Shown: positions 1-64,000 of the stretch, one piece after another
How the letters are laid out: every line of letters begins with the position of its first letter
Numbering within the stretch: position 1 is the stretch's first letter
Assembly (NCBI GenBank): GCA_964475005.1
Contig: CAYYUZ010000001.1
Coordinates: forward strand, 19,780-83,779
From: an uncultured Spirochaetales bacterium
GTDB lineage: Bacteria; Spirochaetota; Spirochaetia; JABEVK01
DNA length: 64,000 bases
Direction of reading: 5' to 3'
The notes under the pieces: generated by a model
Seen by the model: the letters and a program-made list of their open reading frames with translations, nothing else
What the model was told of the DNA's origin: nothing
Databases searched by the model: none
Position numbers and translations under genes: made by a program

Positions 1-515
1 CCGCCAAAAGAACGCGGCTCGACGCTGCTAACACGGCCCCAGGAGGCAGGGGGAGAAACTGCCTGGATGCCGAAGAATGGCCGTAGGGGAATCTCTTGTC
101 CCCACGGCAGCAAGGCGAGGTTGCGTGTGAGGTCAAAGGGAACGAACAAGAGCCGTTTGGCCGAAAAGTCCGCCGGCAAGGCGCCCTTGAGCGGCCACAG
201 TCCGTTCCAGCCCCAGGGCTGACGGACCTCCACCGACAGAAACCGCACCGAGAGTGTGTCGCCGGGTTCGGCTCCGCGCACTTCGATCGGTCCAGTGAGA
301 ATGTGGGGTCCTGGTCCACCGGTACCGTTCAGGATTTCAGAATGTTCCTTGAGGAGCGGAAAGGGCGAATCGGCAAGATCGGTTCTCGTACCCGACGGCA
401 GGGTGTCGACTTGAACGACATCACCGCTGTCGATGGAAAGGACGGGTTTCAGGGCGGCGTCGAGGAATCCGGTATGGGTGGTGGTCGCCGTGGCTGGCAG
501 AACGTGCTGGGCCAC
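1..515 (-). CDS. acetamidase/formamidase-family amidohydrolase (FmdA/AmdA-like), 5' part only; gene runs off the left edge
   Basis: Minus-strand frame is open from GTG at 515 down to nt 1. The translation (...HILTGPIEVRGAEPGDTLSVRF...) carries the HxLTGPI..GAEPGD signature of the acetamidase/formamidase family. An AAGAGG RBS lies about 8 nt upstream. The listed plus ORF 96..521 is its antisense shadow. Confidence 0.5.
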   Translation of the reverse strand, partial: MAQHVLPATATTTHTGFLDAALKPVLSIDSGDVVQVDTLPSGTRTDLADSPFPLLKEHSEILNGTGGPGPHILTGPIEVRGAEPGDTLSVRFLSVEVRQPWGWNGLWPLKGALPADFSAKRLLFVPFDLTRNLALLPWGQEIPLRPFFGIQAVSPPASWGRVSSVEPRSFG

Positions 516-517
516 GC

Positions 518-919
518 TTAGGCCTCTTTCGGACGGCGGACCACAAAATCCACTTCAACTAAGGCTCCCAGGGCCAGTTCCGCCACGCCTATGGTGGTTC
601 TGGCGGGCAGGTTGTTCGCGGTGAAATACTGGTTGTAAACGGCGTTGAAGGCCGCGTAGTCGCGCTTGAAGTGTGTCAGAAAAATGCGGACAAACGCGAC
701 ATCGGCGAAGACGGCCCCGACCGCATTCAGGACGGACTGCAAGTTGGCAAAGACTTGTCGTGTCTGGCCCTCCGCAGTGTCGGCAAGCGGAGCGTCAGGG
801 TGAAGCGGATCATTGCCTATTTGACCGGTCACGAACACCAACCCCCCGGCCTCGACCGCGTGGCTGTAAGGCGTCACCGGCTTGGGGGCGTCTGCAATGT
901 GATAGTGTTTGAGCGACAT
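518..919 (-). CDS. RidA/YjgF (Rid family) reactive-intermediate deaminase
   Basis: Rid/YjgF-like sequence over the full length (GLVFVTGQIG...VFLTHF). AGGAG RBS 6 nt before ATG at 919; the longer ORF to 946 has no RBS. Confidence 0.8.
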   Translation of the reverse strand: MSLKHYHIADAPKPVTPYSHAVEAGGLVFVTGQIGNDPLHPDAPLADTAEGQTRQVFANLQSVLNAVGAVFADVAFVRIFLTHFKRDYAAFNAVYNQYFTANNLPARTTIGVAELALGALVEVDFVVRRPKEA

Positions 920-969
920 GAAACTCTCCTGGAGGAAGCTGACCAAAAAACTTGGCCAGCCTCAAAACG

Positions 970-1956
970 TTACTTCAGAGCGGCTTCTAGGAAGCTTGTG
1001 TCAATGGCGGCTTGGAATCCGGCGAGGTCAGGAGCGGTTTCGATGGCCTTCTGACCCACCAGGAAGTCCGCAGTGCTCTTCAGAGTGTCCGCGAAGGGAC
1101 CTTTCTGCGCACCGGTTCCCAAGTATTTCACCTGGTCCTGAAGGCTCAGCCAGATGAAGCCCTTGGCCTCCTTGAGGGCCTCGGTCTTGTCGACGCCGAG
1201 TTCGGCGGCCAGAGCGGTTCCCGCCTCGTCTTCGCTGCTCTTGTAGAGGTCGAGGGCCTTCTGCTGAAGCTTGAGGTAGTTGACGACGATCTCGGGGTAC
1301 TTCTTGGCGAACTCCGAGTCGACAAGTTCCACCAGGGCCGTCACCACGCCTTTTTCGGCGAGCTTGCCGCTGTCGGTCAGTTCTTGGCCCTCGCCGGCGT
1401 AGAGTTTGCTTAGTGTCGGTTCCCAAACGTAGGCGGCATCGAGGTCTCCCCGGGTCCAGGCGGCGAAGATGTCTTGAGGCTGCAGGTCGAGGATCTTCAC
1501 GCTGGCGGGGTCGACGCCCTCCTGTTTCAGCGCGCTTAGGAGGCTGTAGTGCGTCGTTGAGGCAAACGGCACACCAACGCGCTTTCCAACGAAGTCTTTG
1601 ATCGAGGCGATCTTGGCCTTGGTCTTTACCGCCAAGGCTTCGCCGGAACCGATGATTTCATCGATGTAGATCAAGCTGACCTTGTTGCCCCGCGAGATGC
1701 CAACAGCCGCCGGAGTGCTACCCAGCAGGCCGAACTGGATGCTGTGCGAGGCGAAGGCCGTGTTGAGGTCTCGACCCGAGTCGAACTGTTTGAAAACAAC
1801 CTTGGCCCCAAGCTGGGCTTCGTACCACCCTTTGTTCTTGGCGATCAATTCGCCGTAGGGGGTGACCTGGTAGCCGATGGTCACCACATCGGGCTTCGAG
1901 GCGCAACTGCCCAGCAGCAGAGCCGCCGAGAGGACGGTCAAAAGTCTTGCAGTCAT
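970..1956 (-). CDS. ABC transporter substrate-binding protein, NMT1/TauA/SsuA-like (sulfonate/taurine family)
   Basis: Signal peptide MTARLLTVLSAALLLGSCAS (lipobox-like). Close paralog of 46573..47580, sharing runs such as KQFDSGRD.NTAFASGS and GSTTHYSLLSALK. RBS GGAGAC before ATG at 1956; the listed ORF start at 2019 lacks an RBS. Confidence 0.8.
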   Translation of the reverse strand: MTARLLTVLSAALLLGSCASKPDVVTIGYQVTPYGELIAKNKGWYEAQLGAKVVFKQFDSGRDLNTAFASHSIQFGLLGSTPAAVGISRGNKVSLIYIDEIIGSGEALAVKTKAKIASIKDFVGKRVGVPFASTTHYSLLSALKQEGVDPASVKILDLQPQDIFAAWTRGDLDAAYVWEPTLSKLYAGEGQELTDSGKLAEKGVVTALVELVDSEFAKKYPEIVVNYLKLQQKALDLYKSSEDEAGTALAAELGVDKTEALKEAKGFIWLSLQDQVKYLGTGAQKGPFADTLKSTADFLVGQKAIETAPDLAGFQAAIDTSFLEAALK

Positions 1957-2051
1957 GAGAGTCTCCTTAAAGATGAGTAATACGATCGATTTAGTAAAAT
2001 ATAAGAGAACCTTCGACATGTCAACCTACTCAGTTGATAAGATGTATTATT

Positions 2052-2969
2052 CTAGAGAACGAACCTCATCCTGTCGCGCCCCACCGTGATTTTGCCCCTG
2101 AAGATCGAATCCATCCCTCGAACATAGTCGTTCTGGGCCTCGGTCGTTTCAGCCGGTCCTGGAATGTGATGGGTGAGCACTAGGTGTGTTACCCCGGCGT
2201 TGCGGGCCTGCTGGGCCGCTTCGAGAGTCGTGCTGTGGTAGCTGGCGGGTTTTGCCAAACCGGCCGTCTGGTCGGGGTGGAGCCGGATCAGTTCGTCGAG
2301 CCACTCCTTGTTGTACGCTTCGTGGATCAAGAGGTCGGCGCCCCGTGCCTGGTCCACCAACGCCCTAACGGGAACCGTGTCTCCGGAAATGACGGCCGAC
2401 TTTCCCTGGTACTCGAACTTGTATCCAACGGCTGGCGTCACGGGCCGATGATCCACCGGAAAGGCTGTGACTCGGAGCCCTTCTCGGTCAAAGACCACGC
2501 CGAAGTCGTTTTCCTGGTATTCGATGTCCGCTCCTTGCTCTGCCGACCGGTTGAACCCGACCCGTAGGGCAATATCGTAGGCAAACGAGGCATATTGCGA
2601 CCCGATGATGGTCCTGGTTCCTGTCGGTCCGTACACTTGGAAGGGCACCTGTCGTCCTTCAAAGACGGATTCGACGGTCACATGGGTTCGCCAACTGGAA
2701 ATGAACAGGTCGAAGAACCCCGAATTGTGGTCGCTGTGATGGTGGGTGAAGAAAACCGTATCGACCCGCTGGGGAGCGATGCCGGCGTCCAGAAGCCTGT
2801 CGACGGTACCGCCTCCGCAGTCGACGACAAAGGTCTTGTTACCCGCTAGGACAGCCACCCCGGCCTTTCCCCTTCCAGGAAACGAGCGCGGCGTGCCTGT
2901 GCCCAGCAAGACTAGGGTCAGGTCTTCAACAAAGGAGGGAAAGGGGTTGTTGAGCGTGGCTAGCTGCAT
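2052..2969 (-). CDS. MBL-fold metallo-hydrolase
   Basis: HHHSDHNSG metallo-beta-lactamase motif (HxHxDH) and downstream His/Asp ligand pattern. AGGAG RBS 5 nt before ATG. Confidence 0.75.
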   Translation of the reverse strand: MQLATLNNPFPSFVEDLTLVLLGTGTPRSFPGRGKAGVAVLAGNKTFVVDCGGGTVDRLLDAGIAPQRVDTVFFTHHHSDHNSGFFDLFISSWRTHVTVESVFEGRQVPFQVYGPTGTRTIIGSQYASFAYDIALRVGFNRSAEQGADIEYQENDFGVVFDREGLRVTAFPVDHRPVTPAVGYKFEYQGKSAVISGDTVPVRALVDQARGADLLIHEAYNKEWLDELIRLHPDQTAGLAKPASYHSTTLEAAQQARNAGVTHLVLTHHIPGPAETTEAQNDYVRGMDSIFRGKITVGRDRMRFVL

Positions 2970-2977
2970 GAATTCTC

Positions 2978-3985
2978 CTATTTCTTTTTCTTAACCTCAG
3001 TCAGGTAAGACAGATCAAGGAACGGGTCTAGTTTGAGGTCGGCCGCGGTGACGCCCCGAAGGTACCCGGCTTCCAAAGAGGCTTGGGCGAAGATCTCCAG
3101 GGAGGAGAGGCTGACTTGATCGGTCAGCGACAGATGATCCAAAGCGGCTTTGACCAAGGGAGGGTCTATGCCTTTTCCCGTCAGCGTCTTGAGCTGGTCG
3201 CTGACCGAGGTCCACGACTTTTCGGGGGAGGCTTTCAGGAAGGCGATGCCCTCAAGGTTGCTCTTGATCACGGCCAAGGCCCAATCACGATGATTTTTGA
3301 GGAAATCATCGGAGGCGACAAGAATGGTCAGCGGGTACTTGCCGTCTTCGGGAGGAATCTTGTCCCAGTCGACAAGCACCGACCCTAGCCCTGCCTCAAC
3401 GATTTGGGTGCCCCAGGGTTCTGGCAGGAGCGCCGCATCAATTTGCTTCTGGCGAAACCCGGTAATGGTGTCGGCCGGAGCGCGGGTTACGATCTGAACT
3501 CCCGAAGCGTCATCGGTGACCTTCAAGCCGAACTGCTTCAGAAGCAGGCGGAGCGAGATCTCGTTGGTGCTGCCTTTGGTCGGGATCGCCACGGTCTTGC
3601 CGTTCAAGTCAGTCACGTTTTTTATCCCGGCCTCAGAGCGGACCACCAAAACGGCTCCCCCATTGTTTGACCCTGAGATCACCCGGAAGTTCTTACTCTT
3701 GAGGTATTGGTTGATCGCAGGACCTGGGCCGACGAAACCAATGTCCAGTTGACCCGACGCCAGCGCGGTGGAAAAGTCTGAACCGTTGTTGAAGGCCGAG
3801 ACCTCGATCTTCACCGCAGGGCCGAGGTTCTTTTGAAGGATGCCCTCCTGCAACGCCACCAAGGCCGGAGCGTGGGTCACATTTTTGAGAAGACCGAAGC
3901 GGACAGTGCCCGCCCCTTCGGCAAAGGCCGAAAGCGATGCAAGGCCCAATAGGCCGACCGCCGCAAAACGCAGTAGTACTTTCAT
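2978..3985 (-). CDS. ABC transporter substrate-binding protein (NitT/TauT family)
   Basis: Signal peptide MKVLLRFAAVGLLGLASLSAFA. Periplasmic-binding-protein architecture. First gene of the SBP-permease-ATPase leftward operon. Confidence 0.75.
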   Translation of the reverse strand: MKVLLRFAAVGLLGLASLSAFAEGAGTVRFGLLKNVTHAPALVALQEGILQKNLGPAVKIEVSAFNNGSDFSTALASGQLDIGFVGPGPAINQYLKSKNFRVISGSNNGGAVLVVRSEAGIKNVTDLNGKTVAIPTKGSTNEISLRLLLKQFGLKVTDDASGVQIVTRAPADTITGFRQKQIDAALLPEPWGTQIVEAGLGSVLVDWDKIPPEDGKYPLTILVASDDFLKNHRDWALAVIKSNLEGIAFLKASPEKSWTSVSDQLKTLTGKGIDPPLVKAALDHLSLTDQVSLSSLEIFAQASLEAGYLRGVTAADLKLDPFLDLSYLTEVKKKK

Positions 3986-4758
3986 ACAAGACTCCTTTTT
4001 CTTTCGGGGCTGAGTCCATACCGGACCAGAACTCGGTTTTCAAGGGACTGGAACAAGAGGTGGTCCATGACCGTTCCGATGACGGCAATCACCAGGACCA
4101 CGCACAAGATCATGGCCGTGTCGCCGATATCACGGCTGTCTTGCAGGGTCTGGCCCAGGCCCAACCCGCGCGACAGCAACTCTCCGGCGGTTAGGGCCCG
4201 CCAGGCGAAAGCCCAGGCGACCCGCACACCGGTCATCAGATGGGGAAACGAACCCGGAAGAACGACTTGAAGGAACAACCTCACACCGGTGCCCGTGCCC
4301 AGCATGCCGGCGGCCCGGGAGTACAGCGGCGGCAAGTTCAGTACGCCCGTCCGGGCGGCCAAAGTCATGGTCCAGGTTGCACCGATCGTGGTGATAAACA
4401 CGACCGCAACGTCGTTGAGCCCGAACCAGATAATGGCGAAAGGCAGCCAGGCAATGCTGGGAACCGTTTGAAGCGCCACGACCAGAAAGCCGAAGGTGTC
4501 GTCCACCCACCGGAATCGCGCAAAGAGAAAGCCCAACAGAGTGCCTAGAACCACAGCCAGGGCGAACGAGAAGAGAATGCGCCCGAGGCTGGCGAGAATG
4601 GCCCCGAGGAGCTTTCCGGTTGTTACACCATCGAGGAAAGCCTGCGCGGTCTGAAGAGCAGAAGGGAATTTCCATCCCCAGCCGAAGATCCTAAATGCCG
4701 CTTCCCAGGCTATCACCAGCAGAAGGAGGAAGGCGGCTCTCCGCCAAGTGGTATTCAA
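3982..4758 (-). CDS. ABC transporter permease (NitT/TauT family, TauC/SsuC-like)
   Basis: Six-TM BPD_transp_1 permease core. The listed ORF (to 5058) overlaps the upstream ATPase by more than 360 nt with a non-membrane-like N-terminus. The true start is probably a TTG near 4758, just inside the ATPase 3' end; the exact start is uncertain. Confidence 0.65.
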   Translation of the reverse strand: MNTTWRRAAFLLLLVIAWEAAFRIFGWGWKFPSALQTAQAFLDGVTTGKLLGAILASLGRILFSFALAVVLGTLLGFLFARFRWVDDTFGFLVVALQTVPSIAWLPFAIIWFGLNDVAVVFITTIGATWTMTLAARTGVLNLPPLYSRAAGMLGTGTGVRLFLQVVLPGSFPHLMTGVRVAWAFAWRALTAGELLSRGLGLGQTLQDSRDIGDTAMILCVVLVIAVIGTVMDHLLFQSLENRVLVRYGLSPERKRSLV

Positions 4759-5536
4759 AATCCAGTTCCTGTTTGAGGACCTTTTCGAGTTCTTCAGCGA
4801 GGTCCTCCATGATGATTTCTTCCAGACCGACAAGGTCCGGATCAGTCGCTCTCCGAGGCCGAGGAGCCGCGACCACAAGGTCACGCTTGATCCTTCCGGG
4901 AAGGGTGCCCATGACGACAACCCGATCCGAAAGTAGAAGCGCTTCGCGGATATTGTGGGTAACGAAGACGACAGTCCTTCCCGACTTGAGCCACAATTCC
5001 TCAAGGTCTTTCTGCAGAACGAACTTGGTTTGTTCATCGAGTGCGGCAAACGGCTCATCCATCAGCAGAATTTCCGGACTTATGACTAGTGCCCGGGCGA
5101 TGGCCGCGCGCTGTTTCATTCCCCCCGAGAGCTCGTGGGGAAAGCGGTCCGCGAACCGGCCCAGATGAACGGCTTGCAGTTGCTCTTGAGCCAGGGCCAC
5201 CCGATGCGATCGTTGAACGCCCCGTTGCTTCAGCCCAAAGGCGACGTTGTCGACAAGTGTCAGCCACGGAAACAGGGCAGGCTCCTGAAAGACCACGACC
5301 CTGTCGGGACCGGGACCGCCGACTTCCTGGCCGTCGATAAGAACAGAACCGGAGTCGGGCCGGTCAAACCCGGCCATGAGGTTGAGCAGAGTGCTCTTGC
5401 CACAACCAGACGGACCGACAAGGGAGACGAAAGTCCCCTTCTCGACCTCCAGGTCGAGATTTTCCAGAGCCAGGAACGGCTTGCGGCGGTTTTGGGAGAA
5501 AGACTTGCTGACACGGTCAACGGCAATTTGGGCCAC
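4691..5536 (-). CDS. ABC transporter ATP-binding protein (NitT/TauT family, SsuB/TauB-like)
   Basis: Walker A GPSGCGKST, signature LSGGMKQR, Walker B LLMDEP. Confidence 0.85.
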   Translation of the reverse strand: MAQIAVDRVSKSFSQNRRKPFLALENLDLEVEKGTFVSLVGPSGCGKSTLLNLMAGFDRPDSGSVLIDGQEVGGPGPDRVVVFQEPALFPWLTLVDNVAFGLKQRGVQRSHRVALAQEQLQAVHLGRFADRFPHELSGGMKQRAAIARALVISPEILLMDEPFAALDEQTKFVLQKDLEELWLKSGRTVVFVTHNIREALLLSDRVVVMGTLPGRIKRDLVVAAPRPRRATDPDLVGLEEIIMEDLAEELEKVLKQELDFEYHLAESRLPPSAGDSLGSGI

Positions 5537-5631
5537 GAGATCGATACTGTACTTAATCGCTCATATAAGTCAAGTATATCTTGCAACAAATGTTTCTTTG
5601 TCACAGGACAAGGTTAATTATCTAAGGTACC
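5537..5631. promoter_or_regulatory. AT-rich divergent control region between ssu/tau-like ATPase operon and ECF transporter operon
   Basis: 95-bp AT-rich gap in an otherwise GC-rich region between divergent starts. Contains TCATATAAGT and GTCAAGTATATC words that recur in other promoter gaps of the island (45707; 24165). Confidence 0.4.
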
Positions 5632-7293
5632 ATGGCACTTATGGTATCCGCACCCGCCTTGTCCGTCCGAGACCTTTCTTTCCAATACCGTCTGGGAACC
5701 CGACCCGCCTTAAGCTCCCTTTCGTTTGATCTGGAGGCGGGCGAAATTCTTCTGGTAGCTGGGGGAAGTGGAAGCGGCAAGTCGACCTTGGCCCGGTGCT
5801 TGAACGGACTGATTCCGAGATCCTACCGCGGCACGGTTGCTGGTTCCATCGTCTACCAAGGCCAAGACGTTTCGGGGCTCAGCCTTTCGCAACTGGCGCT
5901 TCTGGTTGGAACTCTGCAGCAAGACCCCGAAAAGCAAATCGTTGCCAGCCACGTGGCCGAAGAAGTCGCATTTGGGCCTGAGAACTTGGGCTGGCCGCGG
6001 CCGCGCATTCGAGACGCCGTTGAACGCACGTTGGAAGAACTAGGAATCTCTCATCTGCGCGACCGCGAGACCTTTCACCTCTCCGGCGGAGAGAAGCAAA
6101 AGGTCGCCTTAGCGGGGATACTGGCCATGGAACCCAAGGTCCTCCTCCTCGACGAACCGCTGGCGAGTCTGGATCCGAAATCGGGGCGGGAAGCGCTGGC
6201 CTTGATTCGGGCGCAGGCTCTTTCGGGCCGGGCCGTAGCCGTCATCGAACATCGTATCGAGGAGGTCCTGGGACTTTCTCCCCGGAGAGTCCTCCACCTC
6301 GAGGACGGCGTGCAGCGCTTCTGGGGTGGGCTGGACGGATTTCTGGACTCGGTCGACCCTGGGACCATGAAGCTTCCTGTGGAACACCTGCTGAAATTTC
6401 AGGGATACCCAAGTTCTCCGCCTCTTAGTCAGGCCAGTCGGTCAACTCCGGTTGTTGCCGAGTTTGACAACGTTGGGTTCTGGTACACGCCGGGGTTTCC
6501 GGTCCTGAGCCGGATTGGGTTCGCACTTCGGCGCGGGGACAGGATCGCCATCATGGGACCCAACGGGGCCGGGAAGTCCACGCTGATGAAGCATCTGATT
6601 GGGCTCCTTCAGCCCAAAGAAGGGAGGGTGGTGGTGCGCGGCCAAGAAACACGGTCAACGACCGTGGCGCGCCTGGCGGCTGACGTGGGGTACGTCTTTC
6701 AGAATCCCGGCCACATGCTGTTTGCCCCGACGGTGAAAGAGGAGCTGGCCTTTGGGCCGCACAACCTCAAGCACCCTGCCGACCGCGTCGAACGCGCCTG
6801 CGCCCACGCGCTCGACGTGGCGGTGTTATCGGGTACCGAGGAGAGGTCGCCGCTGAGCCTCTCTTTTGGCCGGCAGAAGCGGCTGGGGATCGCCGCCGTG
6901 CTCGCGATGGGGAGCCGAATCCTGGTCCTCGACGAGCCAACCGCCGGTCAGGATTACGCCAGTCAAAGGCGCTTTATGGACGAAGTGAGCCGACTGGAAA
7001 ACTTCGATGCTCTTGTTTTCATCACCCACGACCTTGATCTGGCGCTGACCTACGCCAACCGCGTCCTTCTGGTAGCCGATGGCACCCTGGCCGCCGATGG
7101 AAGCCCCGAGGAGGTCTTGACGCGGCCGGAGCTGTTGGAACGGTGTCATCTGATTCCGACATCGCTCCTGGAACTGAACAAGGCCGCCTTCGCGTTGACG
7201 GGGCGCTTCGGTGGGCCCGACGTCTTTCGTTCCCTCCCCGAGAAAAACAAAAAAGCTATACTTGATAATGACTATAGAATTGGTAGACTTTGA
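5632..7293 (+). CDS. ECF transporter ATPase, fused tandem EcfA1-EcfA2
   Basis: Two complete ABC domains: Walker A GGSGSGKST and GPNGAGKST; signatures LSGGEKQK and LSFGRQKR. Confidence 0.85.
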   Translation: MALMVSAPALSVRDLSFQYRLGTRPALSSLSFDLEAGEILLVAGGSGSGKSTLARCLNGLIPRSYRGTVAGSIVYQGQDVSGLSLSQLALLVGTLQQDPEKQIVASHVAEEVAFGPENLGWPRPRIRDAVERTLEELGISHLRDRETFHLSGGEKQKVALAGILAMEPKVLLLDEPLASLDPKSGREALALIRAQALSGRAVAVIEHRIEEVLGLSPRRVLHLEDGVQRFWGGLDGFLDSVDPGTMKLPVEHLLKFQGYPSSPPLSQASRSTPVVAEFDNVGFWYTPGFPVLSRIGFALRRGDRIAIMGPNGAGKSTLMKHLIGLLQPKEGRVVVRGQETRSTTVARLAADVGYVFQNPGHMLFAPTVKEELAFGPHNLKHPADRVERACAHALDVAVLSGTEERSPLSLSFGRQKRLGIAAVLAMGSRILVLDEPTAGQDYASQRRFMDEVSRLENFDALVFITHDLDLALTYANRVLLVADGTLAADGSPEEVLTRPELLERCHLIPTSLLELNKAAFALTGRFGGPDVFRSLPEKNKKAILDNDYRIGRL

Positions 7294-7333
7294 CAAATCG
7301 GTGTCTGCGGGCATCCGATCAAAGGAGGTTTCC

Positions 7334-8277
7334 ATGAGCAATCCGTCCCTGACCCCCAAGGTGAACAACCCTTGGGTCCAACCCCTGATCCCGCTCCTTG
7401 TGGTGGCGGCGGTCTCTATCGGTCTCTTGTATCTCGGTGGTGTTCTGGCCTACGCCCGGGGTGCCACCGACGACGCGGCTCTGCCCTTGACCCGCTGGGT
7501 CGGCGTTGTGGTTGCAGCGGTGGTCATCCTGTACTTCTTGTATGTCAGTCAGGCAGAAAAGGACGTCTGGGCGTTTGGGACGCGTCAGGTGGTCTACGCG
7601 GCTATCGGTGCGGCGTTGTACGGGGTTCTCTCGTGGCTCACCAATGTGGTCCAACTCCCTTCGATCAGCCTCGTAGCCCTCCGCCCGGCCATCGTCATCC
7701 CAGTCTTCTTCGGGGTGGCGTTCGGGCCCGTGGTCGGGTTCTTTGCGGGCTTCGTCGGAAATATCTTGGGTGACGCGCTCACCGGTTGGGGCGTGTACCC
7801 CCTGTGGGACGTCGGCAACGGCATTCTCGGGTTGGTGGCTGGTCTGGTGCTCGCGTTCAAGGACAGCCGGAGGGCTGTCAACGCGCTCACCATCGTCGTC
7901 GCCGTCGTCGCGATTGCGGCCTCGGTTCTCTTGTGGCTGAACGCCGGCTTTACTGTGAGCGACTTCAGCGGCAAGAAGAACGCCGTTGGGCCCTGTGGTG
8001 GCTTCCCCTTCTCGGGGGAGGCTTGGTCGTGGCCGCTCGTTTTGTCTTCCTCAAGGCTGCCGACCTGGCCGCGGCCGAACTCTGGGGCGCCTTTGGTATC
8101 CTGATTGGCATTGGGTTTGCCGCGTTCGGGGGCATCTTGCAGAACGGCACGACGCCCGGCGCGGCGCTTTTTGGCGAATTCGTGCCAGCGGCAGGATCCA
8201 ATCTGGTGAACTCGGTGATCCTGTTGCCCATTCTGCTGACCGCATGGAACGCCGCGCGGTCACGAACAGGCCGCTAA
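7334..8277 (+). CDS. ECF transporter S (substrate-capture) component-like integral membrane protein; reading frame switches near 7985 (apparent frameshift)
   Basis: AGGAGG RBS then ATG 7334. Highly hydrophobic multi-TM product in frame 1 to about 7985. Frame 1 then becomes non-membrane-like and stops at 8104, while frame 2 (ORF 7786..8277) continues as membrane-protein sequence (ALWWLPLLGGGLVVAARFVFL...) to just before the ecfT RBS and has no own start codon. Confidence 0.55.
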
Positions 8278-8303
8278 GGAGTGAAACGACCTGGAGAATC
8301 CGG

Positions 8304-9140
8304 ATGCTGGTGAGTTGGCCCTACCGAGAACGGGATACCTTCTATCAGAGGCTAGACCCCCGTTCCCGGATCCTTTTTTCGTTTCTGGGCATGCTCAGCC
8401 TGACCCTGTTTCAAGTCTGGGACCTGCGTATCCTGGCTATCTACGGGGCGGCGGGTGGGATTCAACTTCGGCTCTCGCGGGTCACCCTCCGAGAGAGCCG
8501 CACCCTGTGGTCCATCCTGTTGTTTGTCGCAGCGAGTCTGACCCTTCTGACCCTGGTAACCGGCAAGGGCGGCGGTGACTCGTTTGTCGACTCCCACCTT
8601 CTTTGGCAGTCTCCGTGGCTGACGCTGAGCGTGGAGAGGCTGACGTTTGCTGTGTCGCAGTTTGTTCGCATCGGTATCGTCGTGCTGTTGTTTGCGCCCC
8701 TGCCGTACACCCTCCACCCGGCCCGCTACGGGCTTGTCTTCCACAAGTTCGGCGTCGGCGACAAGTTTGCCGTGGCCACCGACTTGGCGTTCCGGTTTGT
8801 TCCCAACCTGGCCCAAGATTTTGAGACGACGATGGAAGCGCAGAAGGCCAGGGGGTACGAGTTGGACCGTGCCGGCGGCCTGTGGCGGGCCCTGCGAAAT
8901 CTGGCACCGCTTCTGGTGCCCGTGACGATCGGCACCATCTTGAAGGGGGAAGACGTCATCGACGCGCTCGACCTTCGCGCCTTTGGTTCGGGGCCTCGGA
9001 CCTGGTACCGTGAGCTACATTTCCGCGCCGTCGATTGGATCGTCAGTATCGTCGCTGTCGGTCAGTTTGTCACCCTGGGCTTGGCTGTCGGGCTCAACAC
9101 CGACGTAGGCCGACTCTGGGTTCCGCCATGGTTTCTTTGA
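8304..9140 (+). CDS. ecfT: ECF transporter transmembrane (T) component EcfT/CbiQ family
   Basis: CbiQ-like TM protein. ATG 8304 in frame with the long ORF; the upstream part of ORF 7986.. is an overlap with the S-component tail. Confidence 0.75.
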   Translation: MLVSWPYRERDTFYQRLDPRSRILFSFLGMLSLTLFQVWDLRILAIYGAAGGIQLRLSRVTLRESRTLWSILLFVAASLTLLTLVTGKGGGDSFVDSHLLWQSPWLTLSVERLTFAVSQFVRIGIVVLLFAPLPYTLHPARYGLVFHKFGVGDKFAVATDLAFRFVPNLAQDFETTMEAQKARGYELDRAGGLWRALRNLAPLLVPVTIGTILKGEDVIDALDLRAFGSGPRTWYRELHFRAVDWIVSIVAVGQFVTLGLAVGLNTDVGRLWVPPWFL

Positions 9141-11435
9141 GTTCTGAGGGGAGTCGATTTCTGTGGTTTCCGGAGGAGAATGGACCCTGACGGGGGGGAG
9201 TTCCCCTAGCCATTTTTCAATCTCGACCAGAACCAGCTGTCCGATGCTCCCTTGAGCGATGTTGGAACTTCCCTCGTCAAGGGTCAGAACGTTCGGGTTT
9301 CCGTGGCGGCAAAGCTTCAGGGAGTCGTCAGGGTCGAACCAGGCCCCGGTCGACAACTGGGCGATCCCCGCCCGAAGCTCGTCGCTGACCAGCAACCCCG
9401 CCAGACACGCGCCGCGATCGTTGTACACCCTCACCACGTCGCCGTTCGTCAGACCTCGCTGGGTCGCGTCTGCGGCGTTGAGCCGAAGCGGCTCCCTCCC
9501 GGCGATTTTCGAGGCCGCGCTGACCACGCCGAAATCAAGCTGGCTATGCAGGCGGGTAGAAGGTTGGTTGGCCACGAGAAGGACTGGGTACAGACGCGCT
9601 CGCGGAGAGTCTAGGGCCTCGCTCCGGGACCGCCAGATCGGGTGGCCCGGTTGCGTTGGATCCTTCCAGCCGGCAATGGTTGGCGAGGTGATTTCGATGA
9701 GACCCGAGCCGGTGGGGAGGGGAGAACGCACGGGATCAGCCACAAAATCAGCCAGCCAGGTGCTCGCGGGCCGTGTCGGCAGGGCCAGCTGCCCGTCGCT
9801 CCAGAAGGTATCGAAGGAGGGAACCACAGCTCCGAGGTTCCTGAGACTTTCCTCCAGTTCCCTGTACAGCGTTCTGAGCCATTGGTCGACCGACAAGCCG
9901 CCTGTGAACGCCGACTCGAGTCCAAACCTGGCCGCCAACCCGGCGAAAATTTGGTGGTCATCTCGGGCTTGGCCGAAAGGTTGCACCGCCTGGTGCATGG
10001 CGATGAGCCTGTCGTCGTTTCGGGCCGCTCCCAGGTCGTTGCGTTCCAGCGAAATTGTGGCGGGGAAGACAATATCGGCGTGCCGGGCGGACGAGGTCCA
10101 GTAGGGGTCCTGCACGATGACGGTATCGGGGCGGGTCCAGGCTTGCCGAAGACGGTTGAGGTCTTGATGATGGTGGAAAGGGTTGCCCCCGGCCCAGTAA
10201 ACCAAGCGGATATCGGGGTAGACGTAGCGGCCGCCGTCGTAAGGAAAGCTCTCTCCCGGATGCAGGAGCAGGTCACTGATGCGCGCCACAGGGATGAAGT
10301 CGGCTACCGGATTGGTTCCTTGGGGAAACGAAGGCAGTCTGACGGCAAGGGGGAGCCGCCCCAAATTCCCGAGTGTTCCCAGGGCAAACGCGAAGCCCTC
10401 CGCAGGGCCAAAGCGGCCCAAGAACGCGGCGACAACGACGGCCAGCCAAATGGGTTGCTCGCCGTCTTGGGCCCTCTGCACCGAGTTGGTGACCGTCAGC
10501 ACAGTGCGGTGAGAGGCCATGGCCCGTGCCAATTCGACGATGGTGTCGGCGGGGATTTCGGTGATTGCGGCGGCCCACGAGGCCGACTTCGACTGGCCGT
10601 CGGACTCCCCGGTCAGATAAGCGGCAAATTCGTCGAACCCCACGGTGTAGCGGTCAACAAAGCCTCGGTTGACGAGTCCTTCTACCAGCAGGGTGTGAGC
10701 CAGCGCTAAGAGAAACGCTGTGTCCGTGTTGGGCCGGATAGCCAGCCATTCGGCCTCGGGAAGGTCGTCGTGGATGGGGCTGACCGAGACCATCCTGGCT
10801 CCTCTGCGAACCGCCGCTTCAATCGCCTTTCCGCCGCGATGCCGGGAGACCCCGCCTACTCCGACCATCTGAGTACGGCGCGGCATGCCGCCGAAAGCCA
10901 CCAACAACTCGGTTTGTTCGGCAATACCGTCCCAGGTCACCGTGTCGGCCGAAAGTTTGGACTCGGGGGCGATGATCCGCCTGAGAATGACTTCTGCCGC
11001 TGCTGAACTGTAGGTGTCACGCGAAAAGGTGTAACCGCCGATCAAGTTCAGAAAACGGTGGAGCTGGCTTTGCGTGTGATGGAATCGGCCCGCGCTGGCC
11101 CAGCCGTACGAGCCTCCGAAGATCGCGGGGTTTCCGTGGGTTGTTCTGACCCGCTCCAGTTCACCCGCCGCCAGGTCGAGAGCCCTGTCCCACTCCACCG
11201 GAACAAAGGGTTGTTTTCCCCGCCGATCGCTCGAACCCGGTCCCTGATCCAGCCATCCCTGACGGATCATCGGCTGGACAATTCTCGTTGCATGCGCCGG
11301 TGCGTCGCCCATACTGCCCAGGATGACCGACGGTTCGGGGTCCTCGGGATCGGCCACGGCCCTGAGGCGACCGGACGGTCCCGAGAAATCGACAGAAAAA
11401 CTGCCCCAATGGGCCGAGTGCGTGCGAGCCTTCAT
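9015..11435 (-). CDS. molybdopterin (bis-MGD) S-/N-oxide reductase, DMSO-reductase family, BisC/TorZ-like, cytoplasmic
   Basis: 806 aa with N-terminal SAHWGSF (BisC-type start). No twin-arginine signal and no N-terminal Cys4 cluster. Mo-bisPGD family blocks throughout. The C-terminal about 55 aa are low-complexity and overlap convergent ecfT by 126 nt. Confidence 0.8.
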   Translation of the reverse strand: MKARTHSAHWGSFSVDFSGPSGRLRAVADPEDPEPSVILGSMGDAPAHATRIVQPMIRQGWLDQGPGSSDRRGKQPFVPVEWDRALDLAAGELERVRTTHGNPAIFGGSYGWASAGRFHHTQSQLHRFLNLIGGYTFSRDTYSSAAAEVILRRIIAPESKLSADTVTWDGIAEQTELLVAFGGMPRRTQMVGVGGVSRHRGGKAIEAAVRRGARMVSVSPIHDDLPEAEWLAIRPNTDTAFLLALAHTLLVEGLVNRGFVDRYTVGFDEFAAYLTGESDGQSKSASWAAAITEIPADTIVELARAMASHRTVLTVTNSVQRAQDGEQPIWLAVVVAAFLGRFGPAEGFAFALGTLGNLGRLPLAVRLPSFPQGTNPVADFIPVARISDLLLHPGESFPYDGGRYVYPDIRLVYWAGGNPFHHHQDLNRLRQAWTRPDTVIVQDPYWTSSARHADIVFPATISLERNDLGAARNDDRLIAMHQAVQPFGQARDDHQIFAGLAARFGLESAFTGGLSVDQWLRTLYRELEESLRNLGAVVPSFDTFWSDGQLALPTRPASTWLADFVADPVRSPLPTGSGLIEITSPTIAGWKDPTQPGHPIWRSRSEALDSPRARLYPVLLVANQPSTRLHSQLDFGVVSAASKIAGREPLRLNAADATQRGLTNGDVVRVYNDRGACLAGLLVSDELRAGIAQLSTGAWFDPDDSLKLCRHGNPNVLTLDEGSSNIAQGSIGQLVLVEIEKWLGELPPVRVHSPPETTEIDSPQNSKKPWRNPESAYVGVEPDSQAQGDKLTDSDDTDDPIDGAEM

Positions 11436-11483
11436 CTTTGGTATCCTATCACCCGAAGGCGGTCCGAGGCCTGAGTTCGGTCC

Positions 11484-12008
11484 TCAGGTATACTGCCGCA
11501 GGTATTCTTGGTCACTGATCAGGTTGCGGTTGCTTTCGACGCGATCGAGGAACACCAGGCCGTCGAGGTGGTCCAGTTCGTGTTGGAAGATCCGGGCAGG
11601 AAAGCCCTCGAGATCCAGAATGAGACTCTCACCGCTCACCGTCAGGTAGCGGACTTTCAAGCTCACGGCACGGGGAACCAGACCCCGAATTCCAGGGATG
11701 CTCAGGCACCCCTCCCACCCCTCTTCCTTTTTTTCCGAAATCCAAACGACCTCGGGATTGACGAGAACCAAGGGTTCCATCAACGGGGCGTGGGGATAGC
11801 GGGAGTTGGGTCGGGACGCAACGACGATGACTCGAAGGGGAACGTAGACTTGCACAGCGGCGATACCGACTCCGCCGGAAGCTTCGAGGGTGACCAGAAG
11901 GTCCTCGGCAAGCGCCGAGAGGGCAGGGTCGGTAAAATCTCGAACCGGAGAGGCCGTTTCTCGAAGCACTGGGTGGCCCAGTTGGGCGATCTGTCTGAGG
12001 ATGGGCAT
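11484..12008 (-). CDS. def: peptide deformylase
   Basis: GCLSIPG, QHELDHLDG (HExxH) motifs. GGAGG RBS before ATG at 12008; the listed longer ORF is an N-terminal artefact. Confidence 0.9.
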   Translation of the reverse strand: MPILRQIAQLGHPVLRETASPVRDFTDPALSALAEDLLVTLEASGGVGIAAVQVYVPLRVIVVASRPNSRYPHAPLMEPLVLVNPEVVWISEKKEEGWEGCLSIPGIRGLVPRAVSLKVRYLTVSGESLILDLEGFPARIFQHELDHLDGLVFLDRVESNRNLISDQEYLRQYT

Positions 12009-12048
12009 GCGAACCTCCACGCATTGTTGATTCTGGGCTACGAGCAGA

Positions 12049-13308
12049 CTACCCTTCGTACTCGATGATGTGGAGACCCGCGTTGTAGTCGGTGCAATAC
12101 AGCAAACCGTTCTTGTCGGCGAACACATCGGCTAGTTGAATCACCGGGGGTCGCCCGGGTCGCCTGTCGACCATTTTGGTGGGAGCCGCGGGAACCAGGG
12201 CTCCTGTTTCGACAGGGTGGAAGGGGTCGGAAAGGTCAAAAGCCCGCACTCCGGCGTTCTGCCAGGTGGCGAAGACGATCCTGTCGCTTTGCCAGCTTCC
12301 GGGCCGGTTCTCGTGCAAGTTGTGCGGTCCAAAATGACCGCCCTTGGTCGCATAGTTGGCTTCCCGTGGCTGGGGAAAGGTCGCTATGGAAATCGGGTTG
12401 GCTGGCTCCCTGATATCAAAGACCCAAGTGTGCTTCTCTCCGTCCTCCTGGTTGTCGAGCACAGCCTCGTCGAGGACGATAAGAAGGTTTCGATCAGGGA
12501 GAGGGAGGGCCGTGTGCGTGCCACCGCCGAACGGCGGCGACCAGTTGTTGTGCGAAATCAGCGTCGGAAGTTCCCGGTCGTTCAAACTCAGAAGCGTCAA
12601 GCCGCCGTCACGCCAACTGGCGTAGGCCGTATCGCCGTGCACGATGGCATGGTGAAGGGCAAAGCGCTTTCCCTCGGGATGGTTGGAAACCTCGCCGCCG
12701 GCCTTGTGCATGCCAGGGAGCCACCACCGGCCCGAGGCTCGGGGCTTGGCGGGGTCGGCCAAGTCGACCACCAGGAAGATGTAGTCGGTGAAGCCGTCCA
12801 GGAGCGCGGAAACGTAGGCCCAGCGGCCGCCCACGTACCAGACGCGGTGGACACCGACTCCTTCGAGAGGAAGAAAGCCCACGGGCCGAGGTTCGGTGGG
12901 CTTCGACAGGTCGTAAATTCCCAAACCGGCGCTCCAGGGTCTGTCGGCGGTCGGACCTCCGGCGGTTCCCGAGGTCTCTCCCACCGACTTGGTGTAGTAG
13001 ACGCGCTCGTCCTGCGAGAAGCTGACATCGGCAAACAGGTCGCGGGCGTGGATCACCAACAGAAGGTTTTCGTGGGTCTGAAGGTGGATGTGCCAGGTAT
13101 TCTTGGGGGCCGGAATGAAGGTCGTGGAACCGGGATTTCTCGGGTCGCGGACGTCCACGATGGAGTAACCCCCCGACCAAGGCTGACCGATGTACGCAAA
13201 ACCACGGTGGACCATGATTTGGAGTCCGTCGCCGCGTCCGCCCTGCTCGCTGTGACCGATGAGTTTCATGTTGCGAGCAAAGTCAGGTTTGGGCAACGGG
13301 CGGCTCAT
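12049..13308 (-). CDS. LVIVD-repeat beta-propeller protein
   Basis: Repeated LLLVIHARD / IFLVVDLAD / LLIVLDEA / LLYCTDYNAGL units typical of LVIVD repeats. AGGAG RBS before ATG 13308. Confidence 0.6.
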   Translation of the reverse strand: MSRPLPKPDFARNMKLIGHSEQGGRGDGLQIMVHRGFAYIGQPWSGGYSIVDVRDPRNPGSTTFIPAPKNTWHIHLQTHENLLLVIHARDLFADVSFSQDERVYYTKSVGETSGTAGGPTADRPWSAGLGIYDLSKPTEPRPVGFLPLEGVGVHRVWYVGGRWAYVSALLDGFTDYIFLVVDLADPAKPRASGRWWLPGMHKAGGEVSNHPEGKRFALHHAIVHGDTAYASWRDGGLTLLSLNDRELPTLISHNNWSPPFGGGTHTALPLPDRNLLIVLDEAVLDNQEDGEKHTWVFDIREPANPISIATFPQPREANYATKGGHFGPHNLHENRPGSWQSDRIVFATWQNAGVRAFDLSDPFHPVETGALVPAAPTKMVDRRPGRPPVIQLADVFADKNGLLYCTDYNAGLHIIEYEG

Positions 13309-13316
13309 GGGGACTC

Positions 13317-13437
13317 CTGAAAAAGGTGAGGAATTCTCACACGGAGATCGTCGAAGGTTCACAGGGGGCGTTGCGGGGGTTACCCCCGCTCGGGGGGTGG
13401 GGCGGTACCAAGTACCGCCCCAGGGGGGTCGCCCCCC
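13317..13437 (-). terminator. cluster of GC-rich hairpins downstream of the 13447..14496 gene (terminator-like)
   Basis: ggggcggtac-caa-gtaccgcccc (13399-13421, 10-bp stem), gggggttaccccc (13375-13387), ggggggtcgcccccc (13423-13437), and gtgag-gaatt-ctcac (13326-13340) followed on the minus strand by CTTTTT. Confidence 0.5.
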
Positions 13438-13446
13438 TCCGAATTG

Positions 13447-14496
13447 TTAGGACTTGCTCTTTGCTTTCAATGTCGCGAACCAGGGGCTGGTGAGGTCGTC
13501 GCTCTGTCCCCAACCGGGGATAATGTCGGCCAGGCCGAGCACGTTGACCGGCTTGCCAGCCTTGTCCAGGTCGACCTTCTTGATGAGGTTGGCCTTGAAC
13601 TCGTAGCTGTCAGGGGTCGTTTCCCCAGCGATCTTCTTGGCAACGACGCGCAGGTTGATCTTGCCGATGAGTTTGGGGTCAACCGCGGCCGTCAGAAGCC
13701 AGGGGCTGTCTTTCTCTTGGATGAGCTGAAGGTCTTGGTTCGAAACGTCGATGGAGTAGACCTTGATCTCGGTGCGACCGTTTTCCTTGAGCGCCTTGTA
13801 GGCGCCCTGGGTAAAGGCGTCCCAGCTGCCCCAGATGGCGTCGATCTGGCCCTTGGGGTACTTGGCCAAAATGGCGCTGACCTTGTTGGCCGTGTCGCCG
13901 GGAACGTCGGAGCTGACGGCGCCGATGCTGGCCAGTTCCTTGATACCGGGGTTGTCGGCCAAGACCTTCTTGTAGACGGTCTGGCGGCGTTCCATCGGGG
14001 GGAACCCGGCTACCCAAAGTTTGACGATGTTGGCTTTGCCTTTGAAGTCGGCGACCAGGGCTCCCAGCGATTGTTCAGCCAGCGATTCGTCGGCCTGGCT
14101 GGTGACGGTCGCTCCGGCGATCTTACCGTTGACGGCGGTGTCGAACGCCGAAACCGCGATGCCGGCCGCGGTGATCTTCTTGACCAGTTCGGTGGAGTAA
14201 GGGTCGCGCCCTTGGCTGAGGATGATCCCATCATACTTCTGGGTAATAGCCTGGTTCACAAAGTCTTGGAACTTGGCGTCATCACCATTGGTCAGGAAGA
14301 CATCGACTTGGAAGCCCAGGGCCTTGCCCTCCTCTTTGACTCCCCCGACGAACTGCGTGGTGTTGTCATCGGACCCCAGGTTGCGGATGACAGCGACCTT
14401 CACAGGTCCTTTGTGCTTGGCAATTTTGTCGGGAACGGATTGAGCGAAGGTGGTCGCGGCGACGATCACCAGAAGGACGGAAAAGAAGCGTTTCAT
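13447..14496 (-). CDS. ABC transporter periplasmic substrate-binding protein (sugar/RbsB-LsrB-like PBP family), orphan
   Basis: Signal peptide MKRFFSVLLVIVAATTFAQS, type-I PBP fold. No adjacent permease or ATPase. GGAGG RBS before ATG 14496. Confidence 0.65.
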   Translation of the reverse strand: MKRFFSVLLVIVAATTFAQSVPDKIAKHKGPVKVAVIRNLGSDDNTTQFVGGVKEEGKALGFQVDVFLTNGDDAKFQDFVNQAITQKYDGIILSQGRDPYSTELVKKITAAGIAVSAFDTAVNGKIAGATVTSQADESLAEQSLGALVADFKGKANIVKLWVAGFPPMERRQTVYKKVLADNPGIKELASIGAVSSDVPGDTANKVSAILAKYPKGQIDAIWGSWDAFTQGAYKALKENGRTEIKVYSIDVSNQDLQLIQEKDSPWLLTAAVDPKLIGKINLRVVAKKIAGETTPDSYEFKANLIKKVDLDKAGKPVNVLGLADIIPGWGQSDDLTSPWFATLKAKSKS

Positions 14497-14622
14497 GGAA
14501 ACCTCCACGGGTGTGAAAACTTTACTCTACTGAGTTGATCGAGTTATATAACATGAAAAATATCATGTCAAGTTGAATAGTCGTGAATTGACAAGAGCCC
14601 TCAAAAGAGCGATCATGTCACC

Positions 14623-15072
14623 ATGAGTAACGTGGTGTTTCACCGAGCCCTAACGGGACAGCGTTGGGACGGCGTGGAGGTACTGGCCTACAAAGAGGCC
14701 GGGACGACCTTCCAGTCCGTGACTAGGCAAGTCCTGTTCGAGGGCGATCCGGCCCTTTGTGTCCAACTCAGATACTTCGAGGTGGGACCCGGCGGTCACA
14801 CGACGCTCGAACGCCACCAGCATGTTCATTTGGTATGGATAAGCCGTGGAAGAGGGAGGGTCTACGTGGGCGGAGAATTCTTCGAGCTTGCCAAGGGAGA
14901 TGTGCTTTCCATTCCAACGCTGACCTGGCATCAATTTCGGGCACCGCTGAATTCCCCCCTAGGGTTTCACTGTCTGGTGGCAGCCGACCGTGACAAACCC
15001 TCGCTACCCAGCGATCAGGACTGGCGGGAGTTGACACAGAGCCGGGAGGCTGCCGCCTTTCTAAGGAGATGA
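14623..15072 (+). CDS. cupin-domain protein
   Basis: Cupin motif region (GGHTTLERHQHVHLVWISRGRGRVYVGGE) with two His-containing beta-barrel motifs. Confidence 0.6.
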   Translation: MSNVVFHRALTGQRWDGVEVLAYKEAGTTFQSVTRQVLFEGDPALCVQLRYFEVGPGGHTTLERHQHVHLVWISRGRGRVYVGGEFFELAKGDVLSIPTLTWHQFRAPLNSPLGFHCLVAADRDKPSLPSDQDWRELTQSREAAAFLRR

Positions 15073-15074
15073 CC

Positions 15075-15254
15075 ATGTTACCCCCCGTGACGGTTTCGGT
15101 TCGGATTCCCGGGGCGCTCTGGCGCCGGTGGATTCGCGTCGAGCCCAAAGTCGGCATTGACCTGCAGTCGCTGATTCCCGCCCTGCTCGAGCTCTATCTG
15201 GACCGGGAAGAGCGAAGCCGCGATGGACTGACCGGTATCGAGTATCAAATATGA
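15075..15254 (+). CDS. small hypothetical protein (59 aa)
   Basis: AAGGAG RBS 7 nt upstream of ATG 15075. Start overlaps the cupin stop; conserved operon position immediately before metY. Confidence 0.35.
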   Translation: MLPPVTVSVRIPGALWRRWIRVEPKVGIDLQSLIPALLELYLDREERSRDGLTGIEYQI

Positions 15255-15264
15255 GGAGTCGTTC

Positions 15265-16563
15265 TTGAGCGAGCCCAAGAATTTCGGTTTTGAGACGAGA
15301 ATGGTCCATGCCGGGCACGTTCCCGACACCCAGCACGGATCGAGGGCGGTTCCGATTCACCAGACCTCGTCGTTTGTTTTTTTTGACGCCGACCACGCCG
15401 CCGAGCTGTTTGACCTCAAGCAGTATGGGCACATCTACAGCCGGATCAGCAACCCGACGGTTGCCGTGCTCGAAGAACGAGCCGCCAGCCTGGAAGGGGC
15501 TACCGGCGCCGTGGCGTTCGCCAGCGGCATGGCGGCGCAACTCGGGGCGTTCCTGACGTTGTTGGAAGCCGGGGATGAAGTTGTCGCCTCCAGTCATCTT
15601 TACGGCGGTACGACCACGCAGTTCACCTACACGTTGAAGCGAACCGGCAACCCGGTGACTTTCGTCGACCCGAACGACCTCGATGCCTGGGAGAAGGCGA
15701 TCACGCCGAAAACCAAAGCCCTCTACGGCGAGACGATCGGCAACCCCCAAGGATCCATTCTCGACTTGGAACGTTTGGCAGCGCTGGCCGCCTCGAAGCG
15801 AATTCCTCTCATCATTGACAACACCCTGGCCACCCCTTGGCTCTGTCGACCCATGGATTGGGGAGCCACCTTGGTCACCCATTCGGCGACGAAGTTTTTG
15901 GGGGGGCATGGGAATTCCTTGGGGGGTCTGCTTTTGGACTCCGGCAAGTTCGATTTCGGCCGCTTCCCGAGCATCGCCGAAGCCTCGCCGCAGTACCACA
16001 ACCTGAAGTTCTTCGACACCTTTGGCCATTACGGCTTCCTGATGAAAGCCCGAGCCGCCACCCTGCGCGATACCGGGGCCGCGCTTTCCCCGACCAACGC
16101 GTTCCTTTTGATTCAAGGCTTGGAAACCCTTTCGCTGAGGATGGAGCGCCATGTTTCCAATGCTCAAGCCGTGGCCCGGTTCCTTGAGGGCCACTCTCGG
16201 GTCGACTGGGTGGCCTATGCCGGTCTGCCCAGTCATCCGCACCATGAACGCGCCAAAAAGTACCTTCCCAAAGGCCCGGGCGCCGTACTGAGTTTCGGAA
16301 TCAAACCGCGCCCTGGGCAAACGGCCCGAGAAGCGGGCAAGGAGTTTATCGGCAGGCTGCAGCTGTTCAGCCACCTGGCCAACATTGGCGACGTGCGCAG
16401 CCTGGTGATTCACCCGGCCTCGACCACCCACGCTCAGCTGAGCGATGAAGAGCTGCGGGCCTCGGGCGTTGGCCCCGAACTCATCCGGCTTTCGGTCGGT
16501 ATCGAAACCTTGGAGGATATCTTATGGGATCTGGACCGGGCCTTTCTTGCGCCATCAACCTGA
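15265..16563 (+). CDS. metY: O-acetylhomoserine sulfhydrylase (aminocarboxypropyltransferase), Cys/Met-metabolism PLP family
   Basis: 432 aa MetY-length protein. PLP-lysine motif SATKFLGGHG, VHAGH..., NPT... blocks. Paralog 1 of 3. Confidence 0.85.
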   Translation: MSEPKNFGFETRMVHAGHVPDTQHGSRAVPIHQTSSFVFFDADHAAELFDLKQYGHIYSRISNPTVAVLEERAASLEGATGAVAFASGMAAQLGAFLTLLEAGDEVVASSHLYGGTTTQFTYTLKRTGNPVTFVDPNDLDAWEKAITPKTKALYGETIGNPQGSILDLERLAALAASKRIPLIIDNTLATPWLCRPMDWGATLVTHSATKFLGGHGNSLGGLLLDSGKFDFGRFPSIAEASPQYHNLKFFDTFGHYGFLMKARAATLRDTGAALSPTNAFLLIQGLETLSLRMERHVSNAQAVARFLEGHSRVDWVAYAGLPSHPHHERAKKYLPKGPGAVLSFGIKPRPGQTAREAGKEFIGRLQLFSHLANIGDVRSLVIHPASTTHAQLSDEELRASGVGPELIRLSVGIETLEDILWDLDRAFLAPST

Positions 16564-17063
16564 ACACCAAACTGACCGCTGAACAAAAGCAGCTCTACCA
16601 GGACCCCGAGGCGATCCGAACGATTTTGAACACCTACCGGCGAATTGCCATTGTTGGCCTGTCCACCGACCGGCAGAAGGCGAGTTACTTCGTGGCCTCG
16701 TACCTGAAAGCCGCAGGCTGGGAAGTGGTCCCCGTCAACCCCAAGGCCGACGAGATCCTAGGCTTGAAGGCCTACCCCGATTTGAAATCCATCCCGGGGA
16801 AGGTGGATCTTGTGGACATCTTCCGGCCTGCCGCCGACGTCGGGCCCCTGGTCGAGGACGCCATCGCCATTGGAGCCAAGGCCGTCTGGCAGCAGTTGAG
16901 GATCATCAATCTCGAGGCTGCACAAGCCGCTCGAATGGCCGGGTTGCTGAGCGTCGTCGACCTTTGCCTGAAGATGGAACACGGTCGCTACGGCGGAGGT
17001 TTGCACGAAGCGGGAATGAATACAGAGCTCGTGACGGCCCGCCGGGAACATCGTTTTCTGTAG
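16524..17063 (+). CDS. CoA-binding domain protein (YccU/YneT-like)
   Basis: IAIVGLS...GWEVVPVNPK CoA-binding Rossmann motif. GGAGGA RBS 6 nt before ATG 16524, overlapping metY end by 40 nt. Confidence 0.7.
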   Translation: MGSGPGLSCAINLNTKLTAEQKQLYQDPEAIRTILNTYRRIAIVGLSTDRQKASYFVASYLKAAGWEVVPVNPKADEILGLKAYPDLKSIPGKVDLVDIFRPAADVGPLVEDAIAIGAKAVWQQLRIINLEAAQAARMAGLLSVVDLCLKMEHGRYGGGLHEAGMNTELVTARREHRFL

Positions 17064-17101
17064 TCCTTGTCTCACGGGCGGTTTGACGTTACAGTTCTTG
17101 T

Positions 17102-17533
17102 GTGAAGCTTTCCACAAGATCCCTCTACGGCCTGCGCCTTTTGTACCAAGTGGCTCGAAACTACGACAATGGCCCACTCCAACTCAAGGAAGTGGCGACA
17201 CGCGAATCGATTTCCGAAAAGTACTTGGGGCAGATCGTCCTGTTGTTGCGTTCTTCGGGAATCCTGGTGTCGGTTCGTGGGAATCAGGGCGGCTATCTTT
17301 TAGCACGCAAACCCTCCAGCATCACCGTTCTCCAGGTGGTCGAGGTTCTTGAGGGAGATTTCCTGGAGAGGCTCGATGACGATTCTCCCATCACCGATCC
17401 CAGCCAGGCCGCGACGCGAGAGGTCTGGCGGCGGCTCGGCCGTTCGGTCCGCGACGTGCTCGGCGCGATCACCCTCGAGGACCTTCTGAGCCTCCCCCAA
17501 AACGACGCCAGTTTTCTCGACTTCGCTATCTAG
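17102..17533 (+). CDS. Rrf2-family transcriptional regulator (IscR/CymR-like)
   Basis: N-terminal MKLSTRSLYGLRLL...LKEVA...ISEKYLGQIV wHTH typical of Rrf2. No C-terminal 3-Cys cluster is evident (CymR-like, not IscR-like). Confidence 0.8.
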   Translation: MKLSTRSLYGLRLLYQVARNYDNGPLQLKEVATRESISEKYLGQIVLLLRSSGILVSVRGNQGGYLLARKPSSITVLQVVEVLEGDFLERLDDDSPITDPSQAATREVWRRLGRSVRDVLGAITLEDLLSLPQNDASFLDFAI

Positions 17534-17566
17534 AACGCCCTCGATCTTTCACTTGATCCCAAGAGA

Positions 17567-17730
17567 AGAAGAGAGACCGGATAACCGGAAGTCAATTCAA
17601 ATTGACCGGATCAGAAGAGTCGAGGCAAGAGCCAGAAATTCAAGCAGAACTTCTCAACGCTTCGCCGTCTGACTTGACCACCTTTCTCGAAATCCGGTTG
17701 ATCCGGCCCATCCTGTTATCCGGTCTCTTC
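17567..17730. repeat. MITE-like inverted-repeat element, copy A (about 165 bp)
   Basis: Left end GAGAGACCGGATAACCGGA (17571-17589) and right end GTTATCCGGTCTC (17715-17727) are reverse complements. Internal CCGGAT/ATCCGG hexamer repeats (TTGACCGGATCAGAAGAG ... ATCCGGTTGATCCGGCC). Second copy with identical ends at 30964-31120. Confidence 0.7.
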
Positions 17731-18606
17731 CTAAATCCGCGCTGCCGGGGAGGCCGAAATCCCCGTCTCCATGGCAACCAGCACGTCGGCCCATTTGGCG
17801 GCCCAGTCCCGAAGCTCCTTCGATTCCAGCGGCGCCGGAATTTTCGATTCCGTGTGACTGGCAATTTTGTTCGCCAGGTTGAAATACACTTGGGCCTGGG
17901 GAGATTCCGGGTAGGCCTCAATGGTCGTCTTGCCCTGCAGTTCGGCCTGGGTGACGGTGACCGATCTAGGAACGTACTCCACCACCTGGGTCTGGGTCTT
18001 TTGCACGAAGTCGTCGATAATGTCGCGCGGGTAGCCCGGCGCCATCGAGTTGGCAATGACGCCGCCCAACAGTGCGCCTCCGGACCGAGAGTATTTGTGG
18101 ATACCCTTGAACAGGTTGTTGGCGGCGTAGATGGCCATGAAATCGGCCGACGAGACTGTGAAGACGTGCTCAGCGATTCCTTCTCGGATAGGCACCGCGA
18201 AGCCTCCGCACACGACGTCACCAAGAACGTCGTAGATCACGACGTCGAGGTCGAGGTCCTCGAACACCTTCTGTTGTTTGAACAGCTGAACGCTGGTGAT
18301 GATTCCTCGTCCCGCGCAGCCCACACCAGGTGCCGGTCCGCCGGCCTCGACGCAGTACACGCCGCCGAAACCTTCGAAGATCACGGAGCGGGCTTTCAGG
18401 TGGGCGTTCTCCTGTAGGGAATCAAGAATGGTGGGAATGTAGTCGCCGCCGCGAAGGGTGTTTGTCGAGTCGGCCTTCGGGTCGCAGCCGAACTGCATGA
18501 CTTTGTAGCCGAGTTTGGCCAGCGCGGCGCTGAGGTTGCTCGTCGTCGTGGACTTGCCGATGCCGCCCTTTCCGTAGATGGCGATTTGCTGAATTTTCTT
18601 AGACAC
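17731..18606 (-). CDS. nitrogenase-like reductase Fe protein, NifH/BchL/CfbC/MarH family (MarH-like)
   Basis: Walker [15 protein letters not shown]. Both [4Fe-4S] ligand cysteines in canonical context ([19 protein letters not shown]; [14 protein letters not shown]). GGAG RBS 8 nt before GTG 18606; start overlaps the nifX-like stop by 8 nt (GTGTCTAA). Confidence 0.85.
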
Positions 18607-18973
18607 GGGGAGTACTCCTTGGGATAAATACGTTTCGATAAAGAGGCGAAGCAGCGACGCGGGCCAAGGCCGGAACGACGGGGTCTTCGGTGGAGAGAAA
18701 GGCGATTCCGCAGGCGGCCAGGCCTTGAACGACGGCCGGCCCCGCGGCGGCGGCCAGAACGAAGCGGCAATCGGAGAACCGTGCGAGGGCCGTTCCCAGA
18801 CCCTCGCCGTGACCTTCCTCGCCGCAGAGCGCGGGCACGGTTCGTTCGCCTTCCCACGCGAAACTTCGGCCATTCCAGAGATAGAGTTCAAACCGAGAGG
18901 CACGGCCGAAATGCCGATCGACGGTTTGGCCACCCTGGCTGGCGACGGCGGCTCGGATGAGGTTTTCAGCCAT
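18599..18973 (-). CDS. NifX/NafY/NifB-C-terminal-domain family protein (FeMo-cofactor-precursor-binding-like)
   Basis: [24 protein letters not shown] matches the Nitro_FeMo-Co domain start (AVAS..G..V..HFG....F.IY). ATG 18973 overlaps the nifB-like stop by 8 nt (ATGGCTGA). Confidence 0.75.
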
Positions 18974-19850
18974 GACTGAAGGTCTCCGCCACAGCCTCAC
19001 CGCCGTAAAGTTCCGCCGAAAGGTCAAGCTGCCCGGGAATGCCGCAGGCGTCGGCGCGGCAATGCCGGCAATGCCGGAACACCGCTAGGTGCTTTTCCGC
19101 GTCTCGGCGGGCGCGGTCGAGGGTCTCTTCGGTGGGAGGGTCCCACGCGGCGAAACGATGCTGAGGAATCAGGGGGATGATGTTAAAAAGCCCGGCTCCC
19201 TCAGCCGCCACCGTCCGGGCAGTCTCTTCCACGTGGTGATCGTTGATACCAGGAATCAGAACCAGATTCACCTTGATCGTGAGGCCGTGCGCGGCGGCTT
19301 CTCGAATGCCGGCTAGTTGCTGCCGAATCAGGACCTTGGCCCCCGCTTGTCCCTTCAAGACCTGGCCATGAAACCTCACACGGTCGACGATTTGGGCCAC
19401 GATGAGAGGGTCGACGCCGTTGACGGTCACGGTCAGTGTTCCCAGTCCCAACTGCAACAGCTCGTCAAGCCGCTCTTGCAGCAGGAGGCCGTTGGTGCTC
19501 AGGCACTTCACCAAATCAGGAAAGCAGGCCTGCACGGCGCGAAAGGTTTTCAGAGCGTGGGGCGTCGAAAGTGTGTCGCCGGGACCGGCGATGCCAACTA
19601 CAGAGATCTCGGGGCAGAGTTCCAAGGCCCGCGCAACAACTTCGGGGGCTTCTTCGGGTGTCACCAGGCGTCCGGTCACTCCGGGGCGGATCTCACTCTT
19701 GTTGAACTCGCGTCGGCAGAAGCCGCAACTAATGTTGCAGGAAGGGCTGACGGGGAGGTGGACCCTGCCACGGGTCAGGTGGGCCGCCGGGCTGAAACAG
19801 GGGTGGAGACGAGCCGGGGAAGAGGCCGAAAAAAGCGGTGGTGACTCCAT
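18966..19850 (-). CDS. NifB-like radical SAM protein (radical-SAM domain only; NifX domain is the separate downstream ORF)
   Basis: [32 protein letters not shown] matches the NifB signature HPCY..A....R.H.PVAP.CNI.C.YC.R, including the CxxxCxxC radical-SAM cluster. AAGGAGG RBS before ATG 19850. Confidence 0.85.
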
Positions 19851-19964
19851 GTTGCCTCCTTGACTACCGAAAAACTAGCATTTGCAATATTTTATGTCAA
19901 TCAACATAGTTAACATTAATAGACTAAATAACTAGCGTTTAAGTAGTATTACTAGGAGGACGTC
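19851..19964. promoter_or_regulatory. AT-rich divergent control region (nifB-like operon <-> metY paralog 2) with palindrome TAGTATTACTA
   Basis: 114-bp AT-rich gap. Perfect 11-bp palindrome at 19943-19953. TTGCAATATTTTATGTCAATCAAC contains -35-like TTGCAA/TGTCAA words. A related AGTAATACT palindrome lies in the nifD-like/metY3 gap. Confidence 0.45.
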
Positions 19965-21275
19965 ATGTCTGTACCCAAGCTCCAGTTTGATACCCTGAAA
20001 GTCAGGGCCGGCTACGACCCCAAAGATCACCAGAACGCGATCGCCGTTCCCATCTACCAGACCGCCTCGTTTGACCTCGGGGATACCGCCCGCGTCGACC
20101 GGTTACTGTCGTTTCAGGAGGCCGGCTGGCTGTACACCCGGATCGGCAATCCTACTGTCGATGTTTTGGAGCGTCGGGTCGCCGCCCTCGATGGCGGCGC
20201 CGCGGCCATCGCGGTCGCCTCGGGCATGGCAGCCATCTCGTACACTTTACTGAATCTGGCCGAAGGGGGAGGAAGGATCTTGACCACCCCTAGGCTCTAT
20301 GGAGGCACCTTTGACGCCTTCCAGAAGGTCCTCGCGCCGCTGGGTATTGGAGTCGATCTCGTCGAAGACTCCGACAAACCCGAATCGTTCCGCAAGGCGC
20401 TCAAGTCAAATACCAAAGCCATCTTGATCGAGTCGATCTCTAACCCCAACGCCACCGTGCTCGACATCGAGGCCATTGCCAAGGTGGCCCACGACTTCGG
20501 CATTCCCCTGGTGGTCGACAATACCTTCGCGACGCCCTATTTGTTCGACGCGTTTGGCCACGGCGCCGACCTTGTTGTTTATTCGGCGACGAAGGCCCTC
20601 AACGGCCACGGCAACACCATCGGTGGCGTGATCGTCGAAAGTGGGAAGTTCAACTATGCCAACGGAAAGTTCCCGCAATTCCAGAAGCCCACCTACCTGC
20701 TTCGCGACCGACCGACCAACGTCGAGCGCAGCTTTCTCGAGGCCTTTCCGGACTTTCCCCTCACGGTGCGCATCCGTCTGAACTATCTGGCCTACCTCGG
20801 TGCTGCGCTTAGTCCTTTCGATGCCTTTCTGATCCTTCAAGGCATCGAGACGCTTTCCGAGAGGGTGGGCAAGCAGGTGGCGAACGCCGAGAGAGTGATC
20901 AAGTTCCTGGAAACTCACCCGCAGGTCGCCTGGGTGAAGCATCCGGCGGCCAAGGGCAATCCCTACGCGGAACTTGCCAAGAAGTACCTTCCCCAAGGTG
21001 CAGGGGGCATCTTCACGTTTGGATTCCGGGGAAGCGACGCTCAGTACAACAAGTTCATCGATTCGCTCAAGGTCTTCAGTTTCCACGCCAATGTCGGGGA
21101 TGCCCGCTCGCTGGTCATCAATTCCCCCAAGACCACGCACGGCGAGCTTCGCCCCGCCGAACAACTGACCGCCGATATCCCGCCGGAAACGATTCGGCTG
21201 TCGATTGGTATCGAGGACCCCCGCGACCTGATCGCCGACCTGCGCCAGGCGTTCAAGGCGGCGCTGAAGGCCTGA
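19965..21275 (+). CDS. metY: O-acetylhomoserine sulfhydrylase-family PLP enzyme (paralog 2)
   Basis: 436 aa; PLP-lysine motif SATKALNGHG; MetY-family blocks throughout. Sits between and opposite to the two nitrogenase-like operons. Confidence 0.8.
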   Translation: MSVPKLQFDTLKVRAGYDPKDHQNAIAVPIYQTASFDLGDTARVDRLLSFQEAGWLYTRIGNPTVDVLERRVAALDGGAAAIAVASGMAAISYTLLNLAEGGGRILTTPRLYGGTFDAFQKVLAPLGIGVDLVEDSDKPESFRKALKSNTKAILIESISNPNATVLDIEAIAKVAHDFGIPLVVDNTFATPYLFDAFGHGADLVVYSATKALNGHGNTIGGVIVESGKFNYANGKFPQFQKPTYLLRDRPTNVERSFLEAFPDFPLTVRIRLNYLAYLGAALSPFDAFLILQGIETLSERVGKQVANAERVIKFLETHPQVAWVKHPAAKGNPYAELAKKYLPQGAGGIFTFGFRGSDAQYNKFIDSLKVFSFHANVGDARSLVINSPKTTHGELRPAEQLTADIPPETIRLSIGIEDPRDLIADLRQAFKAALKA

Positions 21276-21337
21276 GCCGGCGAGCGAAGCGATGCCCGTG
21301 TCGTTCTAGGCGAAGCCCAATCGGCGAGATCCGAGCC

Positions 21338-22651
21338 TTAGTTAAATTGTTGCAGCACCCAGGTATAGATGTCTTCCAGCAGTTTCAGCCCGCCATGGTA
21401 GCCGGCGTAGGTGCCGTGGAGGACCAGCCTTTCCTTCATGGGCACCGACACCGCCAGAAAGTTGCCCTCCAACTCTTGTGCGAGTTTCTTTTCAAAAATG
21501 CTCCCGAGAATCAAGGGTGGGCCGAACCAGTCGGTGTCGCGGATGGCCTGGTGAATGAGATGGCCGTCTGTCGAAAAGACGACCGGAGCCTCGATCCCGT
21601 ACTGAAACTCCTTGAAATAGCCGACGATGCGGTTCCGATGCTCCTCGGGAGTGGCGTCGGTGATGTACTGGGTTTCGGGAACGAGTCCGAAATCGTTGAC
21701 CAAGAACTTGCTGTAGGCCAATGCGTCCGCGGCGTTTGTGACGGTCGAGAAACGGCGGCTCATGGTCCGGTTTTCGAGGAACACGTCGCTGGTCCTCTCG
21801 ATGTGAAAGTAGTATTCCTTTTCGTGGCGGTCGATGACGCGCTCGACGAGTGTCGGTTCGAGCTCGGCAAATTTCCCTACCGTCCTGAGGAAGCGGCTCG
21901 TCTCGAAGGCTCCTACCGGCAAGTTCGGAAGGTGCAGGTAGGGCGTTCCAAAGGCTTCCTCGAGATGAAGAACGTTGCCAAGTCCCACCCAAGGTGAAAC
22001 GAGCAAGTTGAACTCGGCGTTTGGCACACGGTTGAGATTCTCAATGCCACGGTACTCGCCGAAAATCGCGTTGGGGATAAGGCCAACCTCTTCGAGCAAG
22101 GACTCCAGCACGCGGAAGTTGCCGACCCAGAACGGATCGTAGGACGGGATCGGTCCCCAAACGTTGACCAATCCCTTGACCAGCGGTCCCTTGCCGCGGG
22201 GAACCAGATACTGGTCGATCAGCGCATCGACCACCCACTGGTGGCCTTCGAGGTTGTTAGCCTTGAAGCCAGGGGTTTCCACAGCCACGACAGGTTTTCC
22301 CGCGTTCTGAAATTCTTGCACGACCTTTTTGATATCGTCTCCCACAATTTCGGTGGTGCAGCCCGATAGCACCACGTAGAGGTCTCCGTCGACGACCTTG
22401 AGCGCGTTGGAAATGGTTTCGCGCAGCCGGCCTTCTCCGCCGAATACGGTTTCTCGCTCACCGACATTGGTGCAGGGGTAGATCTGCGGGGACAGGTAGC
22501 CGGAGTCGCCGTTGCTTCCCGCAATGCCCCCCGCGAGCTTGGCCGCGCACCCCGGCCCGGCGTGAAGCACGGGAACTCCGCGGTAGAGACCTTGCACGGT
22601 CTGCATGGCGCCCAAGGCGCAGACGTAACGAGGTTGGTCGAGGATCTTCAT
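21338..22651 (-). CDS. nitrogenase-like reductase component-1 beta-type subunit, NifK/NifN/MarK-like
   Basis: Nitrogenase component-1-type oxidoreductase fold. P-cluster-type cysteine contexts (YVCALGA; AGPGCAAK; VVLSGCTTEIVGDDI = CxxxxIGDD motif). ATGA start/stop overlap with the upstream D-like gene. Confidence 0.8.
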   Translation of the reverse strand: MKILDQPRYVCALGAMQTVQGLYRGVPVLHAGPGCAAKLAGGIAGSNGDSGYLSPQIYPCTNVGERETVFGGEGRLRETISNALKVVDGDLYVVLSGCTTEIVGDDIKKVVQEFQNAGKPVVAVETPGFKANNLEGHQWVVDALIDQYLVPRGKGPLVKGLVNVWGPIPSYDPFWVGNFRVLESLLEEVGLIPNAIFGEYRGIENLNRVPNAEFNLLVSPWVGLGNVLHLEEAFGTPYLHLPNLPVGAFETSRFLRTVGKFAELEPTLVERVIDRHEKEYYFHIERTSDVFLENRTMSRRFSTVTNAADALAYSKFLVNDFGLVPETQYITDATPEEHRNRIVGYFKEFQYGIEAPVVFSTDGHLIHQAIRDTDWFGPPLILGSIFEKKLAQELEGNFLAVSVPMKERLVLHGTYAGYHGGLKLLEDIYTWVLQQFN

Positions 22652-24120
22652 GCGGGTTCTCCGGCTTCAAGAAAGTTGTGGTGGGGCTGGGCAAACCACC
22701 AGCCGGTGTAGGGCAGTTTTACGCGGCTGGCGAGGTTCTTGGTGAAACTGCGGTTGGTCACGACGTCGTGGACGGCTGACGCGAACTTGACCAAGCCGTG
22801 GTAGCCGAAGATGGCGTATTCGTCAAAGACGCACAGTGAAGGGATGCCGAGCTTGGTCGCCCAGACCGTCGAGCCGGTGTGGCGGCTAAAGAAGATGTCG
22901 GGCTTCACTGTGTTGAGGATGTTGAGCAGTTCGAAGTTTTGCAGGTCGTTGACCGACAGGGGAAAGTCGTTGGGGGAGTGATCGAGCAGGTACTGGAAGG
23001 ATTCCGGCCTGCGGCCGTCTTCGTACTGCTTGTCGAAGTGCCAAGCGGCTGAGTGAACGATTTCGAGGCCCAGTTCCTGCAATACTCTTGTCGTGTTGAA
23101 GTTGAAGCCTGGGCCCATGCCGACAACGGCGCGTAGACCAGTAAGCTTGGCCCGGAATGCTTCGATCTTGGGCTGCCAGGTCTCCTTTTCCTTTTTCAAG
23201 TACGCGTCGGCGATGTCATCCTTGCCCAAAACCTTGGCCAAGCCCCGGACCCAACTTTCGAAACCCGCCATGCCGTGGGGTTGGAGCGACTTGATGTAGG
23301 GCACCCCGTACTGTTCTTCCAGTCCATGGCCCAGATAGGTTCCCAACGTGGCGCAAGTGCTGACCGTGGCGACCGACTCAGACAATTGGGACAACTGTTC
23401 AATGGTAGTGTTCGACAAGAGGAACAAAGGTTCGACCCCGAAAAGAGCGAACAACGCGGTGATCTCCTTGCGGGCGCTGCCAAAGAAGTTGATCACGTTG
23501 ACGACGTCGCGCTTGACCTTTGGGGGCTGAACGATGGTGCTCAGAATGGCGTGAAAGGCCGCGTCAAAGCCGCTGGCCCAGATCTGCGTCTTGAACCCCT
23601 CGCAAAAGACGGGAGCGACGGGTATCCCCAGTTCCTCCGAGGTCTCGCGGGCGATGCTGGCGAGGTCCTCGCCGATGACGCCACTAACGCACGAGGCGCC
23701 GATGAAGATGGCGCGCGGGTCATAGCGCCTGTGGGTTTCTCTCACCACGTCGCGAAGGTTCTCGGTGGCCCCAAACACGGTGTCGGCCTCGTTCATGTCG
23801 GTGCTCACGTACCCCGAGCGGGAGTTGTCGAGGCCCAATTTCGCGGCCAACTGATCTTTGGAGTTGCTGAGGCTCATGGCGGTCACCGCGCAGCCAGAGG
23901 GGGAGTGGTGGACCACGGCAGCGTCGGTCACAAAGCCCAGCTGACCGAGAGCGCAGGCGGCGTTGCACAGGCTTGCCTGGCTGAAGCATCGCTTGCGGTC
24001 GCCGAAGCCCCCGCCACCGCAAGCCTGACCGAGCCCTTGAAGCGTTCCCTCGTAGCCCGTAATCGAGCCGAGGCGGTTTTCTCGGGTTCCCGTCTCTGTT
24101 CCTTTGCCGTAATCACTCAT
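22648..24120 (-). CDS. nitrogenase-like reductase component-1 alpha-type subunit, NifD/NifE/MarD-like
   Basis: FIGASCVSGVIGEDL (CxxxxIG[DE]D P-cluster motif), FCEGF, and a Cys in the cofactor-ligand region (VSTCATLGTY). AAGGAG RBS 7 nt before ATG 24120. Confidence 0.8.
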   Translation of the reverse strand: MSDYGKGTETGTRENRLGSITGYEGTLQGLGQACGGGGFGDRKRCFSQASLCNAACALGQLGFVTDAAVVHHSPSGCAVTAMSLSNSKDQLAAKLGLDNSRSGYVSTDMNEADTVFGATENLRDVVRETHRRYDPRAIFIGASCVSGVIGEDLASIARETSEELGIPVAPVFCEGFKTQIWASGFDAAFHAILSTIVQPPKVKRDVVNVINFFGSARKEITALFALFGVEPLFLLSNTTIEQLSQLSESVATVSTCATLGTYLGHGLEEQYGVPYIKSLQPHGMAGFESWVRGLAKVLGKDDIADAYLKKEKETWQPKIEAFRAKLTGLRAVVGMGPGFNFNTTRVLQELGLEIVHSAAWHFDKQYEDGRRPESFQYLLDHSPNDFPLSVNDLQNFELLNILNTVKPDIFFSRHTGSTVWATKLGIPSLCVFDEYAIFGYHGLVKFASAVHDVVTNRSFTKNLASRVKLPYTGWWFAQPHHNFLEAGEPA

Positions 24121-24289
24121 CGTGATCTCCTTGTAGGGGTACTTTAGCGAGGTTAACTTTGGTTAGTCAAGTAATACTACTAACATAATAGTGAAAGATT
24201 TTCAAAAACATAACTGAGTCTATTGACAAACATAAACAAACACTACTATCACTAGTCTGTAACTAGTGTTTATGATCAAGGAGTGAGTG
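24121..24289. promoter_or_regulatory. AT-rich divergent control region (nifD/K-like operon <-> metY paralog 3 operon) with palindrome AGTAATACT
   Basis: 169-bp AT-rich gap. AGTAATACTACT at 24169-24180 (odd palindrome AGTA-A-TACT). GTCAAGTAATAC word shared with 5561. Twin ACTAGT palindromes at 24251-24272. Confidence 0.45.
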
Positions 24290-25594
24290 ATGAGCGAGAG
24301 GAAGTTGGCCTTCGATACCCTTCAGGTCCACGCCGGGCAGGTTCCTGACCCGACGACGGGGGCCCGGGCTGTCCCCATCTATCAGACGACCTCGTTCGTC
24401 TACAAGAACTTCGACCACGCCATCGCGCTCAGTACCGTGGCCGAGTTCGGTTTCACCTACACGCGGGTCGTCAATCCCACGGCCGATGTCTTGGAACAGC
24501 GGATCGCGGCCCTGGAAGGCGGCTCCGGCGCTTTGGCGTTGGCCTCCGGTTCGGCGGCAACCACCTACGCCATCCTCAATCTTGCCGGTACCGGCGACCA
24601 CATCGTTTCCGCGCAGACCCTCTACGGCGGCACCTACAACCTGTTCGCCAACACTCTCCCCCGCTACGGGATTACGACCACCTTCGTCGATCCCGACGAA
24701 CCTGAGAATTTTCGGAAGGCCATCCGCATCAACACCAAGGCGGTGTTCATCGAGTCCATCGGCAACCCCGGAATCAACATCATCGACATCGAAAAGGTCG
24801 CCAAGATCGCCCACGAAAACGGTGTCCCTCTCATCGTCGACAACACCTTCGGCACGCCGTACCTGATCCGGCCGTTTGAATACGGTGCCGACGTCATTGT
24901 CCACTCGGCCACTAAGTACATCGGCGGCCACGGAACCACCATTGGAGGCCTTCTGGTCGAAGGGGGAAAATTCGACTGGTCCAAGAGCGGCAAATTCCCC
25001 GGTTTCACCGAAGTGGACAAGAGTTACGGCTTCAGCCACTGGGAGCGCTTCGGCAACTACAACGGCGCGAACATCGCGTTCATCATCAAGGCCCGTTTGC
25101 AACTGCTGCGCGACATCGGCGCGGCGCTGTCCCCTCAGAACGCCTTCCTCCTCCTCCAAGGGCTGGAAAGCTTGTCGCTTCGGGTTCAAAAGCATGTTTC
25201 CAATGCTCAGAAGATCGCCGAGCACCTGGCCAAACATCCGCAGGTCGAGTGGATCGATTACCCTGGGCTGCCAACCAACAAGTACCACGCCGTCGCCAAG
25301 AAGTACTTTCCCCGGGGCGTGGGAGCTATCTTCGCCTTCGGGATTAAGGGCGGGTTTCCCGCGGCCAAGAAATTCATCGAGAGCCTGACGATCTTCTCTT
25401 TTTTGGCCAACGTCGCCGATGCCAAGAGCCTTGTCGTTCATCCGGCTACCGTCACCCACGGTCAGCTCAACGAGCAGCAGCAACGCGAGGCGGGGGTCAA
25501 ACCCGAGCAGATCCGCCTGTCCATCGGTATCGAAGACGCCGAGGACCTGCTCTGGGACCTCGACCAGGCTTTTGAGAAGGCCAAGAAACTCTGA
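24290..25594 (+). CDS. metY: O-acetylhomoserine sulfhydrylase-family PLP enzyme (paralog 3)
   Basis: PLP-lysine motif [19 protein letters not shown] 8 nt before ATG 24290; the listed start at 24287 is a GTG. First gene of a long rightward operon. Confidence 0.85.
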
Positions 25595-25665
25595 AGGAAA
25601 CGGCTGGGAAGGGAGTCGTTGACCGCCGCCCAGCTTAGAAAAAGAAACCATCAAGGAGACAGGAA

Positions 25666-26634
25666 ATGACTAAGAAGATTCTTTCGGTCGTTTGTTCCGT
25701 TCTCGTGGCTTCGGGTGCCTTCGGGCAGAGCACCGAGAAATTCCAGGTAGCCTGGGGCGGAGGAGCTTGCGAGGCTCCTGTGCTGGCGGCCTACTACAAC
25801 GGCTTTTTCAAGCAGGAAGGGCTTGACGTCGAACTGGTCAAAGTTCCCGATTTTGAGTCGGAGAAGACCGCGCTGGCCTCGAACAAGATCAGCGGTGCCG
25901 TCGGCAACTTTGGCTGGTTCAAGGCCATTGAACAGGGCTTCGCCGTCAAGCTGACCGGCGGTATCCACGCGGGTTGTATCAAGTTTGTCACTCCCCAGGG
26001 TTCGGCCATCAAGACCTTGGCCGACGTGAAGGGCAAGACCATCGGTATTGACGCCATTGGTTCGGGCCCCCAGATTGACCTTTCGATCGCCTTGCGAAAC
26101 GCTGGAATCAACCCCAAGACGGAAGTCTCCTGGAGGGCCTATCCTCCCACCGAGCTTTCTGCCGCCGTCAAGAAGAAGGAAATCGACGCGTTCATCGTCT
26201 GGGATCCGTTTGCCGCTTTCGCCGTGCAGGATGAGAAGTACAACACCCTTCTCGACATCGCCAAGGACGAACCTTTCAAGAGCGGCTATTGCTGCTTCGT
26301 CGTTGTCAGCGCGCTCTTGGTGAAGAACGACCCGAAGAAGGCCGCCGCCTACACCAAGGCCATCCTCCGTGGTGCCAAGTGGGTGGGTGAGAACCCCGAC
26401 AAGGCCGCTGCTCTCGAGGTCGACAACAAGTTTGTCCCCGGTGAGAAGCAGCAGATTGCCGACCTGTTGGCCAGCTACTACTGGAGGCCGTCGGTGTCTC
26501 ACGCCAAGGATGTCGCCAAGTACTTCATCACCGAACAGAAGAAGGACGGAATTTTGGAAGCGACGACCAACGAGGCCAAGCTCCTCGACCGCCTGTTTGC
26601 CACCGTCGTCACCGACGCCGAAGTCAATCTCTAG
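25666..26634 (+). CDS. ABC transporter substrate-binding protein, NMT1/NitT/TauT family
   Basis: Signal peptide MTKKILSVVCSVLVASGAFG; NMT1-like PBP. Confidence 0.75.
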   Translation: MTKKILSVVCSVLVASGAFGQSTEKFQVAWGGGACEAPVLAAYYNGFFKQEGLDVELVKVPDFESEKTALASNKISGAVGNFGWFKAIEQGFAVKLTGGIHAGCIKFVTPQGSAIKTLADVKGKTIGIDAIGSGPQIDLSIALRNAGINPKTEVSWRAYPPTELSAAVKKKEIDAFIVWDPFAAFAVQDEKYNTLLDIAKDEPFKSGYCCFVVVSALLVKNDPKKAAAYTKAILRGAKWVGENPDKAAALEVDNKFVPGEKQQIADLLASYYWRPSVSHAKDVAKYFITEQKKDGILEATTNEAKLLDRLFATVVTDAEVNL

Positions 26635-26697
26635 AGCTGATCTCTCCGGTTTGGCAAAAGCCAGACCGGAGAATTTTACCTGCCAAATGAGGAATCC

Positions 26698-27663
26698 ATG
26701 TCGGTCTCTCCGCGATTCAAAGTGCATCCTTTCTTTTGGGGTCCCCCCGTGGCCCTGCTCCTCGACCAAGTTCTGCATTTCTTTCCCGAAGACAACCTGC
26801 AACCGGCTCCGGAAACCGGAGTCTACTCGTTTTTGCTTTGGGTTCTTTTCGGGGCTTACGCGCTCTTTTTGACCGCGTCGGTCTTTCACCAGAGGATCAG
26901 AACGAAACTCCACCACTACACGCCCTTGCTGACGGCCTTTTTTTTGTTTTTTGGTCTCTGGGACACCGTGACGCTCAAGTACGCTCTGATCCCACTACCC
27001 TATTTTCCTGGCCCGGACCGGGTCTTGAGCGTGTTCGTCAACGATGGTGACATCTTTGGTCTTGGCATCTACCACTCTCTGGTTTTGCTGTTCACCGGCT
27101 ACGCGGTCGGCGGCGTTCTTGGCCTGATCACAGGGATTTCGATTGGTTGGAGCCGCCGCCTCTCGTACTGGATCAATCCCGTGTTCAAGTTTGTCGGTCC
27201 TATCCCGGCCACGGCTTGGATTCCAATCGCGATGATCACGTTTCCAACAAGCTTTTCGGCCGGAGTCTTTCTGATCGCCCTGTCGGTCTGGTTTCCCGTA
27301 ACCTTCATGACGAGTTCGGGCATCGCCGGCGTGAAAAACTCCTATTTTGAGGTGGCACGAACCCTCGGCGCCGACAACCGGTTCCTGATCTTCAAAGTCG
27401 CCGTTCCGGCGGCCTTTCCCCTGATCTTCATCGGGTTGTTTATGGGTTTGGGGCTGTCGTTCCTGACGCTCATTGCAGCCGAAACCTTGGGTGTTAAGGG
27501 TGGGCTTGGGTACCTGATTCTCTGGGCGCAAGGCTGGGGTGAGTACTACAAAGTCTACGCCGTGTTGATCACCATCGCTGTGCTGTTCTCGTCGCTCATT
27601 CTGATCTTGTTCAAAATCAAGGACCGTATCCTTATCTGGCAGAAAGGACTCATCAAATGGTAA
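26698..27663 (+). CDS. ABC transporter permease (NitT/TauT family)
   Basis: BPD_transp_1 permease core with extra N-terminal TM segment(s). Confidence 0.75.
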   Translation: MSVSPRFKVHPFFWGPPVALLLDQVLHFFPEDNLQPAPETGVYSFLLWVLFGAYALFLTASVFHQRIRTKLHHYTPLLTAFFLFFGLWDTVTLKYALIPLPYFPGPDRVLSVFVNDGDIFGLGIYHSLVLLFTGYAVGGVLGLITGISIGWSRRLSYWINPVFKFVGPIPATAWIPIAMITFPTSFSAGVFLIALSVWFPVTFMTSSGIAGVKNSYFEVARTLGADNRFLIFKVAVPAAFPLIFIGLFMGLGLSFLTLIAAETLGVKGGLGYLILWAQGWGEYYKVYAVLITIAVLFSSLILILFKIKDRILIWQKGLIKW

Positions 27664-28454
27664 TCCCAGCCGCCGCCTCGGGCCGGATCGAGGTCAAGGC
27701 TGTCAGCCGAACGTTCATCAACCATGAAGGCGACCGAATCCACGCCCTCGACAAGGTCGACCTGACGGTAGAGAGCGGAGAATTTCTTTCCCTTTTGGGA
27801 CCTTCCGGCTGCGGCAAATCGACCCTGCTGAGGCTTGTCGCCGGCCTGGATACCGCCTACGAAGGCTCGATCGCTGTCGACGGTGTTCCCGTTACCAAGC
27901 CTGGAGCGGAACGCGGTCTGGTGTTTCAAGACCCGAACCTGTTCCCTTGGCTCAGCGTCCGCAGGAACATTCAGCTGGGACTCGAGGCGCGTCAGGTTCT
28001 CAAGGAGAAGAAGGACGAGGTCGACGACTACATTCAACTCGTGGGGCTGAAGGGGTTTGAGAAGACCTTTCCCCACCAGCTCTCCGGCGGAATGGCCCAG
28101 CGGGCGGCCATCGCCAGGGCTCTGATCAACCACCCCAAAGTGCTTCTGCTCGACGAACCGTTGGGTGCCCTCGACGCCTTCACCCGCATGGCCATGCAAG
28201 ACGAGATTCTCCGAATTTGGACGGAGCGTCGCACCACAGCAGTTCTGGTGACCCACGACATCGACGAGGCCATTTACATGAGCGACCGCATCGTTATTCT
28301 TTCGCCTCGGCCTGGCCGGATTCAGAAGGTACTCACCATCGATCTGCCCCGGCCCCGCCGCCGCAACGATCCCGAGTTCCTGAAGATCCGTTCCGGCATT
28401 CTGGAGACCCTGCATTTTGCCGAAGAGGAGCCCATCCTTGCCTACAACCTTTGA
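27657..28454 (+). CDS. ABC transporter ATP-binding protein (NitT/TauT family)
   Basis: Walker A GPSGCGKST, signature LSGGMAQR, Walker B LLLDEP. Confidence 0.85.
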   Translation: MVIPAAASGRIEVKAVSRTFINHEGDRIHALDKVDLTVESGEFLSLLGPSGCGKSTLLRLVAGLDTAYEGSIAVDGVPVTKPGAERGLVFQDPNLFPWLSVRRNIQLGLEARQVLKEKKDEVDDYIQLVGLKGFEKTFPHQLSGGMAQRAAIARALINHPKVLLLDEPLGALDAFTRMAMQDEILRIWTERRTTAVLVTHDIDEAIYMSDRIVILSPRPGRIQKVLTIDLPRPRRRNDPEFLKIRSGILETLHFAEEEPILAYNL

Positions 28455-29823
28455 CACAGCCCAGACGACCGGCATCCGGAACTCCATTTTGGAGGTTGTG
28501 GGACAAACTCCGCTGGTCAGGTTGTCGAGGTTAGGACGCGAGCTCAACGTCGATTTGCTGGTCAAAGTCGAGACTGTCAACCCTGGCGGCAGCATTAAGG
28601 ATCGTGTCGCTATTGCCATGGTCGACGCCGCCGAACGCGAAGGACGGCTGAAACCCGGTGGCACCCTCATCGAGGCGACCGCAGGAAATACCGGCGTGGG
28701 ATTGGCGCAACTGGCGGCCGTGCGCGGCTACCGGTGCATTTTTGTTCTGCCGGACAAGATGAGCGAAGACAAGGTCAGCCTGTTGCGCGCCTACGGGGCC
28801 GAGGTGGTCATCACGCCGACCAACGTGGCCCCCGATTCCCCCGAAAGCTACAACGGGGTTGCCGACCGCCTTGCCCGCGAAATTCCGGGTGCTTGGCGGC
28901 CCAACCAGTTTGCCAACGACGACAACCCGAAAGCTCATTACGATTCCACGGGTCCCGAAATCTGGCAGGCCACTGGCGGGCGCATCGACATTCTCGTCGC
29001 AGGCATGGGCACAGGCGGCACCATCTCGGGAACCGGCCGTTTCCTCAAGGAAAAGAACCCCAGCGTGGTCGTTGTCGGTGCCGACATCGAGGGGTCCATC
29101 CTTTCGGGCGACAGTCCCAAGCCGTGGAAGGTCGAAGGCATCGGTGAGGATTTCATCCCCAAGACCTTCGACCGCCAGGTCATCGATGAATTCGTGCGCG
29201 TCAGCGACAAGGAGTCGTTTCTCACCGCCAGGCGACTTGCGCGGGAAGAGGGCATCTTGGCCGGGGGGTCGTCGGGCACAGCGCTGGCGGGAGCCCTCAA
29301 ATACGCCACGCGTCTTCAGGAGCGAAAGACCGTGGTGGTCGTCCTGCCCGACACGGGAAGGAACTATCTGACCAAGCTCTACAGCGACAGGTGGATGCAG
29401 GAGAACCAGTTCCTCGAGTCCGAAAGCACGCGCATCACCCTCCGCAACGCGCTCGAACGGCGGATTTCGTTCCCTCCTCTGATCACCGTCAGCCCTTCCA
29501 CGACCCTTTCCGAAGCGCTCGAAATCATGCAGAAGTACGGCATCAGCCAACTGCCCGTGCTCGACGGCGGCAGGGCGGTCGGAAGCCTGCAAGAGTCCTC
29601 TTTCCTCAAGCTGGTTTGGGATGGCTTAGATTTCCGCAACCAGCAGGTCAACGCCGTCATGGGACAACCGCTTCCCACCCTTGATTGGGGCACCGAGGTC
29701 ACCGAAGCCTACCGTCTGCTCCTTTCGGGGACAAACGCCCTTTTGGTCACACAGGATGGCGTCCCGACTTCGGTCCTCACGAGGATCGATCTGATCGACT
29801 TTCTTTCCAGGAGAACCTCATGA
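28417..29823 (+). CDS. cystathionine beta-synthase (CysK-fold PLP domain + C-terminal CBS-domain pair)
   Basis: N-terminal Trp-synth-beta/CysK fold with PLP-lysine context (GSIKDR) and TAGNTG loop. About 130-aa C-terminal tandem CBS domains. Start overlaps the upstream ATPase by 38 nt, so start is approximate. Confidence 0.75.
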   Translation: MPKRSPSLPTTFDTAQTTGIRNSILEVVGQTPLVRLSRLGRELNVDLLVKVETVNPGGSIKDRVAIAMVDAAEREGRLKPGGTLIEATAGNTGVGLAQLAAVRGYRCIFVLPDKMSEDKVSLLRAYGAEVVITPTNVAPDSPESYNGVADRLAREIPGAWRPNQFANDDNPKAHYDSTGPEIWQATGGRIDILVAGMGTGGTISGTGRFLKEKNPSVVVVGADIEGSILSGDSPKPWKVEGIGEDFIPKTFDRQVIDEFVRVSDKESFLTARRLAREEGILAGGSSGTALAGALKYATRLQERKTVVVVLPDTGRNYLTKLYSDRWMQENQFLESESTRITLRNALERRISFPPLITVSPSTTLSEALEIMQKYGISQLPVLDGGRAVGSLQESSFLKLVWDGLDFRNQQVNAVMGQPLPTLDWGTEVTEAYRLLLSGTNALLVTQDGVPTSVLTRIDLIDFLSRRTS

Positions 29824-30956
29824 CCCTCGACACAAAACTCATTCACGCCGGACAGGAACCCGACCCGGTGACCGGCGCGGTGAACGTGCCCATCAACGTC
29901 AGTTCGACCTTTAAACAGGACGGCATCGGTCAGATGCGTTCAGGTTACGAATATGCCCGTTCGGGCAATCCCACGCGGAACTCGCTCGAAGCGACCCTCG
30001 CCGCCATCGAAAACGGTGGCTTCGCCAAGGCTTTCGCTTCGGGTCTGGCCGCCGAGAACACGTTACTTTCTCTGCTTCACTCCGGCGACGAAGTAGTCGG
30101 CACCAGTGACATCTATGGCGGAACCTACCGCCTGCTGACCAAAGTGTTTCCGCGCTTCGGGGTGACCTTTCGTGCCGTGAACGGACACAACCCGGCTGAT
30201 TTCAAGAAGCAGCTGAGTTCCCGGACACGGCTGATCTGGGTGGAGACTCCCACCAACCCCCTGCTGAATCTGGTCGACATTGCTTCCATCGCCGAGCTGA
30301 AGCCCAAAAACGTTCTGCTGGCCGTTGATAACACCTTCGCTAGCCCCTATTTTCAGACACCGCTAGACCTCGGCGCCGACGTGGTGGTCCACAGCGCCAC
30401 CAAGTACCTCAGCGGTCACAGCGATGTGATCGGCGGAGCCCTGGTCTATAAAGATAAGGCCTTGGACGAGGAGATTCGTTACCTCCACAATGCACAGGGG
30501 GGAATCCTTTCTCCTTTCGATAGTTACCTGATTCAGCGTGGCATCAAGACCCTCGGTGTTCGCATGAAACGGCACGAACAGACCGCGTGGAAGGTCGCCG
30601 AATTTCTTCGTGGTCATTCCAAGGCCGAGAAAGTATTCTTTGCGGGCTTTGAAGATCATCCCGGAGCGGCGGTGGCAAAGAAGCAGATGCGGGGCCAGCC
30701 GGGACTCGTCAGTTTTGTTTTGAAGGGCACCAAGAGCGATGTGAATCGCTTCTTTCAGAGCCTGAAGCTCTTCACCTTCGCCGAAAGCTTGGGCGGGGTC
30801 GAGTCGCTCACCTGCTACCCCTATGAAATGACCCACGGCAGCATTCCCGCCGAGGTCAAGGACAAGATCGGCATCACCGACAGGCTTATCCGTCTGTCGG
30901 TGGGGTTGGAAGACGCCAATGAATTGATCGAGGACTTGAAGTCGGCGCTGAAGTGA
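29820..30956 (+). CDS. cystathionine gamma-lyase / gamma-synthase family PLP enzyme (MetB/MetC/CGL)
   Basis: 378 aa; SATKYLSGHSD PLP-lysine motif. ATGA overlap with CBS stop. The listed longer ORF start (29685) is inside the CBS gene. Confidence 0.8.
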   Translation: MTLDTKLIHAGQEPDPVTGAVNVPINVSSTFKQDGIGQMRSGYEYARSGNPTRNSLEATLAAIENGGFAKAFASGLAAENTLLSLLHSGDEVVGTSDIYGGTYRLLTKVFPRFGVTFRAVNGHNPADFKKQLSSRTRLIWVETPTNPLLNLVDIASIAELKPKNVLLAVDNTFASPYFQTPLDLGADVVVHSATKYLSGHSDVIGGALVYKDKALDEEIRYLHNAQGGILSPFDSYLIQRGIKTLGVRMKRHEQTAWKVAEFLRGHSKAEKVFFAGFEDHPGAAVAKKQMRGQPGLVSFVLKGTKSDVNRFFQSLKLFTFAESLGGVESLTCYPYEMTHGSIPAEVKDKIGITDRLIRLSVGLEDANELIEDLKSALK

Positions 30957-30963
30957 ACAGGTG

Positions 30964-31120
30964 GGACGAGAGACCGGATAACCGGAGGGAAACCCAGATG
31001 AACCGGATCAGAGAGGGAAAAGGCAGTGACCATCGGGATTGTTCTGTCTTTCTCTCAACCGAATTCTCTGGCGCCCCAACATCCGGTTGATCCGGCCTTC
31101 ACGGTTATCCGGTCTCCTTT
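30964..31120. repeat. MITE-like inverted-repeat element, copy B (about 157 bp)
   Basis: GAGAGACCGGATAACCGGA at 30968-30986 and CGGTTATCCGGTCTC at 31102-31116. Internal GAACCGGATCAGAGAGG and ATCCGGTTGATCCGGCC shared with copy A; central about 70 bp diverged. Fills the convergent gap between the CGL and lipoprotein stops. Confidence 0.7.
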
Positions 31121-31128
31121 TCCTCGTC

Positions 31129-31386
31129 CTAGATCTTGGTCTTGTCGGTGGCTTTGGTGTTCGCCAGGGGGAGTTTGCAGCAGTCGGGCGTACTCACGCC
31201 GTCGGTTCCCACAGCTTTGAAATCCGCGAATCCCGAGGTTGGGTCGGGCGCGAGAAGGTTCGCGTTGTCATCGTCGGCGCTCGCCTCGGTGGCGGGAGCT
31301 TTCGCCACGGCTTTCTTGTCGGGACCGCAAGCGACGAGGGCGATGGTCGCGGCCAAAAGGACGATGGGGAGGAGGAAGTGGTTCAT
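31129..31386 (-). CDS. small lipoprotein (85 aa), hypothetical
   Basis: Lipoprotein signal peptide MNHFLLPIVLLAATIALVAC with lipobox LVAC. AAGGAG RBS 6 nt before ATG 31386; Lys/Asp-rich mature part. Confidence 0.6.
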   Translation of the reverse strand: MNHFLLPIVLLAATIALVACGPDKKAVAKAPATEASADDDNANLLAPDPTSGFADFKAVGTDGVSTPDCCKLPLANTKATDKTKI

Positions 31387-31473
31387 GAAACTCTCCTTGA
31401 GGATTCTATTATGAGTAATGCTATCAACTAAATAGTATATGAAATCAGCAGAGTTAATCAAGAAGGAGATTCC

Positions 31474-32940
31474 ATGAAAATTGCAGAAAATGTGTTGGCT
31501 TTGATCGGCCGGACACCGTTGGTTCGCTTGCACAAGTTGATTCCTCCCGGCGGAGCCGATCTGTTAGTGAAGCTGGAGTCGATGAACCCCTATTCGAGCG
31601 TCAAGGATAGGCTGGGCGTTGCCCTGATCGAGGCAGCCGAGCGCGACGGAACTCTGACGCCGGGGGCCACGTTGATCGAGCCGACCAGCGGGAACACCGG
31701 CATCGCGCTTGCCTTTGCCGCGATAGTCAAAGGCTACAAACTCATCCTGGTTATGCCCGAGACCGTCAGCTCCGAGCGCCGCAAGATCGTTGAGGCCCTG
31801 GGAGCTGAAGTCGAGTTGGTCGACGCGGCCGACGGCATGGGGGCGTCCGTCCGCCGAGCCGAGGAATTACGGTCCTCGATTCCTGGTGCTGTCATCCTGG
31901 GACAGTTCGACAATCCGGCGAACCCGGCCGTCCACCGGTCCACAACGGCTCAGGAGATCTGGGACGACACCGACGGCACCGTTGACATTTTTGTCGCCGG
32001 GGTCGGAACCGGCGGAACCGTCACCGGCGTGGGACAAAGGCTCAAAGAACTCAAGCCCAGCATCCAGATCATCGCGGTGGAACCGTGGAAATCGTCGGTC
32101 CTTTCCGGCGGCGTGGCGGCTCCCCACAAGATTCAGGGCATCGGGGCGGGGTTTGTTCCCAGGGTGTACGACCCCGCCGTGGTTGACGAGGTCATCACGG
32201 TCAAGGAGGAGGACGCCGGCTACTTCGCTCGAAGGCTGGCTCGGGAAGAAGGCCTTCTGACGGGGGTCTCTTCGGGGGCCGCGCTCTGGGCCGCGTGGCA
32301 GGTCGCCGCGAGAGGCCAAAATGCTGGAAAGCGGATCGTCGTTCTGTTGCCTGACTCGGGAGAGCGCTACCTTTCCACCTGGCTCTACGACTATATCGAC
32401 ATCCGGAAGGTCGGGATCTCGCGGTCTGAAGCCCCTGTCGGTGCTCTCGATCCGGTGGTTCCTCGAACTGATTATGTTCCCACGGCGCCCCTGTTTGACA
32501 GTGATTCGCAGGCGGTCCGTCAGTCGGTTCACTACTTTCAGAACGGCCTCTACTGCAGCGAGGCCATCCTCAAGGCCTTCAACGACCACTACCACCTGGG
32601 CCTCGACGAGAAAGTGCTGAAGATCGCCACGGGTTTCGGTGCCGGTCTTGGCGCCGCCAAGTGCGCTTGCGGATCGGTTACCGGCGCGGCGATGGTGTTG
32701 TCGGCGGTGGCAGGACGAACTCTGTCGAGCGAGTCCGAAGAGGTCGTGTTTCAGACAACGGCGCTCCTTCACGACCGCTTCAAGGCCAAGTATCGGGCCA
32801 TTTGCTGCCGGGTCCTAACGCGAAACGTCGAGTGGGGCTCGGCGGCGCACAAGACCTACTGCGAGCGCTTGGTGTGGGATGCGGCGGCGCTGGCGGACCA
32901 ATTGCTGAAAGAGCATCTGGCAACCCGATTCAATACTTGA
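31474..32940 (+). CDS. cysteine synthase A-type (O-acetylserine sulfhydrylase) fused to C-terminal C_GCAxxG_C_C-family putative redox domain
   Basis: Residues 1-310 are a complete CysK ([33 protein letters not shown]). Residues about 330-488 contain [12 protein letters not shown] ... [18 protein letters not shown] ... CCRVL ... YCER, matching the Cys pattern that names the C_GCAxxG_C_C family. Confidence 0.75.
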
Positions 32941-32997
32941 CTAATACTATCGGATTGGTAATATTAGAAAGAAAATTGATTTTCCAAGGAGTCCGAC

Positions 32998-34011
32998 ATG
33001 CCGCAATCCGCTCTTCCCATCCTCGACCTCAGTCAGTTCGACGCTGGACCTGATGCCCGGCGCCACTTCTTAGACGACCTCGGCACCGCCGCTCGCGACG
33101 TGGGTTTTTTCTACCTCAAGGGGCATGGTATCAGCCAAGACTTGGGTCAGTCGGTGTTCAAGCTTTCGCGAAGTTTTTTTGACCTTCCTGAAGCCGAAAA
33201 GCTCAAGATCGAGATGGTCCATTCGCCGCACTTTCGCGGCTACACCCGCGTCGGCAAAGAACTGACGCGGGGAAAGCCCGACCGCCGCGAGGAACTCGAC
33301 ATAGGCCGCGAGCTTCCCGTCGTGTCGCCGGTGCCACCCGAGCAGCCTTGGCTCTCCCTGCAGGGTCCCAACCAGTGGCCGCAGGCTCTTCCCGAATTGA
33401 AACCGGCGCTCCTAGAGTGGCAGGATCTGCTGACTGAGATTCTGCTCAAGCTGCTGAAGGCCTTTGCACTGATTCTCGAACAGCCCGAAGGTGCCTTCGA
33501 CGGCCTGGTGGGGCAGACGGCGACCCGCGGATTGAAGATCATCCGCTACCCGGGTGTAGAAGTCGTGGGTGACGACCAAGGCGTGGGGTCTCACAAGGAC
33601 TCCGGCATTCTGACGGCGGTTTACCAGGATGGCGTGGCAGGGTTGCAAGTCGGAACCGACACCGGCTGGGTCACGGCGGAACCCATTCCCGGAACCTTTG
33701 TCATCAATATAGGCGAGTTGCTTGAACTGGCCACCGACGGCTATCTGCGGGCCACGGTTCACCGGGTAGTTTCACCCCCTGCCGGAAAGGAACGGCTTTC
33801 GGTCGCCTACTTTCTCGGTGCCAGACTCGACGCCAAAGTGGAAGTCCTCCCTCTACCGGCACGGCTAAAAGCCTTGGCGCGGGGAGTGGCCGCTGACCCT
33901 CTCAATCCGCTCTTTCACGATGTGGGTCCTAACTACCTCAAGAGCCGATTGCGGTCGCATGTGGACGTCGCCCAGAGGCACTACGCCGACTTGCTGTCTA
34001 CTCAAGTCTAG
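32998..34011 (+). CDS. 2-oxoglutarate/Fe(II)-dependent dioxygenase (isopenicillin-N-synthase/EFE-like family)
   Basis: N-terminal DIOX_N-like region (PILDLSQF) and 2OG-FeII_Oxy core with HxD...H (GSHKDSG ... TVHRVV) and RxS (ERLSVAYF). Confidence 0.75.
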   Translation: MPQSALPILDLSQFDAGPDARRHFLDDLGTAARDVGFFYLKGHGISQDLGQSVFKLSRSFFDLPEAEKLKIEMVHSPHFRGYTRVGKELTRGKPDRREELDIGRELPVVSPVPPEQPWLSLQGPNQWPQALPELKPALLEWQDLLTEILLKLLKAFALILEQPEGAFDGLVGQTATRGLKIIRYPGVEVVGDDQGVGSHKDSGILTAVYQDGVAGLQVGTDTGWVTAEPIPGTFVINIGELLELATDGYLRATVHRVVSPPAGKERLSVAYFLGARLDAKVEVLPLPARLKALARGVAADPLNPLFHDVGPNYLKSRLRSHVDVAQRHYADLLSTQV

Positions 34012-34030
34012 TTTGTCGAAGCGGGGTTCC

Positions 34031-34531
34031 GTGAAAAAGGAAGTGATAGATCTCGACGTGCTGGCCCGAGCCACAGAAAGGTTCCGTGCCGACCCTCAAA
34101 ACAAACCTCGCTTTGACGCGAGGGTCGAATGGCAGGGGGGCTATCGCACCACCAGTCGACTCGGGGCCTTTGCCGGCCCCAACGGCGACGAACCAGTGGA
34201 CTACGCTGGAAGCGGAACTGGTCCGGCGCCCGAGGAGCTTCTGCTTGCGGCAGCGGCCCAATGCCTTTTGGTGGGGATCGCCGGCGCCACCGCGGTGCGG
34301 CGGATTGCGGTCAAGAACCTTGTGGTGAGGGCTTCGGGGCGTGTGAACTTGCCCGCGGCCTTCGGTGTCACCGAGGGCCATCCTGGTTTTGAAACGGTGG
34401 AACTCACCGTAGAAATCGACGCCGAAGCCGAGCGCGGCCTTCTGGAATCGCTGGTACAAGCCGCCCTCGCTAGGGCTCCAGTTCCCGCTTCGCTGGCTCG
34501 ACCGGTCTCGGTAACCGCGAGGCTGGCGTGA
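34031..34531 (+). CDS. OsmC/Ohr-family (peroxiredoxin-like) protein
   Basis: OsmC-like fold with two conserved Cys contexts (LLAAAAQCLLVGI; second Cys region). GTG start at 34031 just after the dioxygenase stop; start approximate. Confidence 0.6.
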   Translation: MKKEVIDLDVLARATERFRADPQNKPRFDARVEWQGGYRTTSRLGAFAGPNGDEPVDYAGSGTGPAPEELLLAAAAQCLLVGIAGATAVRRIAVKNLVVRASGRVNLPAAFGVTEGHPGFETVELTVEIDAEAERGLLESLVQAALARAPVPASLARPVSVTARLA

Positions 34532-35640
34532 AGACCGAGCGGCTTTCGGTTTTGGTCGTCGGGGCCGGACCTGCCGGTTTAGCCGCGGCCCAACAACTCA
34601 GTAGACGGGGCCTCGACCCGACGGTGGTGGAACGCACCTCGGCGGTGGGCGATGTGTGGGCTGGCCACTACGACAGGCTGCGGATCAACACCCTCGCATC
34701 GGTCAGTTTTCTTCCTGGATTGAGGTTTCCCAAGGGCGCAGGGGACTATCCCTCCCGCGACGAGGTGGTCGCCTACCTCAAGCGCTACGCTGAGACGTTC
34801 GTCTCCGATCTTCGAACCGGCGTTGAGGTTGCGGGATTGGAACCCCTGGCCCAGAGGGGAACCTGGCGCGTGACGGGAACGGGAATCGATGCCGAAGTCG
34901 GCGCGGTCGTGCTGGCACTCGGAATGTGTTCCTCGCCCAAGTGGCCCGATTGGCCAGGTCGGGAAACCTTTCGCGGCGAGTTGTTCCACTCCTCGTCGTA
35001 CCGCGAGGCCTCCGCCTACCGAGGAAGACGGGTTTTGGTCGTCGGTGCCGGAAACTCGGGCTTCGATCTGGTGCTCGACTGCCTCGACGCTGGGGCCGAG
35101 GTGTTTCTGTCGGTTCGGACTCCCGCGCATCTGCTGCCTCGGAGGTTTCTTGGCCTCTCGGTCCAGAGGTTCGGTATCGTCACACGATGGCTGCCTGCCT
35201 GGGTTGGTGACGGTTGGGCCGAGTTGGCCCGGCGGCGGTCGGGGTTGACCGAGTCGGCCCTGGGGTTCCCCCAGCCCCATGACTCGGTTTCGGTTCACTA
35301 CAAGAAGACCGGAATTCCTCCGGTCTCCAACCCCGAGGTTCCCCAGGCGCTCCGGACAGGAAGGATCCGGGTCGTTCCAGCGGTGACAGGCTTCGATGGA
35401 CCGGAGGTCCTGCTGGAGGGGGGACGGAGGCTCGCGGCCGACGTCGTTCTCGCCGCGACTGGCTATCATCGTTCCCTCGAGCAACTTGTCGGTCCCTGGC
35501 AAGGAGCTCCCCGTTTGTACAGGCTGGGTTACAGTGACCCGATCACGGGCAACCTGAGGGAAATCCGATTGGAAGCCCGACGCCTCGCCCTGCAGGTGGC
35601 GAGGGATCTCAAACGGTCAACAGCCCGGCATCGAGGATGA
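34528..35640 (+). CDS. flavin-containing monooxygenase (class B FAD/NAD(P)-binding, FMO-like)
   Basis: GXGXXG FAD site VVGAGPAGLAAA, second dinucleotide site VVGAGNSGFDL, FMO-type linker (FRGELFHSS.Y). GTG start overlaps the OsmC stop by 4 nt. Confidence 0.75.
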   Translation: MKTERLSVLVVGAGPAGLAAAQQLSRRGLDPTVVERTSAVGDVWAGHYDRLRINTLASVSFLPGLRFPKGAGDYPSRDEVVAYLKRYAETFVSDLRTGVEVAGLEPLAQRGTWRVTGTGIDAEVGAVVLALGMCSSPKWPDWPGRETFRGELFHSSSYREASAYRGRRVLVVGAGNSGFDLVLDCLDAGAEVFLSVRTPAHLLPRRFLGLSVQRFGIVTRWLPAWVGDGWAELARRRSGLTESALGFPQPHDSVSVHYKKTGIPPVSNPEVPQALRTGRIRVVPAVTGFDGPEVLLEGGRRLAADVVLAATGYHRSLEQLVGPWQGAPRLYRLGYSDPITGNLREIRLEARRLALQVARDLKRSTARHRG

Positions 35641-36415
35641 ACTCCGATCCCGTCATGAACCGTGCTTTGGAAGAAGCCAGGTAAAGGACTGCCTCGACAA
35701 CGTCCTCGGTCTCGATCCAGGGCACGTCGAGAAGGTTACTTGCCGAACGCGTGGCAATTTCGGTGGGAGTCGTTCCTTCCAGAAAGGCCAGACCGTCGTT
35801 CATGGGAGTGTTGACGCCGGTGGGGTGGAGGCTGACAACCCTCACATTGTAGGGGGCCAGTTCCAGCGCCCAGGCTTTGGTGAGGCCTGTGAGACCCCAC
35901 TTGCTGGCGCAGTAGTGAGACAAGCGGCGAAAACCCCGCAGCCCCGCCACCGAGCTGTTGTTGATGATTACCCCGGATTTTTGAGCGATTAGGTGCGGAA
36001 TGACACGGCGGCCCACCAACCACGGTCCTTTGAGGTTGGTATCGAGCATGGCGTCCCATTGGTCTTCGGTCAGTTCGTGGCTCAGTCCGTACGCGCTGAT
36101 TCCAGCGTTGTTGAACAGCACGTCGATACGGCCCCAAGCCGCGATGGTCGCCTCTACCGCAGCCGTGACGACCCTGTCGTCGCGCACGTCGCCGGCAAAA
36201 ACAAGGGCCTCACCACCCGCCTCCTCGAGCTCAATTTTCAGACGAGCCAGTTTTTCCGCGCTCCCCAATTCGTAGCCGGGGTAGCTGAGTCCTCGTTCGA
36301 GATCGAAGGCTGCCACCCGGGCTCCCTGACGCGCAAAGGCCAGTGCCACGGCTCGGCCTTGTCCGTGGGCCGCGCCCGTTAGAAAAAGCACCGTATTGTG
36401 AAAATCCTCAGCCAT
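35609..36415 (-). CDS. SDR-family oxidoreductase (carveol-dehydrogenase-like subgroup with TGAAxGQGR motif)
   Basis: FLTGAAHGQGRAVAL cofactor-binding motif, NNAG, catalytic S...YxxxK (YCASK). Confidence 0.75.
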   Translation of the reverse strand: MAEDFHNTVLFLTGAAHGQGRAVALAFARQGARVAAFDLERGLSYPGYELGSAEKLARLKIELEEAGGEALVFAGDVRDDRVVTAAVEATIAAWGRIDVLFNNAGISAYGLSHELTEDQWDAMLDTNLKGPWLVGRRVIPHLIAQKSGVIINNSSVAGLRGFRRLSHYCASKWGLTGLTKAWALELAPYNVRVVSLHPTGVNTPMNDGLAFLEGTTPTEIATRSASNLLDVPWIETEDVVEAVLYLASSKARFMTGSEFILDAGLLTV

Positions 36416-36953
36416 GGCTTTCTTCGGGCACCCAAGGGCGGAATTTGAGCAAATGGTCGTCAACGTCCACTCGCAAGATGCTGTTGAAGATGTTGGTCGC
36501 GATCATGAGCCCCGCAAAGCCCGTCAGCACGGTCAGTTCCCGCTCGTTGTAGACCGCTTTGAGCCGCTCCAGAAGGTTGAGGGGGAACTGAGCGGCTTGA
36601 AGCGCCGCCGCACGACCAAAGTCGACCAAAAGTTGATCCTGGTCAGACAAAGCCAGAGCGTCCGGGTCTTCCCCGAGATCCTTGAGGTCTTTGCGAAAGT
36701 AGGTCGAGCACAGCAGGCATTCGTTCGCGGTGGAAATAGCGTGGCAAAACAGGATGACGCCTCGCTTGCCCACGATGGCCTCAGCTTCCTCCGCGACCGG
36801 ATACCATTCCTGATAGGCACGGTAGGTGGGCAGGTTGTGGAGCAAGGTCTTCTTCATGTTTGACACGGACCCGGCCTTGAGGACCTGCGCGTCCCAGGCT
36901 TCGCGGGTGGCGGCATCGGCGTGGACGTAGTCAGCGTAGCTGATCGTTCCCAT
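36408..36953 (-). CDS. carboxymuconolactone decarboxylase / AhpD-like (peroxidase-related) family protein
   Basis: CMD-domain with CxxC-like context (ECLLCSTY; FCHAISTANEC) typical of AhpD-like proteins. Confidence 0.6.
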   Translation of the reverse strand: MGTISYADYVHADAATREAWDAQVLKAGSVSNMKKTLLHNLPTYRAYQEWYPVAEEAEAIVGKRGVILFCHAISTANECLLCSTYFRKDLKDLGEDPDALALSDQDQLLVDFGRAAALQAAQFPLNLLERLKAVYNERELTVLTGFAGLMIATNIFNSILRVDVDDHLLKFRPWVPEESHG

Positions 36954-37053
36954 GGAGCTCTCCTCTTAATGACTATCGAAGTAGTAGGACATATATACTA
37001 AAATGTCAATCATCTATATTGACATTAGAAACAATGTTGAATACGGTGTGCCT
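36954..37053 (+). promoter_or_regulatory. AT-rich promoter region of metNIQ-like operon
   Basis: TATATTGACA (-35-like TTGACA) at about 37013-37022; the same 10-mer occurs upstream of the porin gene (about 42193-42202). TAGTA-N9-TACTA inverted repeat at about 36981-36999. Confidence 0.4.
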
Positions 37054-37833
37054 ATGATCGAAGTCCGTGGTCTCTCCAAAACCTTCTTCTCTCCCCAAGG
37101 TCCGGTGCTGGCCCTTCGTGACGTGAACCTTTCGATCAAGCCGGGGGAGATTTTTGGGATCGTAGGATTCTCCGGAGCCGGAAAATCGACCCTTTTGCGA
37201 TGCTTGAACCGTCTGGAGACTCCCGAAAGCGGCGTGATCGTCGTCGACTCCCACATCGTGGGAACGCTCGATGAGAGGGCCCTTGCCCGCTTTCGCCGCC
37301 GCGTCGGCATGATCTTTCAGCAGTTCAACCTTTTTGACAGCAGGACGGTCTCGGGAAACGTCGCCTTTCCGTTGGAGTGCGCCGGAGTCGCCGCGCGGCG
37401 TGTTCAATCGCGCGTGGACGAACTGCTCGATCTGGTGGGACTTTCAGACAAAGCTCGATCCTATCCGGGGCAGCTCTCCGGCGGACAAAAGCAGCGCGTC
37501 GGTATCGCGCGCGCCCTGGCCAACGATCCTGTGGTGCTCTTGTGCGACGAGGCAACCTCGGCGCTCGATCCCCAGACCACGATGTCCACGCTTGACCTTT
37601 TGGGCCGCCTGAATAAGTCGCTTGGATTGACGCTGGTGTTGGTGACCCACGAACTCGACCTTGTCGGAGCGTTTTGCGACCGCATGGCCGTAATGGACGC
37701 CGGAAGAATTGTGGAAGTCGGCACGGTGCGCAAGATCTTTAACGATCCCCAAAGCTCGACGGCGAGAAGTTTTGTCGGTATCACGCGCAGTCTGCAAGAA
37801 GGTCAGCTTTACCGCGACGGAGCCGGTGTATGA
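37054..37833 (+). CDS. metN: methionine-type ABC transporter ATP-binding protein (MetN-like, lacking C-terminal NIL domain)
   Basis: Walker A GFSGAGKST, signature LSGGQKQR, Walker B LLCDEATSALD. About 259 aa, so no regulatory C2/NIL domain. Start at ATG 37054 (MIEVRGLSK) preferred over 37003. Confidence 0.7.
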   Translation: MIEVRGLSKTFFSPQGPVLALRDVNLSIKPGEIFGIVGFSGAGKSTLLRCLNRLETPESGVIVVDSHIVGTLDERALARFRRRVGMIFQQFNLFDSRTVSGNVAFPLECAGVAARRVQSRVDELLDLVGLSDKARSYPGQLSGGQKQRVGIARALANDPVVLLCDEATSALDPQTTMSTLDLLGRLNKSLGLTLVLVTHELDLVGAFCDRMAVMDAGRIVEVGTVRKIFNDPQSSTARSFVGITRSLQEGQLYRDGAGV

Positions 37834-38498
37834 CCAGTGACTTGTTTGATCTCTTGGTTCAGGCTCTGGGTGAAACCCTGTACATGACCGCACTTTCAAG
37901 TGTGATCGGATTGGCGCTCGGGTTGCCGCTGGGAATCGTCTTGACCGTGACCGGACGCGGGCACCTGGCCGCCTCCCCCTGGTGGAACAAAGGTTTGGGC
38001 CTTGTCATCAATCTGACGAGGTCCTTTCCCTCGATCATTCTCATCATTGTGGCGCTTCCGTTGTCCCGGTTTTTGGTGGGAACGACTCTGGGAGCCACGG
38101 CTGCCTTGGTTCCTCTAAGCCTGAGCGCCGCTCCGTTTTTGGCCCGCATCATCGAAGGCGCTCTCAAAGAAGTCGACAAAGGAAAGATCGAAGCCGCACT
38201 GGCCGGTGGTGCGCGGCGCGGGCAGGCCGTCCTGAGAATCCTTCTGCCCGAGGCCCTGCCGTCCTTGATCCGCGGAATCACGCTCTCGGTCATTTCGATC
38301 TTGGGACTGACCGCCATTGCCGGCGCCATCGGTTCCGGCGGGCTGGGAAGTTTGGCCATTCGGTTCGGCTACATGCGCTTTCGCGACGACGTCATGGTCG
38401 CCACCGTCATCGTGTTGGTGGTCCTTGTTCAGGGAATTCAAACGTCGGGAGATCTCATCGCCCGGCACATTAGCAAAAGGAGGCACGTGTATGAATGA
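37830..38498 (+). CDS. metI: methionine-type ABC transporter permease (MetI-like)
   Basis: 5-TM BPD_transp_1 permease of MetI size (222 aa); ATGA overlap with the metN stop. Confidence 0.75.
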   Translation: MTSDLFDLLVQALGETLYMTALSSVIGLALGLPLGIVLTVTGRGHLAASPWWNKGLGLVINLTRSFPSIILIIVALPLSRFLVGTTLGATAALVPLSLSAAPFLARIIEGALKEVDKGKIEAALAGGARRGQAVLRILLPEALPSLIRGITLSVISILGLTAIAGAIGSGGLGSLAIRFGYMRFRDDVMVATVIVLVVLVQGIQTSGDLIARHISKRRHVYE

Positions 38499-38599
38499 CC
38501 GGCGTTGTTGTCGGGCGCGGCCGCTCTGATCCGCCCGCCCACCAGGGGTTCTGGTGTTCTAAAGACTACTAAAACCATGTTTTCAATAGGAGATAACTC

Positions 38600-39379
38600 A
38601 TGAAGAAGCTCATTGTCGCCGTGTTGCTGGCCGCTCTGGTCAGCCTGCCCTCGTTTGCCGATTCCATCTTGAAAGTCGGCTCCGCCGTCACTCCCCATAG
38701 CGAAATTTTGACGTTTGTCAAAGACAAACTCAAGGCGCAAGGTATCGACCTCCAGGTCGTCATCCTCGACGACGAGGGCCAGCTCAACCCCGCCCTCGCA
38801 GAAAAGCAGATCGACGCCAACTACTTTCAGCACGTTCCCTACCTGGAATCGGTCTCCAAAGAGAAGGGTTACAAGTTCGTCAACGCCGGCAACATCCACG
38901 TCGAACCGATCGGGTTTTATTCCTTGAAGTGGAAGAACAAGGCCGATTTGAAGACCGGCGCCAAGATCGGCATTCCGAACAACCCCTCCAATGAGTACCG
39001 CGCCTTGGTTCTCCTCGAAACCCAAGGGCTGATCAAGCTGAAGAAGGGCATCGCCAACTTCAGCGCCACCCCCAAGGACATCGCCGAGAACCCGAAGAAG
39101 TTCGAGTTCATTGAGGTCGATGCGGCCCAATTGCCTCGCTCGCTTCCCGACCTCGATGGCGCGGTGATCAACACCAACATCGTGCTTGAGGCCAAGCTTG
39201 ACCCGAATTCGGCGCTCTTCCGCGAAGACGCTCGTTCACCCTACGCTAACATCATCACGGTGCGCGCTGGAGACGAGAAGCGGCCCGAAATCGTTAAGCT
39301 CGTGAAGGTCCTTCAGAGCAAGGAAGTAGCCGCTTTCATCAAGACCAAGTACGGCGTGGCGGTCGTTCCGGCGTTCTAA
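38600..39379 (+). CDS. metQ: MetQ/NlpA-family methionine-binding lipoprotein
   Basis: Signal peptide MKKLIVAVLLAALVSLPSFA; NlpA-family blocks (NYFQH.PYL, IGIPNNPSNE, ANIITVR). Confidence 0.8.
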   Translation: MKKLIVAVLLAALVSLPSFADSILKVGSAVTPHSEILTFVKDKLKAQGIDLQVVILDDEGQLNPALAEKQIDANYFQHVPYLESVSKEKGYKFVNAGNIHVEPIGFYSLKWKNKADLKTGAKIGIPNNPSNEYRALVLLETQGLIKLKKGIANFSATPKDIAENPKKFEFIEVDAAQLPRSLPDLDGAVINTNIVLEAKLDPNSALFREDARSPYANIITVRAGDEKRPEIVKLVKVLQSKEVAAFIKTKYGVAVVPAF

Positions 39380-39388
39380 TCAGGCAAA

Positions 39389-39415
39389 ACGGGGCTGGAC
39401 CTCCGTTCAGCCCCT
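39389..39415. terminator. bidirectional rho-independent terminator between convergent metQ and rhodanese genes
   Basis: GGGGCTG...CAGCCCC stem (39391-39397 / 39408-39414) flanked by AAAAC upstream and TTCCTTT downstream, giving a U-run on both strands. Confidence 0.55.
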
Positions 39416-39419
39416 TCCT

Positions 39420-41195
39420 TTATTCGACCCCGATACGCGAAACAGGAAAATCGTCCTGTTTGCTCCATTCATTCCACGAGCCTTCGTAGTTGAGCGGTTT
39501 GTCGTAGGCCAAGGCGTCGAGGATAAGCGTGTAGACCGCCGCCCGAAACCCACCCTCGCAATAGGCATAGACCGTTTGGTTTCTCGTCAGCCCCTTGGAT
39601 TCGAGCAGTGCCAGCAGTTGTTCCGGATTCTTGAGGACTTGAACGGGACGACCTTCCTGAAAACTGCTGGGAACGACTCGGCCCGAGGAGTCACGAAAAT
39701 CGGTATAGAGTGAGTCGTACTCGACCAGGATGGCTCGGGGAATATGGCCCGCGCGGGCCCCGAAGGACGGATCAAGGAGTGTGGTTCCCTCGTATTCTTC
39801 CTTGGTTCGAATGTCGGCTATGGTCACTTCTCCGGGCGAATCGAGAACTTGCAAGAGTTGATCCTTGGTAGCGAGCAACCGAGCGAAGGCCGCAGGAGGA
39901 TACGAGGCAAGGGCCCTGACGGGAAGTCTGGGCACGGTTTCGAGGGCACGACCGTCCACATCTTTCCATTTGTCGATGCCGCCATCGATAATCCAGGCGC
40001 TCTCGTGTCCCAAGGACCGGAGCATCCAAGGAAATCGCCCGGCGTACGAACTGGTGTCGTAGTCATAGGCAACCACCCATGAGGATGGCCTGATTCCTGC
40101 GCTCGTCAGCAGTTCTGCAAAATGTTCCGGTTGAGGAAGGCTGTATTTGATCACCTTGCCGTCGGGCTGAGTCCTCGTTGAATAATACTGATTCCTTGGA
40201 ATGTTGATTGCTCCGGGAATATGGCCCTGGCTGTACTCCTCGGGGCTACGCACATCAATCAAAACCAGGCGCGGATCACTGAGATGGGCCGCCAGCCAAT
40301 CGGTGGAAACAAAGGCACCGAAGGTTCGTGTATCCTTGAGCTTTGTTGAGGGTATTCCCGCCTCCAACGGCGTGTCGTCACGGTTTCCCCATTCTTCCCA
40401 GGACCCATCGTAGTTTCTGACGTTGGTCACCCCGGCGCGTTGAAGCGACAGCAAGGCGTGCGCCGCTCTGACTCCCGACTGGCAGTAGGTAATGACCTCG
40501 GTTTCAGGATTGATCCCGAGCGTTGCCAATTCCTGGGCTATAGACGTAGGGCTTCGCAGGGTCAGTCCATCGTCTTCCAGGCTTCGAGACCATTCCCACC
40601 AAACGGAATTGGGAATCCTGCCGGCGCGTTTGGCGCGTCTATCCGTACCCAGAAACTCTGCCTCTGAGCGCGTATCGAGTAGCACCGTTGCCGAGGCCTT
40701 GCCTTGCACGTCGGCCAGGGTGGCATACCATTTGCGTTCTCGTGGCAAGGTGAGCTTTGTCGGCTTTGGTGAATCGCCCGACCCTTGGTTGACGGGAAGA
40801 CCGGCCGACTTCCAAGTGGCTAGCCCTCCTTCGAGTAGGGCAACACTTTGCCATCCGGCAACACTCAGCGCCCAGGCCAAACGTGCCGCGTAGAGACCGT
40901 TGCCGGCATCGTAGACCAACGCCGGACGCGCCGGATCGAAACCTTGTCCTTCGAGAGCCTGGGCCAAAGCCGCCATTGCTGGAAGCATTCCCTGAACTCC
41001 TTCCACCTCGGTCCACACAAGGTTCTTCTCGACATGCTGAGCCCCAGGGAGGTGTCCAAGCTCGAAATCGGTGAGCAGGCGCCCGTAATCGAAGACTTGA
41101 AAAGGCTGGGACCAACGTCCGTCTTGCCAGACGTCCCGAGCCCCAAGAAACACCGCGAGACCTTCGTAATTTAGATTCGTTATCAACTTGACCAT
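39420..41195 (-). CDS. multi-domain rhodanese (four tandem rhodanese modules; thiosulfate/3-mercaptopyruvate sulfurtransferase-like)
   Basis: Active-site CQSGVRAA and CEGGFRAA (CxxGxR) loops in modules 2 and 4; SseA/TST-like tandem architecture duplicated. Start ATG 41195 preferred, but RBS spacing is poor; start uncertain. Confidence 0.75.
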   Translation of the reverse strand: MVKLITNLNYEGLAVFLGARDVWQDGRWSQPFQVFDYGRLLTDFELGHLPGAQHVEKNLVWTEVEGVQGMLPAMAALAQALEGQGFDPARPALVYDAGNGLYAARLAWALSVAGWQSVALLEGGLATWKSAGLPVNQGSGDSPKPTKLTLPRERKWYATLADVQGKASATVLLDTRSEAEFLGTDRRAKRAGRIPNSVWWEWSRSLEDDGLTLRSPTSIAQELATLGINPETEVITYCQSGVRAAHALLSLQRAGVTNVRNYDGSWEEWGNRDDTPLEAGIPSTKLKDTRTFGAFVSTDWLAAHLSDPRLVLIDVRSPEEYSQGHIPGAINIPRNQYYSTRTQPDGKVIKYSLPQPEHFAELLTSAGIRPSSWVVAYDYDTSSYAGRFPWMLRSLGHESAWIIDGGIDKWKDVDGRALETVPRLPVRALASYPPAAFARLLATKDQLLQVLDSPGEVTIADIRTKEEYEGTTLLDPSFGARAGHIPRAILVEYDSLYTDFRDSSGRVVPSSFQEGRPVQVLKNPEQLLALLESKGLTRNQTVYAYCEGGFRAAVYTLILDALAYDKPLNYEGSWNEWSKQDDFPVSRIGVE

Positions 41196-41247
41196 CCTCC
41201 CGGGCAAGACGTAGTCTCTTATCTATACTTTGTCAATAGGATTACTC

Positions 41248-42144
41248 ATGAACAAGGAAATTCTCTATCCGACCGTTCTTGATCTCGTCGGCAAGACTCC
41301 ACTCGTGCGCCTGCAGAATTTGGGCACCAGGAGGAATCTGCTGCTCGCCAAGCTTGAGGGAAACAACCCCGCTGGTTCGGTGAAAGACCGGCCAGCTCTG
41401 AGCATGATTTCCCGAGCCGAAGCTGCCGGGAGAATCCGACCCGGGGACCGCCTCTTAGAGGCCACCAGCGGCAACACCGGCATCGCGTTGGCGATGGTGG
41501 CCGCGCTCAAGGGCTACCGCATCACGCTCTTTATGCCGGAAAGCGCCAGTCTGGAACGCCGACAGACCATGACCGCCTACGGCGCCGAGCTTGAGCTCAC
41601 CCCTAAGGAACTGAGTATGGAGGGCGCCATCGATCGAGCCAGAGAATGGGAGGCCTCGGGGCGCGGGGTGATCCTTGACCAGTTTGCCAACCCAGACAAT
41701 CCCCGCGCGCATTTTGAGACAACCGGACCCGAGATTTGGGATCAAACGGCGGGGAGCATCACTCATTTTGTGGCCTCGACGGGGACCACCGGGACCTTGA
41801 TGGGAACCGGGAGAGCTTTGAAACAACGGAACCCCGACGTTCAGATTGTCGGTGCCGTTCCCGCCGAGGGGGCGTGCATCCCAGGCATTCGAAAGTGGTC
41901 TGAAGCCTACCAGCCAAAGATCTACCACGCGGAAGAACTTGATAGGAGCATCGTGGTCGCGCAAAAGGATGCCGAAGAAACCATGAAGCTTGCTGGACGA
42001 AAGGAAGGTCTTCTCATTGGGCCTTCCTCGGGCGGAAACCTGTGGGCAACACTCCAACTGGATGCTGAACTCAGCGGGGCAGTGATCGTGTGGGTCGTTT
42101 GCGACCGCGGTGACCGGTATCTATCGACAGGCGTCTTTTCCTAG
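41248..42144 (+). CDS. cysM: cysteine synthase B (thiosulfate/sulfide-utilising O-acetylserine sulfhydrylase)
   Basis: Near-colinear with CysM: [45 protein letters not shown]-terminal CDRGDRYLSTGVF. AGGA RBS before ATG 41248. Confidence 0.85.
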   Translation: MNKEILYPTVLDLVGKTPLVRLQNLGTRRNLLLAKLEGNNPAGSVKDRPALSMISRAEAAGRIRPGDRLLEATSGNTGIALAMVAALKGYRITLFMPESASLERRQTMTAYGAELELTPKELSMEGAIDRAREWEASGRGVILDQFANPDNPRAHFETTGPEIWDQTAGSITHFVASTGTTGTLMGTGRALKQRNPDVQIVGAVPAEGACIPGIRKWSEAYQPKIYHAEELDRSIVVAQKDAEETMKLAGRKEGLLIGPSSGGNLWATLQLDAELSGAVIVWVVCDRGDRYLSTGVFS

Positions 42145-42280
42145 TCTTGTGAGAGGAGTGCTCTGGACTCCCTTTTATTCTACTATTTTAATCAGGTATA
42201 TTGACACATTCAAAAATATAGTCTAGTGAGTAAGTCAACAACGAGAGCGCGCACAAGCGTTCTTATCAAAGGAGATTTCC
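42145..42280 (+). promoter_or_regulatory. AT-rich promoter region upstream of porin gene
   Basis: TATATTGACA at about 42193-42202 (-35-like), preceded by an AT tract; AAAGGAG RBS before GTG 42281. Confidence 0.35.
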
Positions 42281-43375
42281 GTGAAGAAGACTTTGTTGAC
42301 TTTCCTGCTTGTCGGCCTCGTGGCTGCAGGCTTTGCCCAATCGGCTCCGGCCCCCCAGAATCAGATCGACGCCGGCGCCGGGTTCTACTACACCGACCCG
42401 ACAGGTGTGTACAGCAATTTCTTGGCGAGCAAGACCAACGGACAAACAGCCAAGTACTCGCCGACGCTGAACTGGAACGGCAAGTACACCTACACGTTGC
42501 CGTTGGATAGTGCCGATACTCTGAAGTTCGCCCTGGCCGACGATGGCTGGTTCGGGCTCTATTCCGGGTCGAGCAACACCGCCGTGGGATCCGGACAAAA
42601 CGCCGGTAAAATCACACCGGCGGCCGAATACCTGGGTTACGGCGCCGACGTGACGCTCTCTCTCCCAATCTACTACTTGTCTCCTGCCGACGTCGGGGGC
42701 TACAACACTCTGAAGTACGCCTACAAGGAAGCCGGCTACCTGCCGATCGGGCCCGCCACTTCGACTGGCAACTATCCTTTGAGTTCGAATTCCGTCGTGG
42801 CAGCCACGAACCTGAACGCCGTTTACAAATACAGTTTCGACAAAACGACTTGGGTCTCGGGAGGATTTTCGACTCTCCTGGCCTTGAATCCGACACCGTG
42901 GCTGACCTCGTTCCTGCCCAAGGTTTCTGGCGGCGCCTACGGTGTGCAGCTCGATGTTCAGTTCGACGACTACAACGCCTACAACAACGGCGGCGACGCG
43001 GCTTACTACGACCTGTACTTGGAGCCCAAGCTGACTTACGACCTCGGCTTCCTCCAACTGGTTCCCAATCTGAAGCCCTACGTCTCCTCGCGCCTGTCGC
43101 TAGCGACAAGCAACCCAGTTTATACAGTCAAAGGTTCTGCCCAGCCGTTCCACGACTCGTTTATCCAGCCGGGATTGGCCTACTCGTACACGTTCCCCCA
43201 GATTGGCACCTTTGGGATCGACGCGGGATGGAGGTTTGCCAAGTTTGACAACGTCGGCAGCTTCAACGCTGCCGGAACTGGGTATTCCAACAATGTGGTT
43301 ACCAACAGTAACAAGAATGACGTCGTTCCTTATTCCGACCTCCGGATTGCCCTAAGTTACACCTACAAGTTCTGA
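42281..43375 (+). CDS. outer-membrane beta-barrel protein (putative porin)
   Basis: Signal peptide MKKTLLTFLLVGLVAAGFAQ. Alternating amphipathic strands rich in Y/G/T. C-terminal YTYKF ending in Phe (OMP sorting signal). Confidence 0.65.
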   Translation: MKKTLLTFLLVGLVAAGFAQSAPAPQNQIDAGAGFYYTDPTGVYSNFLASKTNGQTAKYSPTLNWNGKYTYTLPLDSADTLKFALADDGWFGLYSGSSNTAVGSGQNAGKITPAAEYLGYGADVTLSLPIYYLSPADVGGYNTLKYAYKEAGYLPIGPATSTGNYPLSSNSVVAATNLNAVYKYSFDKTTWVSGGFSTLLALNPTPWLTSFLPKVSGGAYGVQLDVQFDDYNAYNNGGDAAYYDLYLEPKLTYDLGFLQLVPNLKPYVSSRLSLATSNPVYTVKGSAQPFHDSFIQPGLAYSYTFPQIGTFGIDAGWRFAKFDNVGSFNAAGTGYSNNVVTNSNKNDVVPYSDLRIALSYTYKF

Positions 43376-43464
43376 GCCCATCCTCACCCTCGAACTCCCC
43401 TGTCTTGACGTTCCTTCTCGGGCAGGGTAGATTCATAGGCATAATCTTAACTAAGGGGATTGAC

Positions 43465-44229
43465 ATGAAAAAGTATCTGATTTTTGCGGCGGTGTTGCTG
43501 CTGGCTGGCGGGCTTTTCGCCCAAGACAAGGACCTCGAGGCCATCAAGAAGGCCGGTGTCTGGAAGGTTGGCACCGAGGGCACTTACCCACCGTTCACGT
43601 TTCACGACGCTTCGGGCAAGCTCGTCGGTTTCGACGTGGAGATCGCCCAGGAGGTCGGCAAAAAGCTCGGCGTGAAAACCGAATTCGTCGAAGGAAAGTG
43701 GGACGGGCTGATCGCCGGCGTCGATGTGCGACGCTACGACGCCGTGGTGAACGAAGTCACCATCACCGAGGCCCGGAAGGCCAAGTACGACTTCAGCGAC
43801 TCCTACATCGTTTCGAAAGCGGTTCTAATCGTCAAGGCCGACAACTCGACCATTCACTCCTTTGCCGACGTGAAGGGCAAGAAACTTGGCCAGTCGCTCA
43901 CCAGCAACTTTGGCAAGCTGGCCAAGGACAACGGCGCCGAAGTCGTGGCGGTCGACGGCTTCAACCAATCGATCGACCTTTTGCTTTCGGGCCGTATCGA
44001 CGGAACCTTCAACGACAGCCTTTCCTACTATGACTTTGCCAAGCAGAAGCCCGACGCCAAGCTCAAGATCGCTGCCAGCCAGTCCGATGTGGACGCTCAA
44101 GGGATTCTTGTCCGCAAGGGCGAGTCCAAACTCCTGTCAGCGCTGAACAAGGCGTTGGCCGACCTCAAGGCCGACGGCACCTACGCCAAGATCAGTCAGA
44201 AGTATTTCGGCGCCGACGTCTCGAAGTAA
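43465..44229 (+). CDS. amino-acid ABC transporter substrate-binding protein (family 3 SBP; cystine/TcyA-FliY-like)
   Basis: Signal peptide MKKYLIFAAVLLLAGGLFAQ; SBP_bac_3 blocks (GTEGTYPPF, GFDVEIA). Confidence 0.7.
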   Translation: MKKYLIFAAVLLLAGGLFAQDKDLEAIKKAGVWKVGTEGTYPPFTFHDASGKLVGFDVEIAQEVGKKLGVKTEFVEGKWDGLIAGVDVRRYDAVVNEVTITEARKAKYDFSDSYIVSKAVLIVKADNSTIHSFADVKGKKLGQSLTSNFGKLAKDNGAEVVAVDGFNQSIDLLLSGRIDGTFNDSLSYYDFAKQKPDAKLKIAASQSDVDAQGILVRKGESKLLSALNKALADLKADGTYAKISQKYFGADVSK

Positions 44230-44247
44230 GTTTAGGAAAGCCACACC

Positions 44248-44928
44248 ATGCCCCACTGGTTGGAGATCCTTCGGGACGCCTTCCTGCCGCTGTTGGCCGC
44301 CGGCGCGGCTTTCACCATTCCCCTCGCGCTGCTATCATTTGTCATCGGACTGGTTCTAGGACTGTTAACCGCGCTGGGTCGGGCCTTTGGTCCGGCTCCG
44401 TTTTCGCTCCTGGCCCGTTTCTACGTTTGGATCATCCGAGGAACGCCTCTTTTGGTCCAACTCTTTCTGATTTTCTATGGTCTGCCCGCGGTCGGCATCG
44501 TGATCGATGCCTTTCCTGCCGCGCTGATCGGGTTCTCGCTCAACATGGGCGCCTACACGAGCGAGATCATCCGCGCGGCCATCGCCTCGGTGCCTCAGGG
44601 GCAGTGGGAGGCCAGTTTTTCTGTCGGGATGACCTGGAGCCAGGCGTTGCGCCGGACGATTCTGCCGCAGGCGGCGAGGGTCGCGACGCCTCCTCTGGCC
44701 AACAGCTTCATCTCGTTGGTCAAAGACACCTCGCTCGCGGCCGCGATCACGGTCACCGAAATGTTCCAAACGGCGCAGCGCATCGCCGCCGCCAACTACG
44801 AACCGCTGATCCTCTACAGCGAGGCCGCCGTTCTTTATCTGGCCTTCTGTTCCGTGCTTTCGGCCCTGCAAAACCGGCTTGAAACCCGGCTGGGTAGGCA
44901 CTTGAGTCCGCTTGAGGTGGTGCGATGA
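44248..44928 (+). CDS. amino-acid ABC transporter permease (His/Glu/Gln/Arg/opine family; TcyB-like)
   Basis: HEQRo-permease motifs (IIRGTPLLVQLF..., EAA-loop region SEIIRAAIASVP). Confidence 0.75.
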   Translation: MPHWLEILRDAFLPLLAAGAAFTIPLALLSFVIGLVLGLLTALGRAFGPAPFSLLARFYVWIIRGTPLLVQLFLIFYGLPAVGIVIDAFPAALIGFSLNMGAYTSEIIRAAIASVPQGQWEASFSVGMTWSQALRRTILPQAARVATPPLANSFISLVKDTSLAAAITVTEMFQTAQRIAAANYEPLILYSEAAVLYLAFCSVLSALQNRLETRLGRHLSPLEVVR

Positions 44929-45668
44929 TCCGCCTGACAGGAATCGAAAAAGCGTTTGGTTCTACGGTCGTCCTTCACGGCGTCGATCTCGAAGTGAAAG
45001 AGGGAACCGTGACCGCGCTGATCGGCCCCTCGGGAGGCGGCAAGAGCACGCTCTTGCGCTGCGTGAATCTGCTCGAAAGGCCGCGCGCCGGCCGCCTCGA
45101 ACTGGGCGACCTGACGGTCGTGTTTCACGGCGACCATCCAGTCGCCCGCGAACAGCTCCATGAGGTCCGGCAGAGAACCGGCACGGTCTTTCAGGCGTTC
45201 CACCTGTTTCCCCACCGGACAGCCCTGGGCAACGTCATTGAAGGCCTGCTGACGGTGCAGAAAAGGCCCCGTCAAGAAGCCGAAGCTCGGGGGAGGGCGC
45301 TCCTCGACCGGGTTGGGCTTTTGGCGAAACAAGACGCCTATCCTGGGCAACTCTCAGGCGGCCAACAGCAACGAGTCGCCATTGCCCGGGCCTTGGCGGG
45401 CAATCCCCGCGTGCTTCTTTGTGACGAACCGACTTCGGCTCTCGACCCCGAATTGGCCCGCGAAGTCGTCGAGGTGCTCACCTCGCTGGCCCGCGACGGC
45501 ATCACCATGATTGTCGCCACCCACGACTTGAGGCTGGCTGCCAACGTTGCTGGGCAAGTGGCTTTCCTGGAATCGGGTCGGGTTGTCGAGTTGGGAACCT
45601 CCGAGCAAGTTCTCCGGAACCCCATGATTTCGCGCACTCGCGAATTCGTTTCCTCTATTTCACATTAA
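44925..45668 (+). CDS. amino-acid ABC transporter ATP-binding protein (TcyC/GlnQ-like)
   Basis: Walker A GPSGGGKST, signature LSGGQQQR, Walker B LLCDEPTSALD; ATGA overlap with the permease stop. Confidence 0.85.
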   Translation: MIRLTGIEKAFGSTVVLHGVDLEVKEGTVTALIGPSGGGKSTLLRCVNLLERPRAGRLELGDLTVVFHGDHPVAREQLHEVRQRTGTVFQAFHLFPHRTALGNVIEGLLTVQKRPRQEAEARGRALLDRVGLLAKQDAYPGQLSGGQQQRVAIARALAGNPRVLLCDEPTSALDPELAREVVEVLTSLARDGITMIVATHDLRLAANVAGQVAFLESGRVVELGTSEQVLRNPMISRTREFVSSISH

Positions 45669-45747
45669 ATCACACGAGATAGTTGACAATCGCAATCGAC
45701 TTTAATATCCTACTAAAACGATCATATAAGTAGTTCGTGAGGAAGGG

Positions 45748-46551
45748 TTGATTTTGGCGTATCGCGTTCCCCGAGTTCGACTCGAAACCGTTCTCACCTT
45801 CGTTACCGTAATTGTGTTGCTGGCGGCGTGGTTTGTGATCACCGCAGAGGGTTGGGTCACCGACGTGTTGGTGCCCTCTCCCAAGAAAGTGTGGGACTCG
45901 TTTCTGGTGATTCTGCGCGACGGCTACAAAGATCACAGCCTGGCGGCCCACCTTGGCGACAGCCTTTACCGCATCCTGGGGTCGTTTGCCCTGGTGGTCG
46001 TCACGGCCATCCCCTTGGGGCTCTGGAGCGGAACCAACTCCAAAGTGCGAGCCATCGTCGAGCCGTTGGTCGAGTTTTATCGCCCGTTACCACCACTGGC
46101 CTACTACACCCTGTTGGTTCTCTGGTTGGGTATTGAAGACACCTCAAAGATGGCGCTGCTGTACCTGGCGGCGTTTGCGCCGGTCTACGTTGCCTGCGCC
46201 ACCGCCGTCGGGAAAGTCCGTCCTTCTTGGATTCAATGCGCCCGAACTTTGGGTGCCAACCGCAGACAGGTGTTCTTCCGGGTCATTTTTCGCGCCTGCC
46301 TCCCGGATATTTTCACAGGACTTCGCACGGCCCTTGGCGTTTCGTACACGACCTTGGTTGCGGCTGAAATGGTAGCGGCGGTGTCGGGAATCGGTTGGAT
46401 GGTGCTCGACGCCAGCCGGTTTCTCCGCAGCGACGTGATCTTCGTCGGCATCATCCTGATGGGGATCACAGGAATCCTTCTCGATCAGGGTGTGCGGGTC
46501 ATCGAACGCCGGGTTCTCCCCTGGCGAGAAACTTTACCAAAGGCTTCATAA
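45748..46551 (+). CDS. ABC transporter permease (NitT/TauT family, TauC/SsuC-like), paralog set 2
   Basis: BPD_transp_1 core; TTG start with GAGGAAGGG RBS. Upstream AT-rich gap contains TCATATAAGT, shared with 5556. Confidence 0.7.
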   Translation: MILAYRVPRVRLETVLTFVTVIVLLAAWFVITAEGWVTDVLVPSPKKVWDSFLVILRDGYKDHSLAAHLGDSLYRILGSFALVVVTAIPLGLWSGTNSKVRAIVEPLVEFYRPLPPLAYYTLLVLWLGIEDTSKMALLYLAAFAPVYVACATAVGKVRPSWIQCARTLGANRRQVFFRVIFRACLPDIFTGLRTALGVSYTTLVAAEMVAAVSGIGWMVLDASRFLRSDVIFVGIILMGITGILLDQGVRVIERRVLPWRETLPKAS

Positions 46552-46572
46552 GTTCTTAAAAAGGAGGAAGAT

Positions 46573-47580
46573 ATGAAGATTCTGCATATTCTGGCAGTCG
46601 CCGCGGCGCTGTCTGTTTTGGGGGTGGTCAGCCTGACCGCCGAAAGCAAACCCGACGCGATCACCATTGGGTTTCAGGTGATTCCCAATGATGAGATTTT
46701 GGCCAAGGCCCAGGGGTGGTACGAGAAGGAACTCGGCGTGAAGGTCAACTTCAAGCAGTTTGATTCCGGCCGCGACGTGAACACCGCCTTCGCCTCGGGC
46801 AGCCTCGACTTTGGCTTGGCGGGAAGCACCCCGACCGCTGTCGGTATTTCCCGCGGTTTGTCCTACCAGGTGTTTTGGATTCACGATGTCATTGGCGCCG
46901 CTGAGTCGCTGGCCGTCAAGAACAAGGCCAACATCAACACCTTGGCCGACCTCAAGGGCAAAAAGGTCGCCGTTCCCTTTGGTTCGACCACCCACTATAG
47001 CCTGCTGAGCGCGCTCAAACTCGAAGGCATCAAGGCTTCCGACGTGACCATTCTTGACCTGCAGCCGCCGGACATCTACGCCGCTTGGCAACGAGGTGAC
47101 ATCGACGCGGCCTACGTCTGGCAACCCACGCTTGGCAAGCTCTTGGCCGACGGCAAGATCATCACCGACAGCGCCGTTCTGGCATCGAAGGGCATTGTGA
47201 CCGCCGACATCGGTTTGGTGAGCATCGCCTTTGCCAAGAAGTATCCGGCGTTGGTGACCAAGTACGTGAAACTTCAGGAGAAGGCCTACCAGCTGTTCAA
47301 CTCGACTCCTACTCCAGCTTCTGAAGCCATCGGCAAGGCCATAGGCACCGACGGACCGGAGGCCTTGAAGGAAGCCAAAGAACTGGTTTGGCTCCCCCTG
47401 AAGACCCAGATCTCGCCGGCCTATTTGGGCAGCTCGTCGAAAAAGGGTGATCTGGCCAAGACCTTGAAGGCCACGGCTGACTTCTTGGTCGAACAGAAGA
47501 CCATCGACAGCGCGCCTGCCTTGTCGGTCTTTGAAGCCGCCGTCAATCCCAAGTTTGCCGAGGATGCCGCCAAGTCATGA
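46573..47580 (+). CDS. ABC transporter substrate-binding protein, NMT1/TauA/SsuA-like, paralog of 970..1956
   Basis: Signal peptide MKILHILAVAAALSVLGVVSLTA; long identical runs to the 970..1956 product. Confidence 0.8.
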   Translation: MKILHILAVAAALSVLGVVSLTAESKPDAITIGFQVIPNDEILAKAQGWYEKELGVKVNFKQFDSGRDVNTAFASGSLDFGLAGSTPTAVGISRGLSYQVFWIHDVIGAAESLAVKNKANINTLADLKGKKVAVPFGSTTHYSLLSALKLEGIKASDVTILDLQPPDIYAAWQRGDIDAAYVWQPTLGKLLADGKIITDSAVLASKGIVTADIGLVSIAFAKKYPALVTKYVKLQEKAYQLFNSTPTPASEAIGKAIGTDGPEALKEAKELVWLPLKTQISPAYLGSSSKKGDLAKTLKATADFLVEQKTIDSAPALSVFEAAVNPKFAEDAAKS

Positions 47581-48356
47581 AGCACACCATCGCCCTTCAA
47601 CAGGTTTCACAGAGCTATTCGAAGGGCGATGGCTCCGTGGTCCAAGCGTTGCTCAACGTCGACCTGACCATTTCTGGGTCGGAGTTCGTTTCGTTTTTGG
47701 GCCCGAGTGGCTGCGGGAAGTCAACTTTATTGAGGCTGATCGCGGGGTTGGAGGCGGCCCAATCCGGGCGTCTCCTGCTGGGTGAAGATCCCATCACCGG
47801 CCCGGATCAGCGCCGGGGGCTTGTTTTTCAAGATCCCAACCTCTTCCCGTGGCTTTCTGTCTGGGAAAATATCGAGTTTGGACCCCGGCTGAGGTCGTCG
47901 CGGCCGGATCGGTCACGCGTGGCCGAATTGATTCGTCTTGTCGGTCTCGAAGGCTTTGAGAAATCCTATCCTCATCAGCTTTCGGGAGGCATGGCTCAGC
48001 GGGCCGCGCTGGCTCGAACCCTGATCAACGACCCCGAAGTGCTGTTGCTCGATGAGCCGCTGGGAGCCCTCGACAGCTTCACCCGCATGTCGATGCAAGA
48101 GGAACTCTTGCGGGTGTGGGAAACGGCCGGTACGACCATGATCATGGTCACCCACGATATCGATGAGGCCATCTTTCTGAGCGACCGCATTGCCGTGTTT
48201 TCTTCGCGGCCAGGCCGTATTCAAACCGTCATTCCGGTTCCTCTGAGCCGCCCGAGGCTGCGTAACAGCCCAGAATTTATTCAAATCCGCTCCCGAATTC
48301 TGGAGCTTTTCCATTTCGCCCACTCGTTGGGTGACCCCGAGGAGCCCTTCCTCTGA
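47577..48356 (+). CDS. ABC transporter ATP-binding protein (TauB/SsuB-like)
   Basis: Walker A GPSGCGKST, signature LSGGMAQR, Walker B LLLDEP. Confidence 0.85.
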   Translation: MKHTIALQQVSQSYSKGDGSVVQALLNVDLTISGSEFVSFLGPSGCGKSTLLRLIAGLEAAQSGRLLLGEDPITGPDQRRGLVFQDPNLFPWLSVWENIEFGPRLRSSRPDRSRVAELIRLVGLEGFEKSYPHQLSGGMAQRAALARTLINDPEVLLLDEPLGALDSFTRMSMQEELLRVWETAGTTMIMVTHDIDEAIFLSDRIAVFSSRPGRIQTVIPVPLSRPRLRNSPEFIQIRSRILELFHFAHSLGDPEEPFL

Positions 48357-48378
48357 AATCGCCAACAAGGAGTCTTTC

Positions 48379-49425
48379 ATGAGCGCGACCACTGTCCATC
48401 TTCATCCCGAATCTCTGGGGATCACGATCGAGGATGGAACCTCGTTCGAATTTCATTACCTGTGGCTTCGCCATCACTGCGACTCCAGCCGCCATCCTCA
48501 GACGGGAGAGCGGACTCTCGACCCCGTCGAAATCGACCCCGCCATCGAGCCCGTATCCGCCCTCATCGAGGGGGAGGGGGAGAACGAGAACCTGGTCCTG
48601 ACTTGGCCCGAGGGTTTGACCAGCCGGTTTCTAGTCTCGCGTTTGAAGGACCAACCTTACGCGGTGAACCTCAAGGCCGTCGATATTCCTCCTCCCGATC
48701 CGGCTCGCTTGACCTGGAACGACGCCTTCAGTGCAAATGCAATTCTCCGGCGCGTCAAAAATGAGGGTGCGGTTCTCGTCCGTGGTTGGGGCGAGGACAC
48801 CGAAGCTCTCATAGGTCTGTTCGAACAGGCTAACCTCAAGGTTCGGGAAACCCATTTTGGCCGGATCGAAGATCTGAAGACCGACAACACAACCAACAAG
48901 AACACCGACCAACTGGGCTACACCAACAGTGCTGTCGATTTGCATTCGGATCAAACCTACCTCGAAGATCCACCACCGTATCAGCTCCTCCAATCCATCC
49001 GCACGGCCGACTCGGGCGGCGAAAGCTTACTGACTAATGGCCGGGCCTTAGTCGACTATATCAAGGCCACCTCACGACAGGACTATGAGTTGCTGACTAC
49101 GGTACCAGTAGTGTTTCACCGGGTGCAAAAGAACTTTGAGAAGAAACTTTCGACTCCTTTGGTGATCGAAGAGCCCGATGGCCGCGTCCTGATTCGTTTG
49201 AGCTACTTCACCTTGGCTCCCTTTGCTTATCCGTTTGATCTGACACGCGATTGGTACCGCGCCTACACCCGGTTCACCTCGCTGGCCAGAGGAAGGCACT
49301 TCCAATATCGATTCCTTCTTCAGCCTGGGGATTTTGTCCTTTACGACAATCTGAGGATGCTTCACGGTCGCACGGCGTTCAGTGGTCCTCGCTGGGTCCG
49401 GGGAATCTACTTTGATGAGTCGTAA
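48379..49425 (+). CDS. TauD/TfdA-family 2OG/Fe(II) dioxygenase with N-terminal gamma-butyrobetaine-hydroxylase-like (DUF971) domain
   Basis: N-terminal FHYLWLRHHCDSSRHPQTGER (GBBH N-domain-like), TauD core with HxD (DLHSDQTY) and distal His (MLHGRTAF). AAGGAG RBS 7 nt before ATG 48379. Confidence 0.7.
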   Translation: MSATTVHLHPESLGITIEDGTSFEFHYLWLRHHCDSSRHPQTGERTLDPVEIDPAIEPVSALIEGEGENENLVLTWPEGLTSRFLVSRLKDQPYAVNLKAVDIPPPDPARLTWNDAFSANAILRRVKNEGAVLVRGWGEDTEALIGLFEQANLKVRETHFGRIEDLKTDNTTNKNTDQLGYTNSAVDLHSDQTYLEDPPPYQLLQSIRTADSGGESLLTNGRALVDYIKATSRQDYELLTTVPVVFHRVQKNFEKKLSTPLVIEEPDGRVLIRLSYFTLAPFAYPFDLTRDWYRAYTRFTSLARGRHFQYRFLLQPGDFVLYDNLRMLHGRTAFSGPRWVRGIYFDES

Positions 49426-49558
49426 ATTGATGCCTGGCCAAGTCATAGAGTTTTGGAAGTTTGTTGGTACCTATTGACCAAAACTCTCAACTATCCTAAT
49501 CTGAACCATAATGTCGAGTAACACGGTTGACATGGTTGTGTATCGTAAGGAGGATTCC

Positions 49559-49834
49559 ATGAAAGTTTCACTCGTCGGCGGCCTGGACCGTTTGGAACCT
49601 CACTATCGGAACGAGGCCAAAAAGGCCGGACACGAACTAAGAGTGTTCCTGCAGTACGAGTCAGGCATGGAATCCAAACTCCGCTCCACCGAGGCGCTCG
49701 TTCTCTTTACCTCTATGGTCAGTCACAGCGCCCGGAACCTCGCTCTGCAAACCGCCAAGTCTGGTGGAATGACTATTGTCCAGTCCCACAGTTCAGGGGT
49801 GGCCGCATTTCGGGAGTGCTTGGCGGGTCTGTGA
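49559..49834 (+). CDS. DUF2325-like small protein
   Basis: AAGGAGG RBS 6 nt before ATG 49559. Sequence pattern (VSLVGGLDRLEPHY ... LVLFTSMVSHSA) resembles DUF2325. Whether it belongs to the element is unclear. Confidence 0.45.
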   Translation: MKVSLVGGLDRLEPHYRNEAKKAGHELRVFLQYESGMESKLRSTEALVLFTSMVSHSARNLALQTAKSGGMTIVQSHSSGVAAFRECLAGL

Positions 49835-50031
49835 TTGGTTTGGGTATTATGTATCCTAAGAGTCACATCAGGAACCACAGTCCCCAGACCTGGATCAGAA
49901 GCAGACCATGTTAAGTTTGACTCGGTGCCGATCTCTGTTCACTTCTCATCAATAGCGCCTCAGTAGTTCTTCCTTCCAGGGTCCCTTGTATCTTTACACC
50001 CTGAAACGGTCGGTCGGTAACGACCATCGTT

Positions 50032-50937
50032 CTACTTGCCCGTTGCCTGGAAGGTCTTCCCCTCGCGCCTGATACGGCCCTCCTGAAGAAGCTGCCGGAG
50101 GTGGTCTTTGGCCTGCGTCTCGGTGAGGTCAAGCAGGTGGGCGACGGTACGGCGACCCAGAAGCCGAGGACGACCAGGGTGATCGAGGGCAGCGGATAGG
50201 TAGTCATCGGCTTGGATGGGGAGCCTTCGGGATTGCTGAGGAGACTCGCGCTCCGTGCGACAGCGACCGGGATGCTTCCGAAGGGATGCCATCACCAAGA
50301 CAGAAACCTCCGTGAGAACAGCCACAATCAGGACAACGACGGTCTGAAGACCCTGACGGTTCAGGCCAAGGAAACTGGCGACTCGGCCCAAGGGACCGGA
50401 GTCACTACCTTGAAGGCTACGGTTGCGGATGGTGTCGAGGTCACGCCGGATGTCATTCTGGGACTGCCTCAGAACACCCATCGCCTCGGTGAGGTTCCGG
50501 GCGGCTGTTGTGAAATCCGGCGGGAGCTGTGCAAACCGGGCTTCCAACAGGTGCATCTGCCGGTCGAGCTGATCCAAGGTCTTGAGGTCTTGCAGGTGGG
50601 CAGGGTCCCGACTCAAGAGGTTCTGGGATCGAAGCTCGTCGGACAGGCTGATCGACCAAAGGGCCATTCCCAAGGCACTGAAGAGTGTAAGTCCCACCAG
50701 GAGGACGGAAAGTATCCGGTAGAGGCCTCCTTGAAGCCAGGTACGGATCTTGGTGGCTTCCAAGGCACCGGCCCAGAACACGCCTGCCCAAAGAGCCACA
50801 GGGCTCGAACCAGCCAGTTCAATGAAAAGGGCAACCGTCATTGTCCCCGAGATTCCCCAGAGCGTGCCGGCGACGACAGTCGGGAAGGTGATCTTCCGAG
50901 CTAACGTTTCCAAGGCCCCTCTAGTCGGCGATGCCAC
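50032..50937 (-). CDS. membrane protein with 4 N-terminal TM helices and C-terminal winged-helix-like region, hypothetical
   Basis: Hydrophobic N-terminal 110 aa; C-terminal basic segment (TVAHLLDLTETQAKDHLRQLLQEGRIRREG) resembles a wHTH. Confidence 0.4.
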   Translation of the reverse strand: MASPTRGALETLARKITFPTVVAGTLWGISGTMTVALFIELAGSSPVALWAGVFWAGALEATKIRTWLQGGLYRILSVLLVGLTLFSALGMALWSISLSDELRSQNLLSRDPAHLQDLKTLDQLDRQMHLLEARFAQLPPDFTTAARNLTEAMGVLRQSQNDIRRDLDTIRNRSLQGSDSGPLGRVASFLGLNRQGLQTVVVLIVAVLTEVSVLVMASLRKHPGRCRTERESPQQSRRLPIQADDYLSAALDHPGRPRLLGRRTVAHLLDLTETQAKDHLRQLLQEGRIRREGKTFQATGK

Positions 50938-51907
50938 GATACCTCTCCCGCAGGTACTGCCGCCACGGGATCAGGTCAGGGAAATGGCGTTCAACAGGGT
51001 TCTTCAGCAGATCCTCGATGGCGATCGTGACAAAGGAGTCCTGATCTTTGATCAGTGTTCTCCAGACCTCGTAGGTGTCTTCCCCGAACAGTCGGAGTCG
51101 CGGTGAGGTAACATAGCGGAGGGCCCGGTTAGCCCGTGCGTAGACCTGAACGACCCTGACGTAATCGTAGGGTTCCTCCTTCTGGACGAGTATCTCCTGG
51201 GCTAAGAGTTGTTGGCGCAGCATCTGGTAGTGCGGTTCGTAGAGGAATGCGTCCAGGGAGTGACACCGGTCCAGATTCATCGGCGAGTGATCGGCAAAGA
51301 AGAAGGGTGCGTAGGTCTCAGCCCGGTCTGTACCATCGGAACGGAACCGCAGAAACGTAGAACTATACGTTTCGGTCCATTTTTGTTCTAAAAGCACCAA
51401 TATCTTTCTTCCATCGGTCGCCTGATACTGGAGGGCCACGTCGATGCTGGTGTTTCCCGCACCTCTCATTCGGGTACCTCTGATATGCCCCTTCTCGCCC
51501 AAGTAGTTCACGGCGCCTATCCATTCAAACTCGACGTACCGGCCCGAAGGAAAGGAAACGAAGCCTGCGATGTCCGGGATGAACGGAAGGAGATAGGCCT
51601 TGAGAACCTCGGGTTGCTGCTCGAAGATGGCAAAGATGTTGATGGCCATGACCTGAGAACTGCAAAGGTGGTTGCTCGGCATCCCTGGGAGGGCCGATCC
51701 GTGAAAGACAATGCGTTCCCGGCTGAAGGTCTCGATGATCTCGGATCGGATACCGGGGTATAGGTTATGGTGCGCCCAATCGATCGGAAGGCAAACTGCA
51801 TGCAAACGGGACCCGTAGAGCCCCGGTTCCTTGGCCTTCTTGGGAAGTGACTTGGTCAGGAGCTTCCATGTGATCTGTCGCTTGGATTCTCCGCTGAGGT
51901 AGGACAT
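50921..51907 (-). CDS. hypothetical protein, possible PD-(D/E)xK-type nuclease
   Basis: 328 aa, no clear family. D...(E)xK-like context (DGRKILVLLEQKW) after a beta-strand-rich region. Overlaps the downstream membrane-protein gene by 17 nt. Confidence 0.3.
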   Translation of the reverse strand: MSYLSGESKRQITWKLLTKSLPKKAKEPGLYGSRLHAVCLPIDWAHHNLYPGIRSEIIETFSRERIVFHGSALPGMPSNHLCSSQVMAINIFAIFEQQPEVLKAYLLPFIPDIAGFVSFPSGRYVEFEWIGAVNYLGEKGHIRGTRMRGAGNTSIDVALQYQATDGRKILVLLEQKWTETYSSTFLRFRSDGTDRAETYAPFFFADHSPMNLDRCHSLDAFLYEPHYQMLRQQLLAQEILVQKEEPYDYVRVVQVYARANRALRYVTSPRLRLFGEDTYEVWRTLIKDQDSFVTIAIEDLLKNPVERHFPDLIPWRQYLRERYRGIAD

Positions 51908-51919
51908 TGGGTTGGTCTC

Positions 51920-52351
51920 CTAGAAAGAGGAACGGGGTTGGGGCATCTCACCGGACTCTCGGAAGCTGTGGAAGCCGGTTCGTCCGATGATGAGATGGTC
52001 AAGGACTTCGATGCCCAGAAGGGAACCGGCACTGACCAATCGCTGGGTCGCCTCTCGATCTTCTCGGGATGGTTCGAGAGAACCCGAGGGATGGTTGTGG
52101 ACCAAGATCAGGGAGGCCGCGTGGTCCTTGATGGCTTTCAGAAAGACCTCTCGGGGGTGGATCAACGTCCGGTTGAGCAAGCCGATGGTGACGATGTGGA
52201 CCCGGATGATGGTCTGGGCTCCGTTCAGGGTGACCGCAAGGAAATGCTCGGCCTTCTTGGTGGCGAACCGTTTGAGAGCCGGGTAGAGGTCCGCAGGACT
52301 GGTAACCTTGATGTCGGGGGCATGGCGTTCACAGATAAGGTCGAAAGTCAT
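51920..52351 (-). CDS. RadC-like JAB/MPN-domain protein
   Basis: JAMM-type motif HNHPSG preceded by conserved E; size and position typical of mobile-element RadC. Confidence 0.75.
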   Translation of the reverse strand: MTFDLICERHAPDIKVTSPADLYPALKRFATKKAEHFLAVTLNGAQTIIRVHIVTIGLLNRTLIHPREVFLKAIKDHAASLILVHNHPSGSLEPSREDREATQRLVSAGSLLGIEVLDHLIIGRTGFHSFRESGEMPQPRSSF

Positions 52352-52362
52352 GATGGGGCTCC

Positions 52363-53220
52363 TCAGAAGACGGGGTCAGAATGGTTGGGCGAGACGGAGG
52401 CAGCGTTCTTGATCGTCTTCTCCACGTAACCGAGCATTCGCTTCTGGGCGTCAGGGCCTCCGGCACTCTCAAACCTCCCAGTGACCCACGCGCGATGCTT
52501 CTCGTTGAAGAGAGCGGGATGGGCCGTCATCAGGGACTCAATCTTGGAACGGGCAGACTCCGGAGTCGTCGGTCCTGGTAGAGAGACTGAGCCTCGGGCG
52601 GGAGGAGTGGGAGGTGCCGTGACCCGGATTGGGGCGGGCTGGGGCGCTGGTTGGGTGGCAACGGGAGGCTGAACGGAATCCAGACCCAATTCGGTGGGAT
52701 CGTAGGGCAATCCGCCCAAAGCCTCTGAGAACGCCATGCGGAACGCCTGGACGATGGCCACCTTCTTGAGCTGAAACCTGGGCTGTTTCTGCCAGAAGCT
52801 AGGAAGCGAGCCGTCGGTGTTCCGGGGAACGACCTCCTCGAAGAAGCTCTCGTGAACTACCGGGTGGTCCCAGCCATGGCGGTGAATCTCGACGACAGCT
52901 TTGAGGTCGGGGCCGGAACCTTCGATCCGGGCGGTCCAACCGTCCAGGAGTCCGGTGTGCTCTGCACGCTTGATGTAGACCTCGTACCCGACTACCAGGA
53001 GGAATCGGGAGCCATTGTGGCCTGGGATGGCATGGATTTCGCGGCGGAACGGGTCCAAGGAGAACGTGTGGGCGACCTCGATGAACTGAAGTCGTTCGGG
53101 TTCAGTCAACTCGGCAGCGAGGCCCTGGGCCGTGATGAAGTCGAGAATACGTTGACGAGGGACTTCGGGAAGGGGTACTGGCTCGAGGTGGTCAGGGGGG
53201 ATGTGGGACATGGTTTTCAA
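52363..53220 (-). CDS. RecT-family single-strand annealing recombinase
   Basis: LLVVGYEVYIKRAEHTG and FWQKQPRFQLKKVAIVQAFRMAF parallel the RecT blocks LIIGYRGMIDLARRSG and W.EMAKKTAIRRLFK; Pro/Ala-rich C-terminal tail. Confidence 0.6.
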   Translation of the reverse strand: MKTMSHIPPDHLEPVPLPEVPRQRILDFITAQGLAAELTEPERLQFIEVAHTFSLDPFRREIHAIPGHNGSRFLLVVGYEVYIKRAEHTGLLDGWTARIEGSGPDLKAVVEIHRHGWDHPVVHESFFEEVVPRNTDGSLPSFWQKQPRFQLKKVAIVQAFRMAFSEALGGLPYDPTELGLDSVQPPVATQPAPQPAPIRVTAPPTPPARGSVSLPGPTTPESARSKIESLMTAHPALFNEKHRAWVTGRFESAGGPDAQKRMLGYVEKTIKNAASVSPNHSDPVF

Positions 53221-53355
53221 GCTCCTTTGATAGATATAAGTAGAAGCTCATAAGTCTTTGCGGCAGATAATCTTGGGAATCCATGCAACGAGCTGGTGAA
53301 ACAATAAGAAAGCCCACCGGCTAGGGTGGGCTTATGCGGGAAAAAGTAAGGAAGA

Positions 53356-53718
53356 TCAGGAGATGGCCAGGGCGGGTTCGCGGGCGGGTGTGGCGGCTGG
53401 AGTGTCGAACTTGGACTTGAACTCGATGGCCTCGGCGACGAGGTGGGTAGTTGTCCCCTGGATGGTGGTCTCCTGGGAGAGCCGACCGACGGCACGAAGA
53501 CCCCTTCCGGGGACGAGCATGGAACGAGAACTTTCCGCCGTCCGTCCGAATACTCTGACGGGGAACACCAGTTCCTGGGTGGTTTGGGTGTCTTGAGTCC
53601 GCAAATGGCGGACCGAAAGGATATCGAAGCTGACAAAGAGCGTCCCATCGGCTTGTTTGCCAGTGACGGGATCGGCGATGACGGTTCCTTCGAGAAGAAC
53701 CGAGTTAAGACTGTTCAT
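53356..53718 (-). CDS. single-stranded DNA-binding protein (SSB-like OB-fold, no acidic tail)
   Basis: MNSLNSVLLEGTVIADPV start typical of SSB (MxxxNxVxLxGxLxxDPE); OB-fold length. Confidence 0.55.
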   Translation of the reverse strand: MNSLNSVLLEGTVIADPVTGKQADGTLFVSFDILSVRHLRTQDTQTTQELVFPVRVFGRTAESSRSMLVPGRGLRAVGRLSQETTIQGTTTHLVAEAIEFKSKFDTPAATPAREPALAIS

Positions 53719-53863
53719 GGAGGCCTCCTATCTAGGAATAGACAGTCAGTGGGGCCTTCATGAACGCGATGTGATCCAGGGGGCGTCGAGGGGTCAGGAG
53801 ATCAGGCCTAACCAGTTTGAGGCACAGCGGTTCTAATTATTCATTGCGGAGCCGGTAACCCCC

Positions 53864-54880
53864 TCACGGCAGGACGAGTTCCTTGATTGGCTCCTTCAGT
53901 CTGTTGAAATCGGCCGCGCTTATTGGAAAGGTCGCCCCAAGGGCGTTTGCACCTAGAATACCAGAGTAGAGGTATAGGATTTTCCAGATAGAATCATAGC
54001 GTGCGAACTCGAAGGATGCTCCGTAAGTCACGCCATTCAAGTCGAGCAGGGCTGCCCCATCGAGAATCTCTTGACAGCCGTAGACTTTTGCCTGGGTTTC
54101 CCAGGTGGACTTGAGTTGGCTGTCCGGGCGTGGTCTTAGGATCGTGATTTCCCTAACCTTTAAGGCCCTAAGATTGGCAGAATCCGTGTCCTTGACGAAG
54201 GCCTTTACCCGCTTGGAGTCATCAACAGTGACATTCCCTGTATTGAGCAGTGCCTTCACATCCTCATTCGTGTTTGCTGAGAAACTGTAGCAGAAGAACT
54301 TAATCTGTCGGGCCAGCTCCGCCAGCCTATCGAAGTGATCGACCTGTATGTAGAGATCCGAAGACGCAGGTGGTGGTCTTTTCATAAGTAGACCGAGCCT
54401 CAGAGTGTCGGCCTCGAAGTTGAATCCGTGCACATATTCATCAACGGCGCAGACTTTTAGTGCAGAGTCCATTCTGCCTTCCGCGATTGCCGACACGAAA
54501 GCATTGACGACGTCTTCTATTGGTTTCTGGCTGTCGCTGGAGGTAGAGACAGATTTCTTGTATTCGATATTCCCTGCACCCATGAGTCCACCACCGGGGC
54601 CATCGAGGGTATTCGAATCCACGATATGATAGCCGAGATCTCCCCGATCGCTTTTTATGAAAATGTAGTCTCCCTTCCGTTCATACGTCGTCGTATAGGC
54701 TGAGGGGAGGACGGGGCTATAAATCTTGGCGACATTACCAGGAAGAATCTCTATGGCGGAATAAAGCGATGTCCCCCCTGCATCGTAGCGCCCTAGCAGA
54801 TCCGAGCTACCAGGGCTACAACCGGCTGAAAGAATAGCGACAAGGATAAAACCAACGAAGAACAAAGCACGACGTTTCAT
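53864..54880 (-). CDS. lipoprotein, hypothetical
   Basis: Signal peptide MKRRALFFVGFILVAILSAGCS with lipobox LSAGC; lower-GC codon usage (element cargo). Confidence 0.6.
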   Translation of the reverse strand: MKRRALFFVGFILVAILSAGCSPGSSDLLGRYDAGGTSLYSAIEILPGNVAKIYSPVLPSAYTTTYERKGDYIFIKSDRGDLGYHIVDSNTLDGPGGGLMGAGNIEYKKSVSTSSDSQKPIEDVVNAFVSAIAEGRMDSALKVCAVDEYVHGFNFEADTLRLGLLMKRPPPASSDLYIQVDHFDRLAELARQIKFFCYSFSANTNEDVKALLNTGNVTVDDSKRVKAFVKDTDSANLRALKVREITILRPRPDSQLKSTWETQAKVYGCQEILDGAALLDLNGVTYGASFEFARYDSIWKILYLYSGILGANALGATFPISAADFNRLKEPIKELVLP

Positions 54881-54956
54881 GGGAACTCCTTAGGAAGAGA
54901 TTTAGGTCATGGTAGGCCCAGTGGACACCAAAAGTTGGCGATGATGCCCCACCGAC

Positions 54957-55649
54957 TCACTCGAAGAACGAGTAGATCAGCGCGGAGGTCTGCTTTTTGC
55001 CCGTGAGCTTATCGACTGGAGCGGGGATGTAGAGTATTCCTGGCCGAGCGAATTCCCCTTCAATTTGGTACTGCTTGTCACCTTTGAGCATGGTGATCGG
55101 ACCAAGGCTCGCCGAGAAGCCGCCATACACAAATGAGAAGATGCAGGACTGTCCCTTTCGCGTGAGGCCGAAGTATTGACCGATGGGGATGTTGGCCGCG
55201 CCCGTGTCTTGCTTGATATAAGCAGCGTAGAAGTTGAGAGCGGGACCGATGGTCGCGAATACCTGGCGAGTGTCGAGGTAGTCGAGCATGTCGGGTTCAG
55301 TGTTCTTGACGAGGAGATTCGTCTTGAAACCGGAATCAAGAATAATTATTGAAACATTGTCAGCATCATCGGCGTAAGACACCACGGTAACTTTTGTCCC
55401 CGATAGAAAGTCGGAGATGTCTTGAAGCTTACCGGTACTCTTGAGCGCCCTTATGAAAATACTCTTGTCTGAAAGCGCCGTTCCGAGTTCGCCTTCAAGG
55501 CTGGTCTTCATGACAATGGTAAACTTTGACAGAAGCGCGTCATCTGAGGGTGTGGCGGGAACGGCGGGCGCAGATGACGAGTCTTGGGCCGAAATGTAGA
55601 CAGTGCCGAGCAGGAATATGCTGAGGATGCAGGCAAGAATGCGATGCAT
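54957..55649 (-). CDS. secreted hypothetical protein
   Basis: AAGGAG RBS 7 nt before ATG 55649 (MHRILACILSIFLLGTVYISAQD signal peptide). Confidence 0.55.
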   Translation of the reverse strand: MHRILACILSIFLLGTVYISAQDSSSAPAVPATPSDDALLSKFTIVMKTSLEGELGTALSDKSIFIRALKSTGKLQDISDFLSGTKVTVVSYADDADNVSIIILDSGFKTNLLVKNTEPDMLDYLDTRQVFATIGPALNFYAAYIKQDTGAANIPIGQYFGLTRKGQSCIFSFVYGGFSASLGPITMLKGDKQYQIEGEFARPGILYIPAPVDKLTGKKQTSALIYSFFE

Positions 55650-56248
55650 AGTTTTCTCCTTCAAGTAAGATTTGGGGCATGTTAAGCCTAGTAAGTGCCA
55701 AAAGATGGCAATGATGGGCCGCCTATTGAATCAATAGAGAGAGAATGGGGAGAAAGGAACGAGATCTAGGCAAACTCTGTGCAAAGATCCTCGCGCTGGC
55801 CCTCTTGGCGCGCTTGGGAACGAACGTCCTTTCTCTTGGACGGAGAGCCCCACTTGGGCTGGTCGTGACCACTTCAGCCACGGAAGAAGGCAGGGTGTAC
55901 GGACCTGCGCCTCATTCTGGTCAAGAAAGCGATCAATCAAAAGTTAATCGAGAGTAGGGACGCGGGAAGCTGCGATACTTGTTTGGACCTGACCGATGGC
56001 TATGAAGACCATCTGCCAAGGCCAGTCCCGAACCTCGTAGGTGTCGAATGCGGGCTTGACCACCGCGGAATCCCTCATGAACAGCAAGGACATAGACTCC
56101 GAGTGCATTGTGAACAGGGAAAAAAAGAGGGGCACAGATGCGGGGGAGTGAAGCATCTGTGCCCCATGCGAGAGAGTCTTAGGATGCCGTGCTATTTCCC
56201 AGGGTGTAGACCACATCGGATAGCATAGCCAATCTGCTGGAGGAGTTT

Positions 56249-56758
56249 CTACTCTGATTCATTGGAATCGGGTGAAACCGTGAGGCCCAAAGTTGGGACC
56301 ACAGAGCCCATCCCCTGACAGGCGGGTTGAATGCTCTCCCCCAGAAGCGCACGAATCTTCGCCGCTTCTTCATCATCTTCGACGGTGTCGAGCATGATGA
56401 GTTCGGCAACGAATCCGAGGAAATACTTGAGCAGAGCAAGAGTCCGATTAGCGTCGAGCCTGAAAGAAAAGACATAGGCAAACACGAACGGAAATTGGGT
56501 GTAGTCCACACGTCCCTTTAAGTGGTAGGTGCTCAGGGAACACGCAAGTTCCTCGGCCCAATCGAAATGGGATTCTGGAAGCAGCGCATCCTTCAGCTGA
56601 GGCCACTTGGCGTGTCTATCTTTGCACCACGCGCGAAGATCAGTGAGATCCTCTATCCAAGGACGACCCGATGGGATCTCCCCGGAATCGTCATCTTCTC
56701 CAGGCTCTACCAGAACTTGGTCTGGAAGTTCAGCCTGGGAATCATCATCATCTGACAT
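56249..56758 (-). CDS. acidic hypothetical protein
   Basis: 169 aa with strongly acidic N-terminus (MSDDDDSQAELPDQVLVEPGEDDDSGE); no recognisable domain. Confidence 0.45.
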   Translation of the reverse strand: MSDDDDSQAELPDQVLVEPGEDDDSGEIPSGRPWIEDLTDLRAWCKDRHAKWPQLKDALLPESHFDWAEELACSLSTYHLKGRVDYTQFPFVFAYVFSFRLDANRTLALLKYFLGFVAELIMLDTVEDDEEAAKIRALLGESIQPACQGMGSVVPTLGLTVSPDSNESE

Positions 56759-56827
56759 GTTGTCCCCCTTTGTTCTTGCGAACGTTCACTCCCTTGGAAG
56801 CTAAAGCGGGCGATCAAAATGTGTGAG

Positions 56828-57877
56828 TCAGGCCTTCCCGGTGTAGATGGCGGCGAGGTTGAGGGCTTCGTCGCGGACGGCGTCTCTGAGTGATGACGGG
56901 GAAAGAACTACGGCGGCGGAGCCGAACGACAGGACCCATCGGATGAGGTCGCGGGTACCCGAGGTAGTGAGCGTGAGCGTGATGGAGCCGTCCGGGTGGT
57001 CTTCGATGGTCTGATTCCTGGACCAGCGGCGATGCCGGACGTAGGGGGCGACGGCAGAAAGGAAGCGGATCGTGGCCGTGATTGGGTCGTCGAAGTCAAG
57101 ATTGAAAGTAGCGGCCAGAAGTGCTTCAGCGTTGAAGTCAGGCGGGGTTGCAAACACGGTGCCGAGGAGCCTGGCAGTTCGGATGCGCTCAAAGTCCATG
57201 GCGCGAATGAGGTCTGACTTGGCCATCCGAACGATGAGGTAGAGACCTCCCTGGTGTTCGAGAAGTCTCAGAGGATGGACTGAGAAGGTCTTCGGGGACT
57301 GGCGGGTGGCCGCGAGGTAACTAATCTGGAGAACCCTGCATTGCGCGAGACCGGCAAAGAGAACGTCAAGAACAGCTTCGTGGCCCTTGAGGCAAGAGGA
57401 GCCGGTTGGCGAACAAGTGAACAGCGTAGGAATCGACGGGACGGGCAGAATGGTACCTGGTGGCGAAGGAATGAGCACTGCAAGTTTCAATCTAAGAGAA
57501 GCGAGGTCTTGTTCGATCTCTGAGTCTGTGAAGACTGCGTCGTGGGCTAGGAGTAAGAACAGGGCTAGGCACTCACGGGTAGTCAGCGAGAGCTGGGGGA
57601 CGAGCATGTTTGGGAGTTTGCGGACGTAGTGCTCGGCGAGGTGGTGGCGGGTTTCGCCTCCAAAGGCGGGCCGGTCGTCGGTCAGCGGGAAGTTGAGACT
57701 GGCGAGGGTTGTCAGCAACCGGAAAACGGAACGGGAGGACATGGAGAGGCTGGACGCAAGTTCCCTATTGGAAGCGCCTTGGGGACGGGCCAAGAGATCG
57801 ACGGCCCGGAGAATCTTCGAGATGTTGCGGCCGTAGGACGAGCTGGCCAGTGGGAGCCTCCGAAAACAGTGCACTGC
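56828..57877 (-). CDS. WYL-domain transcriptional regulator (HTH + WYL + C-terminal WCX-like), start uncertain
   Basis: HTH region (ISKILRAVDLLARPQGASNRELASSLSMSSRSVFRLL), central WYL-like segment, C-terminal FATPPDFNAEALLAATFNL typical of YafY/WYL regulators. The listed ORF start (58141) adds an implausible N-terminus; GTG near 57877 or a nearby start is more likely. Confidence 0.5.
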   Translation of the reverse strand, partial: AVHCFRRLPLASSSYGRNISKILRAVDLLARPQGASNRELASSLSMSSRSVFRLLTTLASLNFPLTDDRPAFGGETRHHLAEHYVRKLPNMLVPQLSLTTRECLALFLLLAHDAVFTDSEIEQDLASLRLKLAVLIPSPPGTILPVPSIPTLFTCSPTGSSCLKGHEAVLDVLFAGLAQCRVLQISYLAATRQSPKTFSVHPLRLLEHQGGLYLIVRMAKSDLIRAMDFERIRTARLLGTVFATPPDFNAEALLAATFNLDFDDPITATIRFLSAVAPYVRHRRWSRNQTIEDHPDGSITLTLTTSGTRDLIRWVLSFGSAAVVLSPSSLRDAVRDEALNLAAIYTGKA

Positions 57878-58153
57878 CAGCGTGAACGGTCGGTATGACG
57901 AAACGCGGCGGTGTTGTAGCGGCAGTAGGCTCCCGTTGCCTGGTGAGGAACTCCAGGCAACGGAATGGATCGGGAAGTCGGCTTGGTGGAAGTGGCTGAA
58001 TCTGAGTCTGTTTGGCTTGAAGCAAGTGCAAGCGAGTACTATATAACTACCCAGTATATCTTTACTTGGCCGAAGGGCACCTCGGTGTAGAAGAAAATGG
58101 CCCAGAGACGAGGGTGCCAGTGGGCCGTGTCGTAGGAACAAGAAGATGAGGGC

Positions 58154-58630
58154 TCAGTCCTCGTCGGGGAGCATGATGGTCACACAGGGGCCACCTGGGT
58201 CGTCGGGGCCGCAGACGGCCTTGAGCTTGACTGGGGCAGGTGGAAGACCCGGTTTGAGCACGAACAAGACATCAAAGAAGAGCATGTGGGTAGGCGGGTT
58301 GACTGTGATGGTATGCCGAAGGACGGAGAGGACGTCCCATAGGCGGCCACGAAAGGACTGGCCTTCATCGATGAGGTCGGTGGAAGGATCGAGGTAGGTG
58401 CTGAAGAGCGCGGCGGTGACCGCGATGGGCCAACGGAAGCCTGCCTCGCGGGCCAGGTCGGAAACGTCGATCAGGGTGCCATCGGCGAAGGCGTCGGCCC
58501 GCGAGTAGCAGAATATGACGGGTCCGAAGAGGTCGGTCGGGTCGTCCGGTGAAGAAGGCATAGGGATAGCGGGGCCGGGTGCGAAATGCGGTGGCCTCTT
58601 AACCTCTAGGGGCATGGGAGTCTCCTTCAA
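58154..58630 (-). CDS. hypothetical protein
   Basis: Intact 158-aa ORF tightly coupled (4-nt overlap) to the upstream ORF 58627..59247; no recognised motif. Confidence 0.4.
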   Translation of the reverse strand: MKETPMPLEVKRPPHFAPGPAIPMPSSPDDPTDLFGPVIFCYSRADAFADGTLIDVSDLAREAGFRWPIAVTAALFSTYLDPSTDLIDEGQSFRGRLWDVLSVLRHTITVNPPTHMLFFDVLFVLKPGLPPAPVKLKAVCGPDDPGGPCVTIMLPDED

Positions 58631-59247
58631 TTGGTAGCTCGCACGAAAAGCTGGTCGGAACCCATGGCGGCGGTGACACCAGGCACGGGCGTGTTGTCAC
58701 GGAGCACAAGCGTCCGGAGAGTGGACTTGGAAAGCTCTGTGCGCGTGACCAGGGCGTTAGGGGCGTTCTCGGTGGCCCAGGCCATGGCGGCGTCGGGGTC
58801 GTCGATGGACAATTGATCAGGCGACCGACGAAGTGAGATTGTGCCCGACGGCAAAAGCAAAGACCTGGAGCGGCGCTGTTTGGCGATCTCGGCTTCGGCA
58901 AACGGACGCAAGCTAGCCATCAGGAAGATAATGGATTCGAGGTCAGCGGAAGACGCTTTGTCGAGCCAGCTGTCAACCTGGGCGTGCAACCGAGACGCAA
59001 AGTCAGACCGGGCGTCGAGCCTGGACTGGGCCGCGAGGATGCTGCCAACACACCAGTCGGCCTTGGGCATTGAGTCGACTGAGAACGGTGGAGCCGGGGC
59101 AGGCTCGGAGTCATCGACAGGAATGCTGTGTAGGGCGGGCATCGAAAAGTCTGGATAGAGGACTTCTGTTGCCGACGGAAGATCGAGCTGTGCGGACTTG
59201 AGCGCCTGCGCGGAATCGGGCGTAACGAGATCGAGGACTGCTTGCAT
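58627..59247 (-). CDS. hypothetical protein
   Basis: 206-aa ORF, first gene of a leftward operon leaving the 59248-59479 divergent region. Confidence 0.4.
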   Translation of the reverse strand: MQAVLDLVTPDSAQALKSAQLDLPSATEVLYPDFSMPALHSIPVDDSEPAPAPPFSVDSMPKADWCVGSILAAQSRLDARSDFASRLHAQVDSWLDKASSADLESIIFLMASLRPFAEAEIAKQRRSRSLLLPSGTISLRRSPDQLSIDDPDAAMAWATENAPNALVTRTELSKSTLRTLVLRDNTPVPGVTAAMGSDQLFVRATN

Positions 59248-59479
59248 TTGGGCCTCCAGTACGGGTGATGGTGGGCAACGTATTAGGCGACGTCGAGCGC
59301 TACCAAAAACAGTAGGCTTCGGCGTTCAGACCGCGCAGACACTTGAAGCGACAAGCGGGATAATGTCGGGGCCGGGAGGCTGCAACCTTCATCGAAATTA
59401 GCAAAGTTTAGCCACGGCGCCAGAATGGCTTGCCATGTTGACTTGGAATTGTTATCCCCCAATGGCATAGGGGGAGAAG

Positions 59480-60583
59480 ATGGCGCTTGAGACGACGAAA
59501 ACGCTTGATATTGGCTCGGCGCTCGGGCGCCTAAGGGACGTCCAAAGCGGGCCGTCGATCTACTTCAAACCCTTTGAAAAGTACATCCCAACGATCCCGA
59601 GAGGAACGCTTGTGACGGTCGGCGGTTATGTCGGAAGTTTCAAGACTACTTTCGGTTACAATTTTGCGTATACGAATGCGGTATACGGCGGATGGAACAG
59701 TCTGGTGCTTTCACTCGAGATGTTGCGCGATGAGATCTACATCAAGACAACTGTTCGGCACGGGTTGCATCCAAAGTTCTATGGCCACGAGGAAATAAGA
59801 TATTCCCAGCTGAAGGCTGGAACCCTGAGTAGCAACGCTGAGGGGTTCTACAGAAATACCTTGGTCCCTGACTTTCAGAATACGTTGGAAAGTTACGGTG
59901 GAAGGACCTTCGAGAAAGGCCAAGTCTGTGTAGTTGATCCCGAGCAATTGAGGCAGATCAGCGCGGGATCGGTCGACGAACTCTTAGGGTATATCTTGCA
60001 CCGAGTAGACGCGGATATGCCGGGCGGTCTCGACATCGTTGTCGTGGATTATGTGCAGCTCCTTGCATCGAATCTCCCGGTGAAAGACTTCGAGGACAAC
60101 TTCCGAAATACGAAAATCGTCGCGCGGTATATGAAGGATCTAGCACTCGGGTTCCAATCGCAGAAATGGACACGGAGGCCGGGGCTTACCGTAGTGCTGC
60201 TGTCACAGCTGTCACGGGCGGCATACCAAAGCGCCTATGAAACAATATACAAGGCCAAGAAGAAAGGGCCCGAGCGGTATAGGAACATCTACAACGTCAC
60301 GGCGTTCGCGGAGTCGACTGAACTTGAACGGGCGTCAGATATCTGTTTGACACTGTATTCCGACGATGGCCTAAAGCATGGGCAGGGTGCGACTGTGGTC
60401 GCGCAACTCTTGAAGAATCGCCAGGGCGAAAGGAACGAGGCTGGCGAAGAAATGCTCGCGTTGCCTGACCTGTGTTACATCGGCGACTTGAACGTGCAGT
60501 CAGTTGATCCTTTTCTGGAGCGCCTTCTGACAATCGAAGCGATCGAAGATGTTCAGAGAATGTTGAACAGCTCGCGAACCTAA
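59480..60583 (+). CDS. DnaB-like replicative helicase C-terminal (RecA-fold) domain protein with deviant Walker A
   Basis: Walker-B region DIVVVDYVQLL matches DnaB (IDYLQLM). P-loop position reads GGYVGSFKTT (SFKT instead of GKT). GGGGGAG RBS before ATG. Confidence 0.5.
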   Translation: MALETTKTLDIGSALGRLRDVQSGPSIYFKPFEKYIPTIPRGTLVTVGGYVGSFKTTFGYNFAYTNAVYGGWNSLVLSLEMLRDEIYIKTTVRHGLHPKFYGHEEIRYSQLKAGTLSSNAEGFYRNTLVPDFQNTLESYGGRTFEKGQVCVVDPEQLRQISAGSVDELLGYILHRVDADMPGGLDIVVVDYVQLLASNLPVKDFEDNFRNTKIVARYMKDLALGFQSQKWTRRPGLTVVLLSQLSRAAYQSAYETIYKAKKKGPERYRNIYNVTAFAESTELERASDICLTLYSDDGLKHGQGATVVAQLLKNRQGERNEAGEEMLALPDLCYIGDLNVQSVDPFLERLLTIEAIEDVQRMLNSSRT

Positions 60584-60604
60584 GGAAAAGCTCGAGGCGG
60601 GAGC

Positions 60605-61159
60605 ATGCACGAAGTCAAAAGAGAAAGTAGCAGTCTGGATCAGCGGACCCGGCTGGTGGAGTACCTGGAGCCAGTAGCAGCACTGTTGCGAGAAGGCAGG
60701 GCGAGCGACGTTGGTGAAGGGCTTGAAGATCGAGCGGTACAGGCGGTGATTGCAAGACTTGAAAACCGGCGGGCCGTGTGCGAGCTGCTCATGAGGGCGT
60801 GGTACCCGTATCGAATGCAAGTCGTCGCCGTAGAAGAGCTGAACGCGATCGCGGCCGGGCATGACCGGAGCGCCTGGAACATCGAAATAGCGGTGGAGGA
60901 CGGCGAGTATTTCATTGTTGATTTGAGCAGCGTGAATACCTCGCGGGCGAGGTCGGGGTTCGGTGAGTACGACGATGCCGCGCTCGTGCGGTTCGTCGAA
61001 ACGAACATGGAATATGAGGGGAGTAAGGTCCTCGTCGTCATCGACCGGCGGGTGAAAGTGGTTGAAGGGGCGTTCCCAAGATTCTGTGAGTTCATGCGCA
61101 AGCACGGGATCGAAGTGTTCGACAAAGGGAAATATGGACGGCTCGGAGGTAAGGAATGA
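60605..61159 (+). CDS. hypothetical protein
   Basis: 184-aa ORF between the helicase and primase-polymerase genes; ATGA overlap with the next gene. Confidence 0.4.
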   Translation: MHEVKRESSSLDQRTRLVEYLEPVAALLREGRASDVGEGLEDRAVQAVIARLENRRAVCELLMRAWYPYRMQVVAVEELNAIAAGHDRSAWNIEIAVEDGEYFIVDLSSVNTSRARSGFGEYDDAALVRFVETNMEYEGSKVLVVIDRRVKVVEGAFPRFCEFMRKHGIEVFDKGKYGRLGGKE

Positions 61160-62547
61160 CGGCAGCCGAAGAATTCATCGAGGTGTTCCGGCCCCATACC
61201 GGACGTTACGTGGAGAAGGAACCTGTGAAGGGGTACAGGCTCAGACGAGCGGAGCTGAAGCCGGAGATCATCGAGGCCCACATGAACGGCAAGCGCGTGA
61301 TCTCGTTCTTGGCGAGGGTGACACGGAATGTTGTCGGCATGGACATTGATGACCACCAGCGCGGCGGCTGGGTAGGCGGGGTGCCAACGGTGATGTTGAG
61401 GGCACGGTATCACGAGGTCGTTCGGCTCATGCGAATGCAGGCAAGCGGGGTGTTCCGGTCGGACCATGGGGTCCACGCATATTGGCTGCTCGAAAAGAAT
61501 GTGCCCGATAAGACAATGCGCGAGGTCCTGAAGGAAAGGTTCGGGGAACTGCTGACGGATGAAGACATGAGAATTGCCGAGGTCCTGCCGACCAACAGCG
61601 CCGGGCTGAAGATTCCCAGGCCGGAGCGGTATCTCAACAACGATCTGACGCCGGGGGCTTTTCCTGGGTTTAGGGCGCTAGCGGTGTACCCGGTCCGGGC
61701 GATCTTCGGAGACGAGTTGGAGCCTGAAACCTTGCGATATCGGCGGGTGTGCCGCAGAGCCACTACAGAAGGAACGCCAACGAAGAAGAGGGGGGAGAGT
61801 GCAACGCCGGCAGGGAATGAGAAAGGCTCGGCGAAAGTGAAGCCCCTGGAGGCGGTCACGATAGCCGATGTCGAGAAGCTTGAGCACGAGTGCGGGCCAT
61901 TCAGGAACGGCCACGGGAATCCGCAGTACCTAAGGCTAGTGCGGATGTATCGGCGGGCAGGGATAAGTCAGGGCGAGGCCGTGGACCGCTTGAAAAAGAT
62001 ACTGGCGAGGAGCCCTGGCTATGTTGGGGATGTCAGAACTGGAGTAGAGGCCCGCGTGGCGGCGTCGTATCGGAAGCTGACGGGACCGGTCGAGGGGATC
62101 GGGCTAGAGAGTGCGGCGTTGCGGAGAGACTGGCACGCGATGGCGTTTGTCACCATGGTAGTAGACGACCTGGGCATGAAAAACGCGCAAGAGCGGGCGG
62201 CGGCCGAGCGGTTCCTGCTAAAGCTCTGGGCCTGGAAGGAGTACCTCGACGGTAAGATCAAAAGCCCCGAGGAGGCGTGGGCCTGGGACTTCCAGAATCC
62301 GAGGTTTAGAAAGCTAATGGCCGAGGGGTATTACCCGGTGCCGTCGAGGCTCCTGAGGGGCTGGCGGCACGACTACAACAAGATGACCAACGGGCTGAAG
62401 GCGATCGGGGTGATTGTGGAAAGCCCGTACCACTATTCAACGGACATCGGTTACTGCAAGCACTACACGTTGAACCTCAAGCGGATGCAAAGGGTAGGAA
62501 GCGGACTCGGAATGACTGGGACGTTGACAATAACAAGGGCCGAGTAG
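61156..62547 (+). CDS. primase-polymerase (archaeo-eukaryotic primase superfamily, bifunctional DNA primase/polymerase-like)
   Basis: AEP motif I VVGMDIDDH (hhhDhD) and motif II SDHGVHAYWLL (sGxGxHxYh); large C-terminal extension. Confidence 0.55.
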   Translation: MTAAEEFIEVFRPHTGRYVEKEPVKGYRLRRAELKPEIIEAHMNGKRVISFLARVTRNVVGMDIDDHQRGGWVGGVPTVMLRARYHEVVRLMRMQASGVFRSDHGVHAYWLLEKNVPDKTMREVLKERFGELLTDEDMRIAEVLPTNSAGLKIPRPERYLNNDLTPGAFPGFRALAVYPVRAIFGDELEPETLRYRRVCRRATTEGTPTKKRGESATPAGNEKGSAKVKPLEAVTIADVEKLEHECGPFRNGHGNPQYLRLVRMYRRAGISQGEAVDRLKKILARSPGYVGDVRTGVEARVAASYRKLTGPVEGIGLESAALRRDWHAMAFVTMVVDDLGMKNAQERAAAERFLLKLWAWKEYLDGKIKSPEEAWAWDFQNPRFRKLMAEGYYPVPSRLLRGWRHDYNKMTNGLKAIGVIVESPYHYSTDIGYCKHYTLNLKRMQRVGSGLGMTGTLTITRAE

Positions 62548-62564
62548 GCCGGGAGGAGTAGGAG

Positions 62565-62996
62565 ATGAAGACGGTCAAGAAGATGCCCTTGCTGTTCAGC
62601 AGGGACGAGGTGCGCGGGATTGGGCTGGCGATCAAGAAGTACGGTGAACACATGAGCGACATCCGAAGTGGGAGGATTCCAAACCCGGAAATAGAGGATG
62701 ACGAGATTGAGGAAATGCTGGCGAGTGGCGAGGCGCATATTACCGACGAGGCGCTGCTGAAAGACGTAGGCAAACGAATTGATGGGATGAAGGACCCGCG
62801 GAGCGTGAACCTCGTGTTCTTTAGCCGGGCCGAGTTCGACGAGATCCATATCGCACTCGCTTGCGCGCTTAGCTGGAGCCACGACCTGGTCATGAGAGGC
62901 AGGGAGTCTCCGACGCTGGAGGAAGCACGCGAACACGACCTGTTCTTGGCGCTGGCTGTTCGGTTCGAAAGTATCTGCAGTGAGAACGTGAAGTGA
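62565..62996 (+). CDS. hypothetical protein
   Basis: 143-aa acidic ORF downstream of the primase-polymerase gene. Confidence 0.35.
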   Translation: MKTVKKMPLLFSRDEVRGIGLAIKKYGEHMSDIRSGRIPNPEIEDDEIEEMLASGEAHITDEALLKDVGKRIDGMKDPRSVNLVFFSRAEFDEIHIALACALSWSHDLVMRGRESPTLEEAREHDLFLALAVRFESICSENVK

Positions 62997-63231
62997 CTGG
63001 TAATGCGGCTTGGCCGGTAGGAACTCGGGCAAGCCTCGACCAGAAGATTCGCCCTTGGCTGCCGATCATCTTGAAGAGGACGATGATCGCCAACCAGGGG
63101 TTACTCATCTAGTCGGGAAAGATAGATATAGAGAGATAAAAGGAGCGCTAGAGGGTTACTCTCCCCCTATAATAATGTGTCCTGACTTGCAAATCGGGTG
63201 GGAAGAAGTCTGCAATCCCGGTGTGATTGAA

Positions 63232-63504
63232 TCAGCCACGATTGCCATGTGCAAAACGGGCAAGGTACTGTCGAAGTTCGGCCTCACAGAAGCGATAATG
63301 TCCTCCTGGTCGTCGGTAATAGGGGGGCTTGTCGGCTTGAGCAACACTGCTATTCTCCAGAAGCTTGTAGAGAGAGTTCTTGCCCATTCCAAGGACTGAA
63401 GCGGCTTCCCGTAACCCCAGTTGGGGCACCCAATCAGGAAGCTCATATTCAAGATGATCGCGACCGACAGCCATTTGTTCCTCCGAAGAAGTGATGAGGA
63501 ACAA
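63232..63504 (-). CDS. excisionase/AlpA-like helix-turn-helix DNA-binding protein
   Basis: HTH segment LREAASVLGMGKNSLYKLLE followed by RRPGGHYRF...EAELRQYL; located directly downstream of the integrase gene on the same strand. Confidence 0.5.
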   Translation of the reverse strand: MFLITSSEEQMAVGRDHLEYELPDWVPQLGLREAASVLGMGKNSLYKLLENSSVAQADKPPYYRRPGGHYRFCEAELRQYLARFAHGNRG

Positions 63505-63663
63505 CCAAAAGTATTAATACTTGGCGACGGTAATGGATTTAATAGAGATAATGGACGGCAGTTGAATGGAAAAAATTGTGATTTCCAAGAAATCCCCGTA
63601 CAATCATCATCTTCGTAGCCAGATCAGCGGTTGATTTCAACGACGAATAATGGTTTTGGATAA

Positions 63664-64000
63664 CTAGGCCTTTGCCCGGTTGGGGACTGTGGCGTTCAGC
63701 TTGGCGCGGGCTTCGGAGAAGTCAACGTTCGTTGCGTGGGTGTACCGGGCGACGACCTTGTCAGAAGATTGACCGCTCATTGCTTTGAGGACGTGTTCGG
63801 GGATTCCCTCGCCTTGGCACATCGAAACGAAACCATGACGCAGGGAGTGAAACACTATTGTCCGGGCCTCTCGGTCAATGTCTGAAATCCCAATATCCCG
63901 TAGGAGCCTATTGAACCCATGCCGGATTCCAGCGGCGGTCATCGGGGTGTCAAAAGTCCTTTGGTTTGGGAGAACGAAACCAGTGGCCGGGAACAGTTCT
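63664..64000 (-). CDS. tyrosine recombinase / phage integrase, C-terminal catalytic part (gene continues beyond window end)
   Basis: HSLRHGF (HxLRH box II) and VARYTH (catalytic Tyr). The minus-strand frame remains open upstream of M at 63942 through nt 64000 (…LFPATGFVLPNQRTFDTP-M…). Confidence 0.75.
   Translation of the reverse strand, partial: ELFPATGFVLPNQRTFDTPMTAAGIRHGFNRLLRDIGISDIDREARTIVFHSLRHGFVSMCQGEGIPEHVLKAMSGQSSDKVVARYTHATNVDFSEARAKLNATVPNRAKA

Follow-up and report, generated by a model that had tools for sequence, protein, structure and literature searches.

The locus is a complete nitrogenase-like reductase gene set lying amid methionine and cysteine genes. Judged by sequence, its catalytic subunits, D and K, belong to a widespread, uncharacterized clade of their own, set apart from the methylthio-alkane reductase (Mar) proteins. 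On the basis of homology and gene context, we consider it probable that the locus encodes a complete three-component Group IV nitrogenase-like (NFL) reductase of this separate clade, which would cleave C-S bonds at the expense of ATP in order to scavenge sulfur. The features below lie within the window, the whole 64-kb stretch of DNA that was analyzed.

14623 to 17063, plus strand: cupin (14623-15072; PF07883), third metY (15265-16563; PF01053, 1.5e-126; TIGR01326, 584.6 bits) and CoA-binding protein (16524-17063; PF13380)
17102 to 17533, plus strand: Rrf2-family regulator, CymR-like, convergent with H (PF02082, 6.9e-32)
17731 to 18606, minus strand: H, NifH/MarH-type Fe protein, 291 amino acids, GTG start (PF00142, 1.8e-98)
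18599 to 18973, minus strand: X, stand-alone NifX/NafY-domain protein, 124 amino acids, putative carrier of the NifB-made cluster (PF02579, 6e-11)
18966 to 19850, minus strand: B, NifB/MarB-type radical-SAM cofactor maturase, 294 amino acids, without a NifX domain (TIGR01290, PF04055)
19851 to 19964, no strand: AT-rich divergent promoter region of B-X-H and metY1, read directly in the sequence, with two of three AACTAGYRTTT copies
19965 to 21275, plus strand: metY1, divergent O-acetylhomoserine sulfhydrylase paralog between the NFL operons (PF01053, 3e-115)
21338 to 22651, minus strand: K, K-like catalytic subunit, 437 amino acids (PF00148, 2.5e-60)
22648 to 24120, minus strand: D, D-like catalytic subunit, 490 amino acids (PF00148, 5.3e-74)
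24121 to 24286, no strand: AT-rich divergent promoter region of D-K and metY2, read directly in the sequence, with the third AACTAGYRTTT copy
24287 to 25594, plus strand: metY2, O-acetylhomoserine sulfhydrylase at the head of the downstream sulfur operon (TIGR01326, 625.9 bits, above the cut-off; PF01053, 9.4e-138)
25666 to 28454, plus strand: SsuA/NMT1-family ABC importer (PF09084/PF13379, PF00528, PF00005)
28438 to 30956, plus strand: cystathionine beta-synthase (CBS; 28438-29823; PALP and CBS domains) and cystathionine gamma-lyase-type PLP enzyme (CGL; 29820-30956; PF01053, 5e-143)

The original prediction, of a Group IV nitrogenase-like system with a NifB-type maturase in a sulfur-assimilation island, agrees with what was found. 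Its five nitrogenase-family genes, B, X, H, D and K, are all present at the positions above, arranged as two minus-strand operons, B-X-H and D-K, with metY1 on the opposite strand between them. The overlaps that it described were read directly in the sequence: 8 nt between the B stop and the X start (ATGGCTGA), 8 nt between the X stop and the H start (GTGTCTAA), and ATGA at the D stop and K start. A mechanical list of open reading frames gives a 400-amino-acid frame at 17731-18933 for H; the true start is the GTG at 18606, with AAGGAG 8 to 13 nt upstream. The absence of nifE/N from the window was likewise borne out: a tblastn search of the 64 kb turned up neither a NifEN-like gene nor another copy of D/K, H or B. 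Genes for nifV, nifA and PII (glnB-type) are missing among the annotated ORFs of the window. The neighbors are sulfur genes, as predicted, and include three metY paralogs, CBS, CGL, SsuA/NMT1-type ABC importers and the Rrf2 gene.

The D and K proteins contain the predicted motifs (SGCTTEIVGDDI, ASCVSGVIGEDL and STCATLG), and their best PDB matches are MarD (9D9U_A/9FMG_A, 5e-96; next match, 5e-38) and MarK (9D9U_C, 2e-102; next match, 1e-15), respectively; 9FMG is MarDK2H2 (PMC12552129). Amino acid sequence identity to the R. rubrum proteins is 35% for D and 41% for K. The residues that hold the MAR clusters, as established by structure or mutagenesis, are C66/C91/C158, C270, R428-H429 and W195 in MarD and C32/C56/C121 in MarK (PMC13474568). 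The full metallocluster ligand set is kept here, with equivalents of the six P-cluster cysteines, Cys270, Arg428-His429 and Trp195. In the family alignments, C52, C77, C144, C256, R413-H414, W181 and H361 are invariant across 88 D proteins and the P-cluster cysteines C11, C35 and C98 across 75 K proteins, the position of MarK Cys52 being Ala or Ser in the latter. Near the cofactor, D differs from MarD in having Gly59 for Cys73 and Ile180 for His194, and Tyr435 replaces MarD His450, which lies on the loop bearing His442 in nitrogenase. An AlphaFold model of D (pLDDT 85.8) gives its closest superposition with MarD 9FMG_A (TM 0.88/0.92, rmsd 2.4 Å), compared with a TM of ∼0.67 against nitrogenase alpha chains.

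The phylogeny of D was run by neighbor joining with simple distances, on a set excluding the references R. palustris Mar2/NflDK3 and R. rubrum NflDK. It separates the D clade from Mar and from an Nfa-like anchor with 100/100 bootstrap support, and the D2K2 clade appears as sister to a clade containing both of these. At least 80 species genomes, from the Desulfuromonadales, Clostridia, Bacteroidales, spirochaetes and Negativicutes, carry the window-type clade, with metY or cysK as its regular neighbor. We compared 80 genome loci whose D was at least 50% identical to that of the window. A Cys/Met PLP enzyme lies within 6 kb in 51 of them, and a metY- or cysK-type gene adjoins D-K on the same strand in 33; 29 of the 80 have no Cys/Met gene within 6 kb, several of these contigs being incomplete. 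The partner sulfhydrylase is metY in Desulfuromonadales and Bacteroidales and cysK-like in Clostridia, and this variation makes the freed sulfur species ambiguous. 

The H protein has both predicted [4Fe-4S] cysteines, C95 and C131, which are conserved in the family alignment together with the Walker A motif. Its best PDB match is MarH (9FMG_D, 1.3e-147; next match, 2e-83), and it is 76% identical to R. rubrum MarH. This similarity is not diagnostic of Mar, because many window-type DK pairs are accompanied by the same MarH-type Fe protein (70 to 78%). The B protein, 57% identical to R. rubrum MarB, matches the nifB model TIGR01290 (2.5e-74) over the radical-SAM part only, at profile positions 10 to 278. 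It has the predicted NifB-type HPC motif (H16/C18), as well as CX3CX2C (C38/C42/C45), C116 and HCxxC (H260/C261/C264), each kept in at least 45 of 46 family B proteins; all Cys/His motifs common to B and MarB are retained. The X frame matches TIGR01290 in its C-terminal NifX portion, and also TIGR02663. 

Homologs of X are found in 36 of the 80 related loci, mostly between B and H, the commonest order being B-X-H-(cysK)-D-K. The split of NifB had been taken to set the locus apart from Mar; this is not a difference, because R. rubrum MarB itself lacks the NifX domain. Nor is the layout atypical, as had been proposed, since B-X-H is the most frequent arrangement among Firmicutes window-type loci. 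The genes for R. palustris Mar2 show the same kind of split, with marKD2 (next to metY and metC) apart from marHB2, and they too include a NifX gene, nflX (bioRxiv 10.64898/2026.08.20.746119). The window locus is similar to Mar in build (H, B, cluster ligands and fold) and distinct in the clade of its catalytic subunits.

Positions 1 to 49 kb of the window make up one sulfur-scavenging island with several SsuA-type binding proteins, MetNIQ, cysM, a rhodanese protein, a TauD-family dioxygenase and a BisC-family S/N-oxide reductase. The metY1 product scores slightly under the TIGR01326 cut-off (485.8 versus 495.1 bits) and is only 40 to 50% identical to the other two MetY proteins. Genes that match this paralog best (51 to 68% identity) directly adjoin D-K at nine loci, and a metY1-type gene lies ∼440 nt past K at another. 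The importer consists of a binding protein (25666-26634), a permease (26698-27663) and an ATPase (27657-28454), and the CBS and CGL boundaries were taken from gene calls on an identical contig. The best NCBIfam model for the Rrf2 regulator is CymR (1.2e-32, beneath the cut-off); the protein contains no Cys, and Rrf2 genes occur near window-type DK at seven loci. AACTAGYRTTT has three exact copies in the window, all in the two divergent promoter regions, but this candidate operator is not conserved among related genomes. A sigma-70-like TTGACT-18-TAAAGT lies on the minus strand at 24170-24141 in the D-K/metY2 region, and a search for a riboswitch found none. The D-K/metY2 intergenic region also contains internal repeats.

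The evidence supports a Group IV nitrogenase-like system and not a nitrogenase, DPOR/COR, CfbCD or Isr. The original prediction had left a choice between a Mar-like enzyme and a new subgroup of sulfur-salvage nitrogenase homologs; the evidence favors the new subgroup, and a Mar ortholog was rejected, given the D and K identities to MarD and MarK and the separate clade. A genuine methylthio-alkane reductase isozyme is possible but doubtful. Such an enzyme would share the substrates of R. rubrum MarHDK or R. palustris Mar1/Mar2 (DMS, ethyl methyl sulfide, 2-methylthioethanol and ethanedithiol), giving methanethiol to MetY and methane, ethane or ethylene as by-products. The metY genes flanking D-K are what methanethiol capture would predict. 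Also consistent with an isozyme are MAR being the nearest solved relative of H, D and K, the retention of every cluster ligand and of the essential Trp195 equivalent, and a BisC-family reductase 11 kb off that could potentially convert DMSO to DMS. The first-shell differences are confined to the Cys73, His194 and His450 positions, at which mutations had no effect on the activity of R. rubrum MAR (PMC13474568). However, D and K have the 35% and 41% identity to MarD and MarK given above, whereas in the 120 top MarD homologs listed, which come from Alphaproteobacteria, heliobacteria, Negativicutes and Clostridia, identity to R. rubrum MarD is 74% or more. R. palustris Mar2, although functionally diverged, still shares ∼65% identity with Mar1 (bioRxiv 10.64898/2026.08.20.746119). 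The 100/100 separation of the clade also speaks against an isozyme, as does a metagenome contig on which window-type DK adjoins canonical MarDK (80% and 79% identical to the R. rubrum proteins) and a single H gene lies in the stretch examined, a pairing that argues for a non-redundant role of window-type DK. ABC transporter genes are present in 51 of the 80 loci, and small volatile thioethers, which are expected to pass membranes unaided, would not need an importer.

Another alternative is a reductase for an imported sulfonate or other polar organosulfur compound that frees sulfite or sulfide, parallel to the isethionate reductase IsrBHDK rather than to a thioether reductase. An SsuA/NMT1-family binding protein, of the aliphatic-sulfonate transporter family, is encoded just downstream, with three more in the window; eight Firmicutes loci with window-type DK have a similar transporter (ATPase 55 to 61%, permease 40 to 46% identity), and the cysK-like genes adjoining D-K in Clostridia would capture sulfide. 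We nevertheless think this unlikely. The binding-protein matches fall beneath the family cut-off (SsuA_fam, 1.4e-26, for the one downstream), so they do not establish the ligand class, and the six P-cluster cysteines, Cys/Arg-His cofactor ligands and NifB-type B are unlike Isr: in IsrD, the Cys/His positions of the P-cluster and cofactor have diverged and a [4Fe-4S] cluster is the predicted one (PMC13474568), and IsrB is nearest to BciD, with only the radical-SAM motif common to NifB (PMC11423573). It is very improbable that D-K is a non-catalytic, NifEN-like scaffold or maturase, assembling or storing the NifB-derived cluster for an enzyme encoded elsewhere. The separate D-K operon, the presence of NifE among the top NCBIfam models for D (4.7e-45) and the several DK paralogs common in genomes carrying this clade would fit such a role, but catalytic MarD is far nearer to D than NifE in sequence and fold, the Arg-His loop, which in MAR buries the cluster, does not vary in the family, and the close, recurrent linkage to sulfhydrylase genes suits a catalytic, sulfur-releasing step. 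Least probable of all is an Nfa-type or primitive nitrogenase reducing N2 or nitrogen oxides. The D and K proteins are far beneath the NifD/K/E/N and Vnf/Anf cut-offs (nifD, 134.5 versus 653.55 bits), D has Tyr in the FeMo-co ligand loop, two proteins with the exact NfaD Cys fingerprint (P0245 and P0396) fall outside its clade, and the surroundings are sulfur genes throughout, with the NifEN, nifV, nifA and PII genes missing as described above. These points stand against an H that marginally passes the nifH cut-off (398.5 versus 394.35 bits), Cys positions in D and K that nearly match the E. proavitum NfaD/NfaK numbering, and the presence of NifB and NifX genes.

For the favored C-S-cleaving reductase, B would build an [Fe8S9C] L-type cluster, with the stand-alone NifX protein as its likely carrier, and the cluster would then go into D, where Cys256 and the Arg413-His414 loop would hold it. 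A P-cluster would sit between D (C52, C77 and C144) and K (C11, C35 and C98), and electrons would come from H with ATP hydrolysis. Expression is probably turned on by sulfur limitation via the Cys-less, CymR-like Rrf2 regulator. Published work on Mar describes sulfate-limitation control and an analogous route from methanethiol and O-acetylhomoserine to methionine. The organosulfur substrate may be a diffusing thioether or thiol, or a polar compound taken up via the adjacent SsuA-type importer, and its reductive cleavage by DK would free methanethiol or sulfide. The metY1 and metY2 enzymes would trap this as methionine or homocysteine, and CBS and CGL could hand the scavenged sulfur on to cysteine.

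The window carries five nitrogenase-family genes in two operons, B-X-H and D-K:

17731-18606, minus strand: H, Fe protein of 291 amino acids with a GTG start after AAGGAG (PF00142, 1.8e-98)
18599-18973, minus strand: X, stand-alone protein of 124 amino acids with a NifX/NafY domain (PF02579, 6e-11)
18966-19850, minus strand: B, NifB-type protein of 294 amino acids with a radical-SAM domain (nifB model, 2.5e-74, profile positions 10-278 only)
19965-21275, opposite strand to B-X-H and D-K and between the two operons: metY1, an O-acetylhomoserine sulfhydrylase gene
21338-22651, minus strand: K, 437 amino acids (PF00148, 2.5e-60)
22648-24120, minus strand: D, 490 amino acids (PF00148, 5.3e-74)

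The original prediction had placed the five genes within 17731-24120, and domain and family profile matches established them as real. All of the motifs it quoted are present, and the inverted metY gene does separate the two operons. The predicted gene overlaps were read directly from the sequence as ATGGCTGA at B/X, GTGTCTAA at X/H, and ATGA at D/K. A tblastn search found no further D, K, H, or B copies in the 64-kb window, which upholds the predicted absence of a second D/K (NifEN-type) gene. H is a NifH-family ATPase with a Walker A motif and the two [4Fe-4S] cysteines, and the paired PF00148 subunits fail the Nif, Vnf, Anf, and NifEN models as well as the Bch/Chl models, as expected of a Group IV nitrogenase-like (NFL) system. 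D and K score far under every NCBIfam cut-off (bits, score/cut-off: nifD, 134.5/653.55; nifE, 154/505; nifK, 57.6/427; BchB, 81.9/490; CfbD, 42/268), and B scores 250 bits on the nifB model. H falls narrowly above the nifH equivalog cut-off (398.5 versus 394.35 bits), so automated annotation would label it as the iron protein of a nitrogenase even though the D-K pair it works with is not one.

The solved structures closest to the window proteins are 9FMG and 9D9U, both of the Rhodospirillum rubrum methylthio-alkane reductase (MAR, or Mar) (PMC12552129; structure-match descriptions). Sequence searches returned them at 5e-96 for D (next match, 5e-38), 2e-102 for K (next match, 1e-15), and 1.3e-147 for H (next match, 2e-83). 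An AlphaFold model of D (pLDDT 85.8, pTM 0.87) had MarD (9FMG_A) as its best fold match, with TM scores of 0.88/0.92 and an rmsd of 2.4 Å; nitrogenase alpha chains matched at a TM score of ∼0.67. Like the R. rubrum system, which belongs to Group IV-C, the window has the component set B (NifB-type, lacking NifX), H, D, and K, and in both loci CBS, CGL, and methionine-transport genes are close by. In an ATP-dependent reaction, MAR reduces DMS, EMS, and MT-EtOH, yielding methanethiol together with methane, ethane, or ethylene. Direct comparison with the R. rubrum mar locus (L085) gave identities of 76% for H, 57% for B, 41% for K, and 35% for D.

Cluster residues were compared using the MAR list from PMC13474568 and PMC12552129. 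All six P-cluster cysteines are present, with C52, C77, and C144 of D equivalent to MarD C66, C91, and C158, and C11, C35, and C98 of K equivalent to MarK C32, C56, and C121. The [Fe8S9C]/L-cluster ligands are also present, as D C256 and R413-H414, corresponding to MarD Cys270 and Arg428-His429 (Loop I). D W181, equivalent to the essential MarD Trp195, is conserved, as are F185 and H361 (MarD Phe199 and His375). The MAR cluster-holding residues are invariant across the family (88 D and 75 K sequences), and B retains the HPC, CX3CX2C, and C-terminal HCxxC motifs common to MarB. Because all cluster ligands and the B motifs are kept, the MAR cofactor machinery is completely represented in the window. 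The same ligands are common to nearly all Group IV NFLs and do not discriminate MAR from other clades (PMC13474568); they thus tell how the enzyme is built, not what its substrate is. Other positions differ from Mar. MarD Cys73, His194, and His450 are replaced by Gly59, Ile180, and Tyr435, and MarK Cys52 by Ala31; in R. rubrum, mutation of MarD C73, H194, or H450 has little effect (PMC13474568). The ∼14-residue longer N terminus of MarD is missing from the window protein. Among the ligands proposed for scoring in the original prediction, the P-cluster cysteines and the cofactor cysteine (C256) are kept, and Tyr435 lies on the loop that bears His442 in nitrogenase.

Sequence relationships separate the catalytic subunits from Mar. 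MarD orthologs cluster closely: none of the best 120 R. rubrum MarD homologs listed, which include proteins of Alphaproteobacteria, heliobacteria, Pelosinus, Clostridium, and Thermoanaerobacterium, falls below 74% identity, while window D is only 33 to 37% identical to the Mar-clade sequences compared. The family of window D is discrete, with 87 other members sharing 48% identity or more with it, a single representative at 44.5%, and all remaining compared sequences at or below 39%. Its nearest homologs (66 to 75%) come from Geobacter and Desulfuromonadales metagenome-assembled genomes (MAGs), Geotalea toluenoxydans (the nearest named homolog, 71%), and a Polyangiaceae MAG; those at 50 to 57% come from Clostridia, Bacteroidales, Treponema and other Spirochaetes, and Negativicutes. 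The phylogeny called for in the original prediction was run as a neighbor-joining tree of D, with K subunits as the outgroup (simple distances, 59 sequences, 481 columns, 100 bootstraps). Here the window clade had a bootstrap of 100, apart from a Mar clade that also had 100, and Mar plus its sister P0251 again had 100. At 91, the window clade joined the clade of Mar and an Nfa-like anchor against other NFL paralogs. The tree covered sequences other than R. palustris Mar2 and NflDK3, R. rubrum NflDK, Isr, Endomicrobium proavitum Nfa, and the North et al. 2020 IV-C reference set. Ten representatives of the other top-150 clusters did not reach a Nif cut-off in an NCBIfam scan, so the nearest sequence space is one of NFL paralogs and not nitrogenases. 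A query with P0251, which is 54% identical to MarD, matched Succinivibrio, Clostridium, and Ruminococcus, with no Alphaproteobacteria among the matches. The genome scan for window-type D (homologs of the window protein) gave matches of at least 50% identity only, and no second DK pair was found within 10 kb of R. rubrum marD.

The two lineages also occur side by side. Metagenome contig L087 (ENA ERZ24911383 NODE_196, 5324-20481) has a window-type DK pair (54%/53% identical to the window), an Rrf2 gene, and one MarH-type H gene, followed in order by canonical MarDK (80%/79% identical to the R. rubrum proteins), a cysK gene, another DK pair of a third type, and a second cysK gene. Three D-K types are thus adjacent, with a single NifH-like gene in 21.5 kb, which suggests that one Fe protein may serve several catalytic components. 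This co-occurrence, the 35% and 41% identities, and the separate 100/100 clades of the distance tree indicate that D and K are not orthologous to MarD and MarK. The identity gap, the tree, and the failed Nif cut-offs of the neighbors lead us to regard the catalytic component as a MarDK paralog in a separate Group IV clade. The description of the locus as Mar-like accordingly holds for its cluster ligands, its NifB-type B protein, and the similarity of H and B, and fails for D and K, which are not Mar orthologs. The likeness of H to MarH is no pointer to Mar function because window-type DK pairs are accompanied by two kinds of H, one MarH-like (70 to 78% identical to window H and to R. rubrum MarH) and the other ∼46 to 50% identical.

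Other members of the nitrogenase superfamily were considered as a home for the locus. A bona fide Mo, V, or Fe nitrogenase is made very unlikely by the D and K scores far under the cut-offs, by Tyr435 of D, which takes the MarD His450 position on the loop bearing His442 in nitrogenase, and by the lack of a second D/K-like gene in the 64 kb. The sequence checks set out in the original prediction thus speak, by scores, against an N2-fixation set within the 64 kb; the rest of the source genome may hold nif or mar genes too. NfaBHDK of E. proavitum (Group IV-A) resembles the window in having B, H, D, and K with P-cluster cysteines and Cys/His cofactor ligands in near-identical numbering, and membership of that clade was considered for this reason. 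The Nfa-like anchor in the tree, P0245/P0396, was chosen by the exact NfaD cysteine fingerprint (C50, 53, 60, 78, 81, 146, 257), and among the compared proteins only this anchor has at least six of the seven positions, the extra NfaD cysteines being E. proavitum C50, C60, and C81. P0245 is 36% identical to window D and the anchor lies on the Mar side of the tree; Nfa membership was rejected on these grounds. Context differs as well, as Nfa is nitrogen regulated whereas the window locus lies among sulfur genes only, and no PII (glnB-type) or nif regulatory genes were seen among the annotated open reading frames of the window. IsrBHDK of Rhodobacter capsulatus (Group IV-F), a nitrogenase-like enzyme of anaerobic organosulfur assimilation, likewise has sulfonate-type ABC transporter genes close by. 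However, IsrD has departed from the others where the P-cluster and cofactor ligands would lie (PMC13474568), and the nearest relative of IsrB is BciD rather than NifB (PMC11423573). With all ligands present and a NifB-type B protein at 250 bits, the window system is not an isethionate reductase, Isr having been compared by description only.

Two published precedents bear on the novelty of the locus. R. palustris Mar2 (marKD2, RPA2347-48; marHB2, RPA2353-54; nflX, RPA2355) has a similar split layout, with D-K by metY (and, in Mar2, metC), apart from B-H, and a stand-alone NifX homolog (bioRxiv 10.64898/2026.08.20.746119). It is induced by sulfate limitation and is ∼65% identical to Mar1, while NflDK3 is ∼52 to 56% identical to Mar1 (bioRxiv 10.64898/2026.08.20.746119). 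Placed by these published figures, Mar2 D and K fall inside the Mar lineage, given this ∼65% identity to Mar1 and a reported distribution confined to Rhodopseudomonas, whereas window D shows only 33 to 37% identity to the Mar clade. Earlier, Dos Santos et al. (2012) observed that Cys275-bearing nitrogenase-like genes adjoin O-acetylhomoserine sulfhydrylase or cysteine synthase genes in R. rubrum, Clostridium beijerinckii, and Geobacter sp. FRC-32, noting the association alone, without function, cofactor, or clade definition (PMC3464626). Those loci and the window are probably of the same kind; the nearest named D protein is from Geotalea toluenoxydans, and Geobacter and Desulfuromonadales MAGs have a metY-D-K-metY arrangement.

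Gene neighborhoods were compared in 80 genome loci with a window-type D gene, with counts made by similarity to the window's own proteins and some contigs incomplete. A Cys/Met pyridoxal phosphate (PLP) enzyme lies within 6 kb in 51 of the 80, and in 33 a metY- or cysK-type gene abuts D-K on the same strand. Partner genes were found for H (53/80), B (44/80), and stand-alone NifX (36/80), and ABC transporter genes in 51/80. Clostridia show (CGL)-cysK-B-X-H-cysK'-D-K and also B-X-D-K-H-cysK'-D-K, Geobacter and Desulfuromonadales (L006, L007) show metY-D-K-metY, and two further loci (L008, L009) show (metY)-H-B-D-K. Because B-X-H recurs across the family, it is a common arrangement, and the window departs from it mainly by the inverted metY. 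Relative to R. rubrum Mar, the two operons and the stand-alone NifX do differ, but the layout described as atypical in the original prediction is not so, given the recurrent B-X-H, the frequency of stand-alone NifX, and the split precedent in Mar2. In two MAGs labeled Bacteroidales and Paludibacteraceae (L015, 9869-14145; L016, 10001-15919), two or three tandem window-type D genes, 50 to 56% identical to window D, are followed by a single K and metY. An ABC importer resembling the window's is present in eight Firmicutes loci (ATPase, 55 to 61% identical; permease, 40 to 46%).

The locus sits in a sulfur-scavenging island at about 1 to 49 kb of the window:

9015-11435: cytoplasmic BisC-family molybdopterin S/N-oxide reductase (835.8 bits)
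15265-16563, 19965-21275, and 24287-25594: three metY paralogs, pairwise identity only 40 to 50%
17102-17533: Rrf2 regulator without Cys, best model CymR
25666-28454: SsuA/NMT1-type ABC importer
28438-30956: CBS and CGL
31474-32940: CysK (cysteine synthase, scoring above its NCBIfam cut-off) with a putative redox domain, C_GCAxxG_C_C, fused at its C terminus
32998-34011: 2OG-Fe(II) oxygenase
34528-35640: flavin monooxygenase
37003-39379: MetNIQ
39420-41207: four-rhodanese-domain protein of 595 amino acids, divergent to cysM
48331-49425: TauD-family dioxygenase

The island also has cysM, a family-3 (SBP_bac_3) amino-acid-type ABC transporter, and additional SsuA-type binding proteins. The predicted sulfur neighborhood of three metY genes, CBS, CGL, organosulfur-type ABC importers, and an Rrf2 regulator is thus borne out. 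Many clostridial loci have, between H and D, a gene matching the cysK (PALP) domain of the 31474-32940 protein. A SaoX match of the SsuA-like binding protein was followed up and dismissed, as it reached only 42 bits (cut-off, 300) and SaoX takes its name from a selenoprotein-associated system with no relation to this one. The alignment of the BisC-family protein begins with residue 8 at model position 2, indicating that a long N-terminal signal extension is lacking. By reducing dimethyl sulfoxide (DMSO) or methionine sulfoxide, this enzyme could supply thioethers to the pathways of the island. The three oxygen-dependent enzymes share the island with an NFL system expected to be oxygen labile, and organosulfur scavenging by this organism may operate both with and without oxygen. 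Beyond the island, the region from ∼50000 to 64000 has a set of genes typical of prophages or mobile elements (RecT, Mu Gam-like, WYL/WCX, PD-(D/E)XK/REase-ARP nuclease, and DnaB-like helicase); it adjoins the island and coincides with a steep rise in GC skew.

The adjacent regulator gene differs from the regulator of R. rubrum mar, the LysR-type SalR, which serves its induction under sulfate limitation; in the window the Rrf2 gene is adjacent, and no LysR-type gene was seen beside the locus. The divergent promoter regions at 19851-19964 and 24121-24286 are strikingly AT rich compared with the 58 to 60% GC of the window and contain several TAGTA/TACTA palindromes. The motif AACTAGYRTTT has exactly three copies in the window, all within these two promoters. 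As a shared operator it is a weak lead, being absent from related genomes and with its chance estimate made without regard to local AT richness. Riboswitch control was rejected, as no Rfam family reached the gathering score in the window; six related Firmicutes loci had just a glycine riboswitch. A repeated element of ∼155 nucleotides occurs twice, at 17573-17727, where Rrf2 and H converge, directly past the stop codon of the nifH-like gene, and at 30970-31116, past CGL. Its conserved nested inverted-repeat ends, GAGACCGGATAACCGG ... CCGGTTATCCGGTCTC, enclose a variable center, and the predicted fold is a long hairpin (-69.4 kcal/mol, z -4.4). We regard it as a REP/MITE-like element or a bidirectional terminator.

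The observed gene set, ligands, fold, clade, and linkage can be joined into a working scheme for an ATP-driven C-S-cleaving reductase. By homology with MAR, B would make an [Fe8S9C] cluster that X would carry and D would bind via Cys256 and His414, a P-cluster would bridge D and K, and H would drive electron transfer with ATP. Judging from gene context, the reaction would free methanethiol or sulfide, to be fixed by O-acetylhomoserine sulfhydrylase here and by cysteine synthase in Clostridia; the sulfur would then reach cysteine through CBS and CGL, with a CymR-like repressor in control. Both the frequency of ABC importers and the presence of canonical Mar alongside suggest that the substrate is not, or not only, a small volatile thioether. 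We tentatively propose, with somewhat less than even confidence, that window-type D/K proteins are a functionally distinct, very widespread P-cluster/L-cluster clade that cleaves a substrate unlike Mar's, plausibly a non-volatile organosulfur compound supplied by the neighboring ABC importer that has counterparts in the eight Firmicutes loci, and hands sulfide or thiol straight to a dedicated CysK or MetY. Its carriers are anaerobes of guts, rumen, termites, and sediments that extend from Clostridia to Desulfuromonadales, and its link to sulfhydrylase genes recurs in five or more bacterial phyla. If its substrate is indeed distinct, this would add an overlooked pathway of anaerobic sulfur assimilation, possibly releasing hydrocarbon or H2, that runs alongside canonical Mar in the same cells with the Fe protein in common.

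A 2026 review lists functions for only four of the six Group IV clades, namely, Nfa, CfbCD, MAR, and ISR; it ranks finding what the other clades do as "one of the greatest challenges" and states that gene context has yielded no more than "a tantalizing association" with sulfur metabolism (PMC13474568). Given that review, the sulfur link published in 2012, and the split-layout precedent of Mar2, the window locus is a good example of a recognized, uncharacterized class. The proposal of a Mar-like system or a new subgroup is therefore best narrowed, on the tree and the literature, to an uncharacterized Group IV NFL clade tied to sulfur genes, neither a Mar ortholog nor a new class. The locus offers a clean, complete example of such a clade with the full MAR-type cluster machinery. 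Discovery of its substrate would widen the chemistry known for the nitrogenase L-cluster and possibly reveal a further route of anaerobic sulfur scavenging in guts and sediments, one that may emit methane, ethylene, or H2.

Follow-up and report, generated by a model that had tools for sequence, protein, structure and literature searches.

Two divergent control regions beside nitrogenase-like genes

We analysed a 64-kb stretch of DNA (hereafter the window), in which a sulfur-acquisition island contains two AT-rich gaps between divergent operons. The first gap (19851-19964, GC 0.33) separates a minus-strand operon, made up of a marB-like radical-SAM gene (18966-19850), a NifX-like gene (18599-18973) and a marH-like NifH gene (17731-18606), from metY-2 on the plus strand (19965-21275). 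The second gap (24121-24286, GC 0.34) lies between the minus-strand genes marD-like (22648-24120) and marK-like (21338-22651) and, on the plus strand, metY-3 (24287-25594) together with ABC transporter, CBS and CGL genes. Both metY genes belong to the O-acetylhomoserine sulfhydrylase family, and the flanking coding sequence has a GC content of ~0.55-0.65. This agrees with the preliminary description, which had reported both AT-rich gaps and the divergent layout, with NifB-like/NifH-like genes opposite metY-2 and D-like/K-like genes opposite metY-3, but had missed the NifX-like gene of the first operon. The island also holds two cysK-type PALP genes (31474-32940 and 41230-42144). The host looks diderm.

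The D and K proteins are much closer to the characterised Rhodospirillum rubrum MarDK (structures 9D9U/9FMG; E 5e-96 for D and 2e-102 for K) than to nitrogenase, as the best chains of nitrogenases or other nitrogenase-like enzymes reached ~1e-38 or weaker (D) and 1e-15 or weaker (K). The accompanying genes match Fer4_NifH (5.3e-98) and Radical_SAM plus the nifB model (2.5e-74), and are joined by the NifX-like ORF. By sequence comparison, the nitrogenase-like enzymes are thus homologues of MarBHDK, the methylthio-alkane reductase (group IV-C nitrogenase-like), and the three adjacent metY genes fit a methanethiol-to-methionine route from putative methylthio-alkane C-S cleavage.

Each gap contains a short palindrome of the form AGTA-N-TACT, which the preliminary description had placed 1 nt away and proposed as the operator. 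In the first gap it is TAGTATTACTA (TAGTA-T-TACTA) at 19944-19954, not 19943-19953, preceding the metY-2 GGAGG ribosome-binding site; in the second it is AGTAATACT (AGTA-A-TACT, 24170-24178), inside the 12-mer AGTAATACTACT at 24170-24181 on the plus strand, not 24169-24180. The reverse complement of this 12-mer occurs at 19942-19953, so that the two gaps have an exact 12-mer in common, in opposite orientation (P = 0.004). AGTA-N-TACT was found three times in the window (3972, 19945 and 24170), where whole-window shuffling, an over-lenient null for AT-rich DNA, would give 0.03. Comparison of the two gaps gave four blocks with at least 13/16 identity, against 0.21 expected from dinucleotide shuffles of the same gaps; the true number is three, because the palindromic block was counted twice.

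A longer element recurs across the sulfur island

De novo motif search in 12 AT-rich gaps revealed one element of ~27 nt, A-N2-CTACT-N-A-N3-GAT-[AC]-[GA]-T...AGT, which was present in 11 of the 12. It consists of the core A-N2-CTACT-N-A-N3-GAT-[A/C]-[G/A]-T and a weaker right arm, ...AGT(A/C)..., with partial 24-bp dyad symmetry (CTACT-N14-AGTAG). The EM log-likelihood at width 20 was 86.2, compared with 55.8 +/- 2.8 in dinucleotide shuffles (z = 10.8), and a palindrome-constrained search at width 24 gave z = 8.0. When each gap was left out in turn the same site was recovered in 10 of 11 gaps (P<=0.024), and two matches that had not been used for training scored 24.9 bits (1974-2000) and 14.8 bits (7263-7289). 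Scanning the rest of the 64 kb with the PWM gave no other match above 8.6 bits, no match of 14 bits or more was seen in 40 block-shuffled windows, and the non-sulfur, prophage-like part of the window has AT-rich gaps too, none with a site. Within the 64-kb window the motif is therefore confined to the island, where at least 13 copies are spread over ~1.9-46 kb, and the earlier proposal that the island operons share a cis element holds for this longer motif. In the 24-bp register 74 of 156 position pairs were complementary, as compared to 45.9 +/- 5.5 (P<0.0002), while off-register controls showed nothing. The symmetry is partial, since the left half is much stronger and the right half degenerate, and exact TACT-N14-AGTA occurs once only; the element still has the form of an Rrf2-type operator, a dyad of ~23-29 bp.

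Each of the two divergent gaps carries a strong site. S4 (ATACTACTTAAACGCTAGTTATTTAGT, 19923-19949, minus strand; 20.2 bits, leave-one-out 13.3 bits, P = 0.005) takes up the spacer, -10 box (TAGCGT) and start region in the promoter predicted for metY-2 and is at ~-71 relative to the start predicted for marB; the short palindrome overlaps its left arm and flank. S5 (ATACTACTAACATAATAGTGAAAGATT, 24174-24200, plus strand; 21.3 bits, leave-one-out 12.9 bits, P = 0.004) abuts the marD -35 box (TTGACT, 24170-24165), which puts it at ~-53 relative to the marD start and ~-72 relative to that of metY-3. A weak second site in this gap (24243-24269, minus strand, 7.7 bits) lies over the predicted metY-3 -10 box and start and coincides with a palindrome, CACTAGT-N5-ACTAGTG.

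The best site, S11 (45707-45733, plus strand; 27.6 bits, leave-one-out 23.3 bits, P<0.001), is a near-perfect dyad, CTACTAAAAC-GATC-ATATAAGTAG, and covers the -10 box and start predicted for a sulfonate ABC/TauD operon. The second-best score of the window belongs to the untrained S0 (ATTTTACTAAATCGATCGTATTACTCA, 1974-2000, minus strand, P<0.002), which overlaps the -10 and start of a predicted internal promoter of an NMT1-type binding-protein gene; S1 (2023-2049, plus strand) adjoins and overlaps the -35 box of this promoter. S2 (5546-5572, plus strand, leave-one-out P<0.001) extends from -35 to -10 of the promoter of a sulfonate-type ABC transporter operon, from which an ECF transporter operon diverges, and the other untrained site, Sx (7263-7289, minus strand, P<0.002), covers an internal promoter predicted ahead of the gene for the ECF S-component. 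S3 (14524-14550, plus strand, P = 0.002) is located where a periplasmic binding-protein gene diverges from a cupin-sORF-metY1-CoA-binding-Rrf2 operon and overlaps the -10 and start of a predicted minus-strand promoter. Further along, S6 (31412-31438, minus strand, P = 0.009) lies between a small lipoprotein gene and a cysK-GCAxxG fusion gene, S7 (32938-32964, minus strand, P = 0.004) spans -35 to -10 in the promoter predicted for 2OG-oxygenase, OsmC and FMO genes, and S8 (36964-36990, minus strand, P = 0.024) lies between a CxxC protein/SDR operon and metN. S9 (38563-38589, plus strand), a 24-bp dyad, CTACTAAAAC-CATG-TTTTCAATAG, overlaps the metQ ribosome-binding site and was the weakest site in cross-validation (P = 0.10). 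S10 (42177-42203, plus strand, P = 0.002) abuts a TTGACA box upstream of an outer-membrane-protein-like gene and an amino-acid ABC operon.

Words related to the short palindrome had been noted elsewhere in the island. All of them are present, some 4-15 nt from where they had been placed, and most are fragments of other sites of the longer motif: GAGTAATAC at 1975, GTCAAGTATA at 5569, TCATATAAGT at 5561 and 45722, GAGTAATGC at 31413, ATAGTATAT at 31432 and TAGTA-N9-TACTA at 36982 are all pieces of it. TATATTGACA (37015 and 42197) is an extended TTGACA -35 box, apart from the copy at 42197 sharing its first T with S10 as the last base of that site. At 24166, where GTCAAGTAATA is found, part of GTCAAGTA is the reverse complement of the marD promoter -35 box.

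Candidate binders and proposed mode of action

The island encodes a 143-aa Rrf2-family regulator (17102-17533, plus strand) that lacks cysteine and is closest to CymR. Family membership is clear (PF02082, 110.8 bits, cut-off 30; TIGR00738, 108.1 bits, cut-off 73.3), and the best named model is CymR (NF047409), for which 112.9 bits stay far below the equivalog cut-off of 195, so that it does not count as a CymR equivalog. With 0 Cys in 143 aa, it has none of the three cysteine ligands found in the C-terminal half of the Fe-S Rrf2 sensors (IscR, NsrR, RirA, RsrR), and its scores with the IscR, RirA and NsrR models were far under the cut-offs. It is the sole family-assigned transcription factor among the island ORFs scanned against Pfam, and its gene is the last of the operon whose control region contains S3.

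Homologous loci point in the same direction. Rrf2 homologues with the recognition helix SEKYLGQI adjoin sulfur genes in other contigs: in L049 and L058 a Cys/Met PLP enzyme is a neighbour, and in L058 also an operon of nitrogenase-like D/K, metNIQ and DUF2325. In the first 452 kb of loci (L001-L055), the only non-self matches of the window-trained PWM with at least 11 bits were beside the Rrf2 homologue in L049-L051, at 18.0 bits and in the same place in all three contigs; L058, scanned separately from this set, had a 14.7-bit match at the orthologous place upstream of DUF4395. A separate motif search in gaps of the contigs with Rrf2 homologues found dyads of the TACT...ATAG / TACT-N14-AGTA type, although the Rrf2 proteins of these loci are only 45-50% identical and the motif centre is TATA there vs. 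GAT here. In L019, where Rrf2 is 90% identical, the CTACT arm is kept in the metN gap orthologous to S8. The longer motif was not recovered upstream of the metY-2 orthologue in L024 (84% identical). L061 keeps cupin-sORF-metY1-CoA-binding (metY1 94% identical), and its 19 kb have neither an Rrf2 gene nor a motif match. Taken together, the genomic context and the homologous loci suggest that Rrf2 probably binds the motif; as had been proposed for it, it is the best available candidate.

Of the 13 sites, 9-10 overlap the -35 to +15 region of a predicted promoter, as judged from heuristic promoter calls; a stricter scan finds the marD promoter only, with counts no higher than in shuffles. The overlap with predicted core promoters, seen for most sites, makes a repressor operator the preferred interpretation, and these weak promoter predictions suggest that binding may repress transcription. 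At both mar promoters the strong sites are upstream (~-53 and ~-71), which fits activation as well as repression. Our main reading, to which we give a probability of roughly 0.55, is that the recurring ~24-27-bp operator is bound by Rrf2, mainly repressing the sulfur island when sulfur is replete. Each of the two gaps would then carry one operator copy, on which Rrf2, free of cysteine and CymR-like, would sit as a dimer and act mainly as a repressor under sulfur-replete conditions. Its targets would be marB-nifX-marH, marDK, the three metY paralogues, CBS/CGL and the cysK-type genes, and further the methionine, cystine and sulfonate-type importers and the TauD-type oxygenases. A regulon responding to sulfur status, as suggested earlier, is a sensible reading of a motif shared across a sulfur island. 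The lack of cysteine means that neither an Fe-S cluster nor a thiol switch is possible, and we therefore speculate that Rrf2 senses sulfur status through a ligand or, in the manner of CymR with CysK, through a partner enzyme.

The operator could also be genuine and its binder encoded outside the window, for example a LysR-type protein (SalR, CysB) or another global factor, with Rrf2 controlling other things or a subset of the sites. Mar expression in R. rubrum requires the LysR-type SalR (PMC13474568). The strong mar sites are at typical activator positions, and our view covers 64 kb of the genome. The usual LysR box is T-N11-A, unlike a 24-bp dyad whose arms are separated by 14 bp, the island ORFs scanned include no LysR-type gene, and motif-like dyads lie beside Rrf2 homologues in unrelated contigs; we consider an off-window binder improbable.

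Less probable still is binding by the product of a small conserved ORF (15069-15254, plus strand, 59-61 aa, predicted strand-helix-helix) between the cupin gene and metY-1, possibly a ribbon-helix-helix protein like MetJ, co-transcribed with metY-1 and Rrf2. The ORF is conserved in six relatives (72-85% identity), lies directly upstream of Rrf2 in L019, and its product was modelled as two helices behind an extended N-terminus (pLDDT 70.8); its fold matches are mostly ribbon-helix-helix proteins (ParD, AmrZ, Arc, CopG, NikR), but they are non-significant (every E > 0.7), and sequence comparison with Pfam and PDB gave no match. Moreover, L061 has the ORF (81% identity) yet its 19 kb, the orthologous gap included, lack any motif match reaching 6 bits.

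That AGTA-N-TACT itself, a palindrome of 9-11 bp, is the operator of the two mar/metY gaps is very improbable, in spite of its presence in both gaps, the rarity of AGTANTACT in the window and the shared 12-mer: it occupies positions -7 to +2 of two sites only (19923-19949 and 24174-24200) and is absent from the remaining 11 of 13, unrelated sequence replaces it upstream of the L024 metY-2 orthologue where the flanking -35/-10 blocks are conserved, an Rrf2 dimer would need a longer site, and a palindrome-constrained search at width 12 was barely over shuffles (z = 2.0). Rather than being the recognition unit, it flanks the two mar-linked sites and only those. We give equally little credit to the view that there is no operator and that the likeness comes from shared promoter architecture or AT-rich composition. 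TTGACA-type boxes do recur in the gaps, and the highest 16-mer similarity of any two gaps falls inside the range seen in shuffles. Yet the motif differs from the -35 and -10 boxes, and its position with respect to them varies, as does its orientation; it withstands dinucleotide shuffles, leave-one-out and untrained matches, and is missing from AT-rich gaps outside the island.

Comparison with known sulfur regulators and mar systems

CymR of Bacillus subtilis and Staphylococcus aureus has, like the window protein, an Rrf2 fold without an Fe-S cluster, and it is both the best named profile match and the second-best PDB match (2Y75, E 9e-25). The recognition helices are SEKYLGQI here and SEHYLEQL in CymR, and the predicted targets are CymR-like in being sulfur uptake and Cys/Met genes with operators that overlap predicted promoters. 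They differ in also including Mar, in a host that looks diderm, and the thiol switch of S. aureus CymR is impossible here because there is no cysteine. DNA binding by CymR requires a complex with CysK and responds to O-acetylserine. The B. subtilis CymR box is TAAWNCN2ANTWNAN3ATMGGAATTW; the window motif is unlike it, and allowing up to three mismatches to this consensus gave one match in the window, intragenic and outside the island (53957), and none in the island.

Structurally characterised Rrf2 operators are dyads of ~23-29 bp (NsrR 23 bp, IscR 29 bp; RsrR) with specific arms and few base contacts at the centre (PMC9338935). The window motif resembles those of NsrR, IscR and RsrR in size and in this layout of arms and a loose centre, but its sequence is unrelated, its left half is much stronger, and Fe-S sensing is not possible. 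In R. rubrum, marBHDK is controlled by SalR (LysR type) and MarS (PadR type) (PMC13474568). The enzyme system is the same and a response to sulfur limitation is expected (PMC13474568), but the regulator family differs from Rrf2, neither a LysR nor a PadR gene turned up in the island, and one motif here links mar to a whole scavenging island, unlike in R. rubrum. In the Mar2 system of Rhodopseudomonas palustris, marKD2 is found with metY/metC and marHB2 with a NifX homologue (bioRxiv 10.64898/2026.08.20.746119), so that in both systems the mar genes form two units, D/K beside metY and B/H together with a NifX-like gene; in the window, each unit diverges from its own metY paralogue and an Rrf2 gene lies alongside.

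Possibly, and we suggest this only tentatively, the SEKYLGQI helix marks a distinct, cluster-less Rrf2 subfamily that governs, in response to sulfur limitation, nitrogenase-like systems for C-S cleavage and their Met/Cys salvage partners in several non-proteobacterial lineages, recognising dyads of the TACT-N14-AGTA type, sensing via a metabolite or partner enzyme and replacing the LysR-type SalR circuit of Rhodospirillum. If so, a MetY or CysK-type protein of the same operons would be a candidate sensing partner of Rrf2.

The recurring element and the AGTA-N-TACT palindrome

We applied our own EM motif search, allowing zero or one site per sequence on both strands, to 12 AT-rich gaps that precede operons of the island, and recovered one non-palindromic element in 11 of them, with the width-20 form ttATaCTACTAAatCGATAg. 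The log-likelihood at this width was 86.2, as compared to 55.8 ± 2.8 in dinucleotide-shuffled sets (z=10.8), and a palindrome-constrained 24-bp run gave z=8.0. The aligned sites have A(-2), C1 T2 A3 C4 T5, A7, G11 A12 T13, [A/C]14, [G/A]15 and T16, followed by a weak AGT at positions 20-22, and together carry about 19 bits of information. When each gap was held out, the same site was found in 10 of 11 cases (P<=0.024); the metQ site was weak in this analysis (P=0.10). A PWM scan of the whole window returned the trained sites together with two untrained ones, one at 1974-2000 that scores 24.9 bits, the second-highest value of all, and one at 7263-7289 with 14.8 bits, and no other position above 8.6 bits, while 40 block-shuffled windows gave no match of at least 14 bits. 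No site was seen in the window's AT-rich gaps outside the island. Two-fold symmetry was significant in the 24-bp register CTACT-N14-AGTAG (74/156 pairs complementary vs. 45.9 ± 5.5) and off-register controls were negative; the right half is degenerate, with an exact TACT-N14-AGTA at 45711 only.

The preliminary description had instead proposed an AGTA-N-TACT palindrome as a candidate operator, located in the two control regions where a nitrogenase-like unit diverges from a metY paralogue, here gap 1 (19851-19964) and gap 2 (24121-24286). The two gaps are rich in AT (GC 0.33 and 0.34, respectively) and both palindromes exist, each 1 nt away from its reported position (TAGTATTACTA at 19944-19954 and AGTAATACTACT at 24170-24181). 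AGTA-N-TACT occurs 3 times in the window vs. 0.03 expected from whole-window shuffles, a null that ignores local AT richness. The exact 12-mer AGTAATACTACT is common to the two gaps on opposite strands (P=0.004, shuffles of the gaps themselves), and 4 blocks of at least 13/16 identity were seen between them as compared to 0.21 expected from gap shuffles, corresponding to 3 real blocks since the palindromic one is counted twice. The two gaps are therefore alike beyond chance, and beyond what had been described. Pairwise 16-mer similarity was discarded as evidence, as its maxima were inside the shuffle range and only the number of blocks shared by the mar gaps was significant.

As an operator the palindrome itself does not stand up. 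The sites in the two mar gaps read gtaata-CTACT..., and AGTA-N-TACT occupies positions -7 to +2 in these two and in no other site; in L024, a locus of another organism with an 84%-identical metY-2, the upstream blocks ATGTCAATCnAnATAGTTnACA and ACTAGCGTTT are kept and the palindrome is swapped for unrelated sequence; and short palindromic models (width 12) hardly exceeded shuffles (z=2.0). The other words are parts of sites or promoters: site 1974-2000 has GAGTAATAC (1975) as its right arm, site 31412-31438 has GAGTAATGC and ATAGTATAT at its two ends, the CTACT arm of site 36964-36990 appears as TAGTA at 36982, and the copies of TCATATAAGT at 5561 and 45722 each fall within the right half of a site (5546-5572 and 45707-45733, respectively). 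TATATTGACA represents a TTGACA -35 box in extended form; its copy at 42197 begins with the T that closes site 42177-42203. GTCAAGTA at 24166 includes, in reverse complement, the -35 box of marD. The observation was real but mis-parsed. Its interpretation holds in outline (a shared operator with an Rrf2 candidate) and fails in detail (the palindrome as operator). The third AGTA-N-TACT match, AGTAGTACT at 3972-3980 in the first codons of an NMT1_2 binding-protein gene, lacks PWM support and is probably due to chance.

Placement of the sites relative to predicted promoters

By simple sigma-70-type scoring, 9-10 of the 13 predicted sites overlap a predicted -35 to +15 region. The gap 1 site (19923-19949) spans the spacer, the -10 and the start of the predicted metY-2 promoter and is located at about -71 relative to the predicted start of marB. 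The gap 2 site (24174-24200) abuts the marD -35 box, at about -53 relative to the start of marD and about -72 relative to that of metY-3, and a weak second site (7.7 bits) lies over the predicted metY-3 -10. The marD promoter was the sole predicted promoter that also passed a stricter scan, in which gap 1 yielded no promoter and counts did not exceed those in shuffles. The promoter calls are heuristic. We take repression, as suggested by the predicted overlap, to be the more likely mode of action, and at the mar promoters themselves activation is a possible alternative.

The metY-3 leader also contains a perfect palindrome, CACTAGT-N5-ACTAGTG, followed by TTTATGATCA (24250-24268, plus strand), which was flagged as terminator-like and coincides with the weak second site. 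The word TAACTAG[C/T]GTTTA[A/T]G occurs in the same orientation at 19929-19943 and 24260-24274, some 30-36 nt ahead of the metY-2 and metY-3 start codons, although the two proteins are only about 49% identical; in gap 1 it constitutes the centre of site 19923-19949 and the predicted -10 box, and ACTAGCGTTT is retained in L024 too. A riboswitch or other known RNA element in the gaps was rejected, as there was no Rfam match at gathering thresholds across the whole window.

Candidate binders and homologous loci

The protein encoded at 17102-17533 is an Rrf2-family member, and no other ORF among those scanned in the island could be assigned to a transcription-factor family. Of the named models it matches CymR best, far under the equivalog cut-off, and in the PDB its top matches are 4CIC and CymR of B. 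subtilis (2Y75). The lack of any cysteine in its sequence excludes sensing by an Fe-S cluster or thiols. The gene is the final one of a cupin-sORF-metY1-CoA-binding operon, the divergent control region of which bears site 14524-14550. We consider the Rrf2 protein the leading candidate for binder of the predicted operator. No copy of the CymR box of B. subtilis was found in the island, and no paper in the literature collection searched connects Rrf2 or CymR with Mar or nitrogenase-like sulfur enzymes.

Rrf2 homologues of 45-52% identity have the recognition-helix sequence ISEKYLGQI in common. When the first 452 kb of retrieved loci (L001-L055) were scanned with the window-trained PWM, non-self matches of at least 11 bits were found only beside one of these homologues, in L049-L051, where an 18.0-bit match occupies the identical place in three contigs and a Cys/Met PLP enzyme gene follows the regulator. 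In L058 another of these homologues is transcribed divergently from a NifX / nitrogenase-like D-K / metNIQ / DUF2325 operon and is followed by a Cys/Met PLP enzyme, and a 14.7-bit match is present at the orthologous place, upstream of DUF4395. An independent motif search in these gaps gave TACT...(T/G)ATAG and TACT-N14-AGTA-type dyads with TATA, not GAT, at the centre. The nearest MarD proteins in genome and metagenome collections are at most 75% identical and their gene order is different; the loci usable for phylogenetic footprinting were only L024, L023, L019, L020 and L061, and the outcome was mixed. In L019 (Rrf2 90% identical) CTACTnA..GA is kept at the position orthologous to site 36964-36990. 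The support for Rrf2 binding from homologous loci is circumstantial and comes from few cases. Rrf2 homologues beside Mrp/ApbC-type ATPases (L052, L054 and L055) had no motif and probably represent a different orthologous group.

In the spirochaete-like contigs L058 and L056, where the Rrf2 homologue adjoins nitrogenase-like D/K, metNIQ and DUF2325, CTATAG-N10-CTATAG and CTA-N9-TAG dyads are repeated (L058 7540-7689, 2850-2958 and 10133-10278; L056 9917-10000), and one of these is just downstream of the Rrf2 gene's own -10 box, which points to autoregulation.

A small ORF (15069-15254, plus strand; 59-61 aa), situated between the cupin gene and metY-1 and overlapping the cupin stop codon, could encode a MetJ-like factor that binds the motif instead. 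It is conserved in six relatives (72-85% identity) and has no Pfam family; its model consists of an extended segment and two helices, predicted as strand-helix-helix, with fold matches dominated by ribbon-helix-helix repressors, all non-significant. L061, from a close relative, speaks weakly against this, as the cupin-sORF-metY1-CoA-binding unit is kept there (metY1 94% identical) and its 19 kb contain no Rrf2, no mar genes and no motif match of at least 6 bits, the orthologous gap included. Upstream of this unit, L061 (1-9500) carries methylthioribose and MTA salvage genes (RuBisCO-like protein, IF-2B/MtnA-like, APH/MtnK-like and an ABC transporter). A binder encoded outside the 64-kb window that the analysis covered, e.g. 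a protein like the LysR-type SalR that controls Mar in Rhodospirillum rubrum (PMC13474568), is a possible though less likely alternative.

Gene content of the island and the predicted regulon

ORF layout and profile searches place the sulfur-acquisition island at roughly 1-50 kb of the window. It encodes three metY (O-acetylhomoserine sulfhydrylase) paralogues, CBS, CGL and two cysK-type genes, the transporters metNIQ, a cystine-type ABC system, three NMT1/sulfonate-type ABC systems and an ECF transporter, as well as TauD- and 2OG-type oxygenases, FMO, rhodanese and a nitrogenase-like system. The nitrogenase-like genes, all on the minus strand, form two separate units, each divergent from a metY paralogue: NifB-like radical SAM (18966-19850), NifX-like (18599-18973; PF02579, 42.9 bits) and NifH-like (17731-18606) genes opposite metY-2, with NifX between the other two, and D-like (22648-24120) and K-like (21338-22651) genes opposite metY-3. 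The D-like and K-like proteins match the R. rubrum methylthio-alkane reductase structures 9D9U/9FMG (E 5e-96 and 2e-102, respectively) far better than nitrogenases and other nitrogenase-like chains (about 1e-38 or weaker and 1e-15 or weaker), and are therefore Mar homologues.

The 359-bp marB-marH "spacer" was rejected as a structured RNA (fold z-score 0.37) and is occupied by the NifX-like ORF. The mechanically listed 400-aa NifH ORF has a true length of about 291 aa, with a start near 18606. Mechanical starts are probably too early also for ORF 970-2019 (minus strand), where the lipoprotein signal of the binding protein starts at MTARLL (about 1956), leaving a ~95-bp gap that holds two motif sites, and for the ECF S-component ORF 7211-8104 (plus strand; likely start near 7334). 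At the head of an amino-acid ABC transporter operon with an upstream motif site, 42281-43375 (plus strand) encodes a 364-aa protein with a signal peptide, no Pfam match and the C-terminus ...YTYKF, a pattern typical of outer-membrane beta-barrels, which suggests that the host is diderm. A ~150-bp element is found twice between convergent genes (17573-17727 and 30970-31116), with conserved terminal inverted repeats (GAGACCGGATAACCGGA...ACCGGATCAGA and ATCCGGTTGATCCGGCC...GTTATCCGGTCTC) and diverged interiors, and could represent a bidirectional terminator or a MITE-like repeat. Immediately after the island, about 50000-64000 is a prophage- or mobile-element-like block (PD-(D/E)XK nuclease, RadC, RecT, SSB, WYL/WCX, Mu Gam-like and DnaB-like genes) with no motif sites.

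Anaerobes can convert volatile organosulfur compounds to methanethiol, with release of ethylene or methane, by means of methylthio-alkane reductases, a route that has been recognised only recently. Taken together, our in silico results make a predicted regulon with its PWM, assigned to a CymR-like Rrf2 subfamily and including the Mar genes, well supported, the link to Rrf2 itself being circumstantial. The 13-site operator model offers a testable regulon for an uncultured lineage, with a candidate regulator that also adjoins nitrogenase-like genes in other contigs; it indicates transporters and enzymes that are probably co-expressed with Mar, and the PWM can be used to find such islands in metagenomes. 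To our knowledge, Mar regulation is known in one proteobacterium only (SalR and MarS). The regulation predicted here is of the conventional repressor-operator type and involves no new kind of mechanism. The split mar arrangement in the window, in which metY adjoins marD and NifX accompanies marHB, is similar to that of the R. palustris Mar2 locus.

Follow-up and report, generated by a model that had tools for sequence, protein, structure and literature searches.

The locus considered here lies in a stretch of 64,000 nt of DNA from an uncultured Spirochaetales bacterium, referred to below as the window, and it raises the question of what a small cysteine-rich domain does for a cysteine synthase to which it is covalently joined. 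The domain belongs to the C_GCAxxG_C_C family, for which a literature search by the family name, by PF09719/TIGR01909 and by DVU_1555/1556 found no functional study; a search for cysteine synthases within ars operons likewise returned no title on such a fusion. The second domain is hidden in current annotation because the fusion proteins are named “cysteine synthase A” only. A first-pass annotation of the sequence had described the gene product as a complete O-acetylserine sulfhydrylase of about 310 residues, followed by a tail with the spaced cysteines of this usually free-standing family, and had proposed that the tail handles a sulfur species for the synthase. The gene and its parts are the following:

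31474..32940, plus strand: open reading frame of the CysK-C_GCAxxG_C_C fusion, 488 aa plus stop, ATG start, uninterrupted frame
31498..32388, plus strand: CysK (O-acetylserine sulfhydrylase) module, residues 9-305, delimited by TIGR01139
31603-31605, plus strand: codon of the PLP lysine K44, invariant in 60 family members
32389..32508, plus strand: unconserved flexible linker, residues 306-345, with low pLDDT and low column identity
32509..32901, plus strand: all-helical six-cysteine C_GCAxxG_C_C domain, residues 346-476, with PF09719 over 360-476
32554..32556, plus strand: C361, the first family cysteine, kept in 60/60 fusions
32662..32670, plus strand: C397-A-C399, in which the family alignment identifies C399 as the family “CGAxxG” cysteine and C397 as the extra cysteine of the subfamily
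32803..32808, plus strand: C444-C445, in which the family alignment identifies C445 as the family “CR” cysteine and C444 as the extra one
32860..32862, plus strand: C463, the fourth family cysteine, kept in 60/60 fusions

The N-terminal 305 residues are predicted to be a complete and canonical O-acetylserine sulfhydrylase, in agreement with the first-pass annotation. Pfam PALP spans residues 9-294 (E 8.9e-73), the NCBIfam cysK equivalog TIGR01139 is matched over residues 9-305 with 416.2 bits against a cutoff of 350.95, and K44, TSGNTG at 71-76, GTGGT at 178-182 and S266, which contacts the pyridine nitrogen, are invariant in the 60 family members compared. Both cutoffs for CysM are missed by the module (TIGR01138, 298 vs 394 bits; NF008735, 288 vs 413). 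Residues 9-305 are thereby the same as free CysK in catalytic residues and score, whereas free CysK lacks the C-terminal 180 residues of the fusion, which comprise the linker and the cysteine-rich domain. A specialised specificity of the synthase module has been down-weighted, since the diagnostic substitutions in the CysK of the fused clade number only two, an aromatic residue at 205 and alanine in place of proline at 215. The same genome carries a separate CysM and a cystathionine beta-synthase (CBS) within 14 kb of the fusion, an indication that the fused synthase is an additional copy with a specialised role; two other loci (L001 and L087) likewise have a further plain PALP gene near the fusion.

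The two-module fusion is genuine and recurrent, and it is rare within the C_GCAxxG_C_C family. Full-length homologues with both domains form about 60 clusters at 90% identity, with 50-63% identity to the protein and 99% coverage, and the exact 488-aa protein is present on three contigs from independent sources (NCBI, JGI and ENA). Column identity across the fusion family amounts to 0.79 in the CysK module and 0.73 in the tail domain, both of which are conserved, as against 0.29 in the unconserved linker; the latter varies between 27 and 51 residues, being roughly 40 in length, and is disordered in the AlphaFold model, in which pLDDT falls below 50 over residues 300-337. That the gene is an artefact, produced by frameshift-merged neighbours or by a chance match of the tail, has next to no probability and nothing was found in its favour, as the merger is ruled out by the continuous frame, the homologues of the same architecture and the identical protein on three contigs, and the chance match by the E-value for PF09719 (1e-26 to 8.8e-26). 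As for rarity, the family comprises about 2,900 clusters at 50% identity, and among the best 150 of their representatives matching the tail there is one CysK fusion (P0005); nearly all the others are free proteins of 130-200 aa, unlike the enzyme-fused tail, which bears out the description of the domain as usually free-standing.

Assignment of the tail to the family has held up in a domain search, in which PF09719 scored 90.8 bits against a cutoff of 27 on residues 360-476 and TIGR01909 (C-GCAxxG-C-C) scored 78.7 bits against 47.4; the cutoff of the DVU_1555 subfamily NF045669 was missed (44.7-47.7 bits vs 103). A structure model of the tail by itself has a pLDDT of 90.6. The spaced cysteine pattern quoted in the first-pass annotation is present and consists of C361, C397-x-C399, C444-C445 and C463, with no other cysteine in the protein and no haem c motif (CxxCH) in it. 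C361, C399, C445 and C463 align with invariant or near-invariant columns of the family, and the tail has CxC and CC where the family has single cysteines. The two additional cysteines go together: both are found in 135 sequences and neither in 51, while CC occurs by itself in 3 and CxC by itself in 0. Judged by this alignment, the tail is a distinct six-cysteine subfamily in which C397 and C444 co-occur, and the strictly paired extra cysteines provide the mark by which the subfamily is defined. Five cysteines and two histidines are invariant across its fused and free members. In the distant members L125, L153 and L157 the position of C361 is occupied by selenocysteine, encoded by an in-frame TGA. 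The C_GCAxxG_C_C family carries the NCBIfam label “putative redox-active (seleno)protein”.

The sole significant fold match of the tail is the split-Soret cytochrome c structure 1H21 (Foldseek probability 1.00, TM 0.69, with no other match above 0.3), whose PDB title announces “a novel iron centre”. This centre is reportedly, in work by Abreu et al. from 2003, a [2Fe-2S] cluster on four cysteines. Family profiles also retrieve 1H21 as the top PDB match, at a borderline level (E = 0.35 and 0.052), and their alignment places C399 on Cys86 and C463 on Cys171; the sequence matches are so weak that no more than these two of the canonical four were mapped. Single canonical family members used as queries did not reach 1H21, and the tail alone, searched against the sequences of solved structures, returned only His-tag and glycine-loop noise. 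What is common to the two proteins is the fold of the N-terminal iron-centre domain of 1H21; the latter is, however, a periplasmic dihaem cytochrome, while the tail has no CxxCH and a sequence likeness that is borderline (E = 0.05).

What the iron-centre relative suggests for the tail is a metal or redox site, rather than a simple thiol carrier. By analogy with the iron centre of split-Soret cytochrome c, we infer that C361, C399, C445 and C463 may form such a centre, and that C397 and C444, each of which adjoins a family cysteine, could serve either as a redox-active dithiol/disulfide or as the third and fourth thiolate beside it. The chemistry of ferredoxin:thioredoxin reductase and HdrB-like proteins, in which a cluster is combined with an adjacent disulfide, was considered for the CxC and CC motifs and is kept as a tentative analogy only, no homology having been found.

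In the window the fusion stands at the end of a gene order that runs from an ABC importer through CBS and a cystathionine gamma-lyase (CGL)-like gene, with CysM and a rhodanese gene nearby:

25666..28454, plus strand: SsuA-like ABC importer, whole (Pfam and NCBIfam)
25666-26634, plus strand: importer binding protein (Pfam and NCBIfam)
26698-27663, plus strand: importer permease (Pfam and NCBIfam)
27657-28454, plus strand: importer ATPase (Pfam and NCBIfam)
28417-29823, plus strand: cystathionine beta-synthase, TIGR01137 545 vs a cutoff of 510
29820-30956, plus strand: cystathionine gamma-lyase/synthase-like gene, Pfam Cys_Met_Meta_PP 477 bits
41248-42144: CysM, identified as a true CysM

The importer recurs outside this genome: its three genes share 53-67% identity with those of the transporter that stands directly before the fusion in locus L005. 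A census of relatives compared 22 loci of the close subfamily, fused or free, with 18 loci of the distant family, and an SsuA-like importer was found nearby in 9/22 of the former and 0/18 of the latter (p = 0.002). Plain-CysK loci were taken as the background, for which a profile search of genome contigs picked generic CysK motifs and yielded 80 loci without any fusion; an importer was found near plain CysK in 1/74 loci. The importer and the arsenic genes described below show that the neighbours of the six-cysteine subfamily are non-random, whether the domain is fused or free.

Two loci present the same components as separate genes. In L107 a single operon encodes ThiF, CysK, a MetY-like enzyme, the free domain and then a substrate-binding protein, a permease and an ATPase, and in L106 the MetY-like gene, the free domain, the binding protein, the permease and the ATPase are found again, with CysK lying 4.5 kb upstream past a metal P-type ATPase. 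A ThiF gene is also present in L001; with this one as reference, no ThiF match was obtained in the window. The split arrangements support a functional tie of the domain to sulfur-amino-acid synthesis, as far as gene order can indicate one, and they would supply a second, independent tie to the synthesis of cysteine and methionine. A rhodanese gene, besides the one near the fusion in the window, is found directly 5′ of the ArsS-type (type A) operons described below, which adds to the coupling with sulfur assimilation. To this extent, and together with the sulfur genes of the window, the proposal that the tail is concerned with sulfur is sustained in part.

The reading that is tentatively preferred here, and that is held with somewhat less than even confidence, is that the tail is a tethered thiol/iron redox module through which sulfur at the sulfane or thio-oxyanion level is processed for use by CysK. 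It is favoured because the selenocysteine variants, the iron-centre fold and the strict pairing of the extra cysteines give the domain a redox or metal character; the split operons and the importer census also speak for it. In this scheme the partner ABC importer would bring in a sulfur source, and the tail would act as a built-in reductase or acceptor, lowering the sulfur from the sulfane or thio-oxyanion to the thiol level in a step just before or just after the beta-replacement carried out by CysK, with cysteine as the product. Candidate substrates would be a persulfide or the S-sulfocysteine to which thiosulfate gives rise, and in arsenic islands perhaps monothioarsenate, a look-alike of thiosulfate, or other arsenic-sulfur adducts.

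A precedent, which is similar in function only and is put forward as a proposal, is offered by E. coli, where the S-sulfocysteine made by the beta-replacement synthase CysM needs thiol oxidoreductases for its reduction to cysteine, thioredoxins and glutaredoxins serving in that role (PMC3528435). The E. coli reductants are free, general-purpose proteins of the thioredoxin fold, whereas the helical domain of the fusion is unrelated to them and is tethered to a synthase that is of the CysK type and not of the CysM type. Small partners that present their load to an enzyme or a pump are known from the CysM-CysO system of Mycobacterium, with thiocarboxylate sulfur, and from the ArsD chaperones, with As(III) on vicinal cysteines; compared with these, the tail has neither the ubiquitin-like fold nor the GG terminus of CysO, and no homology to ArsD. 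Two observations count against the preferred reading at this point: in none of the loci does the importer binding protein reach the SsuA cutoff, and the synthase module scores as CysK and not as the thiosulfate-using CysM. Whatever the chemistry, fusion to a well-understood enzyme provides a practical assay handle for the large C_GCAxxG_C_C family, its selenoprotein forms included.

The arsenic genes complicate the picture. Core ars genes are found in 7/22 close-subfamily loci and in 0/18 distant ones (p = 0.011), and when ArsS and ArsM are counted as well, so that the set comprises Acr3, ArsA, ArsD, ArsC, ArsP, ArsM and ArsS, the numbers become 10/22 and 0/18 (p = 0.0008). It is within ars operons that the closest free-standing relatives, which have 50-61% identity, are encoded (L091/92, L093, L094, L100, L108, L175 and L176), one fusion (L003/4) adjoins ArsR-Acr3-ArsC, and another (L005/6) adjoins ArsM-ArsN...ArsR-Acr3-ArsD-ArsA. 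Cultivable bacteria, among them Caproiciproducens sp. NJN-50 and Heliobacterium chlorum, also carry the free-standing gene. The six-cysteine subfamily and its importer are accordingly enriched in arsenic-resistance and ArsS-type loci, of which no mention was found in the literature searched. From the placement in ars islands and ArsS operons it follows that the species handled may be arsenic or an arsenic-sulfur compound, instead of or besides plain sulfur. In that respect the original proposal of sulfur handling falls short, as both the ars-island relatives and the iron-centre relative point beyond plain sulfur and a simple thiol carrier. Three of the free members in ars operons (L091, L094 and L108) have neither CysK nor the importer nearby, so a role specific to cysteine synthesis leaves these unexplained, which is a further point against the preferred reading.

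The main rival to the preferred reading, although in itself rather unlikely, is that the tail binds arsenic(III) or another metalloid, with As(III) or methyl-As(III) coordinated by three or four thiolates of its cysteine cluster, and that it serves as a chaperone, buffer or sensor; in the fused form the supply of cysteine would be coupled to metalloid stress, for instance by As(III) switching CysK on. Binding of As(III) or methyl-As(III) through thiolates is a property of ArsD, ArsR and ArsM. Beyond the enrichment and the two sets of ars-associated loci just described, this rival gains from the pairing of the distant members L138, L142 and L166 with ArsM-like methyltransferases, which is echoed by the paired DVU_1555/DVU_1556 families in NCBIfam, and from the heavy-metal P-type ATPase inside the L106 operon. 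The domain has, however, no sequence or fold likeness to ArsD, ArsR or ArsM, and its structural relative 1H21 binds iron, not arsenic. Three loci (L106, L107 and L099) offer sulfur or importer settings without ars genes, and in the window itself tblastn detected no ars gene across the 64 kb, the proteins looked for being ArsR, Acr3, ArsC, ArsD, ArsA and ArsS. A flavin monooxygenase gene at 34528-35640, for which ArsO is the best NCBIfam match, was excluded from the ars genes because its score lies far under the cutoff (135 vs 425). Furthermore, the ArsR-family regulators and the CoA-disulfide-reductase/rhodanese genes of the islands may serve a persulfide response instead.

An extension of the preferred reading into arsenic biology, regarded as unlikely, would make the six-cysteine module and its dedicated SsuA-like importer a new component of that biology, the module being a thiol/iron-centre protein by which compounds of arsenic and sulfur, monothioarsenate for example, are captured or split by reduction. 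Where the two domains are fused, the thio-oxyanion would serve CysK as nucleophile and the tail would resolve the S-As (or S-S) bond. If this were true, sulfur would be harvested as cysteine and arsenite released for export by Acr3/ArsA, which would amount to a new “ars” gene function. An arsenic link of any such kind would add a new component to the arsenic islands of anaerobes, joining sulfur assimilation to arsenic detoxification.

An improbable alternative is that the tail is a redox or iron-sulfur regulatory domain, which senses oxygen, oxidants or iron-sulfur status and gates CysK without touching its substrate. Regulation by a C-terminal domain is common among fold-type II PLP enzymes, two examples being cystathionine beta-synthase with its CBS pair and threonine deaminase with its ACT-like domains, and the CBS enzyme encoded in the window has a C-terminal regulatory domain of this sort. 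The C-terminal placement of the tail, behind a long disordered linker, suits such a role, as does a canonical CysK module in which changes of specificity are almost nil. The substitutions at 205 and 215 fall in the segment 204-218, by an 11-letter motif, and could mark a docking site. One subclade of the fusions has a conserved extension at its C-terminus, the last residue of which is isoleucine; in the complex with serine acetyltransferase, it is an isoleucine that plugs the active site of CysK. The regulatory alternative nevertheless leaves unexplained the importer and ars-island company that the free domain keeps where CysK is missing, and the selenocysteine variants suggest catalysis over sensing.

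Still less is to be said for the possibility, which appears quite improbable, that the CysK module yields a product other than cysteine, the tail holding or delivering an unusual nucleophile (an arsenical, a selenium species, or a thiol or heterocycle taken up from outside) for a new beta-substituted alanine, in a step towards organoarsenicals of the arsenosugar type or within some other specialised pathway. CysK-family enzymes accept many nucleophiles, and several fusions (L001/2, L003/4, L087 and L123) lie in or directly beside ArsS-type “arsenosugar” operons. The ArsS of the fusion loci scores 395 bits with TIGR04167 (cutoff 300), and its operon partners are the TIGR04283/TIGR04282 “arsenosugar glycosyltransferases”, an MTAP-like phosphorylase, LPG_synthase_TM and a DedA/VTT protein. 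ArsS is an enzyme that adenosylates dimethylarsenite (PMC13598754). In L088 and L090 the fusion overlaps the end of an operon for a Bmp-type ABC importer, which is of the nucleoside type, and genes for FMN reductases, SDRs and a deaminase come after it, a setting that would also fit a specialised pathway. Against this stand the equivalog-level CysK score and the fully canonical active-site residues, as well as the absence of any ArsM within 8 kb in the type A (ArsS-type) operons, and the window setting is one of plain sulfur-amino-acid metabolism.

Upstream of the fusion, a gap of 517 nt separates it from the CGL-like gene and has a divergent small open reading frame inside it. No riboswitch or other regulatory RNA was found in the window. 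The following elements were noted around the gene:

31385..31412, plus strand: sigma-70-like promoter, a consensus match only, within an AT-rich upstream region
31431..31440, plus strand: copy of the motif A[A/G]TAGTAT[T/A]A, 34 nt 5′ of the fusion start, from the motif count
31463..31469, plus strand: ribosome-binding site AAGGAGA, 4 nt 5′ of the ATG, read from the sequence
32942-32951, minus strand: second copy of the motif A[A/G]TAGTAT[T/A]A, from the motif count

The motif represented by the two copies that flank the gene occurs 7 times in the 64-kb window, against an expectation of 0.33.

The reading frame at 31474-32940 (+) is a single, uninterrupted ORF of 488 codons, beginning with an ATG that is preceded, 4 nt upstream on the same strand, by a ribosome-binding site (AAGGAGA) read from the sequence. 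The fusion of CysK to a C_GCAxxG_C_C domain, which the first-pass annotation had proposed here, is confirmed, with both domains above curated cutoffs in Pfam and NCBIfam. PALP covers residues 9-294 (E 8.9e-73, Pfam) and the CysK equivalog TIGR01139 residues 9-305 (416 bits, cutoff 351, NCBIfam), and the Pfam search of the C-terminal region that had been suggested returns a significant match to C_GCAxxG_C_C (PF09719) at residues 360-476 (E 8.8e-26; 90.8 bits, gathering score 27), with the NCBIfam model TIGR01909, 'C-GCAxxG-C-C family (seleno)protein', scoring 78.7 bits (cutoff 47.4). The N-terminal module belongs to CysK and the C-terminal domain (the tail) to PF09719/TIGR01909, every defining feature tested being present in each; CysM, the DVU_1555 subfamily and a cytochrome were rejected as identities of the fusion or its tail. 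The cysteine pattern that had been pointed out is present in the tail, and the whole protein has no cysteines other than C361, C397, C399, C444, C445 and C463.

A search of 5.8 billion proteins recovered ~60 clusters (90% identity) of full-length homologues with both Pfam domains (463-522 aa, 50-63% identity, 99% coverage), the named sources being Spirochaetaceae and Clostridia MAGs, and the identical 488-aa sequence occurs on three contigs (NCBI, JGI and ENA), the longest of 102.5 kb. With homologues so numerous and the exact protein on three contigs, a frameshift-merged gene, the flaw that the annotation had itself raised, is excluded, and an artefactual origin of the fusion is vanishingly improbable. 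The CysK catalytic residues (K44, TSGNTG 71-76, GTGGT 178-182, S266) and all six tail cysteines are invariant in the alignment of fused homologues, in which column identity is 0.79 for the CysK module, 0.73 for the tail and 0.29 for the linker; the latter ranges from 27 to 51 residues and is modelled in the window protein (residues 300-337) at pLDDT <50 (AlphaFold). A complete CysK is present in the fusion protein, and since two positions only set the fused-clade CysK apart (an aromatic at 205 and a Pro-to-Ala change at 215, both within the 204-218 segment just N-terminal to a sequence motif), this module is little guide to function.

That the family is usually free-standing was borne out by a survey of fusion frequency, in which the fused architecture proved rare: 1.84 billion cluster representatives, scanned in full, gave 2,917 tail relatives at E <= 1e-3, but 17 at E <= 1e-30, with one CysK fusion (P0005) among the best 150 of the 2,917 and nearly all others 130-200 aa long. 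A neighbour-joining tree built from the tails groups the fused proteins into what is essentially a single clade, a pattern that fits one main fusion and later diversification. One fused subclade (P0019, P0020, P0037, P0038, P0044-P0054, P0058) carries a conserved ~25-residue C-terminal extension, '...EYLPENGGKALEEKKKYINNPDKIRI', which is not in the window protein; a C-terminal Ile is found in 16/60 fused family members. By analogy with serine acetyltransferase, whose C-terminal Ile blocks the active site of CysK, the extension could be a self-inhibitory tail. The fusion is already in public databases, labelled, where it has a name, 'cysteine synthase A' only, and is an uncharacterised architecture of known parts; no papers on it, on the six-cysteine subfamily or on the latter's ars-island/importer association were found in a literature search covering few subscription journals.

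A tail-only search found ~80 free-standing proteins, each about 150 aa long and with 50-61% identity to the tail, as near to it as the fusion proteins are to each other. Invariant in fused and free members are C361, C397, C399, C444, C445, H433, H459 and W454, with C463 nearly so. Comparison with distant members from a metagenome scan shows four canonical family cysteines, the equivalents of C361, C399 (motif CGAxxG), C445 (motif CR) and C463; the extra C397 and C444 convert these motifs to CxCG and CCR. Among all distinct sequences collected, which are related, so that the counts are not independent events, 135 have both extra cysteines, 51 neither, 3 CC alone and 0 CxC alone, and this strict co-occurrence argues for C397 and C444 working as a pair. 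Members from L114-L116 have 29-36% identity to the tail, yet carry both. By these sequence features the six-cysteine domain is a distinct subfamily within C_GCAxxG_C_C. In three distant members (L125 ~1215-1649, L153 ~3336-3785, L157 ~879-1328) an in-frame TGA takes the exact place of the first conserved cysteine codon ('GCA*SQAIL', 'EGWA*SQAIL'); the three are presumably selenocysteine forms, in agreement with selenoproteins already known in the family, which argues that the first position is chemically active.

The tail-only AlphaFold model (70 sequences) has seven helices, at pLDDT 90.6 and pTM 0.87. In a fold search (Foldseek) it matches 1H21, a split-Soret cytochrome c with an iron-centre domain, at probability 1.00 and TM 0.69, every other match being at probability <0.3; 1H21 is also the top PDB match for the family profiles, at weak E = 0.35 and 0.052, with C399 aligned to Cys86 (TICGALYGA) and C463 to Cys171 (SERCGRL). 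The tail, as modelled, is a tethered, independently folding domain, fold-related to that iron-centre domain, and its sequence contains no haem motif. Abreu et al. are said to have described, in 2003, the 1H21 iron centre as a [2Fe-2S] cluster on four cysteines. The four family cysteines would make up a metal or redox centre, and the extra pair would lie directly next to two of its ligands.

The window surrounds the fusion with the following genes:

15289-16494, 19965-21275 and 24302-25579: three further Cys/Met-PLP genes
25666-28454: SsuA-like ABC importer (binding protein SBP, permease, ATPase), upstream of the fusion
28417-29823: cystathionine beta-synthase (CBS; TIGR01137, 545 bits vs 510), after the importer, upstream of the fusion
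29820-30956: cystathionine gamma-lyase/synthase-like gene (CGL-like, Cys/Met-PLP), upstream of the fusion
32998-34011 (+): 2OG-Fe(II) oxygenase, DIOX_N type, downstream of the fusion
33920-34531 (+): OsmC-like protein, downstream of the fusion
34528-35640 (+): flavin monooxygenase, best NCBIfam match ArsO, far below cutoff (135 bits vs 425)
37003-39379: MetNIQ
39420-41207 (-): three-domain rhodanese, 595 aa
41248-42144: true CysM (NF008735, 444 vs 413)

Sulfur-amino-acid genes are unusually dense here (four Cys/Met-PLP paralogues, CBS, CysM, the CysK fusion, rhodanese, MetNIQ), and since CysM, CBS and Cys/Met-PLP genes surround it, the fusion adds one more cysteine synthase to a sulfur-amino-acid island. 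The window also contains at least two more SsuA-type ABC ATPase matches; tblastn references detected no ars genes within its 64 kb.

Fused relatives occur in four recurring contexts:

Type A (L001/2 = L095/96, L003/4, L087, L123), ArsS-type operon around the fusion: L001/L002 6348-12654; L003/L004 6345-12790; L087 3975-10941; L123 2789-8774
Type B (window, L005/6, L099): SsuA-like importer directly upstream of the fusion, CBS and the CGL-like gene following the importer in the window
Type C (L088 3300-14712; L090 3288-14666): fusion overlapping the last permease gene of a Bmp-type (nucleoside-like) ABC importer operon
Type D (L089): orphan copy

Type A operons hold a rhodanese (not in L003/4), LPG_synthase_TM, a DedA/VTT protein, the fusion, ArsS (TIGR04167, 395 bits vs 300), fused TIGR04283/TIGR04282 'arsenosugar glycosyltransferases' and, except in L087, an MTAP-like phosphorylase; ArsR-Acr3-ArsC lies directly 5' of that of L003/4. 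ArsS adenosylates dimethylarsenite (PMC13598754), its known substrate, yet no ArsM gene turned up within 8 kb; the real product of these operons may differ from classical arsenosugars. Around L005/6 stand MarR-ArsM-ArsN-like...ArsR-CoA-disulfide-reductase/rhodanese-ArsR-Acr3-ArsD-ArsA (ArsM: NF008823, 309 vs 263). Downstream of the type C fusions lie two FMN reductases, two SDRs, an AP-endonuclease-2/CMD protein and a cytidine-deaminase-like gene.

Free-standing close relatives ('domain') are placed as follows:

L091/92, ars operon: ArsM-GNAT-domain-ArsR-...-Acr3-ArsD-ArsA
L093, ars operon: domain-SBP-ArsD-ArsA-ArsR-Acr3
L094, ars operon: ArsR-Acr3-domain-DUF362-ArsP
L108, ars operon: domain, then ArsR-ArsD-ArsA
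L175, ars operon: permease-ATPase-domain-SBP-B3_4-ArsR-Acr3-ArsD-ArsA-ArsC
L176, ars operon: domain-(degraded SBP)-ABC ATPase-ArsD-ArsA-ArsR
L100, grouped with the ars operons, short contig: ArsR adjoining the domain
L103, L109, L113: domain with SsuA-like importer
L106, sulfur-assimilation operon: MetY-like-CysK-heavy-metal P-type ATPase-MetY-like-domain-SBP-permease-ATPase
L107, sulfur-assimilation operon: ThiF-CysK-MetY-like-domain-SBP-permease-ATPase-amino-acid permease

The L106 and L107 operons resemble a version of the window's fusion in which the parts are encoded separately. In L106 (6155-8440) the heavy-metal P-type ATPase (HMA domain) sits between CysK and a MetY-like gene, a hint that the CysK/domain/importer cassette is tied to thiophilic-metal stress.

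A census with one tblastn reference set, drawn from the close (six-cysteine) set, on all non-redundant loci >= 6 kb, which are phylogenetically related and on contigs of differing length, gave, for close and distant members (Fisher p):

Core ars (Acr3, ArsA, ArsD, ArsC, ArsP): 7/22, 0/18 (0.011)
Core ars plus ArsS/ArsM: 10/22, 0/18 (0.0008)
SsuA-like importer (SBP or permease): 9/22, 0/18 (0.002)
Any ars, ArsS/ArsM or importer: 15/22, 0/18 (6e-6)

Since plain-CysK loci (GTDB genomes, >= 6 kb) show 1/74 ars-type and 1/74 importer matches, the associations follow the cysteine-rich domain, not CysK, and the coupling of the six-cysteine domain to SsuA-like importer, Cys/Met synthesis and arsenic loci is non-random. 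It has to be noted that persulfide-response systems, too, can include ArsR-family regulators and CoA-disulfide-reductase/rhodanese genes. The tail tree puts free members of the sulfur operons (L106, L107) in one clade with those of ars operons (P0191, P0186), so that a single orthologous function probably serves both settings.

The suggestion that the tail handles a sulfur species for CysK is borne out in part, by the coupling to Cys/Met synthesis in the split operons L106 and L107. Tentatively, and by analogy, the tail may be a dedicated redox module: incoming sulfur at the sulfane or thio-oxyanion level would be lowered to the thiol level directly ahead of the CysK step or directly after it, by a reductant built into the synthase as its tail. 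The repeated presence of rhodaneses, ThiF and CoA-disulfide-reductase/rhodanese genes fits a sulfane-sulfur theme. The precedent is the thiosulfate route of E. coli, in which the S-sulfocysteine formed by CysM has to be reduced to cysteine and sulfite by thioredoxins and glutaredoxins (PMC3528435); there the reductants are separate, whereas in the fusion the reductant would be part of the same polypeptide. The arsenic link would reflect thiol supply under metalloid stress or, more interestingly, thioarsenate handled as a thiosulfate analogue. That the tail is instead an As(III)-thiolate chaperone or sensor is less probable, and is the best account of the ars operons lacking both CysK and importer. 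A purely regulatory redox domain, in keeping with the location of the tail at the C-terminus and with a CysK module that is canonical, is unlikely, and a non-cysteine product of the CysK module in an organoarsenical pathway, suiting the ArsS operons, is more doubtful still. By itself the fusion is a modest curiosity, but a useful lead on the function of a large family that has none assigned: as the annotation had anticipated, it provides a handle, and together with the split genes, the iron-centre fold relative, the cysteine pair and the arsenic/importer link it makes C_GCAxxG_C_C function directly testable.

The fusion has an AT-rich 5' region of its own with a promoter-like site; no riboswitch was found in the window. 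The motif A[A/G]TAGTAT[T/A]A (core TAGTATTAC) occurs, with <=1 mismatch, in 7 copies (19942, 24172(-), 31431, 32942(-), 41235, 42178(-), 63507) vs 0.33 expected, a number reached in 0/100 shuffles; copies lie just 5' of a Cys/Met-PLP gene (19965), the fusion (31474), the 2OG oxygenase (32998) and CysM (41248), and the motif may act as the common operator of a sulfur regulon. The interval that separates the fusion from the CGL-like gene holds a small divergent ORF, ~31129-31386 (-), whose N-terminus (MNHFLLPIVLLAATIALVACG...) resembles that of a lipoprotein; it matches nothing in Pfam. The oxygen-dependent enzymes just downstream of the fusion are a surprise, as the domain is otherwise typical of anaerobes.

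Two paralogous C_GCAxxG_C_C genes, separated by a few kb, are present in each of three arsenic islands (L175 1305-1775(-) and 7001-7465; L176 3201-3659(-) and 4065-4553; L093 434-883 and 7001-7498), one L175 paralogue being paired with its own ArsR-family regulator. Distant four-cysteine members lie directly 3' of ArsM-like methyltransferase genes in L138, L142 and L166 (33-45% identity to ArsM of L005/L091); as NCBIfam also pairs the DVU_1555 (C-GCAxxG-C-C, NF045669) and DVU_1556 (methyltransferase, NF045667) families, methyltransferase partnership may be a wider trait of the C_GCAxxG_C_C family.
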